Source: Vicinamibacteria bacterium (GTDB lineage Bacteria; Acidobacteriota; Vicinamibacteria; Vicinamibacterales; JAENWD01). Taken from it: a stretch of 64,000 nt of DNA. The position numbers were made by a program, and so were the translations under genes. The notes beneath the pieces are model-generated. The model worked only from the letters and a program-made list of their open reading frames with translations. It had not been told where the DNA came from and searched no databases. The first letter of the stretch is position 1. Each line of letters opens with the position of its first letter. Where the stretch lies: contig CAVUPP010000011.1 of NCBI GenBank assembly GCA_963743245.1, positions 514,473 through 578,472 of the forward strand, in the 5' to 3' direction. Positions 1 to 64,000 of this stretch are shown piece after piece.

Positions 1-1022
1 GCGCGTCCCCAGGCGCGCCGCGGCAAGGGCCCAATCGCGAGGACGAGGAGGGGAGCGCTCAGCATCGCGATCGGAAAGAGAAAGCGTAGTTCCTTGTGGG
101 CGATGGCGCAGAGGACGATGGCCAGCGGTGCAGTGGCCCAGGTGAGCACGTGGCGGGGATGGCGCACCCAGGCGACGACTGCGGAGGCGGCGAGCGTGAG
201 GTTGAGCGGGCCGAATGGCCCGCGGGCCAGGATCGGCAGGTAGCCGTACCAGGGCTCCGCGCCGAACTCGCGGGCCGCGCGGCCCGCGCCGAAATTCTGC
301 GCGACGTAGTTCCACGGCGCGAGCGTCCACGCGTCGTAGCCCCAGGAGTCCACGGCCGCCGCCACGGCCAGGGCGAGGCCGATCCCGCCCCCGACCCACG
401 CGAGCCGCCGCGCCGGGGTTCGGCCCTCCACCACCATCCACGTGAGCAGTGACGCCACCATCACTCCCGAGGCATAGCGCAGGCAAGTGGAAAGGCCGAG
501 CAGTACGCCCGTCAGGAGCGCGGTCCCCGGCCCGGCCCTGTCCCCTTTGAGCACGACCAGACACAAGGCGAGGACGAAGCATGAGGTGGACAGGCTCTCG
601 GAGGATGTGCGGACGGCCAGGAACGGCGCGAAATAGAGAAGCACGAGGGCCTGCACGGCGAACCGGCGCGCGCTGGAATCAGCGAACCAGCGGTCGGCGC
701 AGCGCGAGAGCGCCACGACGCCGAGCCACGCCGTGAGCCCGGAGAAGAGGCGGAACGCGAAGGCCCACTCAAAGGGGTCGTTGACGCCAAGGGCCGAGAG
801 GCCTTTCGCCCCGACCGTGTACAGGCCGGGTTGAAGCCATGGGCGCATCCGCTCCCTGTACTCCCAGGTCAGCGCGCTCACCGGCGTGCGGCCGAGTTTG
901 GACCCGGCGAACTCGAGTACCTGGAAGTGCTCGTCGGCGTTCAGGAAACCCTCACTGCGCCACGCCGCGACGAGTACCAGCAGCAGTCCGACCGCAAGCC
1001 ATCGAGTGCGAAACGTACTCAT
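1..1022 (-). CDS. GT-C membrane glycosyltransferase, GT22 (PIG-B/ALG9-like mannosyltransferase) family; 3' end lies outside the window
   Basis: Not in the ORF track because it runs off the window edge. Manual translation from ATG 1022 gives MSTFRTRWLAVGLLLVLVAAWRSEGFLNADEHFQVLEF..., many hydrophobic spans, and ..LCAIAHKELRFLFPIAML near the window edge. DExFQ near the N-terminus plus HKExRF are the signature motifs I associate with Pfam Glyco_transf_22. Confidence 0.65.
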   Translation of the reverse strand, partial: MSTFRTRWLAVGLLLVLVAAWRSEGFLNADEHFQVLEFAGSKLGRTPVSALTWEYRERMRPWLQPGLYTVGAKGLSALGVNDPFEWAFAFRLFSGLTAWLGVVALSRCADRWFADSSARRFAVQALVLLYFAPFLAVRTSSESLSTSCFVLALCLVVLKGDRAGPGTALLTGVLLGLSTCLRYASGVMVASLLTWMVVEGRTPARRLAWVGGGIGLALAVAAAVDSWGYDAWTLAPWNYVAQNFGAGRAAREFGAEPWYGYLPILARGPFGPLNLTLAASAVVAWVRHPRHVLTWATAPLAIVLCAIAHKELRFLFPIAMLSAPLLVLAIGPLPRRAWGR

Positions 1023-1633
1023 CGCGGAGACGAGATTCTCTCCGCGTCCGACAACTGCAGCCGGCCCGTCACGGCCTGACCTGACGCGAGAGCTCGGACG
1101 TTGGCTCATAACCGGCACGGGCCGAGGCTGTGTATCGGATGCGGTCGCGGGTCGCCGATCGAACGGGGCTGAGGAGCGGGGGCGCCTGGCACGACGGCCG
1201 CACGCTCGCCGCGGCCTTGGCACTCACGACCCGCCAGCACAACTCGCACCAACATGAACCTGGATCATCTGCGTGTTCGCTTGTTGCCTGCGAGGGACGA
1301 CTTACCCGAACGACGAGACGGCGTCGGCTTATTGGCGCGTTGACAAACCGACCAGCGCTCGCCGCGCGCGCCAACCAAGAATCCGGCGAATCAGCGCAGG
1401 GGCCAGAGGCACGAGGCCTGGTAACTGGCTCATCTGGCCGCATGACTGCGGGTTCAAGTCCCACGATTCGCCCTTGTCGGCCCCGCCGATAAACGGCCGG
1501 CGTGAATCCCGTAGCTCGTCGGAAGGCGGTTGTGAGATGACGGGATGCCGCTTCGCGACGGTACTATCGTGGAACGTCACGGACGGCGTTACGTTTCTGC
1601 TTCGTAACAGCGGAGAAAATAGACTGGGACGTC

Positions 1634-2083
1634 ATGGTGACCAGCGCGCTGCTCTCTGCGATCCACATGTTGACGCTCGCGCTGGGGCTCGGAGCCGTCG
1701 TCATGCGCGGGCGCGCACTCGCTCGTCCCCTCGATGAGGCCGGCTGGCAGCGCTTGCTCGCCGCCGACAACCTTTGGGGCATTGCGGCCGGCCTTTGGCT
1801 CGCCTCAGGTCTCGCGCGAGTGTTCTTTGGGGGGAAGGACCCGAGCTTCTATTGGGACAACGGCTTCTTCTGGATCAAGCTTGCGTTGTTCGGACTCGTG
1901 TTTGCGCTCGAGCTGATGCCGATGATGACGTTCATTCGCGTACGAACCGCACGCAGGCGGAGAACGGCGCTCCCACGATTCTCAGTTGAAGCGTACCGCT
2001 GGATCAATGCTGCAGAAATTGCGCTCGTCGTGGCGATCGTGTTCGCCGCAGCATTCATGGCCCGTGGCGCGTGGCTGTTCTGA
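1634..2083 (+). CDS. small integral membrane protein (DUF2214-like, tentative)
   Basis: 149-aa ORF with four hydrophobic spans (LLSAIHMLTLALGLGAVV, LWGIAAGLWLASGL, FWIKLALFGLVFALELMPMM, IALVVAIVFAAAFMA). The family call rests on size and topology only. Confidence 0.55.
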   Translation: MVTSALLSAIHMLTLALGLGAVVMRGRALARPLDEAGWQRLLAADNLWGIAAGLWLASGLARVFFGGKDPSFYWDNGFFWIKLALFGLVFALELMPMMTFIRVRTARRRRTALPRFSVEAYRWINAAEIALVVAIVFAAAFMARGAWLF

Positions 2084-2272
2084 AACTAGTCGCGGAATCC
2101 GCCTCTCGGACGCGGGATCGAGCAGTGAGTGGTGCGAACCGAGGCGCGGGAGAAGTCGCGTCAGCTCACCTGTCACGCGCGACCACTTACGGCGATCTAC
2201 TCGCGCTGGACCTGCAGCGGCGGGCTATGGGTGCAAGCTGTTCAACCGCACACCCACGGCGAATGTTGGCTT

Positions 2273-2602
2273 TTAGAATTCGCGTTGCAGGACGTAGTTG
2301 GGCGAGCCGTTGTAGAACCCGAACACTTCATTGTTCGCGTTCAGCACGTAGGCCACGACTGACACGGCGTGCGTCAGCGACACGGTGCCCTGCATGTCCA
2401 CCTGCAGGTGCGGATAGAGATAGATGTCGCCGCCTGGGCCTCTGGGTCCACCCGCCGTGAGCTCGTCGGGAGGAATCGGCGAGCCATCGCTGTTCAGGTT
2501 CTGGTACTGGTAGGCATAGCCTCCGAAGCCCGTGACGTGCCGCTGCGCGGCGACCACCCCAAGCTGCTCCGCCAGGCCGTCAACGACCCCCGCGCACTTC
2601 AC
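2273..2602 (-). CDS. hypothetical protein
   Basis: 109-aa ORF with GTG start, strong third-position GC and a beta-rich C-terminus (..EVFGFYNGSPNYVLQREF, TAA stop). No signal peptide or family recognised. Confidence 0.4.
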   Translation of the reverse strand: MKCAGVVDGLAEQLGVVAAQRHVTGFGGYAYQYQNLNSDGSPIPPDELTAGGPRGPGGDIYLYPHLQVDMQGTVSLTHAVSVVAYVLNANNEVFGFYNGSPNYVLQREF

Positions 2603-2624
2603 GGCCCAGGATACGTTCGAGATC

Positions 2625-3233
2625 TCAGCGCTCGGGTCCGGCCGTACCGCTGCGCTGCTTCCGTGACAGGGCTAGCGGGAGTGACACTCGGACGCCGGCA
2701 TACATCCCCAACGCTGGCGCCTCCTCGTTCCCTGGGCTGAGTAAAAGCAGCCTGCCTTCGGGTCCCACACGCCATCCATTGCTCGCCGGGAACAACACGC
2801 CGCCACCCACGGACACGCCAGGCATCATCGTGCGATCCGCGCGCACCTCGTCTTCGAACCGCGTCGTTCCGGTGTGATGGGCCATCACGAGACCCCCGAG
2901 GACGTAGCTCGCCGCCGCCTCGCTCGTCCACGAGTACTTCACCGCGGCGGCCAGCAGCGTCGTGTGGCCGTCTGCCTGGAACACGCCCTCGCCGCGATCG
3001 TGCGCCAACCAATCGACGCCGCATTCGAGCGACAGGCCCTTCGTGAAGCGCCGTTCGACGTGGCCAGAGAGGAGAAGTCCGCGACCGAGTGAGCCCTCGT
3101 CGTCCCAGGTCTGTCCAAAGCCGGCCGTGGCACCGGCGGTCCACAGTGGTGGTGTGGTCTGCGTCTGTGCTGCAGCTGTCGTGGTCTGAACCATTGCGAG
3201 CACGCTCAGAAAGACGAAGATCCTGCGGCGCAT
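2625..3233 (-). CDS. small outer-membrane beta-barrel protein
   Basis: 202 aa. Sec signal MRRRIFVFLSVLAMVQTTTAAAQ. Alternating amphipathic strands rich in Gly and aromatics (..AAAVKYSWT.., ..GVSVGGGVLF.., ..GMYAGVRVSL). Confidence 0.65.
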   Translation of the reverse strand: MRRRIFVFLSVLAMVQTTTAAAQTQTTPPLWTAGATAGFGQTWDDEGSLGRGLLLSGHVERRFTKGLSLECGVDWLAHDRGEGVFQADGHTTLLAAAVKYSWTSEAAASYVLGGLVMAHHTGTTRFEDEVRADRTMMPGVSVGGGVLFPASNGWRVGPEGRLLLLSPGNEEAPALGMYAGVRVSLPLALSRKQRSGTAGPER

Positions 3234-3314
3234 AAGGCCTCCCAGGGGGTACTGCGCAAACGACGCTCGAATTGGCTCATGCGGCTGGGGTAAGCTGCGG
3301 GCGGACCGACGCTG

Positions 3315-4577
3315 ATGACCCGCTGCACATCGTCACGACGCACGTTTCTGAAGACCTCCACCCGATTGTTGGGTGTGTCGCCCCTGGCCACGTTCATGAC
3401 CCGCATACCCTCGCCCGACTCCACAGGGCCGCTCGTCGCCTACGTCGGCACGTTCAGCTCACCACTGCGCGACACGCTACCCACACAGGTCGATCTGCCC
3501 CCGGGAAACGGCCGCGGCATCCATATCTTTCGCGTCGATCGTTCGACCGGCGCCATGACGCCGTCAGGCGTCGTCGAGATGGGCACGAGCCCGGGCTGTC
3601 TTGCCGTCAATAAAGTGGGCTCACGGCTCTATTCCGCGAACGAGACCGATCGTGTTGGTGACGACAAGCAGGGCACCGTCAGTGCGTTTGCGATCAGCCG
3701 CGCGGATGGGAAGCCGGAATTGCTGAATACCGTGCGGTCGGGCGGTACCGGACCGACGTATGTCAGCATCCATCCGGGCGGACGCCACCTGCTCGTGGCG
3801 AACTACTTCGGCGGGTCGGTGGCCGTGCTTCCGATACTCCCGGACGGCCGTCTGGGCGATCCCTCCGACGTGAAGGTCGATGCCGGCGCGATTGGTCCGA
3901 AGAAGGCGGCGCATGCACCCGAGGGCAGCTTCGCCATCAGCGGACACGATCGAACGCATGCGCACATGATCCAGGCGGATCCGTCGGGCCGCTTCGTGCT
4001 TCACGTGGATCTCGGTCTCGACCTGATCTTCGTCTGGAAGTTCGATGCGGATCGTGGCGTCCTGACAGCCAACGATCCTCCATCGGTGGCGTTACCTCCT
4101 GGCGATGGACCGCGCCATTTCCATTTCCATCCGAACGGGCGCTGGTGCTACTCGATTCAGGAAGAGGGCTCGACCGTCGTGTTGTTCGACTATGACGGCA
4201 CGGCGGGACGGTTGACCGCGCGACAGACGATCTCCACGCTGCCGCGAGCGTTTGCCGGCAGCAACTTCTGCTCAGAGATCCTGGTGTCGGCTGACGGGCG
4301 CTTCGTGTACGCCGGCAACCGGCTGCACGACAGCATTGCTCTCTTCGCGGTGGGACAGGATGGCGCCCTCACGTACGTGAGCGAGGAATGGACGCGCGGG
4401 AACTATCCACGCAGCTTCGCCTTCGATCCGAGCGCGTCGTTCCTCTACTGCTGCAATCAGCGCGCGGACGCCGTGACGGTCTTCCGTGTGGATCGCTCGA
4501 CCGGTGCGCTGGCGTTCACCGGTCACTACGCGGCTGTCGGGAATCCTTCGATCGTCGTCTTTGTCGATCTCGCCTGA
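3315..4577 (+). CDS. lactonase-family 7-bladed beta-propeller (6-phosphogluconolactonase-like), Tat-exported
   Basis: 420 aa. Twin-arginine motif SRRTFLK. Repeated blade motifs (..RLYSANE.., ..HLLVANYFGGSVAV.., ..GPRHFHFHPNGRW.., ..RFVYAGNRLHDSIALF..). Confidence 0.85.
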   Translation: MTRCTSSRRTFLKTSTRLLGVSPLATFMTRIPSPDSTGPLVAYVGTFSSPLRDTLPTQVDLPPGNGRGIHIFRVDRSTGAMTPSGVVEMGTSPGCLAVNKVGSRLYSANETDRVGDDKQGTVSAFAISRADGKPELLNTVRSGGTGPTYVSIHPGGRHLLVANYFGGSVAVLPILPDGRLGDPSDVKVDAGAIGPKKAAHAPEGSFAISGHDRTHAHMIQADPSGRFVLHVDLGLDLIFVWKFDADRGVLTANDPPSVALPPGDGPRHFHFHPNGRWCYSIQEEGSTVVLFDYDGTAGRLTARQTISTLPRAFAGSNFCSEILVSADGRFVYAGNRLHDSIALFAVGQDGALTYVSEEWTRGNYPRSFAFDPSASFLYCCNQRADAVTVFRVDRSTGALAFTGHYAAVGNPSIVVFVDLA

Positions 4578-4892
4578 CCGCGCCTGGTCCGGCTGCAGTC
4601 GTGTCGAGGTGGAGCTTTCGGCGAACCTTGTGCTCGAGCTAGGCCTGTGCGTTGGCACTCAAGCACCAGATCAATGGAAAGTTGGTTCCGCATCTGGGTA
4701 ATGCGCGTGCCCGACCGCTCCGCATCCGCGAAATCCCCGCCGTTCTCGACATTCGCAGGGGGTGGGCATCGGCAAATAACCTCAGAATTTACAAAAACGT
4801 GACGCCACGGTGAATGTCCGGGTCTTTGAGTTGCATGGGGTTGGGCGATGGCTGCGCCACGTCAATGGCCACTCCGCTCGAGGACCTGACAC

Positions 4893-5936
4893 ATGAAACG
4901 GCCTGTCTTCATCGTTGGCTGCCCGCGCTCCGGAACGACGCTGTTGTATTCGATGCTCGTCTCCGCTGGAGGGTTTGCGTTCTATCGCAAGGAGACCCAT
5001 TTCTACGAAGTCGCGCCGCGGTTCCCGGAGCTGTCGTCGGCCCGTGCGCGCGAGCGGTTTCTGCAGGAGTTTCTCGGCGGCTACCTCGGACGCGTTCCAG
5101 GCCTCGCCGTTGAACCGTTGATCCGTGGTGCGCTTGCGGAGTCCCGAGCGACGGGCGAATTCCTCCCGCGTCTCATGGCTCGTATCACCGAGACGCAGCA
5201 AATGGAACGGTGGCTCGAAGGCACGCCGGCCCACGTCCTCTACATGAACGCGATCAAAGCGTCGGTGCCCGATGCGCTGTTCGTGCACGTGATCAGAGAC
5301 GGCCGCGACTGTGCGTTGTCGACCGCCAAGCATCAATGGGTCTCCCGGATCGGCCTTGACCGCCACCGCGGCACAGGCGTTGCTGCGCTCTATTGGGAAT
5401 CGATGGTGCGGGCAGGGCGCGCGTACGGCCGCAGGAACCCCAGGGACTATCATGAAGTCCGGTTCGAGGACCTGGTGAGCGACCCGCAGCGCGCGCTCGA
5501 AGACGTGGGCCGATTCATCGATCACACGCTCGACGTCGAACGGATCGCGCAGCATCCCGTTCACGCGCTGAAGCAGCCGAACACGTCGTTTCGCGAGGAA
5601 CGTGCGCAGGGATCCTTCAATCCCGTCGGGCGATGGAAGTCGGCGGAGGCTGCCAACGAGGTCAGACTGTGTGAACGGCTCGTCGGACCGTACCTCGAGG
5701 CGGTGGGATATCAGCGGGCGTTTCCCGGGGAGCACGGCGGCCTGACGGGCGTACGGATGCGACTGACGTACATGACCTATTTCAAGGCGAAGCAATTCGT
5801 GAAGGCCCACACGCCGCTCGGCCGGGCGCTGACGAGCAGCCGTCCGTGGGCCGAGCAGCCGCGCGCAGGCGAAGCGCCCGTGGGCCCGATTGCCAGCGCC
5901 AACGTGGTGGAACAGTCCGCCGCCGCGGCCCGATGA
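4893..5936 (+). CDS. PAPS-dependent sulfotransferase family protein
   Basis: 347 aa. N-terminal 5'-phosphosulfate-binding loop FIVGCPRSGTTLL and later ..VHVIRDGRDCALS.., typical of Sulfotransfer_3-like enzymes. Confidence 0.85.
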   Translation: MKRPVFIVGCPRSGTTLLYSMLVSAGGFAFYRKETHFYEVAPRFPELSSARARERFLQEFLGGYLGRVPGLAVEPLIRGALAESRATGEFLPRLMARITETQQMERWLEGTPAHVLYMNAIKASVPDALFVHVIRDGRDCALSTAKHQWVSRIGLDRHRGTGVAALYWESMVRAGRAYGRRNPRDYHEVRFEDLVSDPQRALEDVGRFIDHTLDVERIAQHPVHALKQPNTSFREERAQGSFNPVGRWKSAEAANEVRLCERLVGPYLEAVGYQRAFPGEHGGLTGVRMRLTYMTYFKAKQFVKAHTPLGRALTSSRPWAEQPRAGEAPVGPIASANVVEQSAAAAR

Positions 5937-5961
5937 GCGCCATACTACGGGACAGCCCACA

Positions 5962-6879
5962 ATGACCGAACTGCTGGCTCTGTCCGCCATCACGTTCGTC
6001 GCCGCGATCGTCAACGGAGCGCTCGGCTACGGGTTCTCCTCGTTGACGGTCCCGATGGCGCTGCTGTTCATGGCGAGCCGCGTCCTGAACCCCGCGCTCG
6101 TTCTGATCGAAGTCGTCCTCAACGCCTACGTCCTGTTCGTCAATCGAGACAGCCTGCCGCTGGTGTGGCGGCGCATGTTGCCGCTGGTGGTCGGACTTGC
6201 GCCGGGCGTGCTGATCGGGACGCAGCTCGTGGCCCGCGTCAATCCCTCGTGGATGAAGCTCGCGACGTTTGCGTGTCTGCTGCCATTGATCCTCGTCCAA
6301 GCGGCCGGCTACCGGCGGCCGATCGCGTGGAATCGATCGTTCGGGCTCTCGTTCGGCGCCGGATTGGGCGTCCTCTATTCGGTCACGACAATTTCAGGAC
6401 CGCCCCTGGCGGTGTTGCTCAGCAACCAGGGATACACCAAGCGCGAGTTCCGTGCGGCACTCGGTTTCGTCCGCGTCGCGGAGTCACTCATGACGGCGGC
6501 GGCGTACGTGTATGTCGGGCTGTTCACCTCCACCACGCTGACGCTCTCACTTCAAATCCTGCCAAGCCTGGCGATCGGTGTGCCACTTGGCGCGCTCCTC
6601 ATCCGACACATCCGCACGGAAACCTTCCGGCGCGTGTGTATGAGTTTCGACGCGTGGATCGTGGCCTTCGGCTTGGCGTCACTGCTGCGAGCCTTGCAGC
6701 TCACGGACGTGGGACCTGCTGCGGCCTTGTTCCTCACCGTGGTCGCCCTGGATCTCTGGCTGCTGTACCGCTTCTTCCGTGCCGCACGCGGATTCGAGCC
6801 GGCGGTGGACGGCAGCGATGGCCTGGACAGGCTCACGCCGACGGCAACTTCTCGTCGAGGTCGCTCGCCAGCGCTGTGA
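5962..6879 (+). CDS. TauE/SafE (DUF81) family anion exporter
   Basis: In-frame ATG 24 codons into ORF 5890..6879, 25 nt after the sulfotransferase stop. MTELLALSAITFVAAIVNGALGYGFSSL.., about 8 TM spans, ..SFGAGLGVLYSVTTISGPPL.. Confidence 0.85.
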   Translation: MTELLALSAITFVAAIVNGALGYGFSSLTVPMALLFMASRVLNPALVLIEVVLNAYVLFVNRDSLPLVWRRMLPLVVGLAPGVLIGTQLVARVNPSWMKLATFACLLPLILVQAAGYRRPIAWNRSFGLSFGAGLGVLYSVTTISGPPLAVLLSNQGYTKREFRAALGFVRVAESLMTAAAYVYVGLFTSTTLTLSLQILPSLAIGVPLGALLIRHIRTETFRRVCMSFDAWIVAFGLASLLRALQLTDVGPAAALFLTVVALDLWLLYRFFRAARGFEPAVDGSDGLDRLTPTATSRRGRSPAL

Positions 6880-7429
6880 GGTCCGGCTCTGCCAGCAGCT
6901 CCCGTACCTGAGTACGAAGCTCGTCGTCGCAGAGGCCCTGGCGCTCGGAGAGTCCGAACAGCATCTTCAGCATCACCGTGAGCTCGCGTTCGGCCAGCAG
7001 GTTCACTTGCAGATCGAGGTGTGCCCGCCTGTCGGTGAGCCGCGTCAGCTCGTTCTGTGCGATCAACACGAACAGCGTCAGGAAAATCGCCTCCAGGGAC
7101 ACGACGAGCGTCAGAAAGTTGAACGGGAACGGATCGAAGGGCTTGATGCGGGTGAGCAGTCCCGTATTGATCGCGATCCAGAGTGCGAAGCCGACGCCAT
7201 GAAGCGCCAGCGAGGTCGCCGAACCGATGGCCCGCGTCAAGGTGTCGCTGATCCTCGACATGAACCGGCGTTGCCGCAGCGCCTCTTCTTCGAGCCGTGC
7301 GACCTCGCGGACGCTCTTTCGCATGCCGGCGGTGAGCGCGTCGCCGGTGGTGACCGACGTGGACTCCGGCCGCCCTTGGGGCGTGACCGCGCGCCCGCGG
7401 CGGCGGGCGCGACCCTCAGTCCTCGGCAT
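6833..7429 (-). CDS. DUF1003 family membrane protein
   Basis: ORF 6833..7555 trimmed to ATG 7429 (MPRTEG..). The core ..IKPFDPFPFNFLTLVVSLEAIFLTLFVLIAQN.. is the DUF1003 signature. An alternative start is ATG 7324. Confidence 0.75.
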   Translation of the reverse strand: MPRTEGRARRRGRAVTPQGRPESTSVTTGDALTAGMRKSVREVARLEEEALRQRRFMSRISDTLTRAIGSATSLALHGVGFALWIAINTGLLTRIKPFDPFPFNFLTLVVSLEAIFLTLFVLIAQNELTRLTDRRAHLDLQVNLLAERELTVMLKMLFGLSERQGLCDDELRTQVRELLAEPDLTALASDLDEKLPSA

Positions 7430-7437
7430 GCCGTCGC

Positions 7438-7527
7438 TCAGCGGCCGCAGCCGGCGTGAGCGACCACATACCACAACACGATGACGCTGAACGGAATGCC
7501 TAGCAGCCAGCCGACGATGTACCGCAT
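7438..7527 (-). CDS. 29-aa single-TM micro-protein (hypothetical)
   Basis: Manual find, below the ORF-track size cut-off. ATG 7527 is preceded by GGAGGA. Product MRYIVGWLLGIPFSVIVLWYVVAHAGCGR. The stop lies 8 nt upstream of the DUF1003 start. Confidence 0.35.
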   Translation of the reverse strand: MRYIVGWLLGIPFSVIVLWYVVAHAGCGR

Positions 7528-7767
7528 GGATCCTCCAAGTGCGGCGATGCCGCACGATTCAGTGGAGGAGGTGGCAAGAAGGATGCCCCACGATGACGGG
7601 TCCGGTGTAGCAGTCGGAGCGACGAGATCGCTCCATCTCTGTGCACTTTCAGCAATGGGTGACGGCGCATGCTGCCGCGTCGCGCAGAATGTGCAACGGC
7701 CGTGGCAGGAATTACCTGCATGATCGGTGAGGGATCGTCGCTGATTCCAGCCAGCTGCCCGTGCTGC

Positions 7768-10700
7768 TCAGTCAAACGCCAGGACGGACGGCAGCGGGCC
7801 CGCGCCGAGTCTCAAGAGCACGTACCCGATCCCCGACAGGCCGTCGAAGAATCCAGGATTGATCACCTGCGGCACGTCAGTCGGATGAACACGGAACTCC
7901 GGCGCGTGTCGAAGCGCCTCGAGCGCCTGTTCACCTGCGGCGGCGTCGAGGTCCGGACGCCCGAGCAGGCTCGACGCACGCCGCAGGATGTCGAAGCGCC
8001 CGAAGCCTCCGCAGCAGACGTGATCGACGCTCTCTGGCTGTGGCCGTGCAGTCGTCTCCAACGCAGCGTTCAGTTCGTCCAGAACGGCGGGCATCTCGGC
8101 CGCGAGCGCAAGCCGCGCGAGCGCAATGCCAGGCGCACCGTGGCACCAGCTGGTCATGAACGCGGGCGAATCCGATTCGCGGCGATAGTCGATCCAGTTC
8201 CCGACGGATGGCACGTACGCAGCGCGCTCGAACTCGACCGCCTTTCGCGCGGCATCGATCAGATGGGCGCCGCCAGTCACCGCGTGCAGGCGAGCCAGCG
8301 CGTACGCGATTCCTGACGCGCCGTGCGAGAAGCCCGCGAGGGGGCGCGACGCGAATGTGCACGGCCAGCCGCCGGTATGCGGACCATCCAGGAGCTGATG
8401 GCTGCAGAGATGGCGCGCGCACGCAGATGCGTGCTCGAGAATCGACGTCAATGGCCGGGCCCGGTGAAGGGCGAGCACGCCGAGAATGGCGCCCGCGGAT
8501 CCGCCGATGACGTCGAACCCGCCATCCGCATCGATGGTGTCCGCAGCCACGGATCCGGCCAGCGCTTCGGCGTCGTCCAGCAGCGACGGCTCCTCCCGCC
8601 ACTCTGCGACTCGACTGAGAGCGTAGAGGATGCCACCGACACCTTCGGCGATCCCGAGCCCGGCACGGCGGACGAATTGCCGCGTGGCGTCTCGGTCGCG
8701 CAGCGTCTCACGAAGCGGCTGGAGTGCTCGGTCCATCGTCTCGCGATACCGGCCGTGCCCCGTCACCCGATCGCAGGCGGCCAGGAACAGCGCCACACCA
8801 GTCCGTCCGCCATAGAGACCGTCCGTCACGGGCTGCAACTGATAGCGGCCGATCTGAGGCAGATGCGTGAAGCCTTTCCAGCTCAGACTGCCGTCCGGAT
8901 TGTCGATAGCCTTGGACGCAATCCTGTCCGCTATCGCGAGCGCCGCTTCCGTGAATACCAGGCACGAGTGTGCGGACGCGGCCTGCATGGCAGCGACGTT
9001 CGCGAAAGCACCCCGATCACCACTCGGACCCACAATCTGTGAGGTTTCGAAATGGGACTCACCACGCGCGCGCCAGGCGTGCACGCTTGCTTCGATGAGC
9101 CGCACCTGCAGCTCGAGGCCTGCCTCGCTCATCGATTCCAACTGCGCGGCGACCTGGTCGTATCCGCTTCGCTCGAAGAAGCGTGGCACGACGACCTCGC
9201 CGTCGCAGCAGAGACTCGTGCCGGCTGCGATGGCGTCGAACCGCGGAAAATCGCCGCGTTCGAGCACGTCGCGCTCCGCCCGGATGACCGGCCAGCTATC
9301 TGCGTCGCTGTCGTTCAGGTAGCCGCGCCAGACGCGCTCGAGCTCGATGCTGCGATCGCAGCCGTTCCGCAGATACTCGGGCGTCAGAACGTGGCGCAGC
9401 ATGTGGCCGTAGTGTTCGGTACGGCGGAACACATACCGAATGGACTGACGGCTGAAAGCGGCGAGTGGACCGCCTTCTGCCAGCAGCGCCGGCCGATGTC
9501 GGACGATGAGCCGGTAGATTTCGCGAAAGCCGTCAACCAGTTCGCCAAGGTAGTCCGCGGGCGAAAGGGCCGTCCCGTCGAGCATGGCAGCGTTCGCCTG
9601 CGAGGGAAGGGCGACAGGCTCGTAATACACGTCCACATCGTCGGTATTGACGTCCTTCCAGCGCGCCACGGGCGCAGGTGTCTCCTGGGGACCGATGCCT
9701 CCGAGCGCGCTGATGTCGCACGGTGTCGTTGCCTGGGGCGCTTCCCAGTGAGGCAGCATGCCGACTCGAACCACCGAGTCCCAGAACGCCTGGTCAGAGA
9801 CGGGACGATCGCGCTCCGGGACCATCACTGTCTCCAGATCGATGAGGACAGGATGCTCTCCCGCGGCGACGACGTTCTCGTAATGACAGTCGGTGCCCAA
9901 CACCACGTGCAGGAGCGCGAGCAGCATGCCTGCACGCCTGTAGAATCGAGACGCCTTCGCCGCATCCGCACAAGGCCGCGGGTCGATCCATCGCACCCAA
10001 CCGTGATCGCCGCAGGTGAGTGTGGCGGCAGCATCGAGGGCCACTGACAGTCCCTGCTGATTGCACCAGTCAACGAGCTCTGCGAAGGCCCGATCGATCT
10101 CGACCGGACGTGGCTTGTAGGCCAGCACGAGCCCGTTTGCGAATGTCACCCTCATCACCGACCGGCCGCGCTGGTGCGGATCCGAGAGCCCCACGCGTAG
10201 ACCGACGACGCCGCCAGGCGACGCGCCCGGCGTGAGATCGAAGGCCGTCGCGATGGCAGGTGCATCGTCTCGAAGGGCGGACTGGAACTCCACACAGTGC
10301 TCGACCCAACCCTCGACGAGCGTTGACGTGAGCCGGCCGAGCACGGGGTACGACTCGAAGAACGGCAGCAGATCCGCAGACAGCAGTTGCGTGATGAACG
10401 CGTCGTAGTGATGGTGGCGGCCCCGGCCCGTTGCACCTACGAGCGTGTTCAGCAAGCTGTGCCCAGCCGGCCGGAACGACGAGAACTCCGCCAGCAGACT
10501 GAGCGCGCAGGTTTGCGCGAGACGATCGAGCAGTCCGATTTCGAGCGAACGGTACGCCTCGTCGCTCAGGCATCCGCGCGGTAGCTCGTTCCACAGCGAC
10601 TGTGGACTTCCGAGCGCGCGATGCAGGCGCCGTCTGGCCCCGAAGACGATCGGATGCAGCGCATCCTCGAACGGGCGCGGACGTTCGAGGTTCCGGCAGA

Positions 10701-11028
10701 TGATGCCGGGAGGGTGTTGCCGATACTCAGCGGTCGAGTCCAACAGATCGACGAGCACATCCAGCCATGGCGGCGACGGCGCGGGAGCATCCCCGTGCGC
10801 CAAGACGCCGCGCACGCGTAACTCTGTCAACCCGTCGATCGTCAATCGTCGAAGGAACAGATCCTGGTCGGCGCCCGCCACGACGCGCTGCCAGCGTGCG
10901 ACACGCGCATCGCTCTCCTCGCTCGCCGCAGTGAGTGGTTCCGTTGTGTCTTGGTGGAGCGCGAGACGTTCCCAGAGGGAGAGCGATCGGTCGGCGATTC
11001 GCCGCACGCGAGCCGTTGCCGCGCTCAT
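7768..11028 (-). CDS. lanM: class II lanthipeptide synthetase LanM, ProcM-like (three-Cys zinc site)
   Basis: 1086 aa. The C-terminal LanC-like cyclase carries GFSHGASGIAYAL, SWCHGAPGIALARL and VDHVCCGGFGRFDIL (CCG instead of the usual CHG). The ~650-aa N-terminal region has the size of a LanM dehydratase domain. Its ATG overlaps the upstream ORF stop (ATGA). Confidence 0.95.
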   Translation of the reverse strand: MSAATARVRRIADRSLSLWERLALHQDTTEPLTAASEESDARVARWQRVVAGADQDLFLRRLTIDGLTELRVRGVLAHGDAPAPSPPWLDVLVDLLDSTAEYRQHPPGIICRNLERPRPFEDALHPIVFGARRRLHRALGSPQSLWNELPRGCLSDEAYRSLEIGLLDRLAQTCALSLLAEFSSFRPAGHSLLNTLVGATGRGRHHHYDAFITQLLSADLLPFFESYPVLGRLTSTLVEGWVEHCVEFQSALRDDAPAIATAFDLTPGASPGGVVGLRVGLSDPHQRGRSVMRVTFANGLVLAYKPRPVEIDRAFAELVDWCNQQGLSVALDAAATLTCGDHGWVRWIDPRPCADAAKASRFYRRAGMLLALLHVVLGTDCHYENVVAAGEHPVLIDLETVMVPERDRPVSDQAFWDSVVRVGMLPHWEAPQATTPCDISALGGIGPQETPAPVARWKDVNTDDVDVYYEPVALPSQANAAMLDGTALSPADYLGELVDGFREIYRLIVRHRPALLAEGGPLAAFSRQSIRYVFRRTEHYGHMLRHVLTPEYLRNGCDRSIELERVWRGYLNDSDADSWPVIRAERDVLERGDFPRFDAIAAGTSLCCDGEVVVPRFFERSGYDQVAAQLESMSEAGLELQVRLIEASVHAWRARGESHFETSQIVGPSGDRGAFANVAAMQAASAHSCLVFTEAALAIADRIASKAIDNPDGSLSWKGFTHLPQIGRYQLQPVTDGLYGGRTGVALFLAACDRVTGHGRYRETMDRALQPLRETLRDRDATRQFVRRAGLGIAEGVGGILYALSRVAEWREEPSLLDDAEALAGSVAADTIDADGGFDVIGGSAGAILGVLALHRARPLTSILEHASACARHLCSHQLLDGPHTGGWPCTFASRPLAGFSHGASGIAYALARLHAVTGGAHLIDAARKAVEFERAAYVPSVGNWIDYRRESDSPAFMTSWCHGAPGIALARLALAAEMPAVLDELNAALETTARPQPESVDHVCCGGFGRFDILRRASSLLGRPDLDAAAGEQALEALRHAPEFRVHPTDVPQVINPGFFDGLSGIGYVLLRLGAGPLPSVLAFD

Positions 11029-12080
11029 TGTTGGCCGGTGATCGGATCGTTCGAGAACCAGTTGTGCCCGAAGCCGAGGTAGACCTTGACCTCGGGACCA
11101 TGGTCCGGATGGTAGGCGAGCTTGATGTGATTGATGGTACGCCAGACCATACTCGTAGCTCTGCCGCGAAACAGCAGATCACCGAGCGCAAGGTTGCCGG
11201 CCCATGCGCCGCCGGCGCGGCTTTCAGGTGTGAAGCCCGGCCAGGTGAGCAGGGAGTGTGCCTTCTCACGGCTTGCGAGGCCGCGCTCGGCGAGCAGATC
11301 GAACAGCGCCCGCCAGCGCGGCAGATTGTCGGTTTCGCGCCGCACGTAGAACTCCACACCGACCTTGTCACGAACGCAGGTGTCGACGTCAAGGTCCAGC
11401 AGGACCTCTGAATCCGCGATTTCCGCAATCGCTTCGACCAGCGGCACCAGCGTGCCTGCGGGATCGTGCCAGCCGATCGCATCGAGGTACGGCGCCACCA
11501 ACGTCACCGGGAACCGATCGAGGACGAGCCGGGTGGCGCTTCCGGGCCGCCCTGGCATCAACCCCATGTGCGCAAAGCGCGCTCCCGGCGGCAGTGCCAG
11601 CGCGCACCGCTCCAGCACGCCGCAAGGCAGGCGTGCGCGATAGCCGTCGAGTTCACCAGCGTCCGCAATCGCGGCGATATCGCACGCGTCAAGAGGCTGG
11701 TCGGTGTGAAGCTCGAGAAACAGGATCGGCGTCGGCGCCGCAGGCGGCGGGTTATCGAGATCGAACTCGAGGAAGATCAATCTGACGCGCGAATGAAGCG
11801 GATTGGATGGGTCCGCGACGGCGTCGCAGACTCGCCGGACTGTGCGCCACGCCGGATGCACCAGAAGCGCCGGCGAAAATTCAGGATTCGAATAGGGTAG
11901 ACGGACGAAGAAATCGACGTTGAGCTCGTCGTCGTGCAGCCGCACTTCGAGGCCGGCCAGCGAGCACGGAGGCAGCTGTCGGGCTAGTGTCCGGATGCGA
12001 GTCAGCGCACCCGGCGTCGCGATCGCCGCAGGCAGGTGCGGTGCGACGAGGGCCACGTAGCCCTCCATGGAGATGTCCAT
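11025..12080 (-). CDS. uncharacterised 351-aa protein translationally coupled to LanM; candidate tailoring enzyme with a possible PT-barrel/ABBA-like fold
   Basis: Intact ORF with AGGTGA 7 nt before the ATG and an ATGA overlap with lanM. No rSAM CxxxCxxC, P-loop, GxSxG, SAM-MTase, LanB/C/D/P/I or TM motifs. There are ten strand-like segments in five pairs: GLEVRLH/NVDFFVRL, RVRLIFLEFDL/PILFLELH, RFAHMGLMP/TRLVLDRF, EVLLDLDV/KVGVEFYVRR, HIKLAY/EVKVYLGF. The pairs are separated by amphipathic helical stretches. Confidence 0.85.
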   Translation of the reverse strand: MDISMEGYVALVAPHLPAAIATPGALTRIRTLARQLPPCSLAGLEVRLHDDELNVDFFVRLPYSNPEFSPALLVHPAWRTVRRVCDAVADPSNPLHSRVRLIFLEFDLDNPPPAAPTPILFLELHTDQPLDACDIAAIADAGELDGYRARLPCGVLERCALALPPGARFAHMGLMPGRPGSATRLVLDRFPVTLVAPYLDAIGWHDPAGTLVPLVEAIAEIADSEVLLDLDVDTCVRDKVGVEFYVRRETDNLPRWRALFDLLAERGLASREKAHSLLTWPGFTPESRAGGAWAGNLALGDLLFRGRATSMVWRTINHIKLAYHPDHGPEVKVYLGFGHNWFSNDPITGQQ

Positions 12081-12107
12081 CGATTGTCACCTGCCCGGTG
12101 AGTGCTG

Positions 12108-12135
12108 TCCGCGACCGGGGCAACCCGGTCGCGGA
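12108..12135 (-). promoter_or_regulatory. GC-rich stem-loop between the precursor genes and the modification genes (attenuator or mRNA-stability element)
   Basis: Perfect 12-bp inverted repeat TCCGCGACCGGG-(4 nt)-CCCGGTCGCGGA inside the 76-nt gap between the lanA1 stop (12157) and the 351-aa ORF start (12080). No U-tract follows it. Confidence 0.6.
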
Positions 12136-12156
12136 ACAGACCACGAATCTCCGGCG

Positions 12157-12342
12157 TCAGCAGCAGCCAAACAGCGTCGTCCACGCGCCGGTGCAGCCGT
12201 CGCTGGTCGCCTGCTTCGGTCGGCCACCCGCCACCTGCGCGAGCTGTGCATCGCTCAGCTCTTCGATTAAGTTCTTCTTGTTCTGCATCAACACGACGTT
12301 CACGTCGTCGGCGCTGAAGTGGTAGTCGTCCACGACCCTCAC
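12157..12342 (-). CDS. lanA: lanthipeptide precursor A1 (5'-truncated Nif11-type leader, GG cleavage motif)
   Basis: 61 aa: MRVVDDYHFSADDVNVVLMQNKKNLIEELSDAQLAQVAGG | RPKQATSDGCTGAWTTLFGCC. The core has 3 Cys and 5 Ser/Thr. GTG start; the weak SD makes the exact start uncertain. Confidence 0.85.
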   Translation of the reverse strand: MRVVDDYHFSADDVNVVLMQNKKNLIEELSDAQLAQVAGGRPKQATSDGCTGAWTTLFGCC

Positions 12343-12379
12343 ACCTCGATCGCGGACGACAACCGTTTGCGCGTCGAGT

Positions 12380-12677
12380 TCAGCAGGCGCCGAAGAGCGT
12401 CGTCCATGCGCTACCGCAGCCGTCCTTGGTCGCTGGCGGACGGCCGCCCGCGACCTGGGCGAGCTGGGCCTCGCTCAGTTCGCCGAGCGGATTCCTCTTG
12501 TTCTGCATCAGGACCGACGTCCACATCGTCTGCGGTGAACTGGTAGCCGTTGTCCTTGCCCACGCGGATGACCGACTGCGTAAAGGCGTTCTGATCCGTG
12601 ATGTTCTTGAGCTGGTCCTGCAGCTTCGCGTCACCCATGACCTTCGCCAGAAACTGATTGAGATTGGCCTGACTCAT
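12380..12677 (-). CDS. lanA: lanthipeptide precursor A2 with a full Nif11 leader; frame-interrupted by one extra nucleotide as assembled
   Basis: Frame 1 (12677 -> ~12515) reads MSQANLNQFLAKVMGDAKLQDQLKNITDQNAFTQSVIRVGKDNGYQFTADDVDV. The homologous continuation VLMQNKRNPLGELSEAQLAQVAGG | RPPATKDGCGSAWTTLFGAC* is in the next frame and stops at 12380. The span is 298 nt, so removing one G gives 297 nt = 98 aa + stop. GGAGGA lies upstream of the ATG. Confidence 0.85.
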
Positions 12678-12736
12678 GTTTTTCTCGTCCTCCGAAGCTC
12701 TAGTGTCCGATCCCGGTCGTTCGTAACGCGTCCGTC

Positions 12737-13273
12737 CTACTGCGCACCCCAGGGCCGCCGCTGCATCTCCGAGAACCTGAGCCCGGCCATGGATACATTC
12801 GCCATGAGATGCGGCGCGAGTTCATCCACGTCTTCCACGTTTTCATCGAGTTGCAGGCGTGGCGTACCGAGGTGACTCGTCGTTGTCCGGAGCCGATCGG
12901 CAAGGAACACGGCCAGCGCTCGATAGAAGCGCGCGGCGAATCCCACGTCGTCTCGCAGCTTTGCGGAGAGCGTCGCCCGGGGAATCGCGCCGACTTTTGA
13001 CTCGACTTCGGCGCGCACGCTCGCCACCGGTGGCCGAGCATCCACGAACGAGATCTCGCCCACGACGTCGCCTGCCTTGAGGACCGCAATCCTCGGCGCA
13101 GCTGGCGTGTGGACAACGAGCGCCCCGTCCAGCACGAAGTAGAGCCACTCGGTGGCCTTGCCCTGTTCGATGAGCTGATCCCCGGGGGCAAGCGTCATCT
13201 TCCGGCCGCTCCGGATCATCCACTCGAGGTCCCGGTCGTCGAGGATGCCGAGGAAATACAGTGCTCGTCTCAC
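12737..13273 (-). CDS. cyclic-nucleotide-binding domain protein (bacteriocin-transport-associated type)
   Basis: ORF 12737..13678 trimmed to GTG 13273, with GAGGA 6 nt upstream, 14 nt after the ABC stop. 178 aa. cNMP-binding beta-roll ..GDQLIEQGKATEWLYFVLDGALVV..KAGDVVGEISFVDARPPVASVRA.. Confidence 0.85.
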   Translation of the reverse strand: MRRALYFLGILDDRDLEWMIRSGRKMTLAPGDQLIEQGKATEWLYFVLDGALVVHTPAAPRIAVLKAGDVVGEISFVDARPPVASVRAEVESKVGAIPRATLSAKLRDDVGFAARFYRALAVFLADRLRTTTSHLGTPRLQLDENVEDVDELAPHLMANVSMAGLRFSEMQRRPWGAQ

Positions 13274-13287
13274 GATGTGTCCTCGCG

Positions 13288-15390
13288 TCAGGCGGTCTGT
13301 CTGCGGGCCAGGTCCGCAAACGGTCCTTCCTGTCGCATCAAATCCTGATACGTGCCTTGCTGGACGATCACGCCTCGGTCGAGGACGTAGATGTAGTCTG
13401 CATGAACGATCGTGCTGAGCCTGTGGGCGATGACGACCCGCGTGGCCTTCAGGCTCTCGAGGCTGTGACTGACGAGTGCCTGTGTCTCGTTGTCGAGTGC
13501 GCTCGTCGCCTCGTCGAACAGCAGCAGCGACGGCTTTCTGACAATCGCACGGGCGATCAGGACACGCTGCCGCTGACCACCCGACAAGCCGCTGCCGCCT
13601 TCGCCGAGCAGTGTGTGCATGCCCATGGGCATGTTCTCGATGTCGCGTTCGAGGCCCGCCATTTTTGCCGCGGTCCACGCGTCGTCCAGCGTCAGATAGG
13701 CGCTCGCTCCCGCGATGTTCTTGTAGAGCGAGTCGGCGAGAAGCCGTCCGCTTTGCAGCACTACGCCGATTTGCCGGCGTACGGCTTTGATATCGAGCGC
13801 TGACTGACTCCGGCCGTCGTACTTGACCTCGCCGGAGTCGGGCGCCTCGAATCCCATCAGCAGCCGGAAGAGCGTGGATTTGCCGCTGCCAGAGGGTCCG
13901 ACGATGGCGACGAACCTGCCGGCCGGGATATGCATCGTGATATCGCGCAGCACGAGCGGCGCGCCGGGGGCGTAGCGGAAGTTGACGTTCAAGACGTCGA
14001 TCGCACCGGTCAGGACGCCGGGGTCGGGCCTGCCGACGTCAACTTCCGGCACCGCTGAAAGGATGGGCTGCGCCCGTTCATACAGCGGGACGAGTGCCAG
14101 CAATCTGACTACCGCCGATCCGAGACCGAGCGCAGCCATCTGGAACTGCGCAAACGCGACATTGAAGGCGACGAATCCCCCAGTTGAGAGCTGGCTCTCT
14201 CCATGCGCGTTCAGCAGCCGCACGGTTGCCCAATAGACGACGGCAGCGCTGAGCACGGGCGCCACCGACGTGAACACCGCGTACGCGATCGACACCCGCC
14301 GCGCCCGCGCCGCGATCTGCTTCTTCCTGCTGAAGGCTGACGCCCACGCGGTAAACGCGCGCTCCTCGGCGGCCGCCACGCGCAGCTTCGAGATCCCGTT
14401 CACGAATTGCAGGAGCATCCCCGAGAGACGGCCCCCGATCGCGATCGTTTCGCGCTCCAAGCCGACCTGCACGTATCCGGTGAAGACCGTCACCAGCACC
14501 ATCACGAGGGCGAAGCACGCCGCCAGGAAGGCCAGGATGCCGCTGTAATAAAAGAGCAGCCCGAACGTGAAGATCGAAAAGACGCCTGCGAGCACGGTGG
14601 AGATGGCCGCTCCGGTCAGGACTTGACGCATCGCCGTAATGCTCAGACTTCTCGTCGCAAGGTCACCCGCCGCATAACGCCGGAAAAACGGTACCGGCAG
14701 TGCCAGCAGGCGATCCCACACCGCGGGCTGCAGCGAGGCGTCGATCTTGCCCTCCAGCCGTCGAACCGCAAAGCTCTGAGCCACCTGGAACATCGACGCG
14801 CCCACTGCCGCCACGGCCATCAATACAGTCAAGACGCGTACCTGGCCAGTGTCGGCACGTGGGATGACCGCATCGAAGAGAATGCCGGTCAAGACTGGCA
14901 GCGCCGTGGCCAGCGCACCGGCTGCGAGCCCCGTCATGGCGACGGTCGCGAGATCGCGCCCCAATCCCCTGAGACCGAACCGGAGCAGGTCGAGCCCTGT
15001 GACCGCCCGGGGCGGAAGGGGCCGATAGAAGCACCACGCAAACGGCTGGAGTGATGCCGCAACCGATTCAGTGAGCGGCGTGTGGCTGCCGGTCAGCGGA
15101 TCGTACAGGCGGTAGCGGCGGGGCGATACGGGCAGCAGCGCAACCGGGTTGCCATTGCTCTCGCGGCGGCCAATCATCGGGCCGACGTCTTCACTCCACC
15201 ACCCCTCCCTGAGTGCCACGACCCGTGTCCTGACGCCCGACGCCGACGCGATCGCCACGAGCGGATCGGCGCCGCCAGTCCTTGCCGGATCGGTGTTCGC
15301 CCGGAACTCGATCCCCGCCCGGCGTCCGACCTCGCGGCATGCCAGCAGCCACGGATCGCCGACGGCCGTCTCGGGCGATGTCGTGGACAT
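13288..15390 (-). CDS. ABC exporter (permease + ATPase), NHLM-bacteriocin type without a catalytic peptidase Cys
   Basis: ORF 13288..15936 trimmed to ATG 15390 (MSTTSPETAVGDPW..), which overlaps the upstream stop by 1 nt. 700 aa with a ~150-aa N-terminal extension and 6 TM. Walker A GPSGSGKST, signature LSGGQRQR, Walker B LLLFDEATSALD. Confidence 0.9.
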   Translation of the reverse strand: MSTTSPETAVGDPWLLACREVGRRAGIEFRANTDPARTGGADPLVAIASASGVRTRVVALREGWWSEDVGPMIGRRESNGNPVALLPVSPRRYRLYDPLTGSHTPLTESVAASLQPFAWCFYRPLPPRAVTGLDLLRFGLRGLGRDLATVAMTGLAAGALATALPVLTGILFDAVIPRADTGQVRVLTVLMAVAAVGASMFQVAQSFAVRRLEGKIDASLQPAVWDRLLALPVPFFRRYAAGDLATRSLSITAMRQVLTGAAISTVLAGVFSIFTFGLLFYYSGILAFLAACFALVMVLVTVFTGYVQVGLERETIAIGGRLSGMLLQFVNGISKLRVAAAEERAFTAWASAFSRKKQIAARARRVSIAYAVFTSVAPVLSAAVVYWATVRLLNAHGESQLSTGGFVAFNVAFAQFQMAALGLGSAVVRLLALVPLYERAQPILSAVPEVDVGRPDPGVLTGAIDVLNVNFRYAPGAPLVLRDITMHIPAGRFVAIVGPSGSGKSTLFRLLMGFEAPDSGEVKYDGRSQSALDIKAVRRQIGVVLQSGRLLADSLYKNIAGASAYLTLDDAWTAAKMAGLERDIENMPMGMHTLLGEGGSGLSGGQRQRVLIARAIVRKPSLLLFDEATSALDNETQALVSHSLESLKATRVVIAHRLSTIVHADYIYVLDRGVIVQQGTYQDLMRQEGPFADLARRQTA

Positions 15391-17540
15391 CAGCTCGTCC
15401 TGATGAGACGGGCATACGCCCCGTCTTTCGCGACCAGCGCGTCGTGCGTCCCGCGCTCCACGACGACGCCTCGCTCGAGCACGATGATCTCGTCGCAATC
15501 TCTGATCGTGCTGAGCCGATGAGCGACTACGAGACAGGTGCACCGGCGCCGGCGGATGGCGTCGATCACGCGTTGCTCGGTGAGCGAATCGAGCGCACTC
15601 GTCGCCTCGTCGAGCACGAGGATGCGGGGATTCCGGGTGAGGGCGCGCGCGATTTCCAGCCGCTGGCGTTGTCCGCCGCTGAAGTTCCGGCCCTGCTCCT
15701 CGATCTGATGGCCGTAGCCTGAGGGGTACTCCAGGATGTCGTCGTGGATGCAGGCGTCCCTGGCGGCCTGGATGACATCGGCCTCGTCGATGCGCTCGTC
15801 CCACAGCGTGAGATTGTCGCGAATCGTGCCTTCGAAGAGCGTGATGTCTTGATCGACCAGCGCGATGGATCGTGACACGCGGCTGCGCGGCACCTGGCTG
15901 CGCGGTTGGCCGTCGAACAGCACGTCGCCCTCCCACACCTTGTACAAGCCAGTCACAAGCCGCGCGAGCGTCGACTTGCCGCTGCCCGACTCTCCAACGA
16001 GCGCCACCTGCTGTCCTGCCTTCACCGCAAGGTTGAAGTCAGTGATTAGCGGCGGATCCAGGCGGCTGTACCCGAACGTCACACCGCGTACGTCCACGGC
16101 GCCTTGCAGCGGTTCGATGGGTTCTGCCGCATCCGCCGAAGGTCTGGCCAACGGATCCCGTGGATACCGCAGGACATCATCGAGACGCGTGAGGTCGCCG
16201 CCGGCCTCCTGCAGCGCTCCTCCCAGCAACACCAGCCGATTGGCCGGGTCGATGAAGCTCTGCATCAAGCTCTGAAACGCAATCAACATCCCCATCGTCA
16301 GGACGCCATCGATGATCCGGACGCTGCCGATGCCGACAATGACCGCGGCGTTGAGGGATGTGAGGAGCGGCGGCACGGCCGACAGATACTCGGCGACGGC
16401 TCCCAGGTGACCTTCCGAGGTCACCACTTTGGCGTGATAGCCGGCCCATGTGCTGAAGAACTCCGATTCAGCGCCGGAGGCTTTGAGCGTCTCGAGCGTC
16501 TGCAGGCCAGCCATCGACGCGCCGACCAACTTGCCGCGCTCTTGCAGCAGGCGCAGGCTCGTGTCGCGCCGCCGGCGGGCCAGCAGCCGCAGAACAACGA
16601 GATTCGTCAGGGCAACGGCGACGCCGATCGCTGTGAGCATCGGGTCGTACCGGAACATCAGGGCGGCGAAGAATCCCACCATGGCGATGTTGACCAGGCT
16701 GGTCGCGAGATCGCCTGACAGCAGGACGGCGACACTGTCGTTGATCTCGACGCGTGACACGAGATCGCCACCGAAGCGCTGCGCGAAGAACTCGACGGGC
16801 AGCTGCAACAGGTGCCAGAAGAACCGTCGCGATCCGTCAACCGCGAGTTTGAGCTCCAGTCGCAGCAATCCCCGCTGTTGCAGGTAGGTCAGTGCTCCTC
16901 GCGCGATGGCGGTCACGACCATGGCCGCGACGAGCGGCGTCAACCAGGCTGGCGCACCGGGAACCAGGATGTGGTCGATGAAGATGCGTGAGAACGCCGG
17001 CACCAGCAAGCCCGGCAGGACCAGCGCCAGCGTCGCGAGCGCGAGAAACGCGAGTGCTGCGCGGCTGCCCGGCAGCCGGCTGGCGAGTGATCGCAGCACC
17101 GAGGGCTTGGCGCCGCCGGGCGCGAATGCAGGTCCACGTTCGAAGCCCAGGACCACGCCCGTGAACGATTCGTCGAACTCGCGATCCGGCACTGCTCGCG
17201 GACCAAACGCCGGGTCGTTGATATAGGCGAGGCCGGCGCCGAAGCCTTCGACCACGACGAAGTGGTTGAAGTTCCAGAACGCAATCATTGGGGCGGGGAA
17301 GTCCCGCAGCTGGTCGGCGTCCTTCGAATATCCCTTGCAGAGCAGGCCGAACGAGCGTGCAGCCTTGACGATGTTCAGGGCCTTGCTGCCATCGCGCGAG
17401 ACGCCGCAGGCCACGCGAAGCTCTTCGAGCGGCACGAACCGTCCGAAGTAGCCGAGCACCATTCCCAAGGCGGCGGCCCCACATTCGGCCGCCTCCATCT
17501 GTATGACGGTGGGCGTGCGCGCGCGCTGACGCTTCGGCAC
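15390..17540 (-). CDS. lanT: bifunctional C39-peptidase / ABC exporter (LanT/AMS type; NHLM peptidase/ATP-binding protein)
   Basis: 716 aa. The N-terminal C39 domain has the Cys in VIQMEAAECGAAALGMVL and the His in FWNFNHFVVVEG. 6 TM. Walker A GESGSGKST, FSGGQRQR, ILVLDEATSALD. Confidence 0.95.
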   Translation of the reverse strand: MPKRQRARTPTVIQMEAAECGAAALGMVLGYFGRFVPLEELRVACGVSRDGSKALNIVKAARSFGLLCKGYSKDADQLRDFPAPMIAFWNFNHFVVVEGFGAGLAYINDPAFGPRAVPDREFDESFTGVVLGFERGPAFAPGGAKPSVLRSLASRLPGSRAALAFLALATLALVLPGLLVPAFSRIFIDHILVPGAPAWLTPLVAAMVVTAIARGALTYLQQRGLLRLELKLAVDGSRRFFWHLLQLPVEFFAQRFGGDLVSRVEINDSVAVLLSGDLATSLVNIAMVGFFAALMFRYDPMLTAIGVAVALTNLVVLRLLARRRRDTSLRLLQERGKLVGASMAGLQTLETLKASGAESEFFSTWAGYHAKVVTSEGHLGAVAEYLSAVPPLLTSLNAAVIVGIGSVRIIDGVLTMGMLIAFQSLMQSFIDPANRLVLLGGALQEAGGDLTRLDDVLRYPRDPLARPSADAAEPIEPLQGAVDVRGVTFGYSRLDPPLITDFNLAVKAGQQVALVGESGSGKSTLARLVTGLYKVWEGDVLFDGQPRSQVPRSRVSRSIALVDQDITLFEGTIRDNLTLWDERIDEADVIQAARDACIHDDILEYPSGYGHQIEEQGRNFSGGQRQRLEIARALTRNPRILVLDEATSALDSLTEQRVIDAIRRRRCTCLVVAHRLSTIRDCDEIIVLERGVVVERGTHDALVAKDGAYARLIRTS

Positions 17541-17543
17541 GAG

Positions 17544-18359
17544 CTACCTCGATGGCGGGGCGTCAAGACCGGGAACGACGAGGCTCAACGGACGCTGCTC
17601 GCGGATCACGATCTCGGCATGGCAGGGCACTGTCTGCGCCGGCAGCGTCGCGTCGCGGCTCACGAGGGCGTACACCGCGATGCGCGGTTCTGCCCCGCGT
17701 TGAGCGCCGTCTACGATTCCAGGTGCTGTTGCAACGAACTCGACCCGTGCTGCCAGCACGTGCGCGTCCTCACCGGCGCCGACGCGAATCGTTACGGACA
17801 TCCCGCGTCGCACCTGTTGCGCCCGTGCGGGTTCGAGATACAGCACGGCCTCCGGCCGATCGTGCTCGGGGCGCAGCGTGACGATCGGGCTTCCGGCTGG
17901 AACGGTCGCCCCCACCGACACCGCCACGCGATCCACGCGTCCGGTGTAGGGACTGACCACTCCTCCCAACGAGTCCAACTGCTGCCCGAGGAGCGCGAGC
18001 TCTTTCGGGTTCGTTCGCGCCGCTTGCAACCGATCGAGGAGCTGAGGCGTCGCGACGATGGCAATGACCTGCCCGGCGGCGACGCGGTCGCCGATCCCGG
18101 CGCGAAGGTCCGAGACCTGGCCTGCGAGGGGCGAGGGAATGGACCGGACGCCGCCTGACGCGACCAGGATGCCGGATGCCTCGACCGTGGTGGTGATACG
18201 CCCCCAGTAACCCCACCCGAGAGCGGCACCAAGACAGAGCAGCAGGGCAGTCAACGCGAGCCACGTGCGAGGCGCCGTGACCCGAAGGAGCTGATCGAGC
18301 TGCTCGGGCGACGACATGCGGTCGAGGGCCGCCTTCCGGAAAATCCGGTTTGCATCCAT
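17544..18359 (-). CDS. HlyD-family secretion adaptor (NHLM bacteriocin secretion protein type)
   Basis: ORF 17544..18398; the likely start is ATG 18359 (MDANRIFRKAALDRMSSPEQLDQLLRV..). Single TM LALTALLLCLGAALGW, then a lipoyl/beta-barrel region. A 3-nt gap separates it from the next gene. Confidence 0.85.
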   Translation of the reverse strand: MDANRIFRKAALDRMSSPEQLDQLLRVTAPRTWLALTALLLCLGAALGWGYWGRITTTVEASGILVASGGVRSIPSPLAGQVSDLRAGIGDRVAAGQVIAIVATPQLLDRLQAARTNPKELALLGQQLDSLGGVVSPYTGRVDRVAVSVGATVPAGSPIVTLRPEHDRPEAVLYLEPARAQQVRRGMSVTIRVGAGEDAHVLAARVEFVATAPGIVDGAQRGAEPRIAVYALVSRDATLPAQTVPCHAEIVIREQRPLSLVVPGLDAPPSR

Positions 18360-18468
18360 CGTTCGTCCGGGCGCGGCAGCGGGAAGAGGCCGTCCCACCG
18401 CGAATCGCGGAGGAGCTTATCCGGCGCCCTGCGCCCACGCAAGGCATCCGCGAGTTGATTGATGTACC

Positions 18469-20700
18469 GTGATGCGCATGCCCGGCTCACCTCGTCGCTC
18501 CCGCGCGGCCGTTCTCGCTGTCGCGGCTGCATGGATCGTTGTGGCCATGGCGGCCCGCATCGTGACACGCGCCCAGGAGCCGCGTCCGGCACCGGTGCCG
18601 GGTCCGCCCGTGGCGCGTCAGGACAACGTTCGGGAAACACTTCATGGCGTCGAGCTCGTGGACCCCTACCGCTGGCTCGAAGACCAGCAGGCTCCCGACA
18701 CGCGCGCCTTCATCGATCATCAGAATCAGTACGCGCACAGTCTGCTCGATTCGCTTCCCGGCCTCGCGGCCATTCGGTCGCGTCTCGCGGCATTGATGCG
18801 GCGGGACACCCAGGGGGCGCCGATCGAGCGCGCCGGCCGCTACTTCACGCTACGGCGTGGTGCGGACGATCCCCTGCCGATCCTCTACGTCCGAGATCGC
18901 CGTGATGGCACGGACGCCATCCTGCTGGACCCGCGGCCGTTGAGCGCCGACCACACGACCAGCCTGTCGCTGGAAGACATCGCCATGAACGGCCGTGTGC
19001 TGGTCTACGGCGTCCGGACTGGCGGTGAAGACGAAACCGAGCTCCGTGTGAAGGATGTGGACGCGCGACAGGACCTGCCCGACCGCCTGCCGCGCGCCCT
19101 GTATCGCGGTGTCACCCTCCAGCCGGATGGCAAGGCGTTCTATTACGCCCGGCAGGATCGCGCGACCGGAATCCGGATCCATCGCCACGTGCTGGGGACG
19201 CCGATCGATCGGGACGACGAGATCTTCGGCAAGGGATTCGGGCCGAGCGACTGGATCGACGCGCGCGTGTCAGAAAACGGGCGTCATATCGTGTTCACCG
19301 TGGCGCACGGGTGGGCCAGCACCGAGGTCTTCGTGCAGTCGCTCGACCCTTCGGCCCCACTCTCCGACCCAGCGCCTCCTGGTGTCGAGTCCCGGGCAGT
19401 GCCTGTCGTCCGCGGGATCGACGCCCATGTGACTGCGCAATTCGCTGGCGACCGGCTGATCGCACAGACCGATTGGCACGCGCCGCTGGGGCGGATCGTG
19501 GAGATCGATCTGTCGGATCCCTCACCGGACAAGTGGCGCGGCATCGTGCCATCGGGTCAGGATGCGCTCGATGCCTACGCGCTCGTTGGCGGACGCCTGG
19601 TCGTCCAACGCCTGCACGACGTGACGGCCCGCCTCGATGTGTACGGACTGGATGGCACGCCGCAAGGCGAAATCGCACTGCCCACGCGCGGGACGGTCAG
19701 GAACCTGTCCGGCCGCTGGGACGCGGACGAGCTCTTCTTCGACTTCGAGTCGTACACCACACCCGGATCGACGTACCGGGCGACGGTGGCGCAGCGGACC
19801 ACGGCACCGTTCTGGCGCCCGGTGATTCCCTTTGACCCTGCGCGCTACGAGACGAAGCAGGTCTGGTTCCCCTCCAAAGATGGCACCAGGGTCCCGATGT
19901 TCGTCGTGCACCGTGTCGGGCTGGAACTGAACGGCCACCAACCCACGCTGTTGTACGGCTACGGCGGCTTCGCCGTGAACATCACGCCCTGGTTCTCGGC
20001 GGACGTGGCGTGGTGGCTCGAACAGGGTGGAGTGTTTGCGGTCGCGAATCTACGGGGCGGGAATGAGTTTGGCGAGTCGTGGCACCGAGCCGGCATGCTG
20101 GAGCACAAGCAGCACGTCTTCGACGATTTCATCGCTGCCGCATCGTGGCTCGTCGATCAGCACTACACCGCGCCGGACCGCCTCGCTATTCGCGGTGCCA
20201 GCAATGGCGGTCTCCTGATGGGGGCCGTGCTGACCCAGCGGCCCGACTTGTTCCGCGCGGTGCTCTGCGAGTTTCCGGACCTCGACATGGTGGGGTACTG
20301 GCGGTTTCCCAACAACAATCCGCCGGCGTTGCTGGAGTACGGCGACGCGTCCAAGCCCGATCAGTTCAGGTATCTCCTCGCGTACTCACCGTATCAGCAC
20401 GTCACGCCCGGCACGAAGTATCCCGCGGTCCTGCTGATGACCGGAGATGCCGACACGCGCGTGCCGCCGCTGCAGGCCCGCAAGATGACGGCACGCCTCC
20501 AGGCCGCCTCTACATCGGGCCGCCCCATCCTGTTGCTGTACGACACGAAGGCCGGCCACGCAGGGGGCCGACCGATCGAGAAGCTCGTCGAGGATCAATC
20601 CCTCGAGCTCGCGTTTCTCTCGTGGCAGCTCGACATGGGCACGGGACCGGCTCGCGCGGCCCAGACGGATCGGGTCGGGGCGCGTCCCGTGGCGCGCTAG
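18469..20700 (+). CDS. prolyl oligopeptidase (S9A family), signal-anchored
   Basis: 743 aa. N-terminal ..LHGVELVDPYRWLED.. Catalytic elbow IRGASNGGLLMG; ..LLMTGDADTRVPP.. and ..KAGHAGG.. Hydrophobic N-terminus AAVLAVAAAWIVVAMAA. Start could be 18469, 18472 or 18478. Confidence 0.9.
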   Translation: MMRMPGSPRRSRAAVLAVAAAWIVVAMAARIVTRAQEPRPAPVPGPPVARQDNVRETLHGVELVDPYRWLEDQQAPDTRAFIDHQNQYAHSLLDSLPGLAAIRSRLAALMRRDTQGAPIERAGRYFTLRRGADDPLPILYVRDRRDGTDAILLDPRPLSADHTTSLSLEDIAMNGRVLVYGVRTGGEDETELRVKDVDARQDLPDRLPRALYRGVTLQPDGKAFYYARQDRATGIRIHRHVLGTPIDRDDEIFGKGFGPSDWIDARVSENGRHIVFTVAHGWASTEVFVQSLDPSAPLSDPAPPGVESRAVPVVRGIDAHVTAQFAGDRLIAQTDWHAPLGRIVEIDLSDPSPDKWRGIVPSGQDALDAYALVGGRLVVQRLHDVTARLDVYGLDGTPQGEIALPTRGTVRNLSGRWDADELFFDFESYTTPGSTYRATVAQRTTAPFWRPVIPFDPARYETKQVWFPSKDGTRVPMFVVHRVGLELNGHQPTLLYGYGGFAVNITPWFSADVAWWLEQGGVFAVANLRGGNEFGESWHRAGMLEHKQHVFDDFIAAASWLVDQHYTAPDRLAIRGASNGGLLMGAVLTQRPDLFRAVLCEFPDLDMVGYWRFPNNNPPALLEYGDASKPDQFRYLLAYSPYQHVTPGTKYPAVLLMTGDADTRVPPLQARKMTARLQAASTSGRPILLLYDTKAGHAGGRPIEKLVEDQSLELAFLSWQLDMGTGPARAAQTDRVGARPVAR

Positions 20701-20709
20701 TGAGGCCTA

Positions 20710-21760
20710 CTAGTGACCGCCCAGAAAATCGTTGATCACCTTCACATACAACGAGGGCTGGTCCACGAACGTCATGTGTCCTGACTGGGGGATCACGCTC
20801 AGCGTGGATCCCTTGATGGCCTTCTGCATGGCCTCTGCGACCGACGGCGCGACCTGGTCGTGATCGCCGACGGTGATGAGCGTTGGCACCGTAATCGAGT
20901 GCAGGCGATCGGCGTATTCGACCGACGTGAGATTGCCATCGACGACGAACTCGCCGTGCGAGCCCCACATTTCCCGATAGAGGTCCCACGACATGTCCAA
21001 TGAACTGGCCGGATCGTAGGCGGGATCCGGCCGGCGCTGATAGAGATAGGGAAAATAGCCCTCGCCCCACGCAGCCGCCATGTACCTCGCCGGAGTACCG
21101 GCCCCGTTCCCACGGCTTGCCGTGCCCATAGAGCCCAGCCTTCTCCATGGTCTCGATGCGAGCGCGCAGCTCCGGCGTCATGTGGGCCTTCATCTGCCGA
21201 AACACGTCGTTCAGGGCACGTGTGCTGTGAAACGTGCTGGCCAGGACGAGGTGCGACAGGTTCGCCTGGTACTTGAATGCGTAGGCCTGTGCCAGCACGC
21301 CGCCGAACGAGTGTCCGATCAGGTCGATGCGTCCCAGGTCGAGCGCCTGCCTGACCGCCTCGACGTCTTCGACCATGGCTTCGACGGTGTATCCGGCCGG
21401 GTCCTCGAGCTTTTCCGACTTGCCCGATCCGCGTTCGTCGATGAAGACCACACGGTGCGTGCGCGCCAATGGCAGCAGGTACGGGAGGAAGTAGTCGTGA
21501 GAGGCGCCGGGCCCACCGTGCAGAATCACCAGCGGTGTGCCGTTGCCCAGGACCTCGTAGTAGATGAGGACGCCGTGGGCGTCTACGAAACCGGACTCGA
21601 GTTTCAGGACCGACCCGGGCGGGCGTGGTGCCGCGGACGCGGACGGCTCGGGCGACGCGACCGGTTCCGCCGGCTTCGAGGTACATGCCGCACTGACTGC
21701 GATGCTCAGGATCAGGGCCGGGCAGACTGACCGCATTTCGCGCTCCTTCAGAGAGGGCAC
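20710..21760 (-). pseudogene. alpha/beta hydrolase (proline iminopeptidase-like, S33), lipoprotein signal; one frame break
   Basis: The N-terminal 2/3 is in ORF 20510..21760 (..LVILHGGPGASHDYF.., nucleophile elbow LIGHSFGG). The C-terminal 1/3 is in ORF 20710..21129 (..AWGEGYFPYLYQ.., ..ITVGDHDQV.., ..QSGHMTFVDQP..). The frames join at ~21091-21100 (..GKPWERGRY|PARYMAAAW..). Confidence 0.8.
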
Positions 21761-21879
21761 TCACATGACATGCGTGGGACGCGCGATTCTATCGCGCGGC
21801 AGCTGCCATGGAGACGCAATTCCCTTGTGTCACGCGTGTCCGGCGGCTATAGTCCCGCGCCAGCCTCGAGTGGTGATTC

Positions 21880-22989
21880 ATGGGTCGCCTCTCTCTTTCG
21901 TCGATCGCACCTCGCCTGCACACGCCACCGTGCGTGCTGCTCGTTGTCCTGTGCGTCGCGTCTCTCCTGGATAGCGCTGCACTTGCGCAGGGCCGGCGCA
22001 AAGTCATCATCGACCAGGACGGTGCGGGGCCTGGCGGCACCGACATGCAGGCCATCGCGGCGATCGTGAACTCGCCGGCTGCCGAGGTGCTGGGCATCTG
22101 CGTCCTCACCGGCGACGCATGGCGGGACGAAGAAGTCCAGCACACGCTGCGGTTGTTGGAGGTCCTGGGGCGGACCGACATCCCTGTGCTGCCGGGCGCG
22201 GTGTTCCCGCTCCTCAACAACAAGGAGTTCATCGCCCGGTGGGAGACCCTGTACGGCAAGGTGCCGTATCAGGGAGCGTGGAACTACGGCCGGCCGACCG
22301 TGCACGGACCGTACGAGGTCCCGCCGCTCGCCGAAGGCCAGCCGACGACCAAACCGTCGGCCGAGTCGGCCGCGGCGTTCCTCGTGCGCACGGTGCGCCA
22401 GTTCCCTCACGAGGTCACGGTGTACACCGCTGGCCCGATGACCAACCTCGCGCTCGCTGCCGGCCTGGACCCTCAGTTTCCCGAGCTGACCAACGAGCTG
22501 GTGGTGATGGGCGGCAGCATTCGTCCGGTGACCGACGATCCGCAGTTCGGTCCTTCAGCCCGCCGTGAGTTCAACTTCTGGATGGATCCCGAAGCCGCGC
22601 ATATGGTGCTGCATGCCCGCTGGCCACGGGTGACGCTGACTACCGTCGATATCTCAGTGAAGACGCGAATGGACAAGCGTCTCATCGCCGAGCTGACGCG
22701 CGCGTCGACACCGGGCGCGCAATACCTCGCGAAGTACGCCGAGGAGAGTTATCTGTGGGACGAGATCGCCGCCGTCGCGTGGCTGGATCCAAGCCTGATC
22801 ACAAAGACACGCCGCCTCTACGTCGACGTGGATGTGGATCATGGCGCCGGATACGGTGAGACCCTCGCCTGGGAGCCCGGACACCAACCGGGCCTGGGCG
22901 AGCAGCTCGTGGACGTGCAGGAGGATCTGGACCGGGAGCGCTTCTATCGCACGTTCGTGGAGCTGCTCTCACGTCCAGCGTCGCGGTGA
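21880..22989 (+). CDS. inosine/uridine-preferring nucleoside hydrolase family protein, secreted
   Basis: 369 aa. Signal peptide, then KVIIDQDGAGPGGTDMQAI (the Asp cluster of IUNH) and ..VTVYTAGPMTNLALA.. Confidence 0.85.
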   Translation: MGRLSLSSIAPRLHTPPCVLLVVLCVASLLDSAALAQGRRKVIIDQDGAGPGGTDMQAIAAIVNSPAAEVLGICVLTGDAWRDEEVQHTLRLLEVLGRTDIPVLPGAVFPLLNNKEFIARWETLYGKVPYQGAWNYGRPTVHGPYEVPPLAEGQPTTKPSAESAAAFLVRTVRQFPHEVTVYTAGPMTNLALAAGLDPQFPELTNELVVMGGSIRPVTDDPQFGPSARREFNFWMDPEAAHMVLHARWPRVTLTTVDISVKTRMDKRLIAELTRASTPGAQYLAKYAEESYLWDEIAAVAWLDPSLITKTRRLYVDVDVDHGAGYGETLAWEPGHQPGLGEQLVDVQEDLDRERFYRTFVELLSRPASR

Positions 22990-23010
22990 TCACCCGGCGC
23001 TACCGCTGAT

Positions 23011-23433
23011 CTACACCGCCGATCCTGGTGGCTTGGCGGCACCACCCGGCTGGGACGGGGGAGGGGCGGCGACGTCTTTGCCCAACAGGAGCCGATCGAT
23101 CAGGAAGTGGACCAGCTGTCGATCGTAGACGGTATCCGTGCTGGAGTACTGATTCGGATCGCGATTGACCCACGAGTCGGTGACACGAACGCCGCCTGGC
23201 GATCCATCGAGCCGCAACGCGTAGATGTGAAAACCGGTCCAACTGCGATGGAAGTGCAGCCATCCCTCGTCAAAGTACACGAACCACTTGTCGTCCATCT
23301 CCGCGGGGATGAGGCCCAGCATCAGGCGCTCGGCCTCGGCATCCGTGAACACCGCATCGAGAGCGAGCGATTCCCGCTTTGACGGCGAAGGACTGATCCT
23401 CCAGGACGATTGCGTGGCACGTTTCTTCGCCAT
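23011..23433 (-). CDS. hypothetical protein
   Basis: ORF 23011..23613 trimmed to ATG 23433 (MAKKRATQSSW..). The segment ..MDDKWFVYFDEGWLHFHRSWTGFHIYALRL.. looks like a real globular domain. No family assigned. Confidence 0.5.
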   Translation of the reverse strand: MAKKRATQSSWRISPSPSKRESLALDAVFTDAEAERLMLGLIPAEMDDKWFVYFDEGWLHFHRSWTGFHIYALRLDGSPGGVRVTDSWVNRDPNQYSSTDTVYDRQLVHFLIDRLLLGKDVAAPPPSQPGGAAKPPGSAV

Positions 23434-23528
23434 GGCCTGACCGTGGAGTCGGAAAGAGGAGGTTAATCGAGCCTCATCATCGCGCCCACGGTCGACCTCC
23501 GCAAGTGACGGACAACCGTCTGGCCAAC

Positions 23529-23549
23529 TATATCGATATACGGTATAGT
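23529..23549 (+). promoter_or_regulatory. AT-rich palindromic operator/promoter candidate upstream of padR
   Basis: 12-nt perfect palindrome TATATCGATATA (23529-23540) overlaps TATAC-G-GTATA (23537-23547) and a TATAGT -10-like hexamer (23544-23549). It sits 15 nt before the padR ATG in otherwise GC-rich DNA. Confidence 0.35.
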
Positions 23550-23563
23550 GATCGTCGATACAG

Positions 23564-23929
23564 ATGACCACGCCACACGACGCCGACATCGACGCCCTGC
23601 TGCCGCTGCCCACGGCTGTCTTTCACATCCTCGTGGCACTGGCAGACCGGGACCGGCACGGCTACTCGATCATGCAGGACGTCGCGCACCGGACCGACGG
23701 CAAGGTGAGACTGAGCGCCGGCACGCTGTACAGCGCCATCCGCCGCATGCTCGAGCAGGGCCTGATCGAGGAACTGCGGACCAGTCCCGATCCTGCAAGC
23801 GACGATGAGCGCCGTCGCTACTATCGATTGACGGATGTCGGCCGCGCCGCCGCAGCGGCGGAAGCGCGCCGGATCAGCGATCTTTTGAGTCAGGCCCGGG
23901 CCACGGGCCTGATTCCCCGCCGCCTGTGA
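23564..23929 (+). CDS. PadR family transcriptional regulator
   Basis: 121 aa. Winged HTH ..FHILVALADRDRHGYSIMQDVAHRTDGKVRLSAGTLYSAIRRMLEQGLIE..RRRYYRLT.. Confidence 0.9.
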   Translation: MTTPHDADIDALLPLPTAVFHILVALADRDRHGYSIMQDVAHRTDGKVRLSAGTLYSAIRRMLEQGLIEELRTSPDPASDDERRRYYRLTDVGRAAAAAEARRISDLLSQARATGLIPRRL

Positions 23930-26644
23930 CTATGCGCGCTCCAGACGTCTACCGCGCGCTGCTCTGGTGTTACCCGGCCGAGTTCCGCAACGAATATGGC
24001 CGGGAGATGATGGGTGCCTTTACCGCGCAACTGCGGGATGCGCAGCACGCCGGACGGCGCGGCGCGATCGGCATCTGGCTCACCACGCTCGTCGATCTCA
24101 TTCCCACCGCTCTACGGGAGCATCGTCACGTGATTCAACAAGACTTGCGCCACGCCGTTCGCGTGTTTGCCGCCACGCCTGGATTCACTGCCGTCGCGGC
24201 TCTTTCGCTGGCTCTCGGGATCGGAGCCAACGTCGCCATCTTCAGTCTGCTGAACAGCGTGCTCCTGAGCGCGCTGCCTGTGCCGCACCCGGAGACGCTC
24301 GTGGTGCTGACCGATCCCAGTGTGGCCGGCGTCAGTCAAGGCCAGGAGGATGGGGACCGATCTCTGCTGACGTATCCCGAGTTCGTGGCGCTGCAACACG
24401 AGTCTCCCGGGCTGCAGTCGCTCATGGCCGCGCAGAGTCGCGCCGATCGTCTCGACGTGCGAATCGGAGGCGCCGAACCGGAAGAAGTCAGCACGCGCCT
24501 GGTCTCAGCCTCGTACTTCAGCGACACTCGGCGTACCGGCGTTCGTGGGGCGCACGTTCGACTCGCCGTCGGAGCCAGCGCCGGGTACCGTGCCCTATGT
24601 GGTCCTGAGCTACCAGTTCTGGCAGCGCCGCTTCGGTGGTCGAGCCGACACGCGTGGGCCAGCCGATCACCATCCGCGGTACGGTCTTTACCGTAGTCGG
24701 GATCGCGCCGTCGTCTTTTCTGGGCGAAACAGTGGGCGAGTGCCCGGACCTGTGGGTGCCGCTCGCGATGCAGGGAGCGGTCCTGACCGGCCGCGACTGG
24801 CTGCACGATACGCCCGGGAGCTTCGAGAAAGTGATGTGGCTGCACGCATTCGGCCGTCTGGCTCCTGGCGCGACGCTCGAGCAGGTGCAGGCGCATGCGA
24901 ACGTCACGTTCCAGCAAGGGCTCGCGAGCTATTACGCGCCCCTGGCGGACGCCACCATGCGGAAGCGCTTCATGGATCAGCGGCTCCGCGTGCGGCCTGC
25001 CTCCACAGGCGCGTCTACGCTGCGCGGTGACTTCTCAGAGCCGCTCCTCGTATTGTTGGGCGCCGCCGCGTTCGTCCTGCTCATCGCCTGCTCCAATCTC
25101 GGCAACCTGCTGCTGGCGCGCACGACGGCGCGCAGCCGGGAGATGGCGGTTCGACTGGCTCTGGGCGCGAGCCGTGGCCGGCTGGTCCGGCAGCTGATGA
25201 CCGAGAGCCTGTGTCTCGCGGGAATCGGGGGCCTGCTGGGAATCGGGACCGCCGCGCTGTTGCGTCAGGGCCTGCTGCGACTCGTGTCGGATACGGCCGC
25301 TCTCCCGGCGGCGCTCGATCTGCGAGAGATCGGATTCATTCTCGCCGTCACGCTCGCGGCGGGCCTGCTCCTCGGCCTGCTCCCGTCGCTGCGATTGACG
25401 AAGGCGGACGCGAACACAGGGCTCCGCGAGGAGGGACGAGGAATCGCGGGATCGGCCGCGTGGCTGCGGGTCGGACGATTCGTCGTCGTCGGTCAGCTCG
25501 CATTGTCGCTTCCGCTCCTGGTCGGAGCTGGCCTTCTCGTGCGCACGCTGATCAATCTGCAGAACGTGGACGTCGGGTACGCGAAGGAGAATCTGCTGAC
25601 CGTCCGGCTGGATGCACAAGCGGCGGGCTACGAACCAGAGCAGCAGACCGCAGCCTTCGATGCGCTCCTTGCGCGAATCCGCGCGCTGCCAGGAGTCCGC
25701 GCGGCGACGTTCTCGAACAACGGACTCTTTGGCGGCTCCGACAACGGCGACCAGGTCGTCGTCGAAGGCTACACGCCGACTGGACAAGGCGATCAGGGTT
25801 CGCGATACGACGCTGTAGGTCCCAACTATTTCTCGACGCTTGGCATCCCGGTGCTCGTCGGCCGCGAGATCACGGATCAGGATCGCACCGGCGGGCGGCA
25901 GGTGTGCGTCATCAACGAGACCTTCGCCAAGCGGTTCTTCAAGAACCGCAATCCGATTGGTCTGCACGTGACGCAGCAGTACGGAGAGGACCGCCATACG
26001 TACGAAGTCGTTGGCGTGGTCCGCGACTCGCGTCAGAACCGCCTGCGCGGTGAAATCGAGCATCGCTTCTACATGCCCGTCTCGCAGCCCGCGGCGGGCC
26101 GATCAGCGGGCTGTCGTTCATCATCAGGCCTGCGAGTGAGAGTGCGTCCCCCATCTCGTCCGTCAGGCGGCTGATTCAGCAGATGGAACCCGGCATGCCC
26201 GTCACACGCGCGTTGGAGGTCACCGACGCCGTGAGCCGTCGGCTCGTTCAAGACCAGCTGCTGGCCCGGCTCTCGATCGGCTTCGGCATCGTCGCACTGC
26301 TGCTGTCGGCGATCGGACTCTACGGCGTGCTGTCGTACGGCGTGAGCCGGCGCACCAATGAGATCGGTGTGCGCAAGGCCCTGGGTGCGCAGCCGCATGC
26401 GCTCATCGGCATGATCATGCGGGAGACGGGATGGCTGCTCGTGGCCGGACTCGTCGTCGGCGCGGCACTCTCGGCCGCCTCCATCCAGCTCATTGCCAGC
26501 CGGCTGTACGGTCTGTCGGCTGCCGATCCCGTGACGGTCGCGACGGCGGTCACTATCCTGGCCGTGGTCGCACTGTTCGCGACATGGCTGCCAGCGCGGC
26601 GGGCCGCCACCGTGGATCCGCTGGTCGCGCTACGCCACGAATGA
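23926..26644 (+). pseudogene. ADOP-type duplicated FtsX/MacB-like permease; three frame breaks
   Basis: GTGA overlap with padR. Segments lie in ORFs 23926.. (..RHAVRVFAATPGFTAVAALSLALGIGAN..), 24545.., 24636..26174 and 26183..26644 (..YGVLSYGVSRRTNEIGVRKALGA.., C-terminus RRAATVDPLVALRHE*). Breaks are at ~24521, ~24640-24655 and ~26098 (C run). Confidence 0.85.
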
Positions 26645-26676
26645 TCCTGGTATGGTAGGACCAGGGAGAGTGGCGC

Positions 26677-27180
26677 ATGACGCTGACCCAATTGTTCCAG
26701 GATGAGCTCGACCGCGAAGCCGCGAGGACGCGTCGCGTCCTCGAAAACGTTCCCGTAGACAAGGACGATTGGAAGCCCCACGAGAAGTCGATGCCGTTCG
26801 GGCGCCTTGCCGGCCTCGTGGCGTCGATGCCGTCCTGGGTCAACCTCATCATCGAACAGGAAGAGCTCGACCTCACGCCGCCCGGCGGAGGCCAGTACCA
26901 ACCCCCACCGACGCGCGAGCTGGTGAACACGCTCGACACGCTCGTGGGGAAGGCGCATACCGCCCTCTCGAAGACCACCGATGACTATCTGCTCACGACG
27001 AACTGGAGATTGAAGGCGGGAGGGCAGGTGGTCCTGAACGATCCCCGCCACGTCGTCCTGCGCGACACGATCAATCACTGGTCGCATCATCGCGGCCAGC
27101 TGACGGTGTATCTGCGCCTGCTGGGGCAGCCCGTGCCATCGGTTTACGGGCCGACCGCCGACGACAAGAGGTTCTTGTAG
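26677..27180 (+). CDS. DinB superfamily protein
   Basis: 167 aa with a four-helix pattern and the C-terminal metal motif ..INHWSHHRGQLTVYLRL.. Confidence 0.85.
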   Translation: MTLTQLFQDELDREAARTRRVLENVPVDKDDWKPHEKSMPFGRLAGLVASMPSWVNLIIEQEELDLTPPGGGQYQPPPTRELVNTLDTLVGKAHTALSKTTDDYLLTTNWRLKAGGQVVLNDPRHVVLRDTINHWSHHRGQLTVYLRLLGQPVPSVYGPTADDKRFL

Positions 27181-27189
27181 ACAGGCCGC

Positions 27190-27231
27190 GGTCTACGGTC
27201 TTCGGTCTACGGTCTACGGTCTTCGGTCCCG
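27190..27231 (+). repeat. heptamer tandem array (GGTCTAC/GGTCTTC), 6 units
   Basis: GGTCTAC GGTCTTC GGTCTAC GGTCTAC GGTCTTC GGTCCCG, starting 10 nt after the DinB stop. Confidence 0.8.
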
Positions 27232-27243
27232 CAGACCGAAGAC
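27219..27243. terminator. bidirectional hairpin between convergent genes
   Basis: Perfect 10-bp stem GTCTTCGGTC-(CCGCA)-GACCGAAGAC built from the last heptamer units. It lies between the DinB (+) and OmpH (-) stops and has no clear U-tract. Confidence 0.55.
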
Positions 27244-27249
27244 AGCAAA

Positions 27250-27844
27250 TCAAGGCTGCTTGGGGTCGGGCGGCGTCGCACTGTCGAGACGCTTGGCGAT
27301 CTCATCAGAGATGTCGAGCGCCGGGTCGTGCCAGAGCGTCGAGCTGTCTACGGTGAAGACCGCCGAGAGCTTCTTCTCGGACGCCACGAGACCCACGATG
27401 GGAAACAGATGCTGCATGAAAAGGTGCATGCGTCTGTTCCTGCGTGCTCTGGACCTCGGCCTGCGCATCCTGCGTAAACCGCTGCAGGTCCACCTGCGCG
27501 CGGTCGTACTGGCGCTGGAGCTGGAGGCGGCTATCCGCGCTCAGGACGGATTCGGTCTGCGAGAGCCGCGTCTGAAGAGCCTCGACCTGCTTCCCGCGCT
27601 CGTCAACCTCCGCGCGCTTCTGAGAGCGGAGCTGATCCAGCTTGGCATTTGCGGCCTTGCCTTCGCGCGTGAGCGACGCAACCCGCTCGAGATCGAGAAA
27701 GCCGACGCTCGCGCCTTGCGGAAACGCCGATCCCAACGCCGGCGCCGTGGCAGCTGGCTTTACAGGTGGCGGCTGCGTCTGTGCGGCTGCCGGCATGGTG
27801 ATGATGAGCGTTGCGAAACCAATCAGGTACCAGAACCCCTTCAT
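27250..27844 (-). pseudogene. OmpH/Skp-family periplasmic chaperone; one frame break
   Basis: Signal MKGFWYLIGFATLIITMPAAAQ and a long coiled-coil (..KLDQLRSQKRAEVDERGKQVEALQ..) in ORF 27305..27844. The C-terminus ..MHLFMQHLFPIVGLVASEKKLSAVFTVD..WHDPALDISDEIAKRLD is in ORF 27250..27468. Break at ~27430. Confidence 0.75.
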
Positions 27845-27867
27845 GCGCGTCCCTCCAGTGACGCGTT

Positions 27868-28650
27868 TTAGACGTTCGAACGGTCCCGCTGGCTGTCAGT
27901 CGGGATGCCGGGCTCATCCACCTGGACGTCAAACAGGCGAATTGGCTGGTTGGGCGAGAGTCTGGTCAAAAGGGGAAGCGAGACGTTGTAAACCGGCGCA
28001 CCCGATGCGAGCCGGCCCTCAGGGGCGCCCTTGTGGGCATGCCCGTGGAACACGGCCGTCACCCCAAGCCGCGACAACGGCTCCTCGAGCCGGCTGCTTC
28101 CGAGGAACGGAAAGATTTCCTGCGGCTCGCCGACGACGGTATCCACGATGGGCGAGTAGTGAAGGAGGACGATGCGAACCTGCGTCCGGAGTCGGGCGAG
28201 CGCAGATTCCATCTTCAAGGCTTCGTCCACGGCTTCGTGCACGAACTGCTTGATCACAGGCTCGCCCCAGGGCCCGAGCGCGCCGCGGCCGAATCCGCCA
28301 CAAAACCCTTTGGCTCCTGCGAAGCCGATGCCCTTGATCTCGCAGGAATCTCCATCGAGGACCGCGATGCCGCCATCCCGCAGCGTTCGCGCAATCGCGT
28401 CCGACGCGTTTCCCTGGTAGTCGTGGTTTCCGAGGACGCTCACGAGCGGCACCTTGATGCCATTCACCAGCTCGCGCGTCACCGCCTGCGCCTCTTCGAC
28501 GGTCCCGTAGTCGGTAAGGTCGCCGAGGAGCAGCATGATGTCGGGGCGCGTGTCATGCACGGCTTTCAATACCGGCAACAGGACGTCTTTCGCGGCGCGG
28601 CCGAAGTGCAGGTCGCCAACGGCTCCAATCCTGATCGTCTGCGTCGGCAT
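27868..28650 (-). CDS. metallophosphoesterase (calcineurin-like)
   Basis: 260 aa with motifs GDLHFG, LLGDLTDYG, GNHD and FHGHAH. Confidence 0.85.
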   Translation of the reverse strand: MPTQTIRIGAVGDLHFGRAAKDVLLPVLKAVHDTRPDIMLLLGDLTDYGTVEEAQAVTRELVNGIKVPLVSVLGNHDYQGNASDAIARTLRDGGIAVLDGDSCEIKGIGFAGAKGFCGGFGRGALGPWGEPVIKQFVHEAVDEALKMESALARLRTQVRIVLLHYSPIVDTVVGEPQEIFPFLGSSRLEEPLSRLGVTAVFHGHAHKGAPEGRLASGAPVYNVSLPLLTRLSPNQPIRLFDVQVDEPGIPTDSQRDRSNV

Positions 28651-28715
28651 GCGGCTCGTCCGTTATTGCCAGCCCGCAGCATGCGGACTGGTATCGGTCT
28701 TGCCAGGCAAGTGAC

Positions 28716-29534
28716 ATGCCCACCCGCGGCCTTGACGACAGTTGTGCGGTTGAGTTCTACCGGACCGTGTTGAAGACGCTCCATCGTGCCGACGTGTCCT
28801 TTCTCGTCGGCGGGACGTACGCGATGGAAGCCCTGGCTGGCATTTCACGACTGACGAAGGACCTGGATCTGTTTCTCGCGCATCAGGACTGGCCGGCTGC
28901 CTGCAACGCATTGGGTGACGCCGGGATCGACTGCAGCATCGTATACCCGCACTGGCTCGGTAAGGCCATCCGTGACGATTTCTTCGTGGACCTGATCTTT
29001 GCAAGCGGTAATGGTGTCGCGCGCGTGGACGAGACGTGGCTCGCACACGGCAGTCTGGGCACGGTGCTGGAAGTGCCCGTTCGCGTGTGTCCGCCCGAGG
29101 AGATGATCTGGTCGAAGGCGTTCGTAATGGAGCGCGAACGATTCGACGGTGCGGACGTGCTGCACATTCTCAGACATTCGGGCCGGCAGCTGAATTGGCG
29201 GCGCCTGGTCGATCGATTTGCCGACCACGGAGACGTCCTGCTCGCGCAGCTCGTGCTGTTCGGATACGTCTACCCGGGCGCGCAGGATATCGTGCCGGAC
29301 TGGGTGATCGCAGAGCTCTGGGCGCGCCGCGGCCAAGCTGGCGCCGCCCCGAATGTCTGTCGAGGGACGTTGCTGTCCAGAACGCAGTACCTGGTGGACG
29401 TCAATGGCTGGGGGGCTGCTGACGCCCGGCTCGGTCCACATGGGACGATGAGCGACGACGAGGTGGCAGAGTGGACCGCCGGGATCGAGCCGGGTACGGT
29501 CCCCCTGCCCGCGCCGTCACTGGTTGATCGCTGA
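28716..29534 (+). CDS. nucleotidyltransferase-fold protein (uncharacterised NTase family)
   Basis: 272 aa. The G-G..D-x-D pattern VGGTYAMEALAGISRLTKDLDLFL is typical of the pol-beta NTase fold. Confidence 0.6.
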   Translation: MPTRGLDDSCAVEFYRTVLKTLHRADVSFLVGGTYAMEALAGISRLTKDLDLFLAHQDWPAACNALGDAGIDCSIVYPHWLGKAIRDDFFVDLIFASGNGVARVDETWLAHGSLGTVLEVPVRVCPPEEMIWSKAFVMERERFDGADVLHILRHSGRQLNWRRLVDRFADHGDVLLAQLVLFGYVYPGAQDIVPDWVIAELWARRGQAGAAPNVCRGTLLSRTQYLVDVNGWGAADARLGPHGTMSDDEVAEWTAGIEPGTVPLPAPSLVDR

Positions 29535-29870
29535 ACCCGGCTCGTAGATCTGCCGCAGCTCGCACTCGCCGTCGCCGGCGACCTGCATGAACTCCTTCAC
29601 CACCTGGATGGCATGTGCCTTCGAGCTCACCTGGAGCAGCGCCAGGCCGCCGACCACCTCTTTTGATTCGGTGAATGGTCCGTCCGTCACAGTCACCGTA
29701 CCGTTCGACTGGCGGACGCGGGCACCGGCGAGGCTCGACATGCAGCCTTCCGTCGCCAGCAGCACCCCGGATTTCATGCTCTCCTCGATCAGCTTTCCCA
29801 TCCGTGCCATTTCCTCCATCGTGGGAGGGGTGTGGCGTTCGACCGTCTTGTAGAGGCTCAGAAAACGCAT
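29517..29870 (-). CDS. YCII-related (DGPF) domain protein
   Basis: 117 aa with ..VTVTDGPFTESKEVVGGLALLQV.. Confidence 0.8.
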   Translation of the reverse strand: MRFLSLYKTVERHTPPTMEEMARMGKLIEESMKSGVLLATEGCMSSLAGARVRQSNGTVTVTDGPFTESKEVVGGLALLQVSSKAHAIQVVKEFMQVAGDGECELRQIYEPGSAINQ

Positions 29871-30002
29871 GACTCAATCTCCAGTGAACTGATTTGGGGC
29901 TCTCTAGCTCGTAGTCGAACACGGCACGCGCGGATCGACAGGCACACAGGGAAAATCGAGATCGTCACGCGCCGGCGGCGCCTGTGGTTCAATCTCACGC
30001 GA

Positions 30003-31865
30003 ATGGCCTCGCGTGCGGTTCCCGCTCCCATCCGTCCCGTCTGGATCACGGGCCCGTGGACGGACCTCCTGATCGGCTGCGGCGGATGGTCCGTTCCGCT
30101 GCTGCTCGCGTCCTACGCGCTCGTCGATCGCGACGTGCCGCGCTGGTCGGCGGTGTTCTACGGCCTCGCCCTCGTCTGCAACTACCCGCACTACATGGCC
30201 ACGATCTACCGGGCCTACGGCAGCGACGATCGTGGGCAGTACCGCCTGTACACACGCTATCTGACGGCAGCACTGGTCGCGCTTGCGGTCATCGCGCACG
30301 CGCGGTTCTGGCTGGTTCCGTGGCTGTTCACGACGTATGTGCTGTGGAGCCCGTGGCACTACACGGGCCAGAACTTCGGCCTGCTGATGATGTTCCTGCG
30401 GCGCGCCGGGATCGATGTCTCCCCTGTCGAGCGCCGGCGGCTGCATGTGGCCTTCGTCGCGTCGTACGTGCTGCTCATGGCCGCGTTCAACAACGGGCCG
30501 TCGCACGATCCGCTCGTGCTGTCCCTCGCTTTGCCCAATGCCGTCGCGCAGACGATCGAGATTGGTGCGGGGCTCGTGTTTCTCGGAGCCGGCAGCTGGG
30601 CGTTCCTGTCGCTGGCCCGAAGAGCGCCGTCCGGCGCGCTGCTTCCGCCGTTGACCCTGTATTCGACCCAGGCACTGTGGTTCGTGCTGCCCATCGCGCT
30701 CAGCTGGATCTCTTCGTTGTCCGCGCCGCAGACGCGGTACAGCTCCGGCATGATCGCTGTGATGCACTCCGCGCAGTACCTGTGGATCACCAGGTACTTT
30801 GCTTCACGCGACGCCGCGGCAGAGCCAGCTGCCCGACCGTGGAGCGCCCGCGTGTACTGGGCCACGCTCGTCATCGGCGGCATCGCGCTTTTCCTCCCCG
30901 TGCCGTGGCTGGCCAGCTATGGCTGGCACTCGGACTTCACCGCCAGCGCCTTCATCGTCGCCTCGATTGTCAACATCCATCACTTCATGATCGATGGCGT
31001 GGTCTGGAAGCTGCGCAACCCGCGCGTCGGTCAGGTGCTCGTCGAATCCTCGGCTCCCGCGCCCGACCTGCACGCCGCTTTGTCGACACGCCAGCCGCGG
31101 TGGCGTGACCGGCGCGTCCTGTTCACGGGCATACGAGTCGGCGCTGTCGCCTTGCTGCTGGCGCTGGCCGCCGTCGACCAATGGCGGTACGGTCTGGCCG
31201 CCGGCCATTCGGATCCGGCGCGCCTCGCCGAGGCGACGGCCATCAATCCCTACGACACGGGAGCCTACCTGCGTCTGGCGCAGGCAGAAGGCAAGGCCGG
31301 CAATACGAGCGCTGCGGAGTCTGCCCTCCGCCGCGCGATGTCGATCAGTCCCGACAATCCATCGCCCGCTCGTGCACTCGTCCGCCTGCTCATCGAGTCC
31401 AACCGGCTTGCCGATGCCTATCCTGTCGCAGAAGCGGCGGCCACGAGATGGCCAGACGATGTGGACATGGTCGTGAACGCGGGAGTGCTTGCGTTCCGGC
31501 TCGGCAATCAGCCGGCGGCAGAGCAGTGGTGGCGGCGAGCGCTCGAGCGCGACTCGACTCAACTGCAAGTGCATGCCTATCTCGCCGGTGTCCTGGACGC
31601 GCGAGGCGACGCCCGGTCCGCGCTCCCGCATTACCGGTCGTATCTCGAGCTCGCGGCGGCGGCACCACCCGACCGCAGGCCCGCACCGGGCGACATCGTT
31701 CAGGTCGTGATCAAGTTCGGTGATGCCCTCGCGCACGAGGGAGCGCGCGATGCGGCCCGCACGCAGTACGACCTGGCGATGCGCATGGCACAGCAGACGG
31801 GCCTCGTTGAGGCGGAGACCCTGGCGCGCGCGCGGCAAGCGACACTCGGGGCGACGCCGCGCTGA
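30003..31865 (+). CDS. polytopic membrane protein with C-terminal TPR domain, unknown function
   Basis: ORF 29832..31865 trimmed to ATG 30003 (MASRAVPAPIRPVWITGPW..). About 10 TM spans with conserved-looking His motifs (NYPHYMATIYRAY, SPWHYTGQNFG, HSAQYLW, NIHHFMIDGVVWK), then TPR-like repeats. Confidence 0.7.
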   Translation: MASRAVPAPIRPVWITGPWTDLLIGCGGWSVPLLLASYALVDRDVPRWSAVFYGLALVCNYPHYMATIYRAYGSDDRGQYRLYTRYLTAALVALAVIAHARFWLVPWLFTTYVLWSPWHYTGQNFGLLMMFLRRAGIDVSPVERRRLHVAFVASYVLLMAAFNNGPSHDPLVLSLALPNAVAQTIEIGAGLVFLGAGSWAFLSLARRAPSGALLPPLTLYSTQALWFVLPIALSWISSLSAPQTRYSSGMIAVMHSAQYLWITRYFASRDAAAEPAARPWSARVYWATLVIGGIALFLPVPWLASYGWHSDFTASAFIVASIVNIHHFMIDGVVWKLRNPRVGQVLVESSAPAPDLHAALSTRQPRWRDRRVLFTGIRVGAVALLLALAAVDQWRYGLAAGHSDPARLAEATAINPYDTGAYLRLAQAEGKAGNTSAAESALRRAMSISPDNPSPARALVRLLIESNRLADAYPVAEAAATRWPDDVDMVVNAGVLAFRLGNQPAAEQWWRRALERDSTQLQVHAYLAGVLDARGDARSALPHYRSYLELAAAAPPDRRPAPGDIVQVVIKFGDALAHEGARDAARTQYDLAMRMAQQTGLVEAETLARARQATLGATPR

Positions 31866-31908
31866 CGTCGCTGGCAGGCCCATTCGTCCTTCTGGCACAA
31901 TCAGCGCC

Positions 31909-32873
31909 ATGACCACCACTCGACGTCATTTCCTGCAGGCATCGGCTGCGGCGATCGCCGCCGGCACGTCGGCGCTCGGGGCACTCGCGCCTTCGCCGGT
32001 TCTCCACGCATCACGACTCGCCTCGGCCCTGCCGATGGCGGATCCCAACGCAGGCAAGAAACCGTTGCGGCTCGGGCTCATCATCGGCGTCGGTAAAGAC
32101 CCCGATGTCTCACTTTCGAGAGTCAAGGATCTGGGTGTTCCGACCTGCCAGGTCTCCGTGGACGAGTTCAGTGCGGCAAGCGCGGCCGCGCCTCCGCTCC
32201 TCGCTGGACGCACACGGACTCGAGGCCACTGCGCTCGTGGTCGGCGGTCCTGGCGAAGAAGTCTGGGACTTCTATCGTGGCCCGTTGACGATCGGGCTCG
32301 TGCCTCGGGCCACCCGTGCGGCCCGCGTCGCCCACATCAAGCAGGCGTCCGACTTCGCCAAGCAGGCGGGCATCCCGGCCGTGCAGACGCATTGCGGCTT
32401 CATTCCCGAGAACCCGAACGATCCGCTCTACAAGGAGACGATCGACGCGGCGCGCGTCGTCGCCTCGGTACTGCCGTACCAACGGACAGCAGTTTCGATA
32501 CGAGACGGGACAGGAGACGCCCATCACGCTGATTCGCGCGATGCGCGACGTCGGCACCGACAACCAGGGGGTCAACTTCGATCTCGCCAACCTGATTCTG
32601 TACGGGAAGGCGAATCCGCTCGATGCCATCGAGCTGCTCGGGCCGCACGTTCAGGGAATTCACGCCAAGGACGGGCTGTGGCCGACCGATCCGAAGAATC
32701 TCGGCGAAGAGGTGCCCATCGGCAAGGGCAAGGTGGACTTTCCGCGAATCATCGCGCGCCTGAAGGCGCTCGACTACCGTGGTGCGGTGACGATCGAACG
32801 CGAGACCTCCGGTCCTCAACAGCTCGAAGACGTGCGCGCGTCGAAAGTTTATCTGGAGGGCTTGATCGGTTAG
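31909..32873 (+). pseudogene. sugar phosphate isomerase/epimerase (xylose-isomerase-like TIM barrel), Tat signal; two frame breaks
   Basis: MTTTRRHFLQASAAAIAAG.. in ORF 31720.. The middle part ..LEATALVVGGPGE..IPAVQTHCGFIPE.. is in ORF 32105.. The end ..FRYETGQETP..VNFDLANLILYG..GAVTIERE.. is in ORF 32316..32873. Breaks at ~32190 and ~32467. Confidence 0.8.
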
Positions 32874-32909
32874 CCCTTCGTCAAGCGCCAGCCAGGTGCG
32901 CGCACTCTG

Positions 32910-33815
32910 TTACTCGCGACCAGTTGTGCGGCGCCAGGACTGCAACTCATCACCGGCCGGGGCCCGCTGAAAGTGCAGCGGGTCTCGCAGGCTTTGCAGC
33001 TCGCGGTAGTAGTAGAGCGACGTCGGGCGATTTTTCGCGAAGCGCAGCGCCTCCAGAAACGCGATCTCTTCCGCAGTCGCGTCGCCGCTCAGGTACGGAT
33101 CGTCCAGGAACGCACGAAGGCCCGGCTCTTCAGGGACAGCCGCAATCGGATCGCATTCCACGAATTCGAATCGTTTGAGGTGCGCGGACGCCAGCCGGCC
33201 GTTCAGGATGATTTCCATGGCGAAGGTCGCCAGATCGATTTCCCATGAATCGATCAACGGGTCCAGGAAGGTGACGCAGTGCTCCAGCGACACGTTGAAG
33301 ATGTCCGTCTCCAGGAAGTCCAGTGCGACGACGCGCATCTGTTCATAGGTGCGCTGACTGAGTCCCGCGACGAGCCGGAGCCACTCCTCATCGTGCAATT
33401 CCTCCTTCGTCACACGTTGGACGACATCGAGCAGCTTCTGTGTCACGAGGCGCTCGAGGGCACCAAACGGTTCCTTCTCGAACATCGGCCGGATGGGCTG
33501 CACACCTGCGCGTGCGTACTTGCGAAGAATCAGCTCGCGTACTTCTCTGAGTAGCGGTGCTGGCGGGTCCGCGAGCTTCCGCTTCAGTGCTTCGAGGCGG
33601 GTCAGCTCCGCCAGTGTCGAGAGCGTGCCGGACGGCAGCCGCAAGTGGGCCTCCATCCGCTCGTAGATGTCGGTCCTGTCGGGAGCCGGAGGGGCTTTCT
33701 TCCCGTTCAGTAGCTGAGAAATGTAGGACTCGGTCACCTGAGCCGCCGCCGCCAAATCCTGTTGCTCGCTTCTCAGTTCCTTGAGTCGCTGGCGCACGAC
33801 GGCCTGAAAATCCAC
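32910..33815 (-). CDS. XRE-family HTH protein with a large uncharacterised C-terminal domain
   Basis: HTH ..LRSEQQDLAAAAQVTESYISQLLNGKK.. GTG 33815 has AGAGGG upstream. The ORF-track start TTG 33851 is the alternative. Confidence 0.7.
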   Translation of the reverse strand: MDFQAVVRQRLKELRSEQQDLAAAAQVTESYISQLLNGKKAPPAPDRTDIYERMEAHLRLPSGTLSTLAELTRLEALKRKLADPPAPLLREVRELILRKYARAGVQPIRPMFEKEPFGALERLVTQKLLDVVQRVTKEELHDEEWLRLVAGLSQRTYEQMRVVALDFLETDIFNVSLEHCVTFLDPLIDSWEIDLATFAMEIILNGRLASAHLKRFEFVECDPIAAVPEEPGLRAFLDDPYLSGDATAEEIAFLEALRFAKNRPTSLYYYRELQSLRDPLHFQRAPAGDELQSWRRTTGRE

Positions 33816-33887
33816 GGCAACCCTCTGTTTACTCTTTTTGGTTGACCGCAATCATGTTGACGGCCTGAGACCACAGTTTACTTGACA

Positions 33888-33915
33888 ATTATAGTTAACC
33901 GACAAACACTACCAA
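33888..33915 (-). promoter_or_regulatory. sigma70-like promoter for the XRE gene
   Basis: On the minus strand: TTGGTA (33915-33910), a 16-nt spacer, then TATAAT (33893-33888), in a locally AT-rich gap. On the plus strand a TTGACA at 33882-33887 overlaps it, so a divergent promoter is possible. Confidence 0.5.
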
Positions 33916-34203
33916 TGGAGTTCGACACGTGTCCGCGGATTCCGCCTCCAGTCGCTGACGCCCGTCGGTCGTGTTCCTTCTTCACCATTGCCGGACCCAG
34001 GAAGACGTACTCACCGTGGTCACGCTATTCGCCGCGTCTCCCACCATCGCCGAAGTGCTGCGTCGCGTTGACTCGGCACGAACGCCGCAACCGTGATTAG
34101 TGAGATCGACCCCCGATACGCGACGACAACGCGGGGCGATGCCATCAACGCGTATCCTGCGGTCACGCCCGCCAGAGGAGGCATCGTGACGACTTCGATA
34201 CCC

Positions 34204-34434
34204 ATGTCTGAGGGATGGGCCGTTGGACCGCCGAGGACGCCGCAAGAGCCAGGTATGCTCGCGCGTCCCGAAGGAGGCGGCATCCGACGTCGTCTGCGGA
34301 CGCTGCCGGGGCTGCTCCAGGATGCGCTGTTCCTGATCCTTGTCGTCTGGCTCTTTGCAGTGATTGTGCTCGTTCTCGGTGCGCCGGTGGCGCTGCTGGT
34401 GCGGCTTGTCAGTGAAGTGATCAAGCTACTGTGA
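34204..34434 (+). CDS. hypothetical small membrane protein
   Basis: C-terminal TM LFLILVVWLFAVIVLVLGAPVALLV. The start within ORF 34093..34434 is uncertain. Confidence 0.3.
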   Translation: MSEGWAVGPPRTPQEPGMLARPEGGGIRRRLRTLPGLLQDALFLILVVWLFAVIVLVLGAPVALLVRLVSEVIKLL

Positions 34435-34487
34435 GTCGGTTGTTCGCTTCGAGTCCTCCCTGGGTTCGATCGGCTGATTGAGGAACA

Positions 34488-34688
34488 ATGATGAAAAGAG
34501 ACTCGGACTGCGTCGCGATCGCCCCGCCGCTCACGGCAACAGCGATGGCGCTCAGCCCTGACGATCGCTGGGGACAGTGGGAAGCCAAGGGGGCTCGCCA
34601 TGACGCCCTCGTCGCACGCAACGTCCGCCTGATTGCCGTGATCATGGTCACGGCCTGCTTGATATGGGCGGCGCTCTTCCGGCCCTAG
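34488..34688 (+). CDS. hypothetical small membrane protein
   Basis: 66 aa. GAGGA lies 4 nt before the ATG. ..DDRWGQWEAKGARHD.. followed by TM LIAVIMVTACLIWAALF. Confidence 0.4.
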   Translation: MMKRDSDCVAIAPPLTATAMALSPDDRWGQWEAKGARHDALVARNVRLIAVIMVTACLIWAALFRP

Positions 34689-34825
34689 CGATCCCCTCGC
34701 CTTGGGCGGTCGGACGAACGACGATCTGAGTCCCTCCGCCAGCCCGTCCGGTCTGAGTTGACATTCCCGACAGCCGCGGTCTAAGTAACGCCGCGTGTGG
34801 GTGCGACCGCCCGGCACGAGGAGGG

Positions 34826-35077
34826 ATGCGAATGGGTATCGTGTACTGGATCATCGTCGGGCTCATCGCCGGCTGGCTGGCAGGCCAGGTCATGAAGGGC
34901 GGCGGCTACGGCGCCCTCATGGACATCGTCCTCGGTATCCTCGGCGGCATTGTCGGCGGGTGGGTCTTCGGAGCTCTCGGAGTCTGGCCCGGCGGTGGGG
35001 TCGTCGGATCGATCATCGTGGCGTTTATCGGCGCGGTGATCCTCGTGGCCGTGACGCGCGTGCTCAAGCGCGCCTAG
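34826..35077 (+). CDS. GlsB/YeaQ/YmgE family (transglycosylase-associated) stress membrane protein
   Basis: 83 aa: GIVYWIIVGLIAGWLAGQVMKGGGYGALMDIVLGILGGIVGGW.. Probable start at ATG 34832. Confidence 0.85.
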   Translation: MRMGIVYWIIVGLIAGWLAGQVMKGGGYGALMDIVLGILGGIVGGWVFGALGVWPGGGVVGSIIVAFIGAVILVAVTRVLKRA

Positions 35078-35096
35078 CGATCTAATCGTGAGGGAA

Positions 35097-35132
35097 GAGG
35101 CGATGGCGGGTGACCATCGCCTCTTTTTCTTT
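35097..35132 (+). terminator. rho-independent terminator (serves convergent genes)
   Basis: GAGGCGATGG-(7 nt)-CCATCGCCTC followed by TTTTTCTTT. It starts 20 nt after the GlsB stop and ends 6 nt before the stop of the minus-strand gene. Confidence 0.8.
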
Positions 35133-35137
35133 GCCGG

Positions 35138-35866
35138 TCAGTAGCCCCTTGCCGCGGCTTCGTCGCCGACGAACGCGCCGTTCCGGAACGTATTGAGACA
35201 GAGCGGATGGGTGAACGCACTCGCGCCGTCCACACTCGAATACGTGATGTCGTCGGCCAGCATGCCGCCCGGAGGATTCAGGCTCGCGAGATTTCGCACG
35301 CGCTTCGCAATCTCGTGATCCGTGCAGGACGTATCGCCGCTGATCCCTAGACCTCCGATGATTCGGCCGCCGCGATAGAGCGGTACGCCGCCTCCAAAGA
35401 AGATCAGGCCGCCCGCGATGGCAACCGGCGTCGGTGTTCTCGGCGCCGCCAGAAACGCAGGATTGAACACGTTCGACTGGCCAAGGCTCCAGAGCGAGTG
35501 TCCCGGCTGCGTGAACGTGTACAAGCGGGCTGTCGAGAGCGCGAATGTGTCGAGGCTGAACGCATTGGCCGTATAAGCCTTCGCCTTGGCGATGGCCTGG
35601 CTGCCCGGCCACGCCTGCGACGGATCGACGGTGGATGTCGCGGCGGCGCACACGGCACCATCGCGATTGACGACGGCCGCCCACATCTTCTGGCCATGGA
35701 AGAGACCCCCCGCATCACCGCCGCTGGCCGATGCCTGCGAGAGGAACGCTTTCAGAACATACTCCGGCGATCGCGTGGGTGAGCAGTGTAGACCACGACC
35801 GTGATCGCGTCGACAGATCTGTGACTTAAAATTTAATCGCGCCGCCGAGTTACAGATTTGGTACAT
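35138..35866 (-). CDS. GlcG/HbpS-like heme-binding (DUF336) protein
   Basis: ..GGLIFFGGGVPLYRGGRIIGGLGISGDTSCTDHEIA.. is the DUF336 core. Start uncertain: ATG 35866 is chosen; the ORF-track start is 35971. Confidence 0.65.
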   Translation of the reverse strand: MYQICNSAARLNFKSQICRRDHGRGLHCSPTRSPEYVLKAFLSQASASGGDAGGLFHGQKMWAAVVNRDGAVCAAATSTVDPSQAWPGSQAIAKAKAYTANAFSLDTFALSTARLYTFTQPGHSLWSLGQSNVFNPAFLAAPRTPTPVAIAGGLIFFGGGVPLYRGGRIIGGLGISGDTSCTDHEIAKRVRNLASLNPPGGMLADDITYSSVDGASAFTHPLCLNTFRNGAFVGDEAAARGY

Positions 35867-35879
35867 GAAGGGCGCGATG

Positions 35880-36488
35880 TCACCCTGTGGCCGCCGAGAA
35901 CTCGCCCGTTTGGAAGTCCAGAGCGAACACGCGGCCGTCTTCGATGACGTAGTACCAGCCGTGAAGGGCAAGCTCGCCGCGCTCCACGCGCTCGCGGACC
36001 ATCGGGTACGTCATCAGCCGTTCCAGTTGGATGACGATCGATCGCATTTCAGTGCGGCGCAGGACTTCGGGTGAGGCCGGCTCGTCGAGCGCGGCGGGAC
36101 GGGCGAGTCCAAGCCACCGCGCGATGTGCGGCGTGTCTTCGCGCGGTGGTTCATACAACGCGCGGATGGCGCCACAGTGGCTGTGTCCGCACACGACGAT
36201 GTCCTTGACGCCTATCACCACCGTGGCGAACTCGATGCCCGCCGACGTGCCGTGATATCCGATGTCCTGTTCGAATGGCGGCACCAGCGCGCCGATGTTC
36301 CGCACGACGAACAGCTCTCCAGGCAGTGTATCGGTGAGGAGATCCGGAACGACGCGGGAGTCCGCGCAACCGAGGAACAGCGTGTTCGGCTGTTGGCCGT
36401 CTTCGACGAGGCGGGCATAGTGATCGCGGAAGCGCGGAAAGAAGTCGCTGCGAAAGCGGCGGAGCCCGTCGATTAACGTTTTGGTCAT
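35880..36488 (-). CDS. beta-class carbonic anhydrase
   Basis: The last 202 aa of ORF 35880..37424, from ATG 36488: MTKTLIDGLRRFR.., with zinc ligands in LGCADSRV and VCGHSHCGA. Confidence 0.9.
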   Translation of the reverse strand: MTKTLIDGLRRFRSDFFPRFRDHYARLVEDGQQPNTLFLGCADSRVVPDLLTDTLPGELFVVRNIGALVPPFEQDIGYHGTSAGIEFATVVIGVKDIVVCGHSHCGAIRALYEPPREDTPHIARWLGLARPAALDEPASPEVLRRTEMRSIVIQLERLMTYPMVRERVERGELALHGWYYVIEDGRVFALDFQTGEFSAATG

Positions 36489-36605
36489 GAACGCCCGAGT
36501 ATAGACCGTCGCCAGCCGCCGAAGCGCCCTGGAAGGCGCGAGCGCGAAGGGGGAGTTGGCTGTGTAACGCCGGTGGTCTATAGTCACCCGCCGTAAGGAG
36601 GCACT

Positions 36606-36926
36606 ATGGCCAAGTTTCTGATCAGCGCGTCGTACACGGCGGAGGGGACCAAAGGATTGCTGAAGGACGGTGGCTCCGGCCGTCGCGCCGCAGTACAGAA
36701 GGCGCTCGACGCACTCGGCGGGAAACTCGACAGCTTCCACTTCGCGTTCGGCAAGACCGACGCTTATGTCATCTGCGATGTGCCAGACACCGTGAGTGGT
36801 ATTGCGCTCAGCCTCGCGGTGAATGGATCGGGCGTCGTGCACGCGACGACGACGCCGCTCATCACGGTCGAAGAGATGGACGCCGCCTGCAAGAAGTCCA
36901 CGATGTATCGCGCGCCCGGCGCGTGA
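36606..36926 (+). CDS. GYD domain protein
   Basis: 106 aa: MAKFLISASYTAEGTKGLLKDGGSGRRAA..GKLDSFHFAFGKTDAYVICDVPD.. Confidence 0.8.
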   Translation: MAKFLISASYTAEGTKGLLKDGGSGRRAAVQKALDALGGKLDSFHFAFGKTDAYVICDVPDTVSGIALSLAVNGSGVVHATTTPLITVEEMDAACKKSTMYRAPGA

Positions 36927-36928
36927 CC

Positions 36929-36949
36929 GAAGACTGAAGACTGAAGACT
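36929..36949 (+). repeat. heptamer tandem array GAAGACT x3 (complement of the GTCTTC family)
   Basis: GAAGACT GAAGACT GAAGACT, starting 3 nt after the GYD stop and ending 11 nt before the next ATG. Confidence 0.7.
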
Positions 36950-36959
36950 GACTCCTCCC

Positions 36960-38201
36960 ATGCGCACGCATACACGCGCGCTCGGTCTCCTCGTCTGCGC
37001 GGTCGTCGCTCTGGGCGCCGACGTCCAGCGCGCCGATCCCCAGTGGGTGAATCTCTCGAGCACGCGCGGCGACCTGCCCGCGCCGGGCACCTCGACCCAG
37101 CAGACCGGCGCACTCGTCGCCGATCTCGATCGGGACGGCATCACCGACTTCGTCATCAGCTTTCGTGAGGTCGCGCCCGCTCTGGTCTGGTATCGCCGGA
37201 CGGGCACGTCGTGGACACGGATCGTCATCGAGCCGGCGTTTCTGACGGTCGAAGCCGGCGGCGCCGCCTACGACATCGACGGGGATGGGGATCTCGATCT
37301 CGTGTTCGGCGGCGATTGGCAGAGCCGTGAGGTCTGGTGGTGGGAAAATCCGGCGCCGAACTTTGATCCCGCGATCCCATGGAGCCGTCATCTGATCAAG
37401 AGCGATGGCGACACGCAGCATCACGACCAGGTGTTTGGAGACTTCAAGGGCACGGGCCGTCCGCAGCTCGCCTTCTGGAATCAGGGCGCGAAGACGCTGT
37501 TCCTCGCAGACATTCCGGCCCGCCCGCGCGACGCCACGGCGTGGCCGCGCACGGCGATCTTCACCGGATCGGCTGGCGAGACCGGTGATCCCTCAGGGGG
37601 ATTCAAGTATGCAGAAGGGCTGGCCGCCGCCGATGTGGACGGAGATGGCACCGTCGATCTGCTCGCGGGCAACTTCTGGTTCAAGCATCGCGGCGGCGAC
37701 CGCTTCACGCCCATCAAGGTTGGAACGATCGGCGGCCGCATCGCCGCGGGACGCTTCAAGCCAGGCAGGACCCTGCAGATCGTCATCGCACCCGGCGATG
37801 GGAGCGGTCTGTTGAAGATGTACGCGTGCACCGGCAATCCCGAGCGCGAGGCGGACTGGTCAGGCCGCGATCTGATCGGCCGCGACCTCGTCCACGGCCA
37901 CTCGCTCGAAATTGGCGACATCAACCGCGATGGTCATCTCGACATCTTCGCGGCCGAGATGGCGAAGTGGCGCGAGAAGGAGACAGCGCCCGACAACCCG
38001 AAGGCGACGGCCTTCATCCTCTACGGAGACGGGAATGGTGGCTTCCGCGTCACCGAGATGGCGGTCGGACATGGGTTTCACGAATCGCGCCTCGCCGACC
38101 TGGATGGTGATGGCGATCTCGACGTCCTCAACAAGCCCTACAACTGGGACGCGCCGCGGATCGATGTGTGGCTGAACAACGGCACTGGACCAAGGCACTG
38201 A
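36960..38201 (+). CDS. FG-GAP/VCBS repeat protein, secreted
   Basis: 413 aa. Signal peptide, then repeated Ca-binding-like loops DLDRDGITDF, DIDGDGDLDLVFGG, DVDGDGTVDLLAGN, DINRDGHLDIF, DLDGDGDLDVL. Confidence 0.85.
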   Translation: MRTHTRALGLLVCAVVALGADVQRADPQWVNLSSTRGDLPAPGTSTQQTGALVADLDRDGITDFVISFREVAPALVWYRRTGTSWTRIVIEPAFLTVEAGGAAYDIDGDGDLDLVFGGDWQSREVWWWENPAPNFDPAIPWSRHLIKSDGDTQHHDQVFGDFKGTGRPQLAFWNQGAKTLFLADIPARPRDATAWPRTAIFTGSAGETGDPSGGFKYAEGLAAADVDGDGTVDLLAGNFWFKHRGGDRFTPIKVGTIGGRIAAGRFKPGRTLQIVIAPGDGSGLLKMYACTGNPEREADWSGRDLIGRDLVHGHSLEIGDINRDGHLDIFAAEMAKWREKETAPDNPKATAFILYGDGNGGFRVTEMAVGHGFHESRLADLDGDGDLDVLNKPYNWDAPRIDVWLNNGTGPRH

Positions 38202-38211
38202 CGGCTCACGA

Positions 38212-38295
38212 CCTAGGGCTCTAGGCTTTGGGCCTTGGGCCCTGGGCCTTGGGCTTTGGGCGTTGTGCGTTGGAAGTTGGGAGTTGGGAGTTGAC
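38212..38295 (+). repeat. heptamer tandem array, 12 units (consensus NNTTGGG / AGTTGGG)
   Basis: CCTAGGG CTCTAGG CTTTGGG CCTTGGG CCCTGGG CCTTGGG CTTTGGG CGTTGTG CGTTGGA AGTTGGG AGTTGGG AGTTGAC. It starts 11 nt after the stop at 38201. Confidence 0.85.
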
Positions 38296-38297
38296 CG

Positions 38298-38335
38298 AAC
38301 GGGGCATTCGAGCAACAGCCCGAATGCCCCGTTTT
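38298..38335 (+). terminator. rho-independent terminator between convergent genes
   Basis: 13-bp stem AACGGGGCATTCG-(10 nt)-CGAATGCCCCGTT followed by TTTT. It ends 5 nt before the M16 peptidase stop on the other strand. Confidence 0.8.
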
Positions 38336-38339
38336 GAGC

Positions 38340-41153
<2,814 letters not shown>

Positions 41154-41350
41154 CCTTTCGGTATCGCGAACGGCGGCGAATTGTTAATTCTACGACGAAG
41201 CCGAAGGGGGCACCTCGCAAGCCACCACGCCGATTTCGCCGGCCGGGTCGATTCGCGAACGGGATCTATTCGGGCTGCCCGAATAGATCAGCCGCAGATT
41301 TTTCATGATTTTGTCCCAGGCGCGTCACGTCCGGATGGCAATTCATCCCA

Positions 41351-43234
41351 ATGTCACGCGCCCTGTTCAGGCTGTTGGTCCCTGGGACGGCACTCATCGG
41401 CTTACTGGCCAGCCCCCTGGCCTTTTCCTCGACGCAGGGTGTCCCGCGCATGCGGCCGCCCGGCGGCGATGACGGGGGGGCCGCCAAGCGGCGTCACGTC
41501 GGTACGGAACCCGAGGACCGCTCGCCTGGTGTGTTCACCTACCACAACGATTGGGCGCGCACGGGGCAGAACCTGGCGGAAACACGGTTGTCGCCCGCCA
41601 CCGTGAACCCGCGTCAGTTCGGGCGGCTGCGGACCCACCTCGCGCTCGACGGCCTTGTCTACGGACAGCCACTGTACGCGCCCGGCGTCGTCACGCCGAG
41701 TGGTACCTACAACCTTGTCATCGTCGCCACCGAGCACGACTCGGTGTACGCCTTCGATGCTGACGTGGACCTGCATCCCGCACACGCGTCCTCTCCGATC
41801 TGGCAGCAGGCGCTGGTGCCGGAGGGAGCCACGCCGGCACCGAACACCGACAACGTCGGCAGTTCCGGCGTCTGCAACACGGTGGGTACTGAAATCGGCG
41901 TCACGAGCACACCGGTCATCGATCCAGCCACTCGCACGATCTACGTCGTCACGAAGACGAAGGACAGCACAGGGCAGATCGCCTTCGCCCTTCACGCGCT
42001 GGATCTCGGTACGGGCCTGGAGCAGACCTCGATGGGGTCACCGCTCGTCATCGACGGTACCGTCGCCGGCAACGGGATTCCCGACTTCCCTGAAGCCAAC
42101 GGTGCGGTTCGCTTCAACCCGCTCCGCGAAAATCAGCGTGCCGCGCTGGCACTCGTCAACGGCATCGTCTATATCGCGTTTGCGTCGTACTGCGACCAGC
42201 TGCCGTATTACGGGTGGCTCTTCGGGTACGACACGCGGAACCACCTCGCGCAGGCGGTGGTATTCAACACGTCACCAAATGGCCAGTACAGTGGGATTTG
42301 GAATAGCGGCGCGGCACCGGCCATCGACGCCAACGGCACGATGTACCTGCAGGTGGGCAATGGTCCCTACGACCCGGCCGCCGGCAACTGGGGCGACACG
42401 ATCCTGGCGCTGCCCGTGGATCGAGAGACGGTCGTCGATAAAAAGAACTTCAGTGTGCTGGACTACTTCGAGCCGTTCAATCCCCAGTTCCTGCTCGACA
42501 ACGATCTCGACCTGGGGACCGGGGGAACAGTGCTCCTGCCCGACCAACCGGGAGCGCATCGTCACGTGCTGGTCGCAGGCAGCAAGCAGGGACTGCTCTA
42601 TGTCGTCGACCGCGATCAGTTCACGACCGACAACCTGCATCAGTCGATTTGCACCGGCGAAGCGCTGGCGGCTATCGCCGCCGTTCGTCAGAGGGCCGTC
42701 ACGCGTTCCTGGACCGACACCTGCGATCCAGTGATGCAGGTCTTCAAGAACGTCACGGCCGCCGATGCCGACGACCGCCTGCCGGACGTGTTCCACGCCC
42801 ACGGCATCTTCAGCTCGCCGTCGTACTTCAGCGGTCATGTCTACATCGCGGCGGCGGGCGATCACCTGAAGAGGTTCGACGTCGTCGAAGGTGGCCTCGC
42901 CAACGAACCCTCGTCGATCTCGAACATGACCTTCCGTTTCCCGGGGATGACGACGTCGATCAGTGCCAACGGGGACCAGGGCGGGATCGTCTGGGCGGTG
43001 GATTCGGGTGAGAACACGTTTACGCCGGGCGTCCTCTATGCCTTCGACGCCGCCGATCTCTCACACGTCTTGTACAAGAGCAGTGGGAGCATCGATGAGC
43101 AGGCGGCCGGCATCGCTCCGAGCGGCGATACCGACACGATGTCGATTGGCATCCGCTTCGCGATTCCAACGGTCTACGACGGCAAGGTGTTCGTGGTGAC
43201 CCACGGTGAGCTCAACATTTTTAATTTGAAATAG
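41351..43234 (+). CDS. secreted beta-propeller protein (PQQ-like/BamB-like repeats)
   Basis: 627 aa. Signal peptide; ..FTYHNDWARTGQNLAETRL..LDGLVYGQPLY..NLVIVATEHDSVYAFDAD.. and repeated blade-like segments. Confidence 0.65.
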   Translation: MSRALFRLLVPGTALIGLLASPLAFSSTQGVPRMRPPGGDDGGAAKRRHVGTEPEDRSPGVFTYHNDWARTGQNLAETRLSPATVNPRQFGRLRTHLALDGLVYGQPLYAPGVVTPSGTYNLVIVATEHDSVYAFDADVDLHPAHASSPIWQQALVPEGATPAPNTDNVGSSGVCNTVGTEIGVTSTPVIDPATRTIYVVTKTKDSTGQIAFALHALDLGTGLEQTSMGSPLVIDGTVAGNGIPDFPEANGAVRFNPLRENQRAALALVNGIVYIAFASYCDQLPYYGWLFGYDTRNHLAQAVVFNTSPNGQYSGIWNSGAAPAIDANGTMYLQVGNGPYDPAAGNWGDTILALPVDRETVVDKKNFSVLDYFEPFNPQFLLDNDLDLGTGGTVLLPDQPGAHRHVLVAGSKQGLLYVVDRDQFTTDNLHQSICTGEALAAIAAVRQRAVTRSWTDTCDPVMQVFKNVTAADADDRLPDVFHAHGIFSSPSYFSGHVYIAAAGDHLKRFDVVEGGLANEPSSISNMTFRFPGMTTSISANGDQGGIVWAVDSGENTFTPGVLYAFDAADLSHVLYKSSGSIDEQAAGIAPSGDTDTMSIGIRFAIPTVYDGKVFVVTHGELNIFNLK

Positions 43235-43269
43235 ATCAACTCCCAACCTCCAACGTCCAAGTCCCCACG
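43235..43269 (+). repeat. heptamer array (NCCAACN), complement orientation of the TTGGG family, 5 units
   Basis: ATCAACT CCCAACC TCCAACG TCCAAGT CCCCACG, starting at the nucleotide after the TAG stop at 43234. Confidence 0.7.
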
Positions 43270-43405
43270 CAGCAGGCCCACGACACATGGTCCAGGGCAC
43301 CTAGTGCGCCGCGGCCGCGAGCTATCTCCCCGCGCGCCGCGCCGCGTCCGTGGACCCAATCGAAGCCCTGCGCGTCGAATAATTGCCACGGGGGTCGATG
43401 GACCG

Positions 43406-43475
43406 ACTCCAAGGTCAACTCGCAACGTCCAACTTCCGACCAAACTCCAAAGCCGAAAGCCCAGAGCCGAAAGCC
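43406..43475 (+). repeat. heptamer array, 10 units (..CAAC / ..AGCC)
   Basis: ACTCCAA GGTCAAC TCGCAAC GTCCAAC TTCCGAC CAAACTC CAAAGCC GAAAGCC CAGAGCC GAAAGCC. Confidence 0.65.
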
Positions 43476-43489
43476 CGTGCCGGGCTCGC

Positions 43490-43684
43490 CACCATCTTGC
43501 CCCACCTTCCGTCCGCACCTGCCGTCCGCACCTGTCTACCACACCCACTGGCCGCACCTCTCGTCCGCACCCTCCGTCCGCACCTGTCTACCGCACCCAC
43601 TGTCCGCACCTTCCGTCCGCACCCTCCGTCCGCACCTGTCTACCGCACCCACTGACCGCACCTTCCGTCCGCACCTTTTCTTCG
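43490..43684 (+). repeat. 13-nt tandem array (15 units, consensus CACCYNYCGTCCG) with a 52-nt (4 x 13) higher-order repeat
   Basis: Units are read in register from 43503, e.g. CACCTGTCTACCG CACCCACTGTCCG CACCTTCCGTCCG CACCCTCCGTCCG. The word CACCTGTCTACC recurs at 43529, 43581 and 43633 (period 52). The array ends ~50 nt before the kinase start. Confidence 0.85.
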
Positions 43685-43718
43685 CTGTGTGCGGCTACGG
43701 CTCATGAAGTACCGGTAG

Positions 43719-47733
<4,015 letters not shown>

Positions 47734-47860
47734 ACACACGTCCCTCCGGTCCGCGTTTGGTCCCGACCTTCAGCCAAGAACGCTGAACCTCAGCAGCTTG
47801 CATCCCGTATTCTGATGTCAGCTATTGATGGGTGCGCGGCGGGCGCGCTCGACATGAGGA

Positions 47861-50318
47861 TTGAGGGAGTGTCGCGACATGCGCGGATCGAACCTGATCG
47901 ACAACGTGATCCAGGACGCGCGATTTGCCGCGAGGCAGCTGCGCAAGCATCCAGGCTTCACCGCCACAGCCGTACTGATGCTGGCGCTCGGCATCTGCGC
48001 GAGCGTGGCGATCTTCGCGTTTGTCGACGCCGCGCTGGTGAAGCCGCTGCCGTACCAACAACCCTCGAGGCTGGTCGGTGTGTTCGAGAGCGTGCCGCTC
48101 TTCGCGCACAGCAACCTGTCCTATCCGGACTATCTGGACTGGAAGCGCCTCAACACGACCTTCAGCTCCCTTGACGTCTACGATCGCACCGGGTTCATGT
48201 TGCGCAGTGCCAACGGCGCCGAGCCGGCGCGTGGCGCCCGTGTCAGCGATGGATTTTTCCGCACGCTCGGCGTGCGCCCAGTCCTGGGCCGCGATTTTCG
48301 TCCCGGCGAGGATCTACCGTCGGCTGCTCGGACGGTGCTGCTCAGCCACGCCGTGTGGCAGCGTCGCTACGGCGGTCGGCCCGATGTCCTCGGCCAATTC
48401 GTCACCCTCAACGGCTTTGCGTATGTCGTGATCGGCGTGCTTCCCGCCGACTTTCACTTCGCCCCCGCCGAGCCTGCGGATTACTGGGCGGCCCTGCACC
48501 CCGAGAGCGAATGCGACCTGCGGCGAAGTTGCCACGGGTTGTACGGCGTCGCACGCTTGAAGCCTGGCATCTCGCTCGCCGCCGCGGCCGCGAACGTCGA
48601 GGGAATTGCCCACCAGCTCGAGCAGACCTATCCCGATTCCAACAAGGGCCAGGGAGCCTCGGTTGCACCGCTGACCGACGTGATTGTCGGCGACGTACGG
48701 CCTATCCTGCTGGTTTTGCTGGCAGGCGCGGGCCTGCTGTTGTTCATTGCGGCCGTCAACGTAGCCAGTCTGCTGCTGGTCCGATCCGAGAGCCGTCGTC
48801 GCGAGATGGCTATGCGGACCGCCCTGGGTGCGTCGCGCGCGCGACTGATGCGCCAGTTCGTGACCGAGTCACTGATGCTTGTCACGGCCGGCAGCGTCCT
48901 CGGTCTGGCCGCGTCCGTCGTGATGATGCGCCTCCTGACCGGATTGATTCCCGCCGATCTGGCGGCGTCGATGCCCGTCATGCAGGATCTCGGGCTCAAC
49001 CCACGCGTGCTGGCGTTCGCGGCTCTCATTGCTGCGGCGGCTGCGGTGCTCTTTGCGCTGACGCCGGCTGTCCGTGGGTCGATGCGCGACACTAGAGAGG
49101 CGCTGGCCGAAGGCAGCCGCGGCTCTGGCGGTCGCGTGTGGCGGCGGCTCGGGTCGAAGCTGGTCATGCTGGAGCTTGCGACGGCGATGGTGCTGCTCGT
49201 CGGCGCCGGGCTTCTCGGCAAGAGCCTGTTCCTGCTCCTGCAGGTCGACCTCGGTCTGCGCCCCGATCACCTCGTGACGCTGGAAATGGCTGCGCCTCAG
49301 AAGGCCTACGAAACGCCCGAGAGCCGCGTGCAGCTCCAGCGCAGGATTGTGGACCGCCTGCGAATTCTGCCCGGTGTCACGTCGGTTGGATTCTCGACCG
49401 ACCTGCCAACGACCGGCTGGGGTGATACCACGTGGTTCCGGGTGCTCGGCCGGCCGTGGCACGGAGAGCACAACGAAGTGCCCGAGCGCGACGTCAGTGC
49501 CGACTATTTCCGTACCCTGGGCGCGACACTGATCCGCGGTCGCTACTTCACCGAGGCCGACGACGCCTCGGCGCCGCAGGTGGCGGTGATCAACCGTGCG
49601 ATGGCACGCGAGTATTTCCCAGGCGAAGATCCGATTGGCAAACAGATCTCGTTTTTGAGTAATCCGCCCAAGCCGATCGAGATCGTTGGCATCGTGGACG
49701 ATGTCAAGGAAGGACCTATCGATACGCCGAACCGGTCCGTCCTGTATTTCGCGTTCAACCAGTCGCCCGGCACGTATCTCGGGCTCGTCGTCCGGACCTC
49801 GCAGGATGAGGCCGCGCTGTTACCCACTCTGGTCGCTTCTCTCCGTCAAATCGATCCGGACATTGTCACTGTCCGCGGCCAGTCGATGTCGCAGCGGATT
49901 CAGACCTCGCCGGCGGCGTATCTTCATCGCTCCTCGGCCTGGCTCGTGGGTGGGTTCGCTGTGCTGGCCTTGCTGCTCGGAGCCGTGGGTCTCTACGGAG
50001 TGGTTTCGTATTCGGTGAGTCAGCGGACGCGCGAGATCGGCGTCCGTATGGCGCTCGGCGCCGAGCGGCGCTGGGTGTACCAGCTCGTTCTGGGCGAAGC
50101 GGGCCGGTTGGCCTCGGCCGGCATTGTTGGCGGATTGGTCTGTGCTGTGGGCGCCGCAAGGCTGATGAGCGGCCTGCTCTTCGGCGTCAGCTCCTGGGAT
50201 GTGCCGACGCTCGTCGTGGTGGCCCTCGTCCTTGCGGCGTCGGCGCTGTTGGCGAGCTTCATCCCCGGCGCGTCGCGCCGCGTCGATTGATCCCATCGAG
50301 GCGTTGCGCACCGAGTAA
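47861..50318 (+). pseudogene. second ADOP-type duplicated FtsX/MacB-like permease; frame break 50 nt from the 3' end
   Basis: 809-aa ORF (..QDARFAARQLRKHPGFTATAVLMLALGI.., ..YGVVSYSVSQRTREIGVRMALGA..). The canonical C-terminus PARRAASIDPIEALRTE* is read only after removing one C from the C4 run at 50263-50266, which moves the stop from 50290 to 50318. Confidence 0.85.
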
Positions 50319-50324
50319 TGCACG

Positions 50325-51292
50325 CTACGGGTGCCCGATTGCGCGCAGCTGTTCGAGCTGCGCAATGTCAATCGCGCCAATCGGACCCTTTCGCGGGTCC
50401 CAATTGGGACCGACGTCGAAGGTGACCGCGCCCCCTCGCGCCACGACCTGCTTGAACCATGCACGCCAGCGATCGGTCGGGTACGGATGTCGCGCCTGGC
50501 CCACGTGGACCCCAGATACGTCAGCGCATGCCACTGCGATCCGTTCACGAACCGTGATGCGGGAAGTATGGTGAAGGGCTCGTTGAGCTCACCGGCGGTG
50601 TAGTCCTCCGCCCGTGTGTGACGTTTGAGTCCGACGCCCGGATTGAACGTCACGATGGCGTCGCGATTGCCCGCCCGTGCCGCCTCGGCGTAGATCCCGG
50701 CGATGGCTTCGTTGAAGTGCACGCTCTCGTAGCCACCGTCGAACCACCAGCCCGATACCTTCTCGCCGTAACGCGTGGACCACTCTCGGATCACGTCGGC
50801 CCACTGCCGTGCGAAAGCCGTATCGATCGGTTGATCGGCTGCGCCTTCGGGCAGGCCGAAGGCCTTCTGCGCGCGCGCGTCCTCATTCGGTGTCTGGCAG
50901 GGGAGGTAGAGCAGCAGCCGGATGTTGTGCGCCGACAACGCGCGATGAAGCTCGAGCGGCAGGTCGCGCGGGCTGCATCGCTCTCCGTGCCGGTAGCCGG
51001 TGATGCGATCGTACGTCGCGTTCGGCGCGTTGAAGTATCCGGAGTTCTGTCCGAGCGTCACCACGAAGTACTTCACGTGGCCCGCGACCAATTGCTGCGC
51101 GAGGGCTTCGACGTCGAACTCGCCGATCTCCGCCAGCGTGGTGGCGTCCGACGGCAGGACATGCATGAAGGCACCGAACGACGCTGCGTGCAGCCAGTCG
51201 GCGCGCGATACGGGCTGACTGGACTGACCAGTCAGGGGTCCGGTCGCAGCAAGAGCGGCAATCAACGGCAGTAGCTTCCAGCGATCACGCAC
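50325..51292 (-). pseudogene. secreted hypothetical protein (possibly glycoside-hydrolase-like); one frame break
   Basis: Starts at GTG 51292 with AGGAG 8 nt upstream and a signal WKLLPLIAALAATGPLTG. ..HVKYFVVTLGQNSGYFNAPN..KVSGWWFDGGYE.. is in ORF 49820..51376. The true C-terminus ..GQARHPYPTDRWRAWFKQVVARGGAVTFDVGPNWD..LRAIGHP* is in ORF 50325..50534. Break at a G/C3 run at ~50500. Confidence 0.55.
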
Positions 51293-51506
51293 GGCACGCG
51301 CTCCTCTCGATTGAGTCGGCACCACGGTAGCCCTCTGTCGATGATAGCGGGTTGCCCCTCCTTCGATTCCAGGCAACTACTCGATTCGCATTATTGAGTG
51401 CGTGCCCCTGCGCGCCTTAGAGTCTGGCCCTCAACATTTCTGTTCTGCACGTGTGCCGGGCGCTGGCCGCTGTCGAGTCGAGCGCGTGTCCCGGAAGGAG
51501 AGAAGT

Positions 51507-52076
51507 GTGCCTCATATCGCATTACCCGAAGGGCTTCCGGGAATTTCGAGCGGCTTTGCGTACCGGCCCGAGACCGCAAAGCCGATGCGGGAGCTCGCTG
51601 AAGTCCTGCTGCGCGGTCCGCATTCGTTGAGCCGCGGCGAGCGCGAAATGATCGCCACGTTCGTGTCCACTCGGAACGAGTGTCAGTTCTGCCAGTCCAG
51701 CCACCGCGCGGCGGCCGCACACAATCTGGACGGCGACTATGCCCTCGTCGATGCCGTGCGGTTCGACTACGAGCACGCGCCCGTCTCCGCGAAGCTGAAG
51801 GCGCTGCTCGCGATCGCAGCGAGAGTGCAGCAGGGCGGGCGCAACGTCACGGCGGCGGACGTTGCCCGCGCCCGAGAGGAAGGCGCGACCGACCTCGAGA
51901 TTCACGACGCCGTGCTCATCGCCGCCGCGTTCTGCATGTACAACCGGTACGTCGACGGGCTTGCCACGTTGACCCCTACCCCTGCCGCGTACGACCACAT
52001 GGGCGCCGTCTCGCCAATGACGGGATACGTCGCGCAGGCCGCGGCACAGCCGCCTGCACTGGTCGCCTCAGAGTAG
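51507..52076 (+). CDS. carboxymuconolactone decarboxylase/AhpD-like 'peroxidase-related' protein
   Basis: GTG 51507 with GGAGAG upstream. VPHIALPEGLPGISSGFAYRPETAKPM.. with CxxC (NECQFCQSSH). Confidence 0.8.
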   Translation: MPHIALPEGLPGISSGFAYRPETAKPMRELAEVLLRGPHSLSRGEREMIATFVSTRNECQFCQSSHRAAAAHNLDGDYALVDAVRFDYEHAPVSAKLKALLAIAARVQQGGRNVTAADVARAREEGATDLEIHDAVLIAAAFCMYNRYVDGLATLTPTPAAYDHMGAVSPMTGYVAQAAAQPPALVASE

Positions 52077-52085
52077 TCGAGACTC

Positions 52086-52641
52086 ATGGCACACATCACG
52101 CTGCCCGAAGGATTCCCAGGTATTCGCGGTCCGATGGCCTTCCGGCCGGAGACGGCACGGCCGCTGAACGAGCTGGTGGACGTGCTGCTGTGGGGACCGC
52201 ACACGCTCACACGCGGCGAGCGTGAGCTGATCGCGACCGCGGTGTCTGCCGCGAACGACTGCCAGTACTGCCAGACGATTCATGGCGCCATCGCCGCGCA
52301 CCATCTCGGTGGAAACGAGGCGCTCGTCGATTAGGTGAAGACGGATCACGAGCAGGCGCCGATCTCGGAGAAGCTGCGCGCGCTCGTCACGATCGCGCGC
52401 AAGACCGCGGTGAGCGGCCTGCACGTGACGGCGGACGATGTGGCACGGGCACGAACGCACACGGGCGACCGATCTCGAAATCCACGACACCGTACTCATC
52501 GCCGCGGTGTTCTGTCTCTGCAACCGCTACGTGGACGGCCTTGCAACGTGGACGCCCGGCGATCCCGAATTCTACCGCCAACGTGCCGCGATGATTGCCG
52601 AACGTCGAACGTGGCCGCGACGATACCGGCCGCGACGGTGA
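52086..52641 (+). pseudogene. tandem paralogue of the AhpD-like protein, interrupted by an in-frame TAG and a frame break
   Basis: MAHITLPEGFPGIRGPMAFRPETARPL..NDCQYCQTIH..ALVD, then TAG (52332-52334) where the paralogue has Ala, then VKTDHEQAPISEKLRALV..DDVARAR. A frame shift at ~52455-52465 leads into ..ATDLEIHDTVLIAAVFCLCNRYVDGLAT.. Confidence 0.7.
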
Positions 52642-52715
52642 CCGCCGGCGAGCCGGAGCACGACTTACAGCGCCGTCAGTCACTGACGTTCACCCCTTCG
52701 ACTTAGGACTGCCCG

Positions 52716-55700
52716 ATGAGACTGAGAAGGCTTCTTTGCACCTTTGTGTTCACCGCCCTGACGTGCCTGGCGGCTTCCGTCGTCTCCGCCCAGGATCCAA
52801 CTGGCAGCATCGAGGGGACCGTCACTGACAAAACCGGCGGCGTGATTCCAGGCGCGCGCATCACGGCCACGCACCTCGAATCAGGCTTCACGAAGGACAT
52901 GGTCGCCGGTCCCGACGGCTTCTACCGGTTCACGCTGATGAGGATTGGCCCGTACAGCGTGACTGTCGAAGCGCAGCAGTTCGGCACGGTTGTGCAGCAG
53001 CCGGTGCAGGTGAACGTCGGCCAGGCCGTGCGGTTGAACGTGCAGCTGGAGCTGTCGGCGGTCAACGAGACCGTCACCGTCAGCGGCGGCGCGCAGATCG
53101 TGGACACGTCGACCAACGCGCTCGGGCGCGTCGTGACGGGCCGCGAGCTCGTCGATCTGCCGCTCAACGGCCGCAACTTCACGCAGCTCGGACTGCTGCA
53201 GACCGGCGTGGCGCCGCTCACGGCGGGGGTGGCGACCGCGGGCGGCATCGCTGCGGCAGGGCCAGGCGTACGCGGTCAACGGCATGCGGCCGGAGCAGAA
53301 CATCTATCTGGTGGACGGCGCGCAGAACATGAACCGCATGGACGGCGGCTATGCGCTGAAGATCCCGGTCGATGCGATTGCCGAGTTTCGCATCCTCACG
53401 CAGAGCGCGCCGCCCGAATACGGCGGCACCGCCGGCGCGACGACCAGCGTCGTGACGCGTCGGCGGAGCAACCAGCTGCACGGCAGCGTCTACGAGTTCG
53501 TGCGCAACGACAGCTTCGACGCGCGCAATTTCTTCTCCGACGAAGTCGAGCCGCTGAAGCAGCACCAGTTCGGCGCGACGGTGGGCGGCCCGCTGCGCAG
53601 CGAGACCGGTCTTCTTCTTCGGCTACTACGAGGGCTTCCGCAACAGCCAGGGCGTGACGACCACGGCGACGGTGCCGACGCCGCAGCAGCGGCACGGGCG
53701 ACTTCTCCGGCATGGTCGACGCCGCTGATGAACATCGCCGCAGGCGGCGTGCCGTTCCCCGGCAACAGATTCCCGCCGCCGCGATCAATCCCGTGGCGCT
53801 CAACGTCGTCAACCTGTATCCGCTCGGCAACGTCTCGCCGTCAATCTATCGCGCGACGCGTGGTCGGCGAGAACGACTACGATCAGGCCGGCGGACGCGT
53901 CGACGTCAACCTGTCGTCGAACGATCAGCTCTTCGCGCGCTACTCGTACTCGGGCGGCCACAACATCAATCCGGTGTCGGTTCGCGGCACCGACGTGCCG
54001 GGTTATCCGACCCGCGACGACTATCAACGCACAATGCGCGCTGGTCACGAGCACGCACATCTTCTCGCCGACGCTGACCAACTCCGTCCGCGTCACGTAC
54101 CTGCGCTACAAGTTCTACTTCGACCAGCGCCTGAACCGCACTCCGCCGAGCGAGCTCGGGTTCGGCTACCCGCCGGCGAACGACATCGGCCAAGGGCCGC
54201 CGTTCTTCAACGTCAGCGGCTACACGCCCATCGGCGGCGCGATCACCGGGCCGCGCAACTCGACGCAGAACACCTTCGAGATGAATGACGGCGCGTCCGT
54301 GGACCAGGGGCCGCATCTGTTCAAGTTCGGCGGCGAGATCCGTCACACCGGCATCGACATGTTCCAGGCGATCGCGCCGAACGCGTTCTACGTCTTCGCC
54401 GGCACGTTTCCGACCAACAACGCCGTCGCCAATCTTCTGCTCGGTGCGCCGGTCACGTTCTATCAGGGGCTGGGCGACTTCAGCCGCGGCTTGCGCCTCT
54501 GGAACACGGCGCCTACGCGCAGGACGAATGGCGGCTCGGCCAGCGGCTGACGTTGAACTACGGGCTGCGCTACGAGCGGATCAATCCGTTCACCGAGATC
54601 GACGAGACGGCTGAACGCTTTCGTGCCCGGCGTCAGCAGTCGACGGTCGATCCCGACTGCGCCCGAAGGTCTGCTGCTTCCCTGGTGATCCGGGCGTGGC
54701 GCAAGGGCATCGCCAAGAGCGTCAACGCCTTCATGCCGCGTGTCGGCGTCGCCTGGGATCCGACCGGCGAGCGGCAAATGGTCGGTCCGCTCCAGCTACG
54801 GCCTCTTCTACGACCAGTTCCAGAACGGCGCCGGCACGGCGCGTCACAGGTGCCGATCAGCGTCACTGCCGGCGGCGCAGTTCAACCAGTTCAGCGGCGC
54901 GGGACTGAACTTCGCGAATCCGTACCAGGGACGCACCATATCCGGCGCCGAATACGTTCGTGCGGCCGTCGACGGTCTTCGCGATCGACAAGGACGCGAA
55001 GCCGCCGTACTCGCAGAACTGGAACCTCAGCGTCCAGCGCTCGCTCGGCGACAAGCTACCTGGTCGAAGTCCGCTACGTCGGCGCCAAGGGAACGCATCT
55101 GCCGCGAAACGTCGAGGCCAACCCGGCCGTGTACGGTCCCGGCGCCACGGCGCAGAACGCGGACCGCCGGCGCATCTACGCCAACTGTCCGTCCGACGGC
55201 GGCACGTGCGACTTTTCGACGATCGCGCATGCTGCGCAACATCACGAACTCGACGTATGACGCCGGCCAGGTGAGCGTGTCGCGCCGGTTCTCGGCCGGC
55301 GTCGGATTCAACGTGTCGTACTGGTTCTCGAAATCGCTCGACTACCTCTCGGCGATGAACCTGTCGGGCGCCGCGGCCAAGCCGCTCGCCGGCGAGAACG
55401 ACCTCGCGCAGAACCCGTTCGACCTGGACGCCGAACACGGACCGTCGCTGTTCGACGCGCGCCACCGCTTCGTCGCGAGCGCCAGCTGGGAGCCGCACGT
55501 CCCCGACGCCTGCGCACGGCGCTGCGCGTGCGATGCTCGAGGACTGGCAGTTGAACGGCATCGCCGTGCACAATTCGGGCACGCCGTTCACGGTGTCGGA
55601 TTCGACGAACGTCTCGCTGCAGGCCAACAGCCCGCCGATCTCGGGTTTCGCCGCGAGCCGGCCGGACCTGATCGGCGATCCGAACGATGGTCCACACACC

Positions 55701-56006
55701 GTCGACGCGTGGATCAGCCGGGACGCGTTCCGCCGTCTCAATCCGCTGACCAGGCGGGGAAGTTCGGCAACGCCGGCCGCAACATCGCGCGCGGCGCCGG
55801 CTTCACGAACGTCGACGTGTCGCTGGTGCGGAACTTCGATTTCTACGGACGAGACGCGGCTGCAGTTCCGCGTCGAGGTGTTCAATGTCGCGAACCACGC
55901 GAACTTCGGGCTGCCGGTGGCGGACCTGAACTCGGCCAACTTCGGGCGAGTCCTCAGCGCGGCGTCGCCGCGGCTGATGCAGTTCGCGCTGAAGCTGATC
56001 TTCTGA
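52716..56006 (+). pseudogene. TonB-dependent receptor-like outer-membrane protein with N-terminal CarboxypepD_reg domain; fragmented by many frame breaks
   Basis: Signal plus SIEGTVTDKTGGVIPGARITATHLESGFTKDMVAGPDGFYRFTLMRIGPYSVTVEAQQF. Barrel segments are scattered over ORFs 52716.., 53284.., 54281.., 54553.., 54740.. and 55533..56006 in all three frames (..AVNGMRPEQNIYLVDGAQNM.., ..FFFGYYEGFRNSQG.., ..LTLNYGLRYERINPF.., ..SSYGLFYDQFQNG..). The C-terminus is ..RLMQFALKLIF*. Confidence 0.8.
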
Positions 56007-56040
56007 AGCAGGCGTTCGCGACGCGGCATGGCGCACATGG

Positions 56041-57294
56041 TTGGCGAAGACGATCTCGCGGTACGAAGGCTGGCGCGTCGCGGCGGCCTCGGCGCTCGGC
56101 GTCTTCGTCAGCTTTGCGTCGGTCTTCGTCTATACGTTCGGCATCTTCCTGAAGCCGATCGCGCAGGAGTTCAGCTGGTCGCGGGAGGCGGTCGCGTCGG
56201 CGTTCGGCTTTGCCGCGATCATGGTCGCCGTGGCCTCGCCGGCTCTCGGCTACCTCTTCGACCGTTTCGAACCGCGCCGCGTCATTCTGCCGTGCCTGGT
56301 TGTTTTCGGACTGGCCTTCGCCTCGCTCTCACAGCTGACCCCGCATCTCTGGCATTGGTACGGCCACGTTCATCATCCTCGGGATGGTCGGCAACGGCAC
56401 CGCGCAAATGGCCTACGCGCGTGCGCTCTCGAGCTGGTTCGAGGCCAGGCGCGGACTCGCCCTGGCCATCATGATGGCGGGAGGCGCGCTTGGCGCCATG
56501 GTGCTGCCGCCGCTGACGCAGGCACTCATCGGTCGCATCGGCTGGCGCAGCACGTACCTGGCGTTGGGCGTCGATGACCCTGATCGTCGGACTGCCGGCA
56601 ATCGCAGCGTTCATCCGTGAACGACCCAAGCCGCGCCTCGCTGTCGCACGCATCGACGGCCGGCGCGTCGGTCGGTGAGGGGTTGGCCTCGCGCGCGTTC
56701 TGGCTCATCCTCGTGGTGCTGTTCTGCGCGTCCATCGCGCAGAACGGCACGATCGCTCATCTTTCAGCGTTGCTGACCGATCGCGGTGTGTCCGCCGGCG
56801 AGGCCGCCGTGGCGATGGCGGCGATGGGCGCGGCGAGTCTCATCGGCCGGCTGGTGACGGGCTGGCTGCTCGATCGCTTCTTCGCGGCCCGCGTGTCGTC
56901 CTTGCTGCTGGCGACCGCAGCGCTCGGTATCTTCGTCCTGTCGAACGCACAATCGTTTCTGCCGGGTGTCATCGGCGCGGCACTCATCGGCTTCGGCATG
57001 GGCGGAGAAGCCGACGTCACGCCGTATCTGCTGTCGCGCTACTTTGGCCTGCGATCGTTTTCCAGGCTCTACGGCCTGACATGGACCGTCTATGCCTGTG
57101 CCGGCGCAGCAGGCCCGATTTTGATGGGACGTGTATACGACCTCTCTGGGTCGTACGAGCGGCTGCTGATCGTGCTCGCCGTCACGACGCTCGCTGTCGC
57201 CGGGTTGACGCTGCTGCTGCCGCCATACGCAAGCGGAACGGACGTGGCGCGACTGCTCGTCGAGCCGGAAGCTGCAATGACGAGCGTGGATTGA
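56041..57294 (+). pseudogene. MFS transporter; at least three frame breaks
   Basis: MAKTISRYEGWRVAAASALGVFVSFASVFVYTFGIFLKPI.. (ORF 56041..), ..ATFIILGMVGNGTAQMAYARALSSWF.. (ORF 56384..), ..MTLIVGLPAIAAFIRERPK.. (third frame), ..RAFWLILVVLFCASIAQNGT.. (ORF 56617..57294). Breaks at ~56352, ~56573 and ~56630. Confidence 0.8.
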
Positions 57295-57361
57295 CGACTG
57301 ACGAATAGCCTCAGTGTGGGGCGGGTCATGCGTCGTGGCCGATTACCCGTCGCCCTATGTG

Positions 57362-57403
57362 GGGGCGGGGTCATTCGTGGTGTCGTCCAATGTACCCCGC
57401 CCG
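57362..57403. terminator. hairpin between convergent genes
   Basis: GGGGCGGGGT-(22 nt)-ACCCCGCCCC-like 10-bp stem. The left arm is itself duplicated upstream (GTGGGGCGGGTCATGCGT at ~57315). It lies between the MFS stop (57294) and the minus-strand stop (57411). Confidence 0.4.
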
Positions 57404-57410
57404 CCGAGGC

Positions 57411-58743
57411 TCACTTCGACTGAAGCACCAACACCCAGTCACCGGCGCCAGCGCCGTTGTCGCCGGGCGTCCAGAGCGTTCCATTCGGATGACGGCGGAA
57501 GTCCGTGTCCACGAGCGCACCATCCTGTGCGGGATTGAACCACATCGCCGAGGACATGTGCGAAAGCCGCTTCGGATCCACGCTCACGGCCTGCGGCACC
57601 GTCCCGAGTGACGGCACATAGACGATCGTCAGCCTCTTGTCTGGTGTGGCGGCGCTGACCGGCGCCTGGGCGCCCTGGATATTGCCTGCCATCGTCGCGA
57701 TCGGATCCTGAGCCGGCTCGAGTTCGGCCCACGTGTGTTCACGGAAGAATGCGCCGAGGCGGCTCATGTCGCGCGACCCGGCGTCATCCAACGCGTGTTG
57801 CCAATCATTCGCCGCCGGGAAGAGCGTCGGTCCATCGAAGTGCCAGATCGGGTTGTTGCCGAAGAACTGTCCCGCGGCGCCCGAGAGCATGGCCGTCCAC
57901 GATTGACGACGGATGCGTTCCGGCTTCGAGTCGTGCTCGCCTTCGTAGATGGTTTCGATCAGCACGAATGGACGGATGGGCCGCCGCGTCCACGCCTCGA
58001 GCAGCGGCGGACGAAGATCGTCCTTGTAGCTGTAGACCGTATCGATCGCGAGCCATGGCTGATCGCCGTAGGTCTCGACGCCAGCGGTCTGCCCCCCGTG
58101 CGCGGTGATGAGCTGCGTCGCGCCGCCTTCGCGCAGGCCAGCCGCCAGTTCGTTGCCCGCCCAGCGTTCCGACGCGGATAGCGCGAAGTCGCCGCCCATC
58201 ATCCACACGATGTTCGGCAGATCCTTGAAACGCTCGCCGACGAAGTGTCCGTACTGCCTCAACGCCGCGGGTCCTGCGGCCTTGATTTCCTTGAAGAAGC
58301 CTTCGTCGCCGCCATCCCATCCCAGATACGCGGCGCACAGAAAGACCGCGATGCCGCGGCGATGGGCCTCCGCGACCGCGGCATGCGCGTAGTCGAAGTA
58401 GGCGGGATTCGGATGCGCGAAGTCGCCTGGCTGCGAGAAATGGACTGACGCCGGCGAGGGTGTTCGGTGCGTGCGAGGCAAACTTGTGTTCGATCAGGTT
58501 GACGATGATCGCGTTGAAGCCGCGATGGGCGCGATCGTCCAGATAGCGCCGGATGTCAGCCTCGTTGAGCTGAGCGATGAGCGACCAGGCCGTGTCGCCC
58601 ACGAGAAGAAACGGCGTGCCCGACCGATCGGCCAGGTGCCGCGCGTCTCGTGTCACTTGAAGAGGGAAGGGCGACACCGGGGCGTCGGCAGAAACCACCG
58701 TGACAGCCGCCGCCAGCAAGAGAGCCAGTCCTGCGCGAATCAT
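57411..58743 (-). pseudogene. DUF4038/GH140-like glycoside hydrolase, secreted; one frame break
   Basis: Start ATG 58743 (MIRAGLALLLAAAVTVVSA). ..GTPFLLVGDTAWSLIAQL..HRGFNAIIVNLIEHKF.. is in ORF 57805..58869. It continues ..SQPGDFAHPNPAYFDYAHAAVAEAHRRGIAVFL..NIVWMMGGD.. in ORF 57411..58481. Break at an A/T3 run at 58448-58450. The family call is moderate. Confidence 0.7.
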
Positions 58744-58896
58744 CGACCTCTGAGGCACACGGCACACGGCGCAAGGCCCACTGGACGCCTTGGAAGTTGG
58801 GAGATTGCCCGCCGCCGCTGTCGCCCCCAGAGAGAAGCGACATGGCGAGGCCTCGCCGAAGCGCGCCAAGGCGCGCGAAGGCGGGGGAGTTGACAG

Positions 58897-59651
58897 CTAA
58901 CTAATCACGCGGATCTTGACGTTCCGGAACCAGAACACGCTGCCGTGATCCTGGATGGCGATGCGTCCGGTCTTGGACATGCCGTAGTCGGGAGAGTCCT
59001 TCCACTTGCCTGCGTTCTTCTTGGCCGTCCACTCAGGCGTCCAACGCTCGAATTCGAGGATCTTCTCGCCATTCAGCCAGTGCTCCACGTGGGCGCCGTT
59101 GACGACGATCTTCGTCGTGTTCCACTGGCCGACCGGCTTCAGGTGCTTCTTCGCACTGTCTGGCGCCTGCATCGCGTAGTTCGAGCCGGCCTTCTGCGTG
59201 GCGTCGAGCGGATGCGTGAATCCCGGCATCGTCGATCAGCTGGTACTCGGGACCCGTGGCCCATGGGGTCTTGTATTTCGGATCTTCGACGATGCCGTAG
59301 ATGACGCCGCTGTTGCCTCCCTTGGTGGCCTTCCAGTCCAGCGTGAGCTCGAAATTCGTGTATTCCTTGTCGGTGACCAGGTCTGCCCGCGTGTCGGCGC
59401 CATAGTTGTCTTTCGTCCCGACGGTCTTCAGCGTGCAGCCGTCAATCGCCCAGAACTCGTCACTCTGCTTGTTGTAGGCGTGCCAGCCGGCTTTGCTGGA
59501 GCCGTCGAACAGCAAGCTGCCAGCCGGCTGCTTTTTCGGCGGCGGACAGGACATTCGCGCCGGCGCAGTCGGCATCGGGAATGCGCGCGTCGAGAGGAAC
59601 GCTCGTAAGGGTTCCGAGAACGATGAGGTAAAACGCTGTGCGAATCGTCAT
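58897..59651 (-). pseudogene. DUF1080 (3-keto-disaccharide hydrolase-like) protein; two frame breaks
   Basis: MTIRTAFYLIVLGTLTSV..AAEKAAGWQL (ORF 59460..59651) | LFDGSSKAGWHAYN..EYQLIDDAG (ORF 59033..59575) | FTHPLDATQ..RIAIQDHGSVFWFRNVKIRVIS* (ORF 58897..59229). Breaks at ~59515 and at the C3 run 59222-59224. Confidence 0.75.
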
Positions 59652-59822
59652 GGCGGCGTCAGGCTACCACGAGAGAGGAATTGGGGTCGGGATGGGGCGC
59701 AGTTCTAGGGGGTCGGTGGCCTCGAGTGTCGTCAACACTGAGAACTCATCCAGACCCCACAGAGGCCCTGGATCAGCTAGAGTATGCCCGGCCAGTCTTT
59801 CGGAGCCACAAGGAGGGTTGCA

Positions 59823-60161
59823 ATGACTCGTCGTCAGTTCGTCGCGATGGCCGTGCTCCTGGGGGTGGCCCTGGCTGGGCCCGTCTCCGTCGTCACTCGC
59901 GCGCAAGAGAAACCGGATCGTGTCGCTGGCGAGGTCCAGCTCGTGAACAAGGACACGAAGACAATTGCAGTGCGGGCGACCGGCACTGAAACGCCGACGC
60001 AGGTCGTCTACGACGACCACACGAAGTTCACCAAGGACAACAAGCCCGGCACGCTCGACGATGTCTCGAACGGGGTTCGGGTCATCTGCCTCGGAAAGTT
60101 GAACGACAAGGGGCAGCTCGCGGCCACCCATGTGGACGTGCGGCCCACGACCACCAAGTAG
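59823..60161 (+). CDS. small secreted beta-rich protein, hypothetical
   Basis: ATG 59823 inside ORF 59784..60161. Tat-like MTRRQFVAMAVLLGVALAGP, then ..VQLVNKDTKTIAVRATGTETPTQVVYDDHTKF..GVRVICLG.. Confidence 0.55.
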   Translation: MTRRQFVAMAVLLGVALAGPVSVVTRAQEKPDRVAGEVQLVNKDTKTIAVRATGTETPTQVVYDDHTKFTKDNKPGTLDDVSNGVRVICLGKLNDKGQLAATHVDVRPTTTK

Positions 60162-60242
60162 CCTGCACCACCTCGCGGGCGATGCGGCGTCGCGGACGCC
60201 CAACGCTCGCTCGCGGGTGACATCCCACACGACGAGCGCTGG

Positions 60243-61939
60243 CTAGCGCGTCGCAGCGACCTGGATCGTCACGCTCCGTGCTCCCGACCGACGGACGCGC
60301 AGTACGTGCATCGCCGCGTCGTAGGTCCAGCCGGCTCCGGCGTCGCCTCCGTGACAGCGCAGCACCATCCGCGATCACAGTCGCCGGCACGAACGTCAGC
60401 CGCAACACTTCCTCGCCCGCATGCGTCGAACGTCCGGTAGCTCACGCGGCCGCGTCTCGTAGTGGACCTCGGGCACGACTGACGTCGATCGAAGGAGATG
60501 GTCCTCGCCCGGAGGCGCCCAGTCCGGCACCGCTCCAAGGCCTGCCATGAAGTGACGGATGTAGTCGCCGTACCCGTCGCTGAACCACAGCGTCTGTTCC
60601 GTCGGGCCCACGCGCACGACGCCGCGCGTGTCACACATGTAGCTCGCCCAGTTGAAGGACCGGAACGCCTTCTCGCGCGCCGCCGCGTCGCCAGTCTTCT
60701 CGGCCCACAACGCGTTGATCGACGCGAACCGCGACGTGTGGCTGCCCATCTTGTACATGTACTCGCGCTGTTCGGAGATCGTCACCGCGCCCCATTGCGT
60801 GCCCGATTCCTTCGGTGTGTCTCCGCCGAACGTACGCTCGATCCATCCGATCAGATGGCCGGCATGGGCGCGCCACTCGGGATCCCGGTCCGGATGTTCA
60901 AGGAGGTACCGCGCCAGCTCGCCGGCGACGAACTGATTGACGTTCTTCGTATCCGGCTGCCAGGGCACGTCCTCGAAATAGTTGGCCCAGACATCGTTCT
61001 TCATGGGATACGCGAGCAGCCAGTCCCAGGCGATCTGACGCGCGCGTTGCCAGTCTGACGCCTCTCCGATCCCAAGCGCGGTCAGCCGATCCAACAGCCG
61101 CAGCGCCGGCGTGATGTTCGTGCCGTATTCCTCGCGAACGAATCCGGTCTCGGCGACGACGCGGAAGGGCCAGGGTGAGTGATCCTGGTCGCCCGTGCGG
61201 ACATGGCTGGCGAGTGCGCGTGCGCAGGCAAGCTGCGGCATCCCGATAGCGGAGGTCACTCGTCAGCTGCCAGACGGTGAGATACGCGTTGCCGAGCTCG
61301 GCGACCTTGTCGGGTTCGATGACGCCGTACCCGTCGCCCCGTCCGAGCTTTGGCGGATCCTGTGGACCTGCGTACCGGAAGTCGTGCGCGCCACGATACC
61401 GGACGTCGCCGTGATCCGCGCTGGCATAGGGAACCGATGGCCATGCCCATCCACGATCGGCCGGAGTCGTGCCGTTTGCCAGGTGATAGTCGAGCACGCG
61501 GCGCATGAAGTCGATGACGCGCCGGTCGCCCGAATAGGCGTAGTACGCGGCGGCGGCGTCCGCCAACCCGGCATACACACAGGCGGGATTGTGCGGCCAC
61601 TCTGTGCCCCGCAGCGTCTTGGCGTCGAAGCAGCAGTACGACAGCCACGTCGGCAGCCCATTCGATTCAGTGGGGAACCCCGTCAACAGCTGTTCCCACG
61701 CCAGACGGACGACGGTGGTGTACGCGGTGTCCTGCGGCTGTACCCAGGAAAGCAGGCGGCCGTCTTTGTCGAGCACGACGGCGCGGCCCGCCAGCGTTGT
61801 CTGCGCGGCTGGCGTTTGCGCAGTGACTCCCGTCGAGCCGCACGCGAGCAGCGCCGTGACGAAGGCCGCGATCGTCAGCGACGTGAATGCCCGATCGGTG
61901 GGTCAAGTGTTGGTGAGCCGCGCGAATCATCGCGCGCAT
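60243..61939 (-). pseudogene. hypothetical lipoprotein, helical-repeat glycoside-hydrolase-like (function unassigned); at least four frame breaks
   Basis: MRAMIRAAHQHL.. | ..FTSLTIAAFVTALLACGS (lipobox) ..VVLDKDGRLLSWVQP.. (ORF 60898..61776) | ..HSPWPFRVVAETGF..DVWANYFEDVPWQPD.. (ORF 60396..61259) | ..VSYRTFDA.. | ..LRLTFVPATVIADGAAL.. | ..GWTYDAAMHVLRVRRSGARSVTIQVAATR* (manual; stop at 60243-60245). Confidence 0.5.
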
Positions 61940-62041
61940 GATACGACGCGACGATGAGCGACTGGGCGCTATAATCTGGCGGAGTAGGGAGAGTGGGGTC
62001 GGGATGAGTTTCAATTCCTGCGTGCTCGGGAGGACTTCGCA

Positions 62042-62597
62042 GTGCAGAAACTGACAAATCATCCCGACCCCGTGGCTCTGGCTTCGCACTCTGCGCCCTC
62101 TACCTGCAGTTCTTGCCGCCCGCCGCAACCCCCCAACGTCGTCACGCACGAGACCGTCACGACGGCGACGGTCGATCAGATCGACCAATCCCCGCGCACG
62201 GTGACCTTGCGGACCAAGGACAACACGACGCAGAGCCTGGTGGTCGATCCGGGCATCAAAGAGTTCGATCGGCTCAAGGCCGGCGATCGCGTGACGGTCC
62301 GATGGATCGAGTCTGCAGTGGTGAAGGTGCGCCGCGACGCGAAGCTGAGTGACGTGCGCGATTCGACGGCCGATGCTCAGAAAACAGACGCCACCGTCGT
62401 CCAGCAGCTGACGGCAGTCGTGACGGTGGAGGACGTCGATCCGCAGGGACTCTTCATCACCTACCGGACCGCCGACGGCACCAAGATGACGCGACCTGTT
62501 CCCGACAAGAAACTCGTCCAAGGCCTGCGGCACGGGGATCGCGTGGAAGTGACGCTGACGCGCGCGCGGGCCATCAGCATCCAGCCCGCCACGGTGA
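62042..62597 (+). pseudogene. secreted two-domain beta-rich protein related in architecture to 59823..60161; both ends uncertain
   Basis: ..TVDQIDQSPRTVTLRTKDNTTQSLVVDPGIKEFDRLKAGDRVTVRWIES.. and ..LFITYRTADGTKMTRPVPDKKLVQGLRHGDRVEVTLT.. A signal-peptide-like text (GFALCALYLQFLPPAA) appears only in another frame near 62080-62130, next to a C6 run. The ORF-track frame runs on into the next gene, so the real stop is unresolved. Confidence 0.4.
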
Positions 62598-62699
62598 CCT
62601 CCGCCCGTTTCCTCGGCATGCGAACGATCTGGAGATTCGCAGTCACTGGTGGACGCCGTCTCGTGCTTCGCGCGAAGATTGGACAAGCGGAGGCGGCCC

Positions 62700-62932
62700 A
62701 TGCAGCCAGACGAACTTGTGGTCCTGACGACCTTCCCCAATCACATCCAGGCCGACCTGGCACAGAGTGCCCTGGATGCCGGGGGATCGAGTCGCTCGTG
62801 CGCGCCGACGACGCGGGCGGCGAGCAGCCGGGACTCTGGCTGGGCCGGGGGGTTCAGGTGCTCGTTCGGGCCGGCGACGCCGAGCTCGCCAAGACGATCC
62901 TTGCCGGTCGGGACACCGTGCCCGACGAATGA
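62700..62932 (+). pseudogene. DUF2007-like small protein; one frame break
   Basis: ATG 62700 with GGAGG 7 nt upstream. MQPDELVVLTTFPNHIQADLAQSALDA | GIESLVRADDAGGEQPGLWLGRGVQVLVRAGDAELAKTILAG.. The frames join if the G5 run at 62781-62785 is G6. Confidence 0.6.
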
Positions 62933-62963
62933 CAGGCGGATGCGAACGAAAGGAAGTCCAGGC

Positions 62964-63629
62964 TCATCGCCGCCGCAGCCTGATGTTCCGCAGCGCCGCC
63001 TTCGTGCGCCACGACGCGACGCCGAGCGGACGCGAATCCAGTACCTCGGCGCGCACGCTGATCCGCTTGCCTGTGGTGTCCACATCCACGACCGACTCGT
63101 CGTCGATCCAGGCCTGGATGCGCGATTCGGTCACGCGGACCCGGATCGTGTACCAGCGATCGTTCTCGAATCGTCGCCTCACCGTCGTCGAATTCTCGGA
63201 CGCATCGAGGCCGTTGAGGCTCGAAAGGCCCACGACTGTGCCGGACCAGCCGCCGACGATGAACGAGCAGTGAGACGCCTGGACGGGGAACGTGAGGCCG
63301 CAGAAGAAGTCGCCGCCCGCGAGACGCATGGCCTGCAGCTCGATCTCGTAGTTGACGGTCGGGACTGCGCCGGTCCACGTCACGCCCGTGAGATCGCCGC
63401 CCATCGCGAGGACGATGCGTCCGTCCTCGACGTTGACCGCGCCCTCGCCGCCAAACTGCGTCGGCTTCCACTGACCGAGCGCGAGTCCGTCGAAGAGCGA
63501 TTGCCATTCGCCTTCTGGCGCGGCGCCCGCGTCGCGAGTGCGAGCCAATACTCCGGCAGCCGCGGCGATCGAGCCCAGCCAGCGGAGCACGTGTCGCCTG
63601 GAGACGCTTTCGGCACAGAAGTGATTCAT
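62964..63629 (-). CDS. DUF1080 (3-keto-disaccharide hydrolase-like) protein, Tat signal
   Basis: 221 aa, intact. [20 protein letters not shown]; ..[20 protein letters not shown].. ..[19 protein letters not shown].. Confidence 0.85.
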
Positions 63630-64000
63630 GAGGCGAGTCCTCGTGCGAGCAGCTCCATCGTGTGCATCACGGGCAGGGCATGTCCGGACTGTGCGAGGTG
63701 CGACGCAATCTGCGTCTGACAGCCGATGTTGCCGGTCACGACGGCGCGTGCTCCCGTCGAGACGATGGACGCCGCTTTCGCGGCGCCCAATGTTCCGGCG
63801 ATCGCAGGCTGCTCCAGATTGTAGAGTCCGGCCGACCCGCAGCAGATTTCGCCATCGGGCACTTCGCGCAGGGTCAGACCTTCGACGGCGCCGAGCAGAC
63901 GGCGTGGTGCCGCGAGGACGCGCTGCGCGTGCGCGAGATGGCAGGCATCGTGATACGCAGCCGTCATCGGCTCGGGCAGACGAAGCGGCGTGACGAGACC
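63626..64000 (-). CDS. (Fe-S)-binding CCG-domain oxidoreductase subunit (GlcF/LutA-like), C-terminal part; 5' end lies outside the window
   Basis: ..[43 protein letters not shown].. is the cysteine-rich CCG domain. The stop overlaps the DUF1080 start (ATGA). Confidence 0.8.

What the first reader, a model, noticed from the sequence alone, without database searches (positions are those of the whole stretch)
7768..18398. ProcM-type (CCG) class II lanthipeptide operon with Nif11-leader precursors and an NHLM-style export cassette placed first
Eight minus-strand genes are packed head to tail:
- HlyD adaptor (18359->17544), then a 3-nt gap.
- C39-peptidase/ABC exporter (17540->15390), with Cys in QMEAAECGAAALG and His in NHFVVVEG, then a 1-nt overlap.
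- Second ABC exporter lacking the Cys (15390->13288), then a 14-nt gap.
- cNMP-binding protein (13273->12737).
- Two precursors (12677->12380 and 12342->12157), then a hairpin.
- 351-aa ORF (12080->11025), then an ATGA overlap.
- LanM (11028->7768).

The precursor leaders are Nif11-like and end ..LAQVAGG; the cores are 20-21 aa and rich in Cys/Ser/Thr. The LanM cyclase has WCHG plus CCG, the three-Cys zinc site known from ProcM, instead of CHG. The HlyD + two ABC + cNMP-protein set is the transport cassette described for NHLP/Nif11 bacteriocin systems.

Unusual points:
- Transport genes precede the precursors and enzymes.
- An extra enzyme-sized ORF is translationally coupled to LanM.
- No LanFEG/LanI immunity, LanP or LanR/K genes are visible in the flanks.
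- The host looks acidobacterial, a phylum from which, to my knowledge, no lanthipeptide has been characterised.
Basis: partly seen in the sequence, partly recalled or inferred. Interest (0 to 1): 0.85.

Follow-up and report, generated by a model that had tools for sequence, protein, structure and literature searches.

The report
Predicted prenylated lanthipeptide gene cluster
This is a soil acidobacterial gene cluster for a ring-containing ribosomal peptide (a class II lanthipeptide); its unexplained extra gene encodes a lipid-attaching prenyltransferase of a type first described in 2024-2025, and both precursor genes are damaged in this genome.

Summary
The gene layout is real. HMMs place the 1086-aa protein in LanM (TIGR03897, 798 bits), with a three-Cys CCG zinc site. 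The two exporters match TIGR03796/03797 above cutoff, and the repaired first precursor matches Nif11 (TIGR03798).

Corrections:
- lanA1 is not one ORF. It carries an extra C at 12516 that sibling assemblies lack.
- lanA2 lost its 5' part, the Nif11 structured domain, through a 262-nt deletion.
- The HlyD adaptor lacks its coiled coil.

The main addition is the 351-aa ORF coupled to LanM by an ATGA overlap.
- It has no Pfam or NCBIfam hit.
- Its model (pLDDT 86.5) is an alpha-beta-beta-alpha prenyltransferase barrel; the top 20 PDB matches are all aromatic prenyltransferases.
- It is homologous (28% identity, E 5e-37) to the inferred MppC orthologue of Moorena producens. MppC is a leader-dependent prenyltransferase that geranylates a Trp of a LanM-cyclised Nif11 peptide (JACS 2025).
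- In relatives it always sits directly upstream of LanM, and one natural fusion to LanM exists.

The cores share T-x3-C-x3-W-T-x4-5-C with an invariant Trp. The cluster most likely makes a two-ring, Trp-prenylated lanthipeptide.

It is a new member of a known kind. The claim that Acidobacteria are uncharted for lanthipeptides is outdated (Nature 2026).

The parts
17544..18398 (-). HlyD-type membrane-fusion adaptor, short form (284 aa from GTG 18398; alternative ATG at 18359). It lacks the coiled-coil hairpin.
   Evidence: HlyD_3 Pfam hit. TIGR03794 143.9 bits, below the 156.2 cutoff, in two stretches. Alignment to the 418-aa L002 homologue shows a ~120-aa internal gap.
15390..17540 (-). ABC1: peptidase-containing ABC exporter (C39 double-glycine peptidase + permease + ATPase), 716 aa.
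   Evidence: TIGR03796 1043 bits (cutoff 853); Peptidase_C39, ABC_membrane and ABC_tran. Cys motif at residue 14 and His motif at residue 92.
13288..15390 (-). ABC2: second exporter subunit without a peptidase domain, 700 aa. Its start overlaps the ABC1 stop by 1 nt.
   Evidence: TIGR03797 906 bits (cutoff 709), covering model positions 1-685. Junction read. It lacks the ~250-aa N-terminal extension seen in L002 and L004.
12737..13273 (-). Single-domain cyclic-nucleotide-binding protein, 178 aa, associated with the transport genes.
   Evidence: cNMP_binding 50.3 bits. TIGR03896 120.4 bits (cutoff 161), C-terminal half only. Homologues of 176-182 aa lie beside the exporters in L002 and L004.
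12380..12677 (-). lanA1: Nif11-leader precursor, frameshifted by an extra C at 12516. The repaired product is 98 aa with core RPPATKDGCGSAWTTLFGAC after the ..AQVAGG cleavage site.
   Evidence: Two overlapping ORFs in different frames. L005 has an intact gene with one base fewer. A 98-aa Nif11 gene is called on Logan ERR11592903.
12157..12342 (-). lanA2 remnant. Only the disordered C-terminal part of the leader is kept (..MQNKKNLIEELSDAQLAQVAGG), plus the core RPKQATSDGCTGAWTTLFGCC. The Nif11 structured nucleus, ribosome-binding site and ATG were lost in a 262-nt deletion (junction 12326/12325).
   Evidence: Translation. Three-way DNA alignment with L011 (full 99-aa lanA2) and L005 (same deletion).
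12109..12134 (-). GC-rich 11-bp stem-loop in the 76-nt spacer between lanA2 and the prenyltransferase gene. There is no T tract. Its likely role is partial attenuation or stabilisation of the precursor transcript (inferred).
   Evidence: MFE -39 kcal/mol against -28.5 +/- 3.1 for shuffles, z = -3.33. Identical in L005 and L011, and there is a structured spacer in L004. The consensus scan does not call it a terminator.
11025..12080 (-). lanPT (the 351-aa ORF): MppC-like alpha-beta-beta-alpha (ABBA) peptide prenyltransferase, translationally coupled to LanM by an ATGA overlap.
   Evidence: No Pfam or NCBIfam hit. AF2 model pLDDT 86.5, pTM 0.87, with a ten-strand barrel pattern. The top 20 Foldseek PDB hits are all aromatic prenyltransferases. 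27.9% identity, E 5e-37, to the inferred MppC orthologue in a Moorena producens mpp-like cluster. Always directly upstream of LanM in relatives. A natural fusion to LanM exists, P0112. All family-wide invariant charged residues are kept.
7768..11028 (-). LanM: class II lanthipeptide synthetase, 1086 aa, with a ProcM-type three-Cys zinc site.
   Evidence: TIGR03897 797.6 bits; DUF4135 400.7 bits; LANC_like 166.1 bits. In the alignment to LicM2 (6st5), the query's VCCGG lies over LicM2's LCHG, and the query's WCHG over LicM2's WCHG.

Best explanation
The region 7768-18398 is a biosynthetic gene cluster for a prenylated class II lanthipeptide from a Vicinamibacteria-type acidobacterium.

**Proposed pathway**
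1. A Nif11-leader precursor is made. It has about 78 leader residues ending ELSxAQLAQVAGG and a 20-21-aa core RP..AT.DGC...WTT.FG.C.
2. LanM dehydrates the Thr/Ser residues. Its ProcM-type three-Cys zinc site then adds the two Cys residues, giving two (methyl)lanthionine rings. The ring pattern is inferred as Thr5->Cys9 and Thr14/15->Cys20.
3. The 351-aa ABBA prenyltransferase is made in 1:1 coupling with LanM. It binds the leader and transfers a prenyl group to the cyclised core. The acceptor is most likely the invariant Trp13, by analogy with MppC. The donor chain length is unknown.
4. The C39 domain of ABC1 cuts after the double glycine. ABC1/ABC2 and the adaptor export the peptide.

**Shown here:** the family and fold assignments, the synteny, the natural fusion, and the conserved core pattern.

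**Inferred:** the order of steps, the acceptor residue, the donor and the ring topology.

**State of this genome.** As assembled, lanA1 is frameshifted and lanA2 has lost the leader's structured nucleus. The locus therefore may not make the prenylated product unless the frameshift is an assembly error.
For: **Family assignments**
- LanM, the two ABC exporters and the Nif11 leader all score above curated cutoffs.
- The CCG of this LanM aligns over the CHG of LicM2.

**The 351-aa ORF as a prenyltransferase**
- The confident AF2 model shows a five-fold alpha-alpha-beta-beta pattern.
- The top 20 Foldseek PDB hits are all ABBA prenyltransferases: IptA, CloQ, DMATS1, AtaPT, TleC and MpnD, probability 0.99-1.00, TM-score 0.42-0.58.
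- BLASTP gives 27.9% identity over 359 aa, E 5e-37, to the 375-aa gene next to an 87%-identical MppE homologue in Moorena producens.
- MppC is an ABBA prenyltransferase. It geranylates Trp82 of MppM-cyclised MppE and depends on the leader (PMC12715784).
- MppC-like proteins co-localise with LanM (76 of 258) and with Nif11 genes (87 of 258).

**Link to LanM**
- The PT-LanM pair is conserved with a 4-nt overlap in four contexts sharing 47-55% identity and in sibling strains.
- Natural fusions exist: PT-LanM (P0112), PT-methyltransferase and PT-SQHop-cyclase-like domain.

**Catalytic residues and substrate**
- Fourteen charged or aromatic residues that are 92-100% conserved across 121 divergent homologues are all kept in the window protein.
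- Trp is invariant in every associated core, including the divergent second precursor of L001.
Against: - No biochemical data exist for this clade.
The Moorena comparator is an inferred orthologue, chosen because it lies next to the precursor and is the only ORF-X homologue among the three Pfam-less L010 genes compared by BLASTP. Its residue numbering does not match the published W336/F340 directly.
- Identity to solved prenyltransferases is only 11-14% and TM-scores are about 0.5. A profile search of PDB sequences finds nothing.
- Cyanobacterial family members (L009) sit beside cores that have no Trp, so the acceptor residue is not fixed across the family.
- Both precursors are damaged in this window. 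The adaptor lacks its hairpin.
Confidence: 0.72

Rival explanations
1. In this particular genome the cluster is a decaying, non-producing locus. The enzymes are still intact, but neither precursor can give the normal product. lanA1 is truly frameshifted, lanA2 lacks its start and leader nucleus, and the adaptor has lost its coiled coil.
For: - Extra C at 12516, not in a homopolymer run.
- 262-nt deletion in lanA2, shared with L005.
- HlyD internal deletion and sub-cutoff score.
- Only two precursor copies exist in the 64-kb window.
Against: - LanM, the prenyltransferase, ABC1 and ABC2 are full-length open frames with family-typical lengths.
- L005 has an intact lanA1, and a 98-aa Nif11 gene is called at that position on a Logan contig carrying the identical prenyltransferase. 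The frameshift is therefore very recent or an assembly error.
- The window comes from a 585-kb metagenome-assembled contig, where single-base indel errors are plausible.
- The short adaptor and the single-domain cNMP protein also occur in relatives (L004).
Confidence: 0.3
2. The truncated lanA2 is a functional short-leader precursor. It keeps the L(X)4L motif and the double-glycine site. LanM would cyclise it and the exporter would cut it, but it would escape prenylation. The cluster would then make a plain lanthipeptide alongside a prenylated one.
For: - The lanA2 remnant keeps ELSDAQLAQVAGG plus an intact core, and the same deletion allele is found in at least two assemblies.
- MppE lacking residues 1-55 is still cyclised by MppM but is not accepted by MppC (PMC12715784).
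Against: - The deletion removed the ribosome-binding site and ATG. The remaining GTG at 12342 has a poor Shine-Dalgarno sequence, and the better-placed GTG at 12333 is not conserved in L005 or L011.
- A sibling strain keeps the full-length gene, so the short form is derived and could simply be neutral damage.
Confidence: 0.2
3. The 351-aa protein is a non-catalytic partner built on a prenyltransferase-like barrel. It would act as a leader-binding chaperone or scaffold for LanM, and the product would be an ordinary unprenylated lanthipeptide.
For: - Tight translational coupling and a natural fusion to LanM.
- No sequence-level match to any solved prenyltransferase.
Against: - Fourteen charged or aromatic residues (E45, D56, E105, D107, R178, R184, D231, E243, K273, R314, H318, K320, K332, Y334) are 92-100% conserved across 121 homologues at 24-38% identity. 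Most of them lie on predicted barrel strands. That is the pattern expected of an active site, not of a scaffold.
- The inferred homologue MppC is catalytically active.
- Other family members are fused to methyltransferase or terpene-cyclase-like domains.
Confidence: 0.06

Closest known systems
mpp cluster of Moorena producens (MppE, MppM, MppC; Saha et al. Org Lett 2025, PMC11791876; Wakeel, McShan and Agarwal JACS 2025, PMC12715784)
   Same: - Nif11-type leader with an L(X)4L motif and a double-glycine end.
- Class II LanM.
- A soluble ABBA prenyltransferase of the same sequence family (28% identity to the inferred MppC orthologue).
- A Trp in the cyclised core.
   Different: - The core here is 20-21 aa with two predicted rings; MppE has a 7-aa, one-ring core (ACWRWSG).
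- The prenyltransferase gene overlaps lanM here. In the Moorena locus it follows the precursor.
- There are no arginase, halogenase, terpene synthase or oxygenase genes here.
- A complete C39/ABC export cassette is present here, whereas the mpp cluster lacks a peptidase-containing transporter.
- The host is an acidobacterium, not a cyanobacterium.
- The acceptor residue and donor are untested here.
ProcM/prochlorosin-type systems and the NHLP/Nif11 bacteriocin export cassette (Haft et al. 2010, BMC Biol 8:70; Zhang et al. 2012, PNAS 109:18361; cited from established knowledge)
   Same: - LanM with CCG in place of CHG at the zinc site.
- Nif11 leaders ending in GG.
- TIGR03794/03796/03797/03896-type transport genes.
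   Different: - Only two near-identical precursors are present, not a large hypervariable set.
- An added prenyltransferase is present.
- The adaptor and the cNMP protein are shortened and score below their curated cutoffs.
Cyanobactin F-family prenyltransferases (PagF, LynF, KgpF and others)
   Same: ABBA barrel fold and prenylation of ribosomal peptide side chains.
   Different: - Cyanobactin enzymes act on leaderless cyclic or linear cores.
- They form a sequence group separate from MppC-like enzymes according to the similarity network in the JACS 2025 supplement.
- No cyanobactin enzyme appeared among the top 50 PDB matches here.
Prenyltransferase-terpene cyclase maturases of RiPPs (Hubrich et al., Chem 2024; paper not held in the library, known to me only from citations and memory)
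   Same: Members of the family found here are fused to SQHop_cyclase_C-like toroid domains (P0093, P0145).
   Different: The window protein is a stand-alone prenyltransferase, and no cyclase gene is nearby.

Membership tests
Class II lanthipeptide synthetase (LanM), ProcM-like CCG subgroup | N-terminal dehydratase domain (DUF4135) plus a C-terminal LanC-like cyclase in one polypeptide. | tested here: met
   PF13575 400.7 bits; PF05147 166.1 bits; TIGR03897 797.6 bits (cutoff 304).
Class II lanthipeptide synthetase (LanM), ProcM-like CCG subgroup | Zinc ligands Cys + Cys-Cys (CCG motif) instead of Cys + Cys-His (CHG). | tested here: met
   WCHG961 and VCCGG1005. The CC pair aligns over the CH of LicM2 (6st5).
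Class II lanthipeptide synthetase (LanM), ProcM-like CCG subgroup | Dehydration and thioether cyclisation of the cognate precursor. | not testable with these tools
   Needs co-expression and mass spectrometry.
Nif11-like leader RiPP precursor (TIGR03798 / PF07862) | A Nif11 N-terminal domain followed by a double-glycine cleavage motif and a core, in one reading frame. | tested here: inconclusive
   - Repaired lanA1: 46.1 bits (cutoff 32.3).
- As assembled, the domain and the core are in different frames.
- lanA2 has no Nif11 hit because the domain is deleted.
NHLP/Nif11 bacteriocin export cassette | A peptidase-containing ABC subunit (TIGR03796) and a second ABC subunit (TIGR03797). | tested here: met
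   1043 and 906 bits, both above their cutoffs.
NHLP/Nif11 bacteriocin export cassette | HlyD-type secretion protein (TIGR03794) and cNMP-binding transport-associated protein (TIGR03896). | tested here: inconclusive
   - Each is the best hit for its protein but scores below the cutoff: 143.9 against 156.2, and 120.4 against 161.
- The adaptor lacks its hairpin.
- The cNMP protein is half-length.
MppC-like leader-dependent RiPP prenyltransferase (ABBA superfamily) | PT-barrel fold: ten antiparallel strands in alpha-beta-beta-alpha repeats. | tested here: met
   AF2 model with pLDDT 86.5 and the expected secondary-structure order. The top 20 Foldseek hits are all ABBA prenyltransferases.
MppC-like leader-dependent RiPP prenyltransferase (ABBA superfamily) | Sequence homology to the characterised enzyme MppC. 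| tested here: met
   27.9% identity over 359 aa, E 5e-37, to L010:10745-11872 in a Moorena producens mpp-like cluster. Caveat: this is an inferred orthologue, not the published sequence itself.
MppC-like leader-dependent RiPP prenyltransferase (ABBA superfamily) | Genomic association with a Nif11 or NHLP precursor and a LanM. | tested here: met
   Natural fusion P0112.
MppC-like leader-dependent RiPP prenyltransferase (ABBA superfamily) | Prenyl transfer to the cyclised core that depends on the leader's structured nucleus and on the L(X)4L motif. | not testable with these tools
   - The L(X)4L motif is present in both leaders (LSEAQL and LSDAQL).
- Activity and leader dependence need assays.

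The most novel reading that the evidence does not exclude
The acidobacterial PT-LanM pair works as an obligate coupled machine, as suggested by the ATGA overlap and the natural single-chain fusion. It would make a two-ring lipolanthipeptide with chemistry different from MppC, either a different donor length or a different acceptor position on the invariant Trp. The recurring leader-truncated lanA2 allele would be a natural way to make an unprenylated partner peptide from the same cluster.
Probability: 0.15. Interest if true: 0.65.

Novelty: new member of a known kind. Interest (0 to 1): 0.4.

Why it matters
- Lipidated macrocyclic peptides are of pharmaceutical interest. The only lanthipeptide prenyltransferase with published biochemistry found in the searchable library is MppC.
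- This locus defines a compact, uncharacterised acidobacterial clade of about 27 close homologues. It has a simple gene set and a conserved two-ring, Trp-containing core, which makes it a convenient second system for testing leader-dependent prenylation.
- Sibling strains naturally carry full-length and nucleus-deleted versions of the same precursor. That is a ready-made test of the leader-recognition rule.
- For annotation, the family behind this ORF is large: 3751 representatives at E <= 1e-3. The window protein and the fusion proteins scanned get no Pfam or NCBIfam match over this domain.

Tried and rejected
- **Known-family scans of the 351-aa ORF.** Pfam and NCBIfam gave no hit.
- **Profile search of PDB sequences with the family alignment.** Only noise, E >= 0.28.
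- **The published MppC sequence.** It is not in the JACS 2025 supplement. I reached an orthologue indirectly through an MppE homologue instead.
- **Mapping the published MppC W336/F340 onto the comparator.** This did not work directly. W315/L319 would fit only with an assumed +21 numbering offset. They align to W293/L297 of the window protein, both invariant in the acidobacterial clade. I treat this only as a hint.
- **Hubrich et al. 2024.** The paper is not held in the library.
- **Prolyl oligopeptidase next door (18469-20700) as a cluster protease.** Rejected as a core component because no related locus has it.
- **The sulfotransferase/TauE pair and the DUF1003 gene downstream.** Likewise not conserved near the cluster in relatives.
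- **Programmed frameshifting in lanA1.** Rejected because the ~98%-identical L005 simply lacks the extra base.
- **Further precursor copies in the 64-kb window.** None found.
- **Consensus scans.** No terminator with a T tract after the precursors and no meaningful promoter in the region. No Rfam family and no tRNA gene in the window.
- **Full-text search for the core motifs.** No paper contains them.

Full report
**1. What is in the sequence**

ORFs lie head to tail on the minus strand between 7768 and 18398. I read the junctions directly:
- HlyD stop TAG, 3 nt, then the ABC1 start GTG.
- ABC1 and ABC2 overlap by 1 nt (TGATG).
- ABC2 stop, then 14 nt containing a GAGGA ribosome-binding site, then the GTG of the cNMP gene.
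- The 351-aa ORF and LanM overlap as ATGA.

G+C is even, about 0.64-0.68, across the whole window. There is no tRNA gene and no Rfam match.

**2. Family assignments for the expected genes**

| Gene | Best match | Score vs cutoff |
|---|---|---|
| LanM, 1086 aa | TIGR03897; also DUF4135 and LANC_like | 797.6 vs 304 |
| ABC1 | TIGR03796; also Peptidase_C39 | 1043 vs 853 |
| ABC2 | TIGR03797 | 906 vs 709 |
| Adaptor, 284 aa | TIGR03794 | 143.9 vs 156.2 (below) |
| cNMP protein, 178 aa | TIGR03896, C-terminal half only | 120.4 vs 161 (below) |

- In the alignment to LicM2 (PDB 6st5), the query's SHG, WCHG and VCCGG lie over LicM2's SHG, WCHG and LCHG. The three-Cys ProcM-type zinc site is therefore real.
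- The adaptor lacks about 120 residues of coiled coil that the 418-aa L002 homologue has.

**3. The precursors are both damaged**

*lanA1* is split between two frames.
- A ~98%-identical Logan assembly, L005, has one base fewer. It reads GACGT-GGTTCTG where the window reads GACGTCGGTCCTG. The extra base is the C at window 12516.
- L005 therefore encodes an intact precursor.
- A second Logan contig carrying the identical 351-aa protein has a 98-aa Nif11 gene called at the same position.
- The extra base is not in a homopolymer run. The tools cannot tell whether it is a real mutation or an assembly error.

*lanA2* is a remnant.
- A JGI contig, L011, carries the identical 351-aa protein and a full 99-aa lanA2.
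- The window and L005 lack 262 nt of it: the ribosome-binding site, the ATG and the structured half of the Nif11 domain. The junction is at 12326/12325.
- What remains is the disordered end of the leader (..MQNKKNLIEELSDAQLAQVAGG) and the core.

No other precursor copy exists in the 64 kb. A strong hairpin follows lanA2 (z = -3.33) and is conserved in the sibling strains.

**4. The 351-aa ORF**

*Distribution and context*
- It has no Pfam or NCBIfam match.
- The word-based search finds only 27 relatives, none with a Pfam domain. The one named organism is Vicinamibacterales.
- Genome hits are labelled Acidobacteriota or Acidobacteria.
- In three independent contexts at 47-55% identity, the gene lies directly upstream of LanM with a 4-nt overlap and next to Nif11 precursors. 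The same holds in the sibling strains.

*Fold*
- An AlphaFold2 model built from 22 homologues is confident (pLDDT 86.5, pTM 0.87). It shows helix-helix-strand-strand repeated five times.
- The first 20 Foldseek PDB matches are all soluble aromatic prenyltransferases (IptA, CloQ, DMATS1, AtaPT, TleC, MpnD). Probabilities are 0.99-1.00 and TM-scores 0.42-0.58.

*Wider family*
- A full profile search finds a large family: 3751 representatives at E <= 1e-3 and 977 at E <= 1e-30.
- Some members are fused to other domains: P0112 (1427 aa) to a complete LanM, P0037 and P0158 to a SAM methyltransferase, and P0093 and P0145 to a squalene-hopene-cyclase-like toroid.
- Across 121 members at 24-38% identity to the window protein, these residues are 92-100% conserved and all are kept here: E45, D56, E105, D107, R178, R184, D231, E243, K273, R314, H318, K320, K332 and Y334. 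Most lie on predicted barrel strands.

**5. Link to known biochemistry**

The literature search found Wakeel, McShan and Agarwal, JACS 2025 (PMC12715784).
- In the Moorena producens mpp cluster, the Nif11-leader peptide MppE (core ACWRWSG) is cyclised by the LanM MppM.
- It is then geranylated at C5 of the Trp82 indole by MppC, an alpha-beta-beta-alpha prenyltransferase.
- MppC needs both the leader's structured nucleus (residues 1-55) and its L(X)4L motif. MppE lacking residues 1-55 is still cyclised but is not prenylated.
- The supplement reports 258 MppC-like UniProt sequences, mainly from Cyanobacteriota, Myxococcota and Pseudomonadota. Of these, 76 lie beside a LanM and 87 beside a Nif11 gene. 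They are separate from cyanobactin prenyltransferases such as PagF.

The MppC sequence is not printed there, so I reached it indirectly.
- I searched with MppE and found an 87%-identical homologue in Moorena producens, then fetched its locus, L010.
- That locus has the LanM, two arginase-type genes, the precursor, a halogenase and a cyclase-like gene. This matches the gene list in Org Lett 2025 (PMC11791876).
- Directly after the precursor lies a 375-aa gene with no Pfam hit. The window protein aligns to it end to end: 27.9% identity over 359 aa, 126 bits, E 5e-37.
- I therefore place the 351-aa ORF in the MppC-like family of leader-dependent RiPP prenyltransferases.

**6. Predicted product**

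Cores from the window and its relatives align as RP..AT.DGC...WTT.FG.C. Even the divergent second precursor of L001 (..TIINCDNYWTFDYGPCV) keeps T-x3-C-x3-W-T-x4-5-C.

The simplest reading is:
- two methyllanthionine rings, and
- prenylation of the invariant Trp after cyclisation.

The second point is by analogy with MppC and is inferred, not shown. Cyanobacterial relatives in L009 sit next to cores with no Trp and no Cys, so the acceptor residue varies across the family. Cleavage after the double glycine and export by the ABC1/ABC2 pair follow from the family assignments.

**7. State of the locus in this genome**

As assembled, no precursor with an intact full-length leader exists.
- If the extra C is an assembly error, lanA1 is the normal substrate.
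- If it is real, the locus has just lost its prenylatable substrate.
- By analogy with MppE lacking residues 1-55, the lanA2 remnant could at most be cyclised and cut. Its translation signals are poor.

**8. Novelty and score**

- ProcM-type LanM, Nif11 precursors and the NHLM export cassette form a combination already covered by curated HMM families (Haft et al. 2010, from established knowledge).
- Prenylated class II lanthipeptides with Nif11 leaders were described in 2024-2025.
- Acidobacterial lanthipeptide pathways were reconstituted in 2026 (PMC13083261).
- What is new is a compact, uncharacterised acidobacterial clade of this system, with its own conserved core and a prenyltransferase gene that overlaps lanM. 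No paper in the library contains the core motifs.
- I rate it a new member of a known kind, interest 0.4.

Noticed in passing
window 18469-20700 (+): An S9 prolyl oligopeptidase gene (743 aa) is transcribed divergently from the adaptor gene, about 70 nt away. The cores start with Arg-Pro-Pro or Arg-Pro-Lys, so trimming after Pro is conceivable. None of the related loci has this gene.
   Followed up: partly
window 4893-5936 (+), 5890-6879 (+), 6833-7555 (-): A sulfotransferase, a TauE/SafE-type exporter and a DUF1003 membrane protein lie just downstream of LanM. They are not conserved near the cluster in relatives, so they are probably unrelated.
   Followed up: partly
L009 618-4583 (Allocoleopsis sp. 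MAG): Two tandem cassettes, each a Nif11-type precursor followed by a homologue of the 351-aa protein (one fused to a SAM methyltransferase). No LanM lies within the 5.5-kb contig. The precursor C-termini have neither Cys nor Trp and end in ..PTVANY and ..ATPVTY. This suggests a different acceptor residue, possibly Tyr or the C-terminus, and non-lanthipeptide substrates.
   Followed up: no
P0112, P0093, P0145, P0037, P0158: Natural fusions of the prenyltransferase domain: to a full LanM (1427 aa), to squalene-hopene-cyclase-like toroid domains (711 and 732 aa), and to SAM methyltransferases (636 and 557 aa).
   Followed up: partly
window 17544-18398 and 13288-15390; L002, L004: The window adaptor lacks the ~120-aa coiled coil present in L002. 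L004 has an even shorter 214-aa version. ABC2 in L002 and L004 has a ~250-aa N-terminal extension that is absent here. L002 also has an outer-membrane factor (OEP) gene, which the window cluster lacks.
   Followed up: partly
L004 9465-9830: This precursor has two double-glycine sites..LALVAGGLKQYGG followed by RPAATSDGC... This hints that the mature N-terminus is the Arg-Pro, or that cleavage happens in two steps.
   Followed up: no
L001 9648-9953: A second precursor in the 2.4-Mb Acidobacteriota MAG has a very different core (LPKNIGTIINCDNYWTFDYGPCV). It still keeps the Thr/Cys/Trp/Thr/Cys spacing. The LanM in that locus is only 868 aa.
   Followed up: no
cluster members P0179 and P0180 (ENA contig of 23,919 nt): In another near-identical assembly the LanM is called as two pieces (319 + 785 aa). 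This suggests that frameshift-type errors or mutations are common in assemblies of this population, which bears on how to read the lanA1 frameshift.
   Followed up: no
L010 (Moorena producens) 2782-3651: A 289-aa pentapeptide-repeat protein overlaps the start of the LanM gene in the mpp-like cluster. It occupies the position that the prenyltransferase gene has in the acidobacterial loci.
   Followed up: no

Follow-up and report, generated by a model that had tools for sequence, protein, structure and literature searches.

MppC of the cyanobacterium Moorena producens PAL (WP_158516919.1 / AOW98181.1; Wakeel, McShan & Agarwal, JACS 2025, PMC12715784) C5-geranylates Trp82 of the MppM-cyclised peptide MppE, and it needs the Nif11 leader and an L(X)4L motif to do so. 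In the same study, 76 of 258 MppC relatives adjoined a LanM gene and 87 of 258 adjoined a Nif11 gene. NctPC (Hubrich et al., Chem 2024, 10:3224), in the account given by a review (PMC13290415), is an ABBA peptide prenyltransferase that acts on Trp of a ribosomal peptide after macrocyclisation and shows low similarity to the cyanobactin prenyltransferases. The cyanobactin F family (PagF, LynF, PirF, LimF) likewise consists of PT-barrel peptide prenyltransferases of RiPP pathways, but these enzymes need no leader and act once N-C macrocyclisation is complete; MppC-type and PagF-type groups are unconnected in published sequence-similarity networks (PMC12715784). ABBA enzymes of the DMATS/CloQ/NphB type take small molecules or free amino acids as substrates, not peptides that bear a leader.

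We analysed a 64,000-nucleotide window from an assembly of a Vicinamibacteria bacterium (GCA_963743245.1), in which an open reading frame of 351 aa with an ATG start (11025..12080, minus strand, as for all features below) was assigned as a PT-barrel (ABBA) prenyltransferase gene of MppC/NctP type, based on the reading frame itself, an AF2 model, Foldseek and homology. A first-pass annotation made from the letters alone had described this gene, here called the PT, as intact and preceded by its own Shine-Dalgarno sequence, and we read both in the same way: AGGTGA (12087..12092) lies 6 nt 5' of the ATG. Met5, the second in-frame ATG, is the start site in several homologues. Codon-position GC (0.72/0.48/0.76) resembles that of the adjacent real genes, and 27 homologues of equal length, at 46-99% identity, support a real gene. 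The PT is the sole gene between two Nif11-type precursors and lanM, and its TGA stop (11027..11025) overlaps the lanM ATG (11028..11026) as ATGA (11025..11028), read in CAATGAGCG; both features had been pointed out earlier. The annotation had also found no motif of known lanthipeptide accessory proteins and no transmembrane segment in the protein. In agreement, neither Pfam nor NCBIfam gave a match even at E<=10, and the highest Kyte-Doolittle 19-mer scored 1.33. A PDB sequence search with the PT returned nothing significant (best E = 1.6), and Pfam and PDB searches with a 92-sequence family profile or its members gave no match.

The AF2 model (pLDDT 85.5, pTM 0.87) has a (helix-helix-strand-strand) x5 layout, in which two helices precede each strand pair. 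Its ten long strands span residues 41-47, 55-61, 99-107, 119-124, 168-174, 183-191, 225-232, 236-245, 308-324 and 328-343. All ten strand-like segments proposed in the first-pass annotation (43-49, 54-61, 98-108, 118-125, 168-176, 183-190, 225-232, 239-248, 318-323 and 330-337) coincide with these strands. When the model was compared to the PDB using Foldseek, 24 of the 24 matches at E<1e-3 were PT-barrel prenyltransferases with probability 1.0, including 5-/6-DMATS, IptA, DMATS1, CdpNPT, AtaPT, CloQ, FunA and CymD (TM-scores 0.44-0.59; alignments of 360-450 columns), while the first matches outside PT-barrel enzymes had probabilities below 0.1. On the strength of the predicted structure, the PT belongs to the PT-barrel (ABBA) fold superfamily; the earlier fold call, a guess from sequence pattern, was accurate, as the model and Foldseek agree with it.

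The best structural matches were of DMATS/CloQ/NphB type (6zs0, 6zrx, 7w8v, 8db1, 2xly; Foldseek E 4e-6 to 1e-4), with which the PT shares the five-fold alpha-alpha-beta-beta barrel, and many of these enzymes are indole prenyltransferases. Sequence identity to them was 10-15%, and Trp_DMAT and PTase_Orf2 were unmatched at E<=10. Membership of the DMATS family (PF11991) was rejected given the lack of a Pfam match for the PT or the 92 members, and the likeness is at the level of fold. The cyanobactin F enzymes, with which the gene had first been compared, were weak Foldseek matches (LimF, E 4.6e-3, probability 0.38; PirF, E 8e-3), and PagF, PirF and LimF in the PDB had no sequence match to the PT or to the 92-sequence profile. 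We found no PatA/PatG proteases or PatE-type precursor in the window cluster, which has LanM, Nif11 and C39-ABC genes instead. The sequence test and the cluster context rule out membership of the F family, so that comparison was not borne out beyond the weak fold matches.

The relationship to MppC extends over the full length of the protein. Compared to the Moorena producens orthologue (L006:10745-11872, the gene after an MppE-like precursor), the PT had 28% identity over 359 aa (BLASTP E 1e-37), and the family profile matched this gene at E 4e-63 over positions 10-350. The MppC sequence was reached indirectly, from MppE to its homologues, to the Moorena locus and then to the 90% cluster of the Moorena gene. 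This cluster includes WP_158516919.1 (strain PAL), whose W336 and F340 match, in residue and number, those that the MppC study (PMC12715784) mutated, which identifies the Moorena gene as MppC. The representative of the MppC cluster, P0164, was also recovered at E 3.8e-55 in an unbiased search of 1.84 billion proteins.

The family comprises 3750 clusters at 50% identity, 970 of them with E<=1e-30. No Pfam or NCBIfam model matched it (Pfam, 0 of 92 members), so standard annotation, which depends on such models, gives these proteins no name: the source names seen for stand-alone members all read 'hypothetical protein'. Other members have a squalene-hopene-cyclase-like domain or a SAM methyltransferase as fusion partner, in keeping with an isoprenoid chemistry. 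Many of them, such as P0092, P0102 and P0147 (700-750 aa; E ~1e-61 to the family profile), join a PT to a class II-terminal-cyclase-like domain, with a C-terminal part that resembles SQHop_cyclase_C. Across 92 diverse members including MppC, E45, D56, E105, D107, R178, R184, D231, E243, K273, R314, H318, K320, K332 and Y334 are 93-100% conserved, and MppC and the PT have all of them in common apart from R314, where MppC has Lys. Most fall at alternating strand positions (for example E45, D56, E105/D107, R184, D231, E243, R314/H318/K320 and K332/Y334), and this strand periodicity suggests that they may line the barrel lumen. The leader-docking site of MppC, Phe340, aligns with Leu303 of the PT, so that both have a hydrophobic residue there; this column holds Leu in 36 and Phe in 28 of the 92 sequences (64/92 together). 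MppC W336 corresponds to Leu299.

The genes around the PT are those of a class II lanthipeptide cluster. LanM (7768..11028, 1086 aa) matched DUF4135 (PF13575, E 9e-120) and LANC_like (PF05147, E 1e-48). On the other side of the precursors lie genes for a cyclic-nucleotide-binding domain protein (12737..13678, PF00027; the 5' end of this reading frame is probably over-extended), an ABC transporter (13288..15936, PF00664 and PF00005; its 5' part overlaps the next gene and is probably untranslated), a peptidase C39-ABC transporter for double-glycine leader cleavage and export (15390..17540; PF03412, PF00664, PF00005) and an HlyD-family membrane fusion protein (17544..18398, PF13437). The cyclic-nucleotide-binding protein is a conserved neighbour, also present in L002/L003, L005 and L011. 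The scan of the cluster genes turned up no gene for an isoprenoid diphosphate synthase, and the cluster thus gives no hint of the prenyl donor.

A narrow-alignment search for related loci returned three genome loci. Co-occurrence of homologues with LanM and Nif11 precursors, which had been put forward as a check on the assignment, was seen at L001, L002/3/4, L005, L011 and L014, where a PT homologue (39-54% identity; 39% for the L011 member) lies directly 5' of lanM and overlaps it, with one or more Nif11 precursors alongside. The PT/lanM junction is ATGA or TGATG in L001, L002, L005, L011 and L014 as well, and in P0112 a PT and a LanM are joined as one protein of 1427 aa.

Both precursor genes of the window carry an L(X)4L motif, a GG and an AWTT core. 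Precursor A (12380..12677; leader end LSEAQLAQVAGG, core RPPATKDGCGSAWTTLFGAC) is Nif11-type, with a Nif11 N-terminal half and the motif LSEAQL, but it is interrupted by a +1 frameshift near 12513-12515, which makes at least one of the frame breaks noticed earlier in the window a real one. An intact, 98-aa precursor A is present on a Logan contig bearing an identical PT. Precursor B (12157..12342; 61 aa from a GTG; leader end LSDAQLAQVAGG, core RPKQATSDGCTGAWTTLFGCC) has a short leader with LSDAQL and lacks the N-terminal structured half of Nif11. The sibling contig L014 is 99.6% identical but has about 256 nt that are absent here, and its counterpart of precursor B is a full Nif11 precursor of 99 aa. 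Since precursor A is frameshifted and precursor B is missing the structured part of the leader on which MppC depends, the cluster copy in the window, as its sequence reads, may give no prenylated product.

The conserved core motif of the Vicinamibacterales subfamily is DGC-xx-[A/G]WTT[L/I]FG-x-C. The first-pass annotation had described a single invariant Trp in AWTTLFG, and this is the case for both window cores but not for the subfamily. In the L011 core the AWTT Trp is absent and the sole Trp lies in FGWCS, while the L002, L005 and L014 cores have two Trp. At least one Trp was present in every core examined beside a PT homologue.

The locus thus resembles the MppC system in having a class II (LanM) cluster, a Nif11-type precursor with L(X)4L, GG and a Trp-containing core, and a homologue with the same predicted PT-barrel. 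It differs in lineage (Acidobacteriota, Vicinamibacterales, rather than Cyanobacteriota), in gene order and in the core. In the Moorena locus the mppC gene is 3' of the precursor and ~3.8 kb from mppM, whereas the PT is directly 5' of lanM and coupled to it; the MppE core is the heptapeptide ACWRWSG, whereas the window core is longer and of a two-ring type (DGC..AWTTLFG.C). The PT-cyclase architecture of NctPC recurs in the family (P0092, P0102, P0147), and this architecture, together with the published descriptions as far as the review conveys them, suggests that NctPC belongs to the same sequence family. Unlike NctPC, the PT is a stand-alone P domain, and without a cyclase it would be expected to attach a linear rather than a polycyclic isoprenoid.

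Taken together, the full-length homology to the biochemically characterised MppC and the conserved linkage to LanM and Nif11 precursor genes strongly support the proposal that the PT tailors lanthipeptides as a peptide prenyltransferase, with Trp as its probable target. We consider it probable that it is a soluble PT-barrel (ABBA) enzyme of the MppC/NctP family of leader-dependent lanthipeptide prenyltransferases, and the attachment of an isoprenoid chain to a ring-containing peptide is then its most likely reaction. In the pathway that we propose, LanM, supplied from the same mRNA through translational coupling, would dehydrate and cyclise the Nif11-type precursor. The PT would dock on the leader, with the L(X)4L motif (LSEAQL or LSDAQL) and the structured nucleus of Nif11 as contacts, and its barrel would hold an isoprenoid diphosphate with the help of Mg2+ and of conserved acidic, basic and Tyr side chains. 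A prenyl cation would then be transferred to the core, and the most likely acceptor, judging from the relatives and the cores, is the indole of the single Trp in AWTTLFG. Finally, the C39-ABC transporter would cleave after GG and export the lipidated lanthipeptide. Catalytic activity, the order of these steps and Mg2+ dependence are presumed here.

An identity of 28% to MppC is too low for the donor, acceptor or regiochemistry to be transferred, and it leaves room for an active enzyme of the same family with a chemistry unlike that of MppC and NctPC. Such an enzyme could use a Ser/Thr/Tyr oxygen, the N-terminus, a Cys sulfur or a dehydro-amino acid as its acceptor, or could carry out reverse prenylation or use a long or methylated donor. 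PT-barrels are plastic in acceptor and donor, and the fold matches span indole, His and aromatic-acid prenyltransferases; the methyltransferase and cyclase fusions in the family indicate a diversified isoprenoid chemistry. The position of the Trp also varies among subfamily cores, and as L011 lacks the AWTT Trp, the acceptor position and even the residue type may differ. Nevertheless, both characterised relatives target Trp, all examined cores beside homologues retain at least one, and the window cores offer no aromatic nucleophile other than their one Trp and Phe, so we consider a different chemistry unlikely.

The strict coupling to LanM, which extends to fusion in P0112, would also suit a PT-barrel that has lost transferase activity and serves as a scaffold or leader-binding chaperone for LanM, as would the binding of the whole leader by the MppC family (PMC12715784) and the lack of a donor-supplying gene among the cluster genes scanned. 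However, the charged and Tyr strand residues that are conserved in the 92 members, including active MppC, should tend to disappear from a degenerate scaffold, and the PT has kept them all. The LanM enzymes of Nif11 systems, such as MppM and ProcM, are active without any such partner. These points make a non-catalytic role very improbable. For a function unrelated to prenylation, as an immunity protein, regulator or protease placed beside lanM by chance, we found no support, even with every database name in the family being 'hypothetical protein'. The exclusively prenyltransferase fold matches, the homology to MppC, the absence of transmembrane segments and the lack of any Pfam or NCBIfam family match all speak against it, and the fold and MppC homology effectively refute it.

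The first-pass annotation had presented the gene as a candidate new tailoring enzyme and knew of no prenylated LanM-type lanthipeptide. With NctPC published in 2024 and MppC in 2025, prenylated class II lanthipeptides were already described, and this novelty was not upheld: the PT belongs to an enzyme type that entered the literature in 2024-2025. What is new is an Acidobacteriota (Vicinamibacterales) subfamily, coupled to lanM in the window and in L001, L002, L005, L011 and L014, with its conserved core motif and a cryptic product. The assignment also gives a putative function to a large family of proteins without a family model and, as far as the sequences indicate, would carry leader-dependent prenylation of lanthipeptides beyond cyanobacteria and into soil Acidobacteriota. 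It is conceivable, though we hold this tentatively, that the Vicinamibacterales PT and LanM work on one leader as an obligate pair of enzymes, with a donor or regiochemistry new to lanthipeptides and, for example, a Trp between two thioether rings as the target; if so, no lipidated lanthipeptide from Acidobacteriota would have preceded this product. Macrocyclic peptides that carry a lipid attract pharmaceutical interest, and the core motif and the PT-LanM junction could serve as hooks for genome mining.

The 351-aa gene proposed by the first-pass annotation is real: it lies at 11025..12080 (-), its ATG is preceded at a distance of 6 nt by an AGGTGA box (12087..12092 (-)), and its GC content by codon position (0.72/0.48/0.76) agrees with that of adjacent genes. 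Its stop codon shares an ATGA (11025..11028) with the start codon of lanM (7768..11028 (-)), whose 1086-aa product has DUF4135 and LANC_like domains. Going upstream on this strand, two Nif11-type precursor genes come first, followed by genes for a cNMP-binding protein, an ABC transporter, a C39-peptidase ABC transporter, and an HlyD protein. We compared loci encoding homologues (L001, L002-4, L005, 47-53% identical; L011, 39%; L014, a JGI contig encoding an identical protein), and every contig of sufficient length had the order Nif11 precursor(s), prenyltransferase (PT) homologue, LanM, with the last two genes overlapping by ATGA or TGATG. The cNMP-binding protein and transporters were usually nearby.

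Pfam and NCBIfam scans of the protein returned no match at E<=10, the best match among PDB sequences was not significant (E = 1.6), and a search for TM segments found none. AlphaFold2, with 25 homologues as input, produced a confident model (mean pLDDT 85.5, pTM 0.87) with exactly five helix-helix-strand-strand units, and all ten segments that the first-pass annotation had picked by eye as strand-like fall on its ten long strands. In a Foldseek search of the PDB, all 24 matches at E<1e-3 were PT-barrel/ABBA aromatic prenyltransferases (probability 1.0, TM-score 0.44-0.59, identity 10-15%), including bacterial 5- and 6-DMATS, IptA, DMATS1, CdpNPT, AtaPT, CloQ, FunA, and CymD. TleC, PirF, and LimF followed as weaker matches, and the earliest matches outside the PT-barrel fold had probabilities <0.1. 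Because the five units and all 24 matches agree, the PT-barrel fold guessed by the first-pass annotation was correct.

That annotation had also presented the protein as a candidate new lanthipeptide-tailoring enzyme, a claim of novelty that fails since class II lanthipeptides carrying prenyl groups have been described before. As summarized in a review (PMC13290415), NctPC (Hubrich et al., Chem 2024) combines an ABBA PT domain with an MstE-like class II terpene cyclase; Trp is geranylgeranylated and the isoprenoid then cyclized. MppC of Moorena producens, also an ABBA PT, attaches a geranyl group to indole C5 of Trp82 once MppE, a precursor with a Nif11 leader, has been cyclized by MppM; the reaction strictly depends on two elements of the leader, a structured nucleus and an L(X)4L motif, and MppC Phe340 docks into the leader (Wakeel et al., JACS 2025, PMC12715784). 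We reached the MppC sequence indirectly, from MppE homologues to a Moorena locus (L006), the gene 3' of its precursor, and the 90% cluster of that gene, which contains WP_158516919.1 (strain PAL). The paper names W336 and F340, and this protein has precisely those residues at those positions, which identifies it as MppC. The 375-aa product of the L006 gene matched the family profile over its whole length (E 4e-63) and the window protein at 28% identity (E 1e-37), and our unbiased family search had earlier recovered P0164 (E 3.8e-55), which represents the MppC cluster. Together with the W336/F340 identification, the profile and pairwise matches establish the window protein as a bona fide MppC homologue. 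It is thus predicted to be a phylogenetically distant new lanthipeptide prenyltransferase of the MppC/NctP type, in line with the functional direction of the first-pass annotation; its operon junction and core motif are distinctive. The Moorena locus (12231-15430 and 15685-17019) also encodes a 716-aa amine-oxidase + SQHop-cyclase-like protein, a 354-aa protein without Pfam matches, a Trp halogenase, and two FlmR_OhkR_N / 2OG-Fe(II) oxygenase-like proteins. A 289-aa protein there, also without Pfam matches, overlaps the mppM 5' end and is not a PT homologue by hmmsearch.

A word-indexed search found 27 close relatives (46-99% identical, all ~350 aa), unnamed or 'hypothetical', with Vicinamibacterales / Acidobacteriota as the sole taxon labels. 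They are only a small part of a large family: an exhaustive profile search over 1.84 billion cluster representatives recovered 3750 clusters at E<=1e-3, of which 970 reached E<=1e-30. This family has no curated model, and none of 92 diverse members matched any Pfam family. Some members are fusions, of PT with a SAM methyltransferase (about 635 aa) or with a squalene-hopene-cyclase-like domain (about 710-750 aa), the latter with the same architecture as NctPC, which was compared by description only. In P0112 (Logan contig SRR23274245, gene 79-4362), an N-terminal PT (12-351) and a complete LanM (DUF4135 575-943, LANC_like 1062-1423) form a single 1427-aa polypeptide. The methyltransferase fusions, with a C-terminal CMAS/UbiE-like domain, are recurrent (L010:431-2341; P0036, WP_332865065.1 of Pannus brasiliensis CCIBt3594), and the neighbor of the L010 gene encodes a TPS-domain secretion protein, not LanM. 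The 718-aa cyclase-like fusion P0102 (Logan SRR33167568, gene 4030-6186) lies in a lasso-peptide-type cluster with PqqD, a transglutaminase-like protease, an Asn synthase-like cyclase, an HPr-kinase-like protein, two P450s, and a Nif11-domain peptide, which suggests that some family members prenylate and cyclize on non-lanthipeptide RiPPs.

In a 92-sequence alignment that included MppC, E45, L48, and Y334 were invariant, D56, W78, E105, D107, R178, R184, D231, E243, K273, R314, H318, K320, and K332 were at least 93% conserved, and W341 was conserved in 92%. The presence of all these residues in the window protein speaks against a degenerate copy that has lost catalysis. Most of the conserved residues lie on barrel strands as i/i+2 pairs (E105/D107, H318/K320, K332/Y334), as expected for a polar lumen that would bind Mg2+-diphosphate and contain a catalytic acid/base, the inward orientation being suggested by periodicity alone. 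MppC Phe340 aligns with Leu303, in a column where 64 of the 92 sequences have Leu or Phe; Leu303 lies beside a short helix within the conserved motif W293-x3-L297-x2-G300-D301-x-L303-F304-R305-G306.

The precursors share ...L-S-[ED]-A-Q-L-A-Q-V-A-G-G, comprising L(X)4L and a double-glycine site, and a common core form, [ST]-x-D-G-C-x-x-[AG]-W-T-T-[LI]-F-G-x-C, suggestive of a Trp between two thioether rings. This AWTT Trp is not universal: the precursor beside the 39%-identical PT (L011:6566-6919) lacks it and has a longer core (MTKSVDGGTPLPQYTTSGSCTETSTKSSCGSTSLFGWCS) with its sole Trp in a C-terminal FGWCS, so members of the subfamily may not all use the same acceptor position. By analogy with MppC and NctPC, LanM would dehydrate and cyclize the precursor, after which the PT would bind the leader through the structured nucleus and L(X)4L, hold an isoprenoid diphosphate inside the barrel, and alkylate the core, most likely on the indole of the Trp, in a putatively Mg2+-dependent reaction. 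Cleavage after GG and export of the product would then fall to the C39-ABC transporter. The cluster genes that were scanned include none for an isoprenoid synthase.

Both precursor genes in the window carry lesions. Precursor A (12380..12677 (-)) has a +1 frameshift at about 12513-12515 (-), one extra G (GAC GTC G GTC CTG, 12505-12525), that parts the Nif11 leader (MSQANLNQFLAK...DDVDV) from the remainder (VLMQNKRNPLGELSEAQLAQVAGG and the core). Precursor B (12157..12342 (-)) lacks the Nif11 N-terminal half: compared with the 99.6%-identical L014, the window is missing ~256 nt (L014:159-414) at 12343-12380, and with them the spacer between the two precursor genes and codons 1 to ~43 of precursor B. 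Precursor B is a full 99 aa in L014, ending ...AWTTLFGWC (...AWTTLFGCC in the window), and a Logan contig with an identical PT has an intact 98-aa precursor A and a short precursor B. Either misassembly or true sequence variation may account for the lesions; in the second case, the cluster in the window may be compromised.

The window HlyD ORF (284 aa, versus 418-423 aa in L002/L003) may reflect another frame break. The ABC-transporter ORF (13288..15936 (-)) and the C39-ABC gene (15390..17540 (-)) overlap by ~550 nt, and the Arg-rich N-terminus of the former is implausible; its translation probably begins near MSTTSPETAV instead. On the other side of lanM, close by but past a DUF1003 gene, are genes for a sulfotransferase (PF13469/PF00685; 4893..5936 (+)) and a TauE/SafE sulfite-exporter-like membrane protein (5890..6879 (+)), and the same genes flank the L014 cluster.

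What the first reader, a model, noticed from the sequence alone, without database searches (positions are those of the whole stretch)
12157..12677. Tandem precursor pair: one copy frame-broken by a single extra G, the other a 5'-truncated duplicate with a relic of the Nif11 domain upstream of its start
A2 holds a complete Nif11 leader (MSQANLNQFLAKVMGDAKLQDQLKNITDQNAFTQSVIRVGKDNGYQFTADDVDV). The rest (VLMQNKRNPLGELSEAQLAQVAGG|RPPATKDGCGSAWTTLFGAC) is in the next frame.

DNA alignment with A1:
- A1: GACGACGTGAACGTC-GTGTTGATGCAGAACAAG
- A2: GACGATGTGGACGTCGGTCCTGATGCAGAACAAG

This shows one extra G at about 12514-12515. The span is 298 nt, so deleting one nucleotide gives exactly 98 aa + stop.

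A1 starts at a GTG only 37 nt after the A2 stop and has a 40-aa leader. Read upstream of that GTG, the A1 frame gives ..ELDAQTVVVRDRG-VRVVDDYHFSADDV, which still resembles the C-terminal half of the Nif11 domain (..NAFTQSVIRVGKDNGYQFTADDV). A1 therefore looks like a duplicate that lost the N-terminal half of its leader.

The cores share (T/S)xDGC ... AWTTLFGxC. This implies a conserved N-terminal small ring and a C-terminal TT..C(C) ring.

Open questions: whether a half-length leader is still recognised by LanM and the C39 domain, and whether A2 is really broken.
Basis: seen in the sequence. Interest (0 to 1): 0.6.

Follow-up and report, generated by a model that had tools for sequence, protein, structure and literature searches.

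The report
Lanthipeptide precursor pair: artefact plus deletion
Two adjacent antibiotic-like peptide genes are real, but the "broken" one is most likely a one-base assembly error. The "short" one is a leftover of a 262-bp deletion that probably killed it, so the finding is largely ordinary.

Summary
A2 (12380-12677, minus strand) is split between two frames by one extra G at 12514/12515. A1 (12157-12342) lacks most of the Nif11 leader. Both sit in a standard Nif11/NHLM class II lanthipeptide cluster.

- **The A2 break is probably an assembly artefact.** Three relatives that are 98.9-99.5% identical carry an intact 98-aa A2. The extra G is the only indel against L001 over 3.2 kb, and L011 shows none over 7.2 kb. 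The 64-kb window holds at least 11 more frame breaks in seven other genes, and 10 of the 12 breaks are net +1, like this one. The A2 core downstream shows only synonymous changes.
- **The A1 truncation is real.** Contig L011 carries a full-length 99-aa A1. The window, L001 and L012 share a 262-bp deletion that removed 129 nt of spacer (including the ribosome-binding site) and 44 codons. A fourth contig has the same gene layout, but its DNA could not be read.
- **The supposed Nif11 relic is not one.** It is the former A2-A1 spacer, a 13-bp hairpin whose loop holds the proposed GTG start. A1 is probably a dead remnant.

In passing: the unannotated 351-aa gene between A1 and LanM is predicted to be an ABBA-fold prenyltransferase.

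The parts
12380..12677 (-). A2, a Nif11-leader lanthipeptide precursor. It is 298 nt as assembled and encodes 98 aa once one G is removed.
   Evidence: The repaired protein scores 46.1 bits against TIGR03798 (cutoff 32.3). Intact orthologues are in L001, L012 and ERR11592903.
12514..12515 (-). The GG dinucleotide, one base of which is extra. This is the frame break, a net +1.
   Evidence: It is the only gap in the 3181-nt alignment to L001. Against L012 it is one of two indel sites; the other breaks the transporter gene in L012, not in the window. The relatives read GTCGTACTG or GTGGTTCTG here.
12688..12693 (-). GGAGGA ribosome-binding site of A2, 10 nt upstream of the ATG.
   Evidence: Read directly from the sequence.
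12325..12360 (-). Hairpin just after the A2 stop: a 13-bp stem with the 10-nt loop GAGGUGUGAG. The loop contains the proposed A1 GTG (12342-12340).
   Evidence: -33.3 kcal/mol, z -2.84. The same hairpin is present in the L011 spacer.
12323..12329 (-). Junction of the 262-bp deletion, at an imperfect microhomology (ACGACT versus ACGGCT).
   Evidence: L011 positions 159-420 are absent from the window, L001 and L012.
12157..12342 (-). A1 ORF as listed (61 aa from the GTG). Only 12157-12324 (55 codons plus the stop) derives from the original 99-aa A1. The first 6 codons are former spacer.
   Evidence: A1 gives no TIGR03798 or PF07862 hit.
12105..12140 (-). Hairpin after the A1 stop (11-12 bp GC stem, 4-nt loop). 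A similar hairpin follows the single precursor gene of L002.
   Evidence: -41.8 kcal/mol, z -3.19 for the window; z -5.3 for L002.
11025..12080 (-). 351-aa protein with no detectable sequence relatives of known function. It is predicted to be an ABBA-fold prenyltransferase, and its stop overlaps the LanM start (ATGA).
7768..11028 (-). LanM, the class II lanthipeptide synthetase.
   Evidence: DUF4135 and LANC_like domains. TIGR03897, 797.6 bits against a cutoff of 304.
12737..13270 (-). Cyclic-nucleotide-binding, bacteriocin-transport-associated protein. The start codon is approximate.
   Evidence: PF00027. (TIGR03896, 119 bits, below the cutoff; matches the C-terminal half of the profile).
13288..15390 (-). 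NHLM export ABC transporter, permease/ATPase subunit.
   Evidence: TIGR03797, 906 bits against a cutoff of 709.
15390..17540 (-). C39-peptidase ABC transporter (PCAT), which cleaves after the double glycine.
   Evidence: Peptidase_C39. TIGR03796, 1043 bits against a cutoff of 853.
17544..18398 (-). HlyD-type secretion adaptor. It is short: 284 aa against a 421-position profile.
   Evidence: TIGR03794, 143.9 bits, just under the cutoff of 156.2.

Best explanation
The locus is the precursor part of an ordinary Nif11/NHLM-type class II lanthipeptide cluster. The host is probably an Acidobacteriota (Vicinamibacterales-like) soil bacterium.

**Gene order on the minus strand:** HlyD adaptor, C39-ABC transporter, second ABC transporter, cNMP-binding protein, A2, A1, a predicted prenyltransferase, LanM.

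**Inferred pathway.** A2 is the working precursor. Its Nif11 leader docks LanM, which would make a small ring (Thr/Ser to Cys in ATxDGC) and a C-terminal ring (TT...C). It probably also docks the prenyltransferase, whose likely target is the conserved Trp. The C39 transporter then cuts after the double glycine and exports the peptide.

**A2 frame break.** The single extra G that splits A2 in this assembly is most likely one of many 1-nt insertion errors in an indel-prone assembly, not biology (about 0.8).

**A1.** A1 began as a full-length tandem paralogue, 78% identical to A2 in DNA, with its own ribosome-binding site. In the lineage of the window a 262-bp deletion occurred between two imperfect 6-8-nt repeats, starting 1 nt after the hairpin that follows A2. 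It removed 129 nt of spacer, the ribosome-binding site, the ATG and 44 codons. What remains is an ORF with no proper initiation signal and no structured Nif11 nucleus. It is most likely an untranslated or poorly translated remnant (about 0.7).

**Shown:** the sequence anatomy, the deletion, the intact orthologues and the other frame breaks.
**Inferred:** that the break is an error, that A1 is not expressed, the ring pattern and the prenylation.
For: **A2 break as an artefact**
- A2 is intact (98 aa) in L001 (98.9% identical), L012 (99.5%) and a Logan ERR11592903 contig whose 351-aa protein is identical to the window's.
- The extra G is the only indel in 3181 nt against L001. There is no indel in 7173 nt against L011.
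- Pfam domains are split between reading frames in seven other genes of the window. These are an alpha/beta hydrolase, an AP_endonuc_2 protein, a hybrid histidine kinase, an outer-membrane receptor (at least 4 breaks), an MFS transporter (2 breaks), an apiosidase and a 3-keto-disaccharide hydrolase.
- 10 of the 12 breaks are net +1.
- The kinase break is an extra C in TTC[C]GAC, which interrupts the motif QQPF|DLRECVEE.
- Downstream of the break, A2 differs from its relatives only by synonymous changes: 3 synonymous and 0 non-synonymous.

**A1 deletion**
- L011 holds the full-length A1 (P0037) with a 185-nt spacer and a GGAG ribosome-binding site.
- The junction is identical in the window, L001 and L012.
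- The ERR11592903 contig has the same gene layout (98-aa, 58-aa and 351-aa genes), but its DNA could not be read.

**A1 expression is doubtful**
- The GTG lies in the loop of a 13-bp hairpin, and GAGG is only 1 nt away.
- The second GTG (12333) is GCG in L001 and L011.
- All 3-4 substitutions among the truncated alleles are non-synonymous, including CCG to the rare TTA.
- Truncated A1 no longer matches TIGR03798 or PF07862.

**Cluster identity:**

**Literature**
- The C39 domain LahT150 needs only the last ~13 leader residues (PMC6363468).
- The LanM DprM does not accept N-terminally truncated NHLP leaders (PMC12537861).
- The prenyltransferase MppC does not accept a delta(1-55) Nif11-like leader, although MppM still made the ring in that substrate (PMC12715784).
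Against: - No reads are available, so the extra G cannot be proven to be an error.
- The 11.3 kb around the cluster that could be compared with relatives shows no other indel in the window. The other breaks cluster mainly at 52-59 kb, and no close relative was available to show that they are assembly-specific (one search found nothing).
- L012 itself has a 2-nt deletion in the transporter gene. Real erosion of this cluster within the population is therefore conceivable.
- The A1 ORF is still open, its double-glycine and L(X)4L motifs and its core are intact, and the deletion allele is found in three (probably four) assemblies. Residual function is not excluded.
- Start codons in hairpin loops can sometimes be used.
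Confidence: 0.65

Rival explanations
1. The extra G is a real, strain-specific mutation. A2 is a very recent pseudogene. With A1 already truncated, this strain would be a non-producer that still keeps the modification and export genes, either as an eroding cluster or as a 'cheater' in a producing population.
For: - The frame break is present in the deposited assembly. The exact 88-aa frameshifted product, P0026, is on record from NCBI/ENA.
- Close relatives show other damage in the same cluster: the A1 deletion and a 2-nt deletion in the transporter gene of L012.
- No other indel is seen in the window across the 11.3 kb that could be compared.
Against: - There are at least 11 further frame breaks in seven unrelated conserved genes within 64 kb, with the same +1 bias.
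- There is no downstream decay; only synonymous differences occur after the break.
- Three near-identical strains have A2 intact.
Confidence: 0.2
2. Truncated A1 is a functional short-leader precursor. It would be translated from the GTG in the hairpin loop, or by re-initiation after A2. Its retained L(X)4L-GG leader tail would still be recognised by LanM and the C39 domain. It would yield a second product, possibly unprenylated because the prenyltransferase needs the lost leader nucleus.
For: - The ORF is open in every assembly that carries it, and the deletion allele occurs in three, probably four, independent assemblies.
- LSDAQLAQVAGG and the core are intact.
- C39 domains need only about 13 leader residues (PMC6363468).
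- Delta(1-55) MppE was still cyclised by MppM in co-expression (PMC12715784).
- There is a weak hit to the short-leader type-A lantibiotic family PF04604 (E 0.009).
Against: - The native ribosome-binding site and ATG are deleted.
- GAGG is only 1 nt from the GTG, and the start is embedded in a 13-bp GC-rich hairpin.
- There are 0 synonymous against 3-4 non-synonymous changes, including a rare TTA codon.
- Divergence among the alleles is only about 1%, so an open ORF says little.
- A related LanM (DprM) rejects leaders that lack the structured nucleus (PMC12537861).
Confidence: 0.15
3. A2 is decoded through a programmed +1 ribosomal frameshift or by transcriptional slippage, so the break is regulatory.
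For: Only that both halves are intact and the required shift is a single base.
Against: - The extra base is absent from all three close relatives and from all 25 full-length family members.
- The site GAC GUC GGU CCU has no slippery codon, no stop or rare codon in the A site, and no homopolymer.
Confidence: 0.01

Closest known systems
Nif11-like leader peptide RiPP precursors with the NHLM export system (Haft, Basu & Mitchell 2010; TIGR03798 with TIGR03794/03796/03797). The prochlorosin ProcA/ProcM system is the best-known class II lanthipeptide example (from my own knowledge).
   Same: - Long leader of about 78 aa with an N-terminal Nif11 domain, an L(X)4L motif and a double-glycine site.
- A LanM synthetase.
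- A C39-ABC transporter, a second ABC subunit and a HlyD adaptor.
- Tandem precursor genes with similar leaders.
Repaired A2 and the full-length A1 allele pass the TIGR03798 cutoff.
   Different: - The core family RPxATSDGCGSAWTTLFG[W/P/A]C is uncharacterised. A full-text search for WTTLFG found nothing.
- The hosts appear to be Acidobacteriota, not cyanobacteria.
- There are only one or two precursors per cluster, not dozens.
- Truncated A1 fails the family model.
The mpp cluster of Moorena producens PAL: Nif11-like precursor MppE, LanM MppM and ABBA prenyltransferase MppC (Wakeel, McShan & Agarwal, JACS 2025, PMC12715784).
   Same: - A Nif11-type leader, a class II synthetase and an alpha-beta-beta-alpha prenyltransferase in one cluster.
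- Trp in the core.
- That work tested a leader lacking its structured nucleus (delta 1-55). The ring was still made but prenylation was lost, which is the closest experimental analogue of truncated A1.
   Different: - The prenyltransferase assignment here rests on a predicted fold only.
- No sequence similarity to any Pfam, NCBIfam or PDB entry was found.
- Relatedness to MppC was not tested.
- The best structural matches are DMATS-type indole prenyltransferases rather than cyanobactin prenyltransferases.
- The core is different, with two predicted rings.
Short double-glycine leaders of lacticin 481-type lantibiotics (PF04604).
   Same: The retained part of A1 (MQNKKNLIEELSDAQLAQVAGG plus core) looks like such a leader. 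It gives a weak PF04604 hit (E 0.009, 16.3 bits against a cutoff of 21.7).
   Different: The hit is below the family cutoff. The short form arose by a recent deletion of a Nif11 leader, not by descent from short-leader precursors.

Membership tests
Nif11-like leader peptide RiPP precursor (TIGR03798 / PF07862) | N-terminal Nif11 domain scoring above the family cutoff | tested here: met
   Repaired A2 scores 46.1 bits and the full-length A1 allele P0037 46.9 bits, against a cutoff of 32.3. The A2 5' frame gives PF07862, E 1.8e-11.
Nif11-like leader peptide RiPP precursor (TIGR03798 / PF07862), applied to A1 as it stands in the window | N-terminal Nif11 domain | tested here: not met
   The 61-aa A1 gives no TIGR03798 or PF07862 hit. 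44 of its 78 leader codons are deleted.
Nif11/NHLM bacteriocin system | Double-glycine cleavage motif, and co-location with the C39-ABC, second ABC and HlyD export genes | tested here: met
   VAGG| is present in both peptides. TIGR03796 scores 1043 bits and TIGR03797 906 bits, both above cutoff. TIGR03794 scores 143.9, just under its cutoff of 156.2.
Class II lanthipeptide | LanM synthetase adjacent to the precursors, and Ser/Thr plus Cys in the core | tested here: met
   TIGR03897 scores 797.6 bits against a cutoff of 304. The cores contain T/S and 2-3 Cys.
Class II lanthipeptide | Thioether (lanthionine) rings actually formed | not testable with these tools
   This needs MS/NMR of a product. 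The ring pattern is inferred from conserved T/S and C positions.
Prenylated lanthipeptide (mpp-like) | ABBA-fold prenyltransferase encoded in the cluster | tested here: met
   The AF2 model has pLDDT 86 and shows five alpha-alpha-beta-beta repeats. The top 26 Foldseek PDB hits are aromatic or indole prenyltransferases, prob 1.0, TM 0.5-0.58. The gene is conserved between precursor and LanM in 11 of 11 loci. This is fold-level evidence only.
Prenylated lanthipeptide (mpp-like) | Sequence homology to MppC or other known peptide prenyltransferases, and demonstrated prenyl transfer to the core | tested here: inconclusive
   There is no Pfam, NCBIfam or PDB sequence hit. Activity is not testable here.
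Programmed ribosomal frameshift site | Shift site conserved in orthologues, with a slippery or hungry codon context | tested here: not met
   The extra base is absent in L001, L012 and all 25 full-length homologues. There is no slippery sequence.
Two-component lantibiotic | Two dissimilar cores, usually with two LanM enzymes | tested here: not met
   There is one LanM. The two cores are close variants of one family.

The most novel reading that the evidence does not exclude
The 262-bp deletion allele is maintained, not just tolerated. A1 would be translated at a low level from the GTG exposed in the hairpin loop. Its leader keeps only the L(X)4L-GG tail, so it would still be cyclised and exported but would escape the leader-nucleus-dependent prenyltransferase. 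One cluster would then make a prenylated product (from A2) and an unprenylated one (from A1). That would be a natural 'leader truncation' switch, segregating as a polymorphism alongside the full-length allele in the same soil population (L011 and L012 come from one sample).
Probability: 0.08. Interest if true: 0.6.

Novelty: new member of a known kind. Interest (0 to 1): 0.22.

Why it matters
As a biological claim it matters little. A frame-broken precursor that is probably an assembly error, next to a decayed paralogue, is routine. Two practical points follow.

1. Short RiPP precursor genes in indel-prone assemblies are easily lost or mis-called. Here the record carries an 88-aa nonsense product instead of a 98-aa precursor. 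Genome-mining counts from such assemblies need frame-aware searches.
2. The mapped deletion shows that an apparent protein-level 'relic' can simply be a translated spacer hairpin.

The surrounding cluster is of more interest. It represents an uncharacterised, strongly conserved core family from Acidobacteriota-like soil bacteria. The family is always paired with a predicted ABBA prenyltransferase that has no detectable sequence relatives of known function. This would extend the recently described prenylated Nif11-lanthipeptides beyond cyanobacteria. It also offers natural full-length and truncated leader alleles for testing leader dependence.

Tried and rejected
- **Exact-sequence look-ups.** Look-ups of A1 (61 aa), of the 88-aa A2 product and of a 369-aa neighbour (21880-22989) found nothing. 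The source record's name and sequencing platform could therefore not be established. No close relative was obtained for the other broken genes.
- **Genome scan.** The species-representative genome scan returned only one distant locus, Acidobacteria MAG SJ70. The source genome is not in that collection.
- **L002 and L013 as evidence of recurrent A2 breakage.** P0028 is frame-broken 15 nt upstream of the window's site. I rejected it as evidence because those contigs are full of frame breaks in every gene.
- **Programmed frameshift.** Rejected because the site is not conserved and has no slippery context.
- **A1 deletion as a mis-assembly of tandem repeats.** Rejected. The junction joins spacer sequence to codon 44, not homologous positions, and it is identical in three independent assemblies.
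- **Promoter and terminator scan of 11950-12900.** It found no sigma-70-like promoter and no U-tailed terminator on the coding strand.
- **Literature search for the core motif WTTLFG.** No paper found. Hubrich et al. 2024 (PMC11484575) is not held in the library.
- **Error motif.** Both resolved insertions, in A2 and in the kinase, are a doubled C in front of GAC on the + strand. Two cases are too few to call this a motif.

Full report
**What is in the sequence.** The finding lies on the minus strand. A2 occupies 12380-12677, which is 298 nt. The frame that starts at the ATG (12677) encodes a Nif11 domain (PF07862, E 1.8e-11) and then runs into nonsense, ending at 12411. The next frame holds VLMQNKRNPLGELSEAQLAQVAGG|RPPATKDGCGSAWTTLFGAC and the stop at 12380. 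Removing one G of the GG at 12515-12514 gives a 98-aa peptide. A1 (12157-12342) is listed from a GTG 37 nt after the A2 stop and encodes 61 aa.

**Context.** The pair sits in a canonical Nif11/NHLM class II lanthipeptide cluster, all on the minus strand:
- HlyD adaptor, 17544-18398.
- C39-ABC transporter, 15390-17540 (TIGR03796, 1043 bits).
- Second ABC subunit, 13288-15390 (TIGR03797, 906 bits).
- cNMP-binding transport-associated protein, about 12737-13270.
- A2 and A1.
- A 351-aa ORF, 11025-12080, with no Pfam or NCBIfam hit.
- LanM, 7768-11028 (TIGR03897, 798 bits).

Repaired A2 passes the TIGR03798 'leader_Nif11' cutoff (46.1 against 32.3). The 61-aa A1 does not hit it at all.

**The precursor family.** A search with repaired A2 found 25 intact full-length homologues of 98-103 aa, 57-86% identical, E 1e-50 to 1e-28. 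The alignment shows a strongly conserved core, RPxATSDGCGSAWTTLFG[W/P/A]C. Most related loci carry a single precursor. The only named sources are Acidobacteria MAGs. No paper in the held library contains the core motif.

**Is A2 really broken?** Four lines of evidence bear on this.
1. *Close relatives are intact.*
   - L001 (Logan ERR11592905) is 98.93% identical over 3181 nt. Its single gap is this base, and it encodes an intact 98-aa A2.
   - L012 (JGI 3300079526) is 99.5% identical and reads GTCG-TACTG where the window has GTCGGTCCTG.
   - A third contig (Logan ERR11592903), whose 351-aa protein is identical to the window's, also has a 98-aa gene followed by a 58-aa gene.
   - L011 matches the window over 7173 nt without a gap.
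2. *The window is full of frame breaks.* A codon-position GC scan flagged abutting frame switches. Pfam confirmed that single domains are split between frames in seven other genes:
   - an alpha/beta hydrolase (~21030);
   - an AP_endonuc_2 protein (~32483);
   - a hybrid histidine kinase (~46362), where an extra C in TTC[C]GAC interrupts ...QQPF|DLRECVEE...;
   - a CarboxypepD_reg/Plug/OMP_b-brl_4 receptor (52.7-56.1 kb, at least 4 breaks);
   - an MFS transporter (2 breaks);
   - an apiosidase (~58446);
   - a 3-keto-disaccharide hydrolase (~59218).

   That makes at least 11 breaks plus A2 in 64 kb, about one per 5 kb. 10 of the 12 are net +1, like A2.
3. *There is no decay after the break.* Compared with L001, the A2 codons after the break differ by 3 synonymous and 0 non-synonymous changes, and the encoded core is identical.
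4. *A second 'broken' orthologue is not informative.* P0028 on L002 is broken 15 nt away, but it sits on a contig where every gene is shattered, as on L013. Those record names (contig_NNNNN) suggest to me long-read assemblies; this is an inference.

Taken together, the extra G is most likely an assembly insertion error (my estimate about 0.8). Without reads this cannot be proven. A programmed frameshift is excluded in practice because the site is not conserved and has no slippery context.

**What A1 is.** The 90%-identity cluster that contains the A1 orthologue also contains a 99-aa protein, P0037. Its contig, L011, comes from the same JGI sample as L012 and is 99.65% identical to the window downstream. 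It shows the ancestral layout: the A2 stop, a 185-nt spacer with a GGAG ribosome-binding site, a full-length Nif11-leader A1, the 351-aa gene and LanM.

The window, L001 and L012 lack L011 positions 159-420, which is 262 bp. That comprises 129 nt of spacer and the first 133 nt (44 codons plus 1 nt) of A1. The deletion is joined at the imperfect repeat ACGACT/ACGGCT. It recurs in three independent assemblies, and probably in a fourth with the same gene layout. It joins non-homologous positions. It is therefore real and not a collapsed repeat.

Over 2805 shared nucleotides the window differs from L011 by 15 positions, from L001 by 22, and L011 from L001 by 25. The deletion is thus a polymorphism within a population that is about 99% identical.

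**The 'relic'.** They fold into a 13-bp hairpin (12360-12348 pairing with 12337-12325; -33.3 kcal/mol, z -2.8). Its 10-nt loop, GAGGUGUGAG, contains the proposed GTG. Comparable hairpins follow A1 and the single precursor of L002. They look like the usual post-precursor stem-loops of lantibiotic operons, which is an inference. The resemblance to the Nif11 C-terminal half is therefore coincidental. Only the part from YHFSADDV onward is A1-derived.

**Is A1 still a gene?**
- *Against:*
  - Its ribosome-binding site and ATG are gone.
  - GAGG is only 1 nt from the GTG, and the codons after the GTG form the 3' arm of the hairpin.
  - The alternative GTG at 12333 is GCG in L001 and L011.
  - All changes among the alleles are non-synonymous: Q46H, then P to L through CCG to the rare TTA, and W to C.
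  - The structured Nif11 nucleus is lost.
- *For:*
  - The ORF is open.
  - The L(X)4L-GG tail and the core are intact.
- *From the literature:*
  - A C39 domain needs only about 13 leader residues (PMC6363468).
  - The LanM DprM rejects NHLP leaders lacking the nucleus (PMC12537861).
  - In the closest system, delta(1-55) MppE was still cyclised by MppM but was not accepted by the prenyltransferase MppC (PMC12715784).

I consider A1 a probable remnant (about 0.7). If it is expressed at all, it would at best give an unprenylated product.

**Side finding.**
- The 351-aa ORF has 26 relatives, all annotated as 'hypothetical'.
- It is found between precursor and LanM in 11 of 11 loci with enough flank.
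- Its AF2 model (pLDDT 86, pTM 0.87) has five alpha-alpha-beta-beta repeats.
- The top 26 Foldseek PDB matches are all aromatic or indole ABBA prenyltransferases: 5-DMATS, IptA, PriB, DMATS1, TleC and CloQ, with prob 1.0 and TM 0.5-0.58.
- No sequence-level link exists.
- With an invariant Trp in the core, a Trp-prenylated lanthipeptide is a reasonable prediction. It would resemble the mpp system (PMC12715784), but activity and homology to MppC are untested.

**Verdict.**
- The relic reading is wrong.
- The A2 break is most likely an assembly artefact.
- The locus is a new member of a known kind (Nif11-leader class II lanthipeptides, probably prenylated).
- The specific finding is of low interest.

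Noticed in passing
window 11025-12080 (-): A 351-aa ORF between A1 and LanM (ATGA overlap with the LanM start) has no Pfam, NCBIfam or PDB sequence match. Its AF2 model (pLDDT 86) has an ABBA prenyltransferase fold, and the best PDB matches are indole prenyltransferases. It is conserved between precursor and LanM in 11 of 11 related loci, and the core has an invariant Trp. This suggests a prenylated lanthipeptide family in Acidobacteriota-like bacteria.
   Followed up: partly
window ~21030, ~32483, ~46362, 52707-56152, 55999-57294, ~58446, ~59218: At least 11 further frame breaks split single Pfam domains between reading frames. The genes affected are an alpha/beta hydrolase, an AP_endonuc_2 protein, a hybrid histidine kinase, an outer-membrane receptor, an MFS transporter, an apiosidase and a 3-keto-disaccharide hydrolase. 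10 of the 12 breaks (counting A2) are net +1. This points to an indel-prone assembly.
   Followed up: yes
L012 position ~159 / window 16258-16259: The JGI contig L012 lacks an AG dinucleotide inside the C39-ABC transporter gene, which is intact in the window. This is either an error in that assembly or real erosion of the cluster in that strain.
   Followed up: partly
window 17544-18398 (-): The HlyD-type adaptor is only 284 aa against a 421-position TIGR03794 profile. It scores 143.9 bits (cutoff 156.2), and the middle of the profile (about 105-290) is unmatched. It may be a naturally short variant or another damaged gene.
   Followed up: no
window 12325-12360 and ~12105-12140 (-); L002 ~2690-2722: GC-rich hairpins without U tracts directly follow each precursor gene (z -2.8, -3.2 and -5.3). 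The left end of the A1 deletion lies 1 nt after the first hairpin.
   Followed up: partly
L010 1-455: A tandem of two different Nif11 precursors. The second has an unrelated core (KNGGLTIFRCGESYTTDYGPC) and is followed by the same 351-aa gene family.
   Followed up: no
P0027 (120 aa, JGI): A family member with a 28-aa N-terminal extension. Its core lacks the ATSDGCGS segment (GGARSQAWTTLFGWCN), so it would have only the C-terminal ring.
   Followed up: no
window 12268-12270 (A1 codon 25): Three adjacent substitutions, CCG to TTA (Pro to Leu, a rare codon in a 65% GC genome). They are shared by the window and L012 but not by L001 or L011.
   Followed up: partly
window 6833-7555 (-) and L011 5315-7587: DUF1003, TauE and sulfotransferase genes lie downstream of LanM and are conserved in the close relatives. 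Whether they belong to the cluster is unknown.
   Followed up: no
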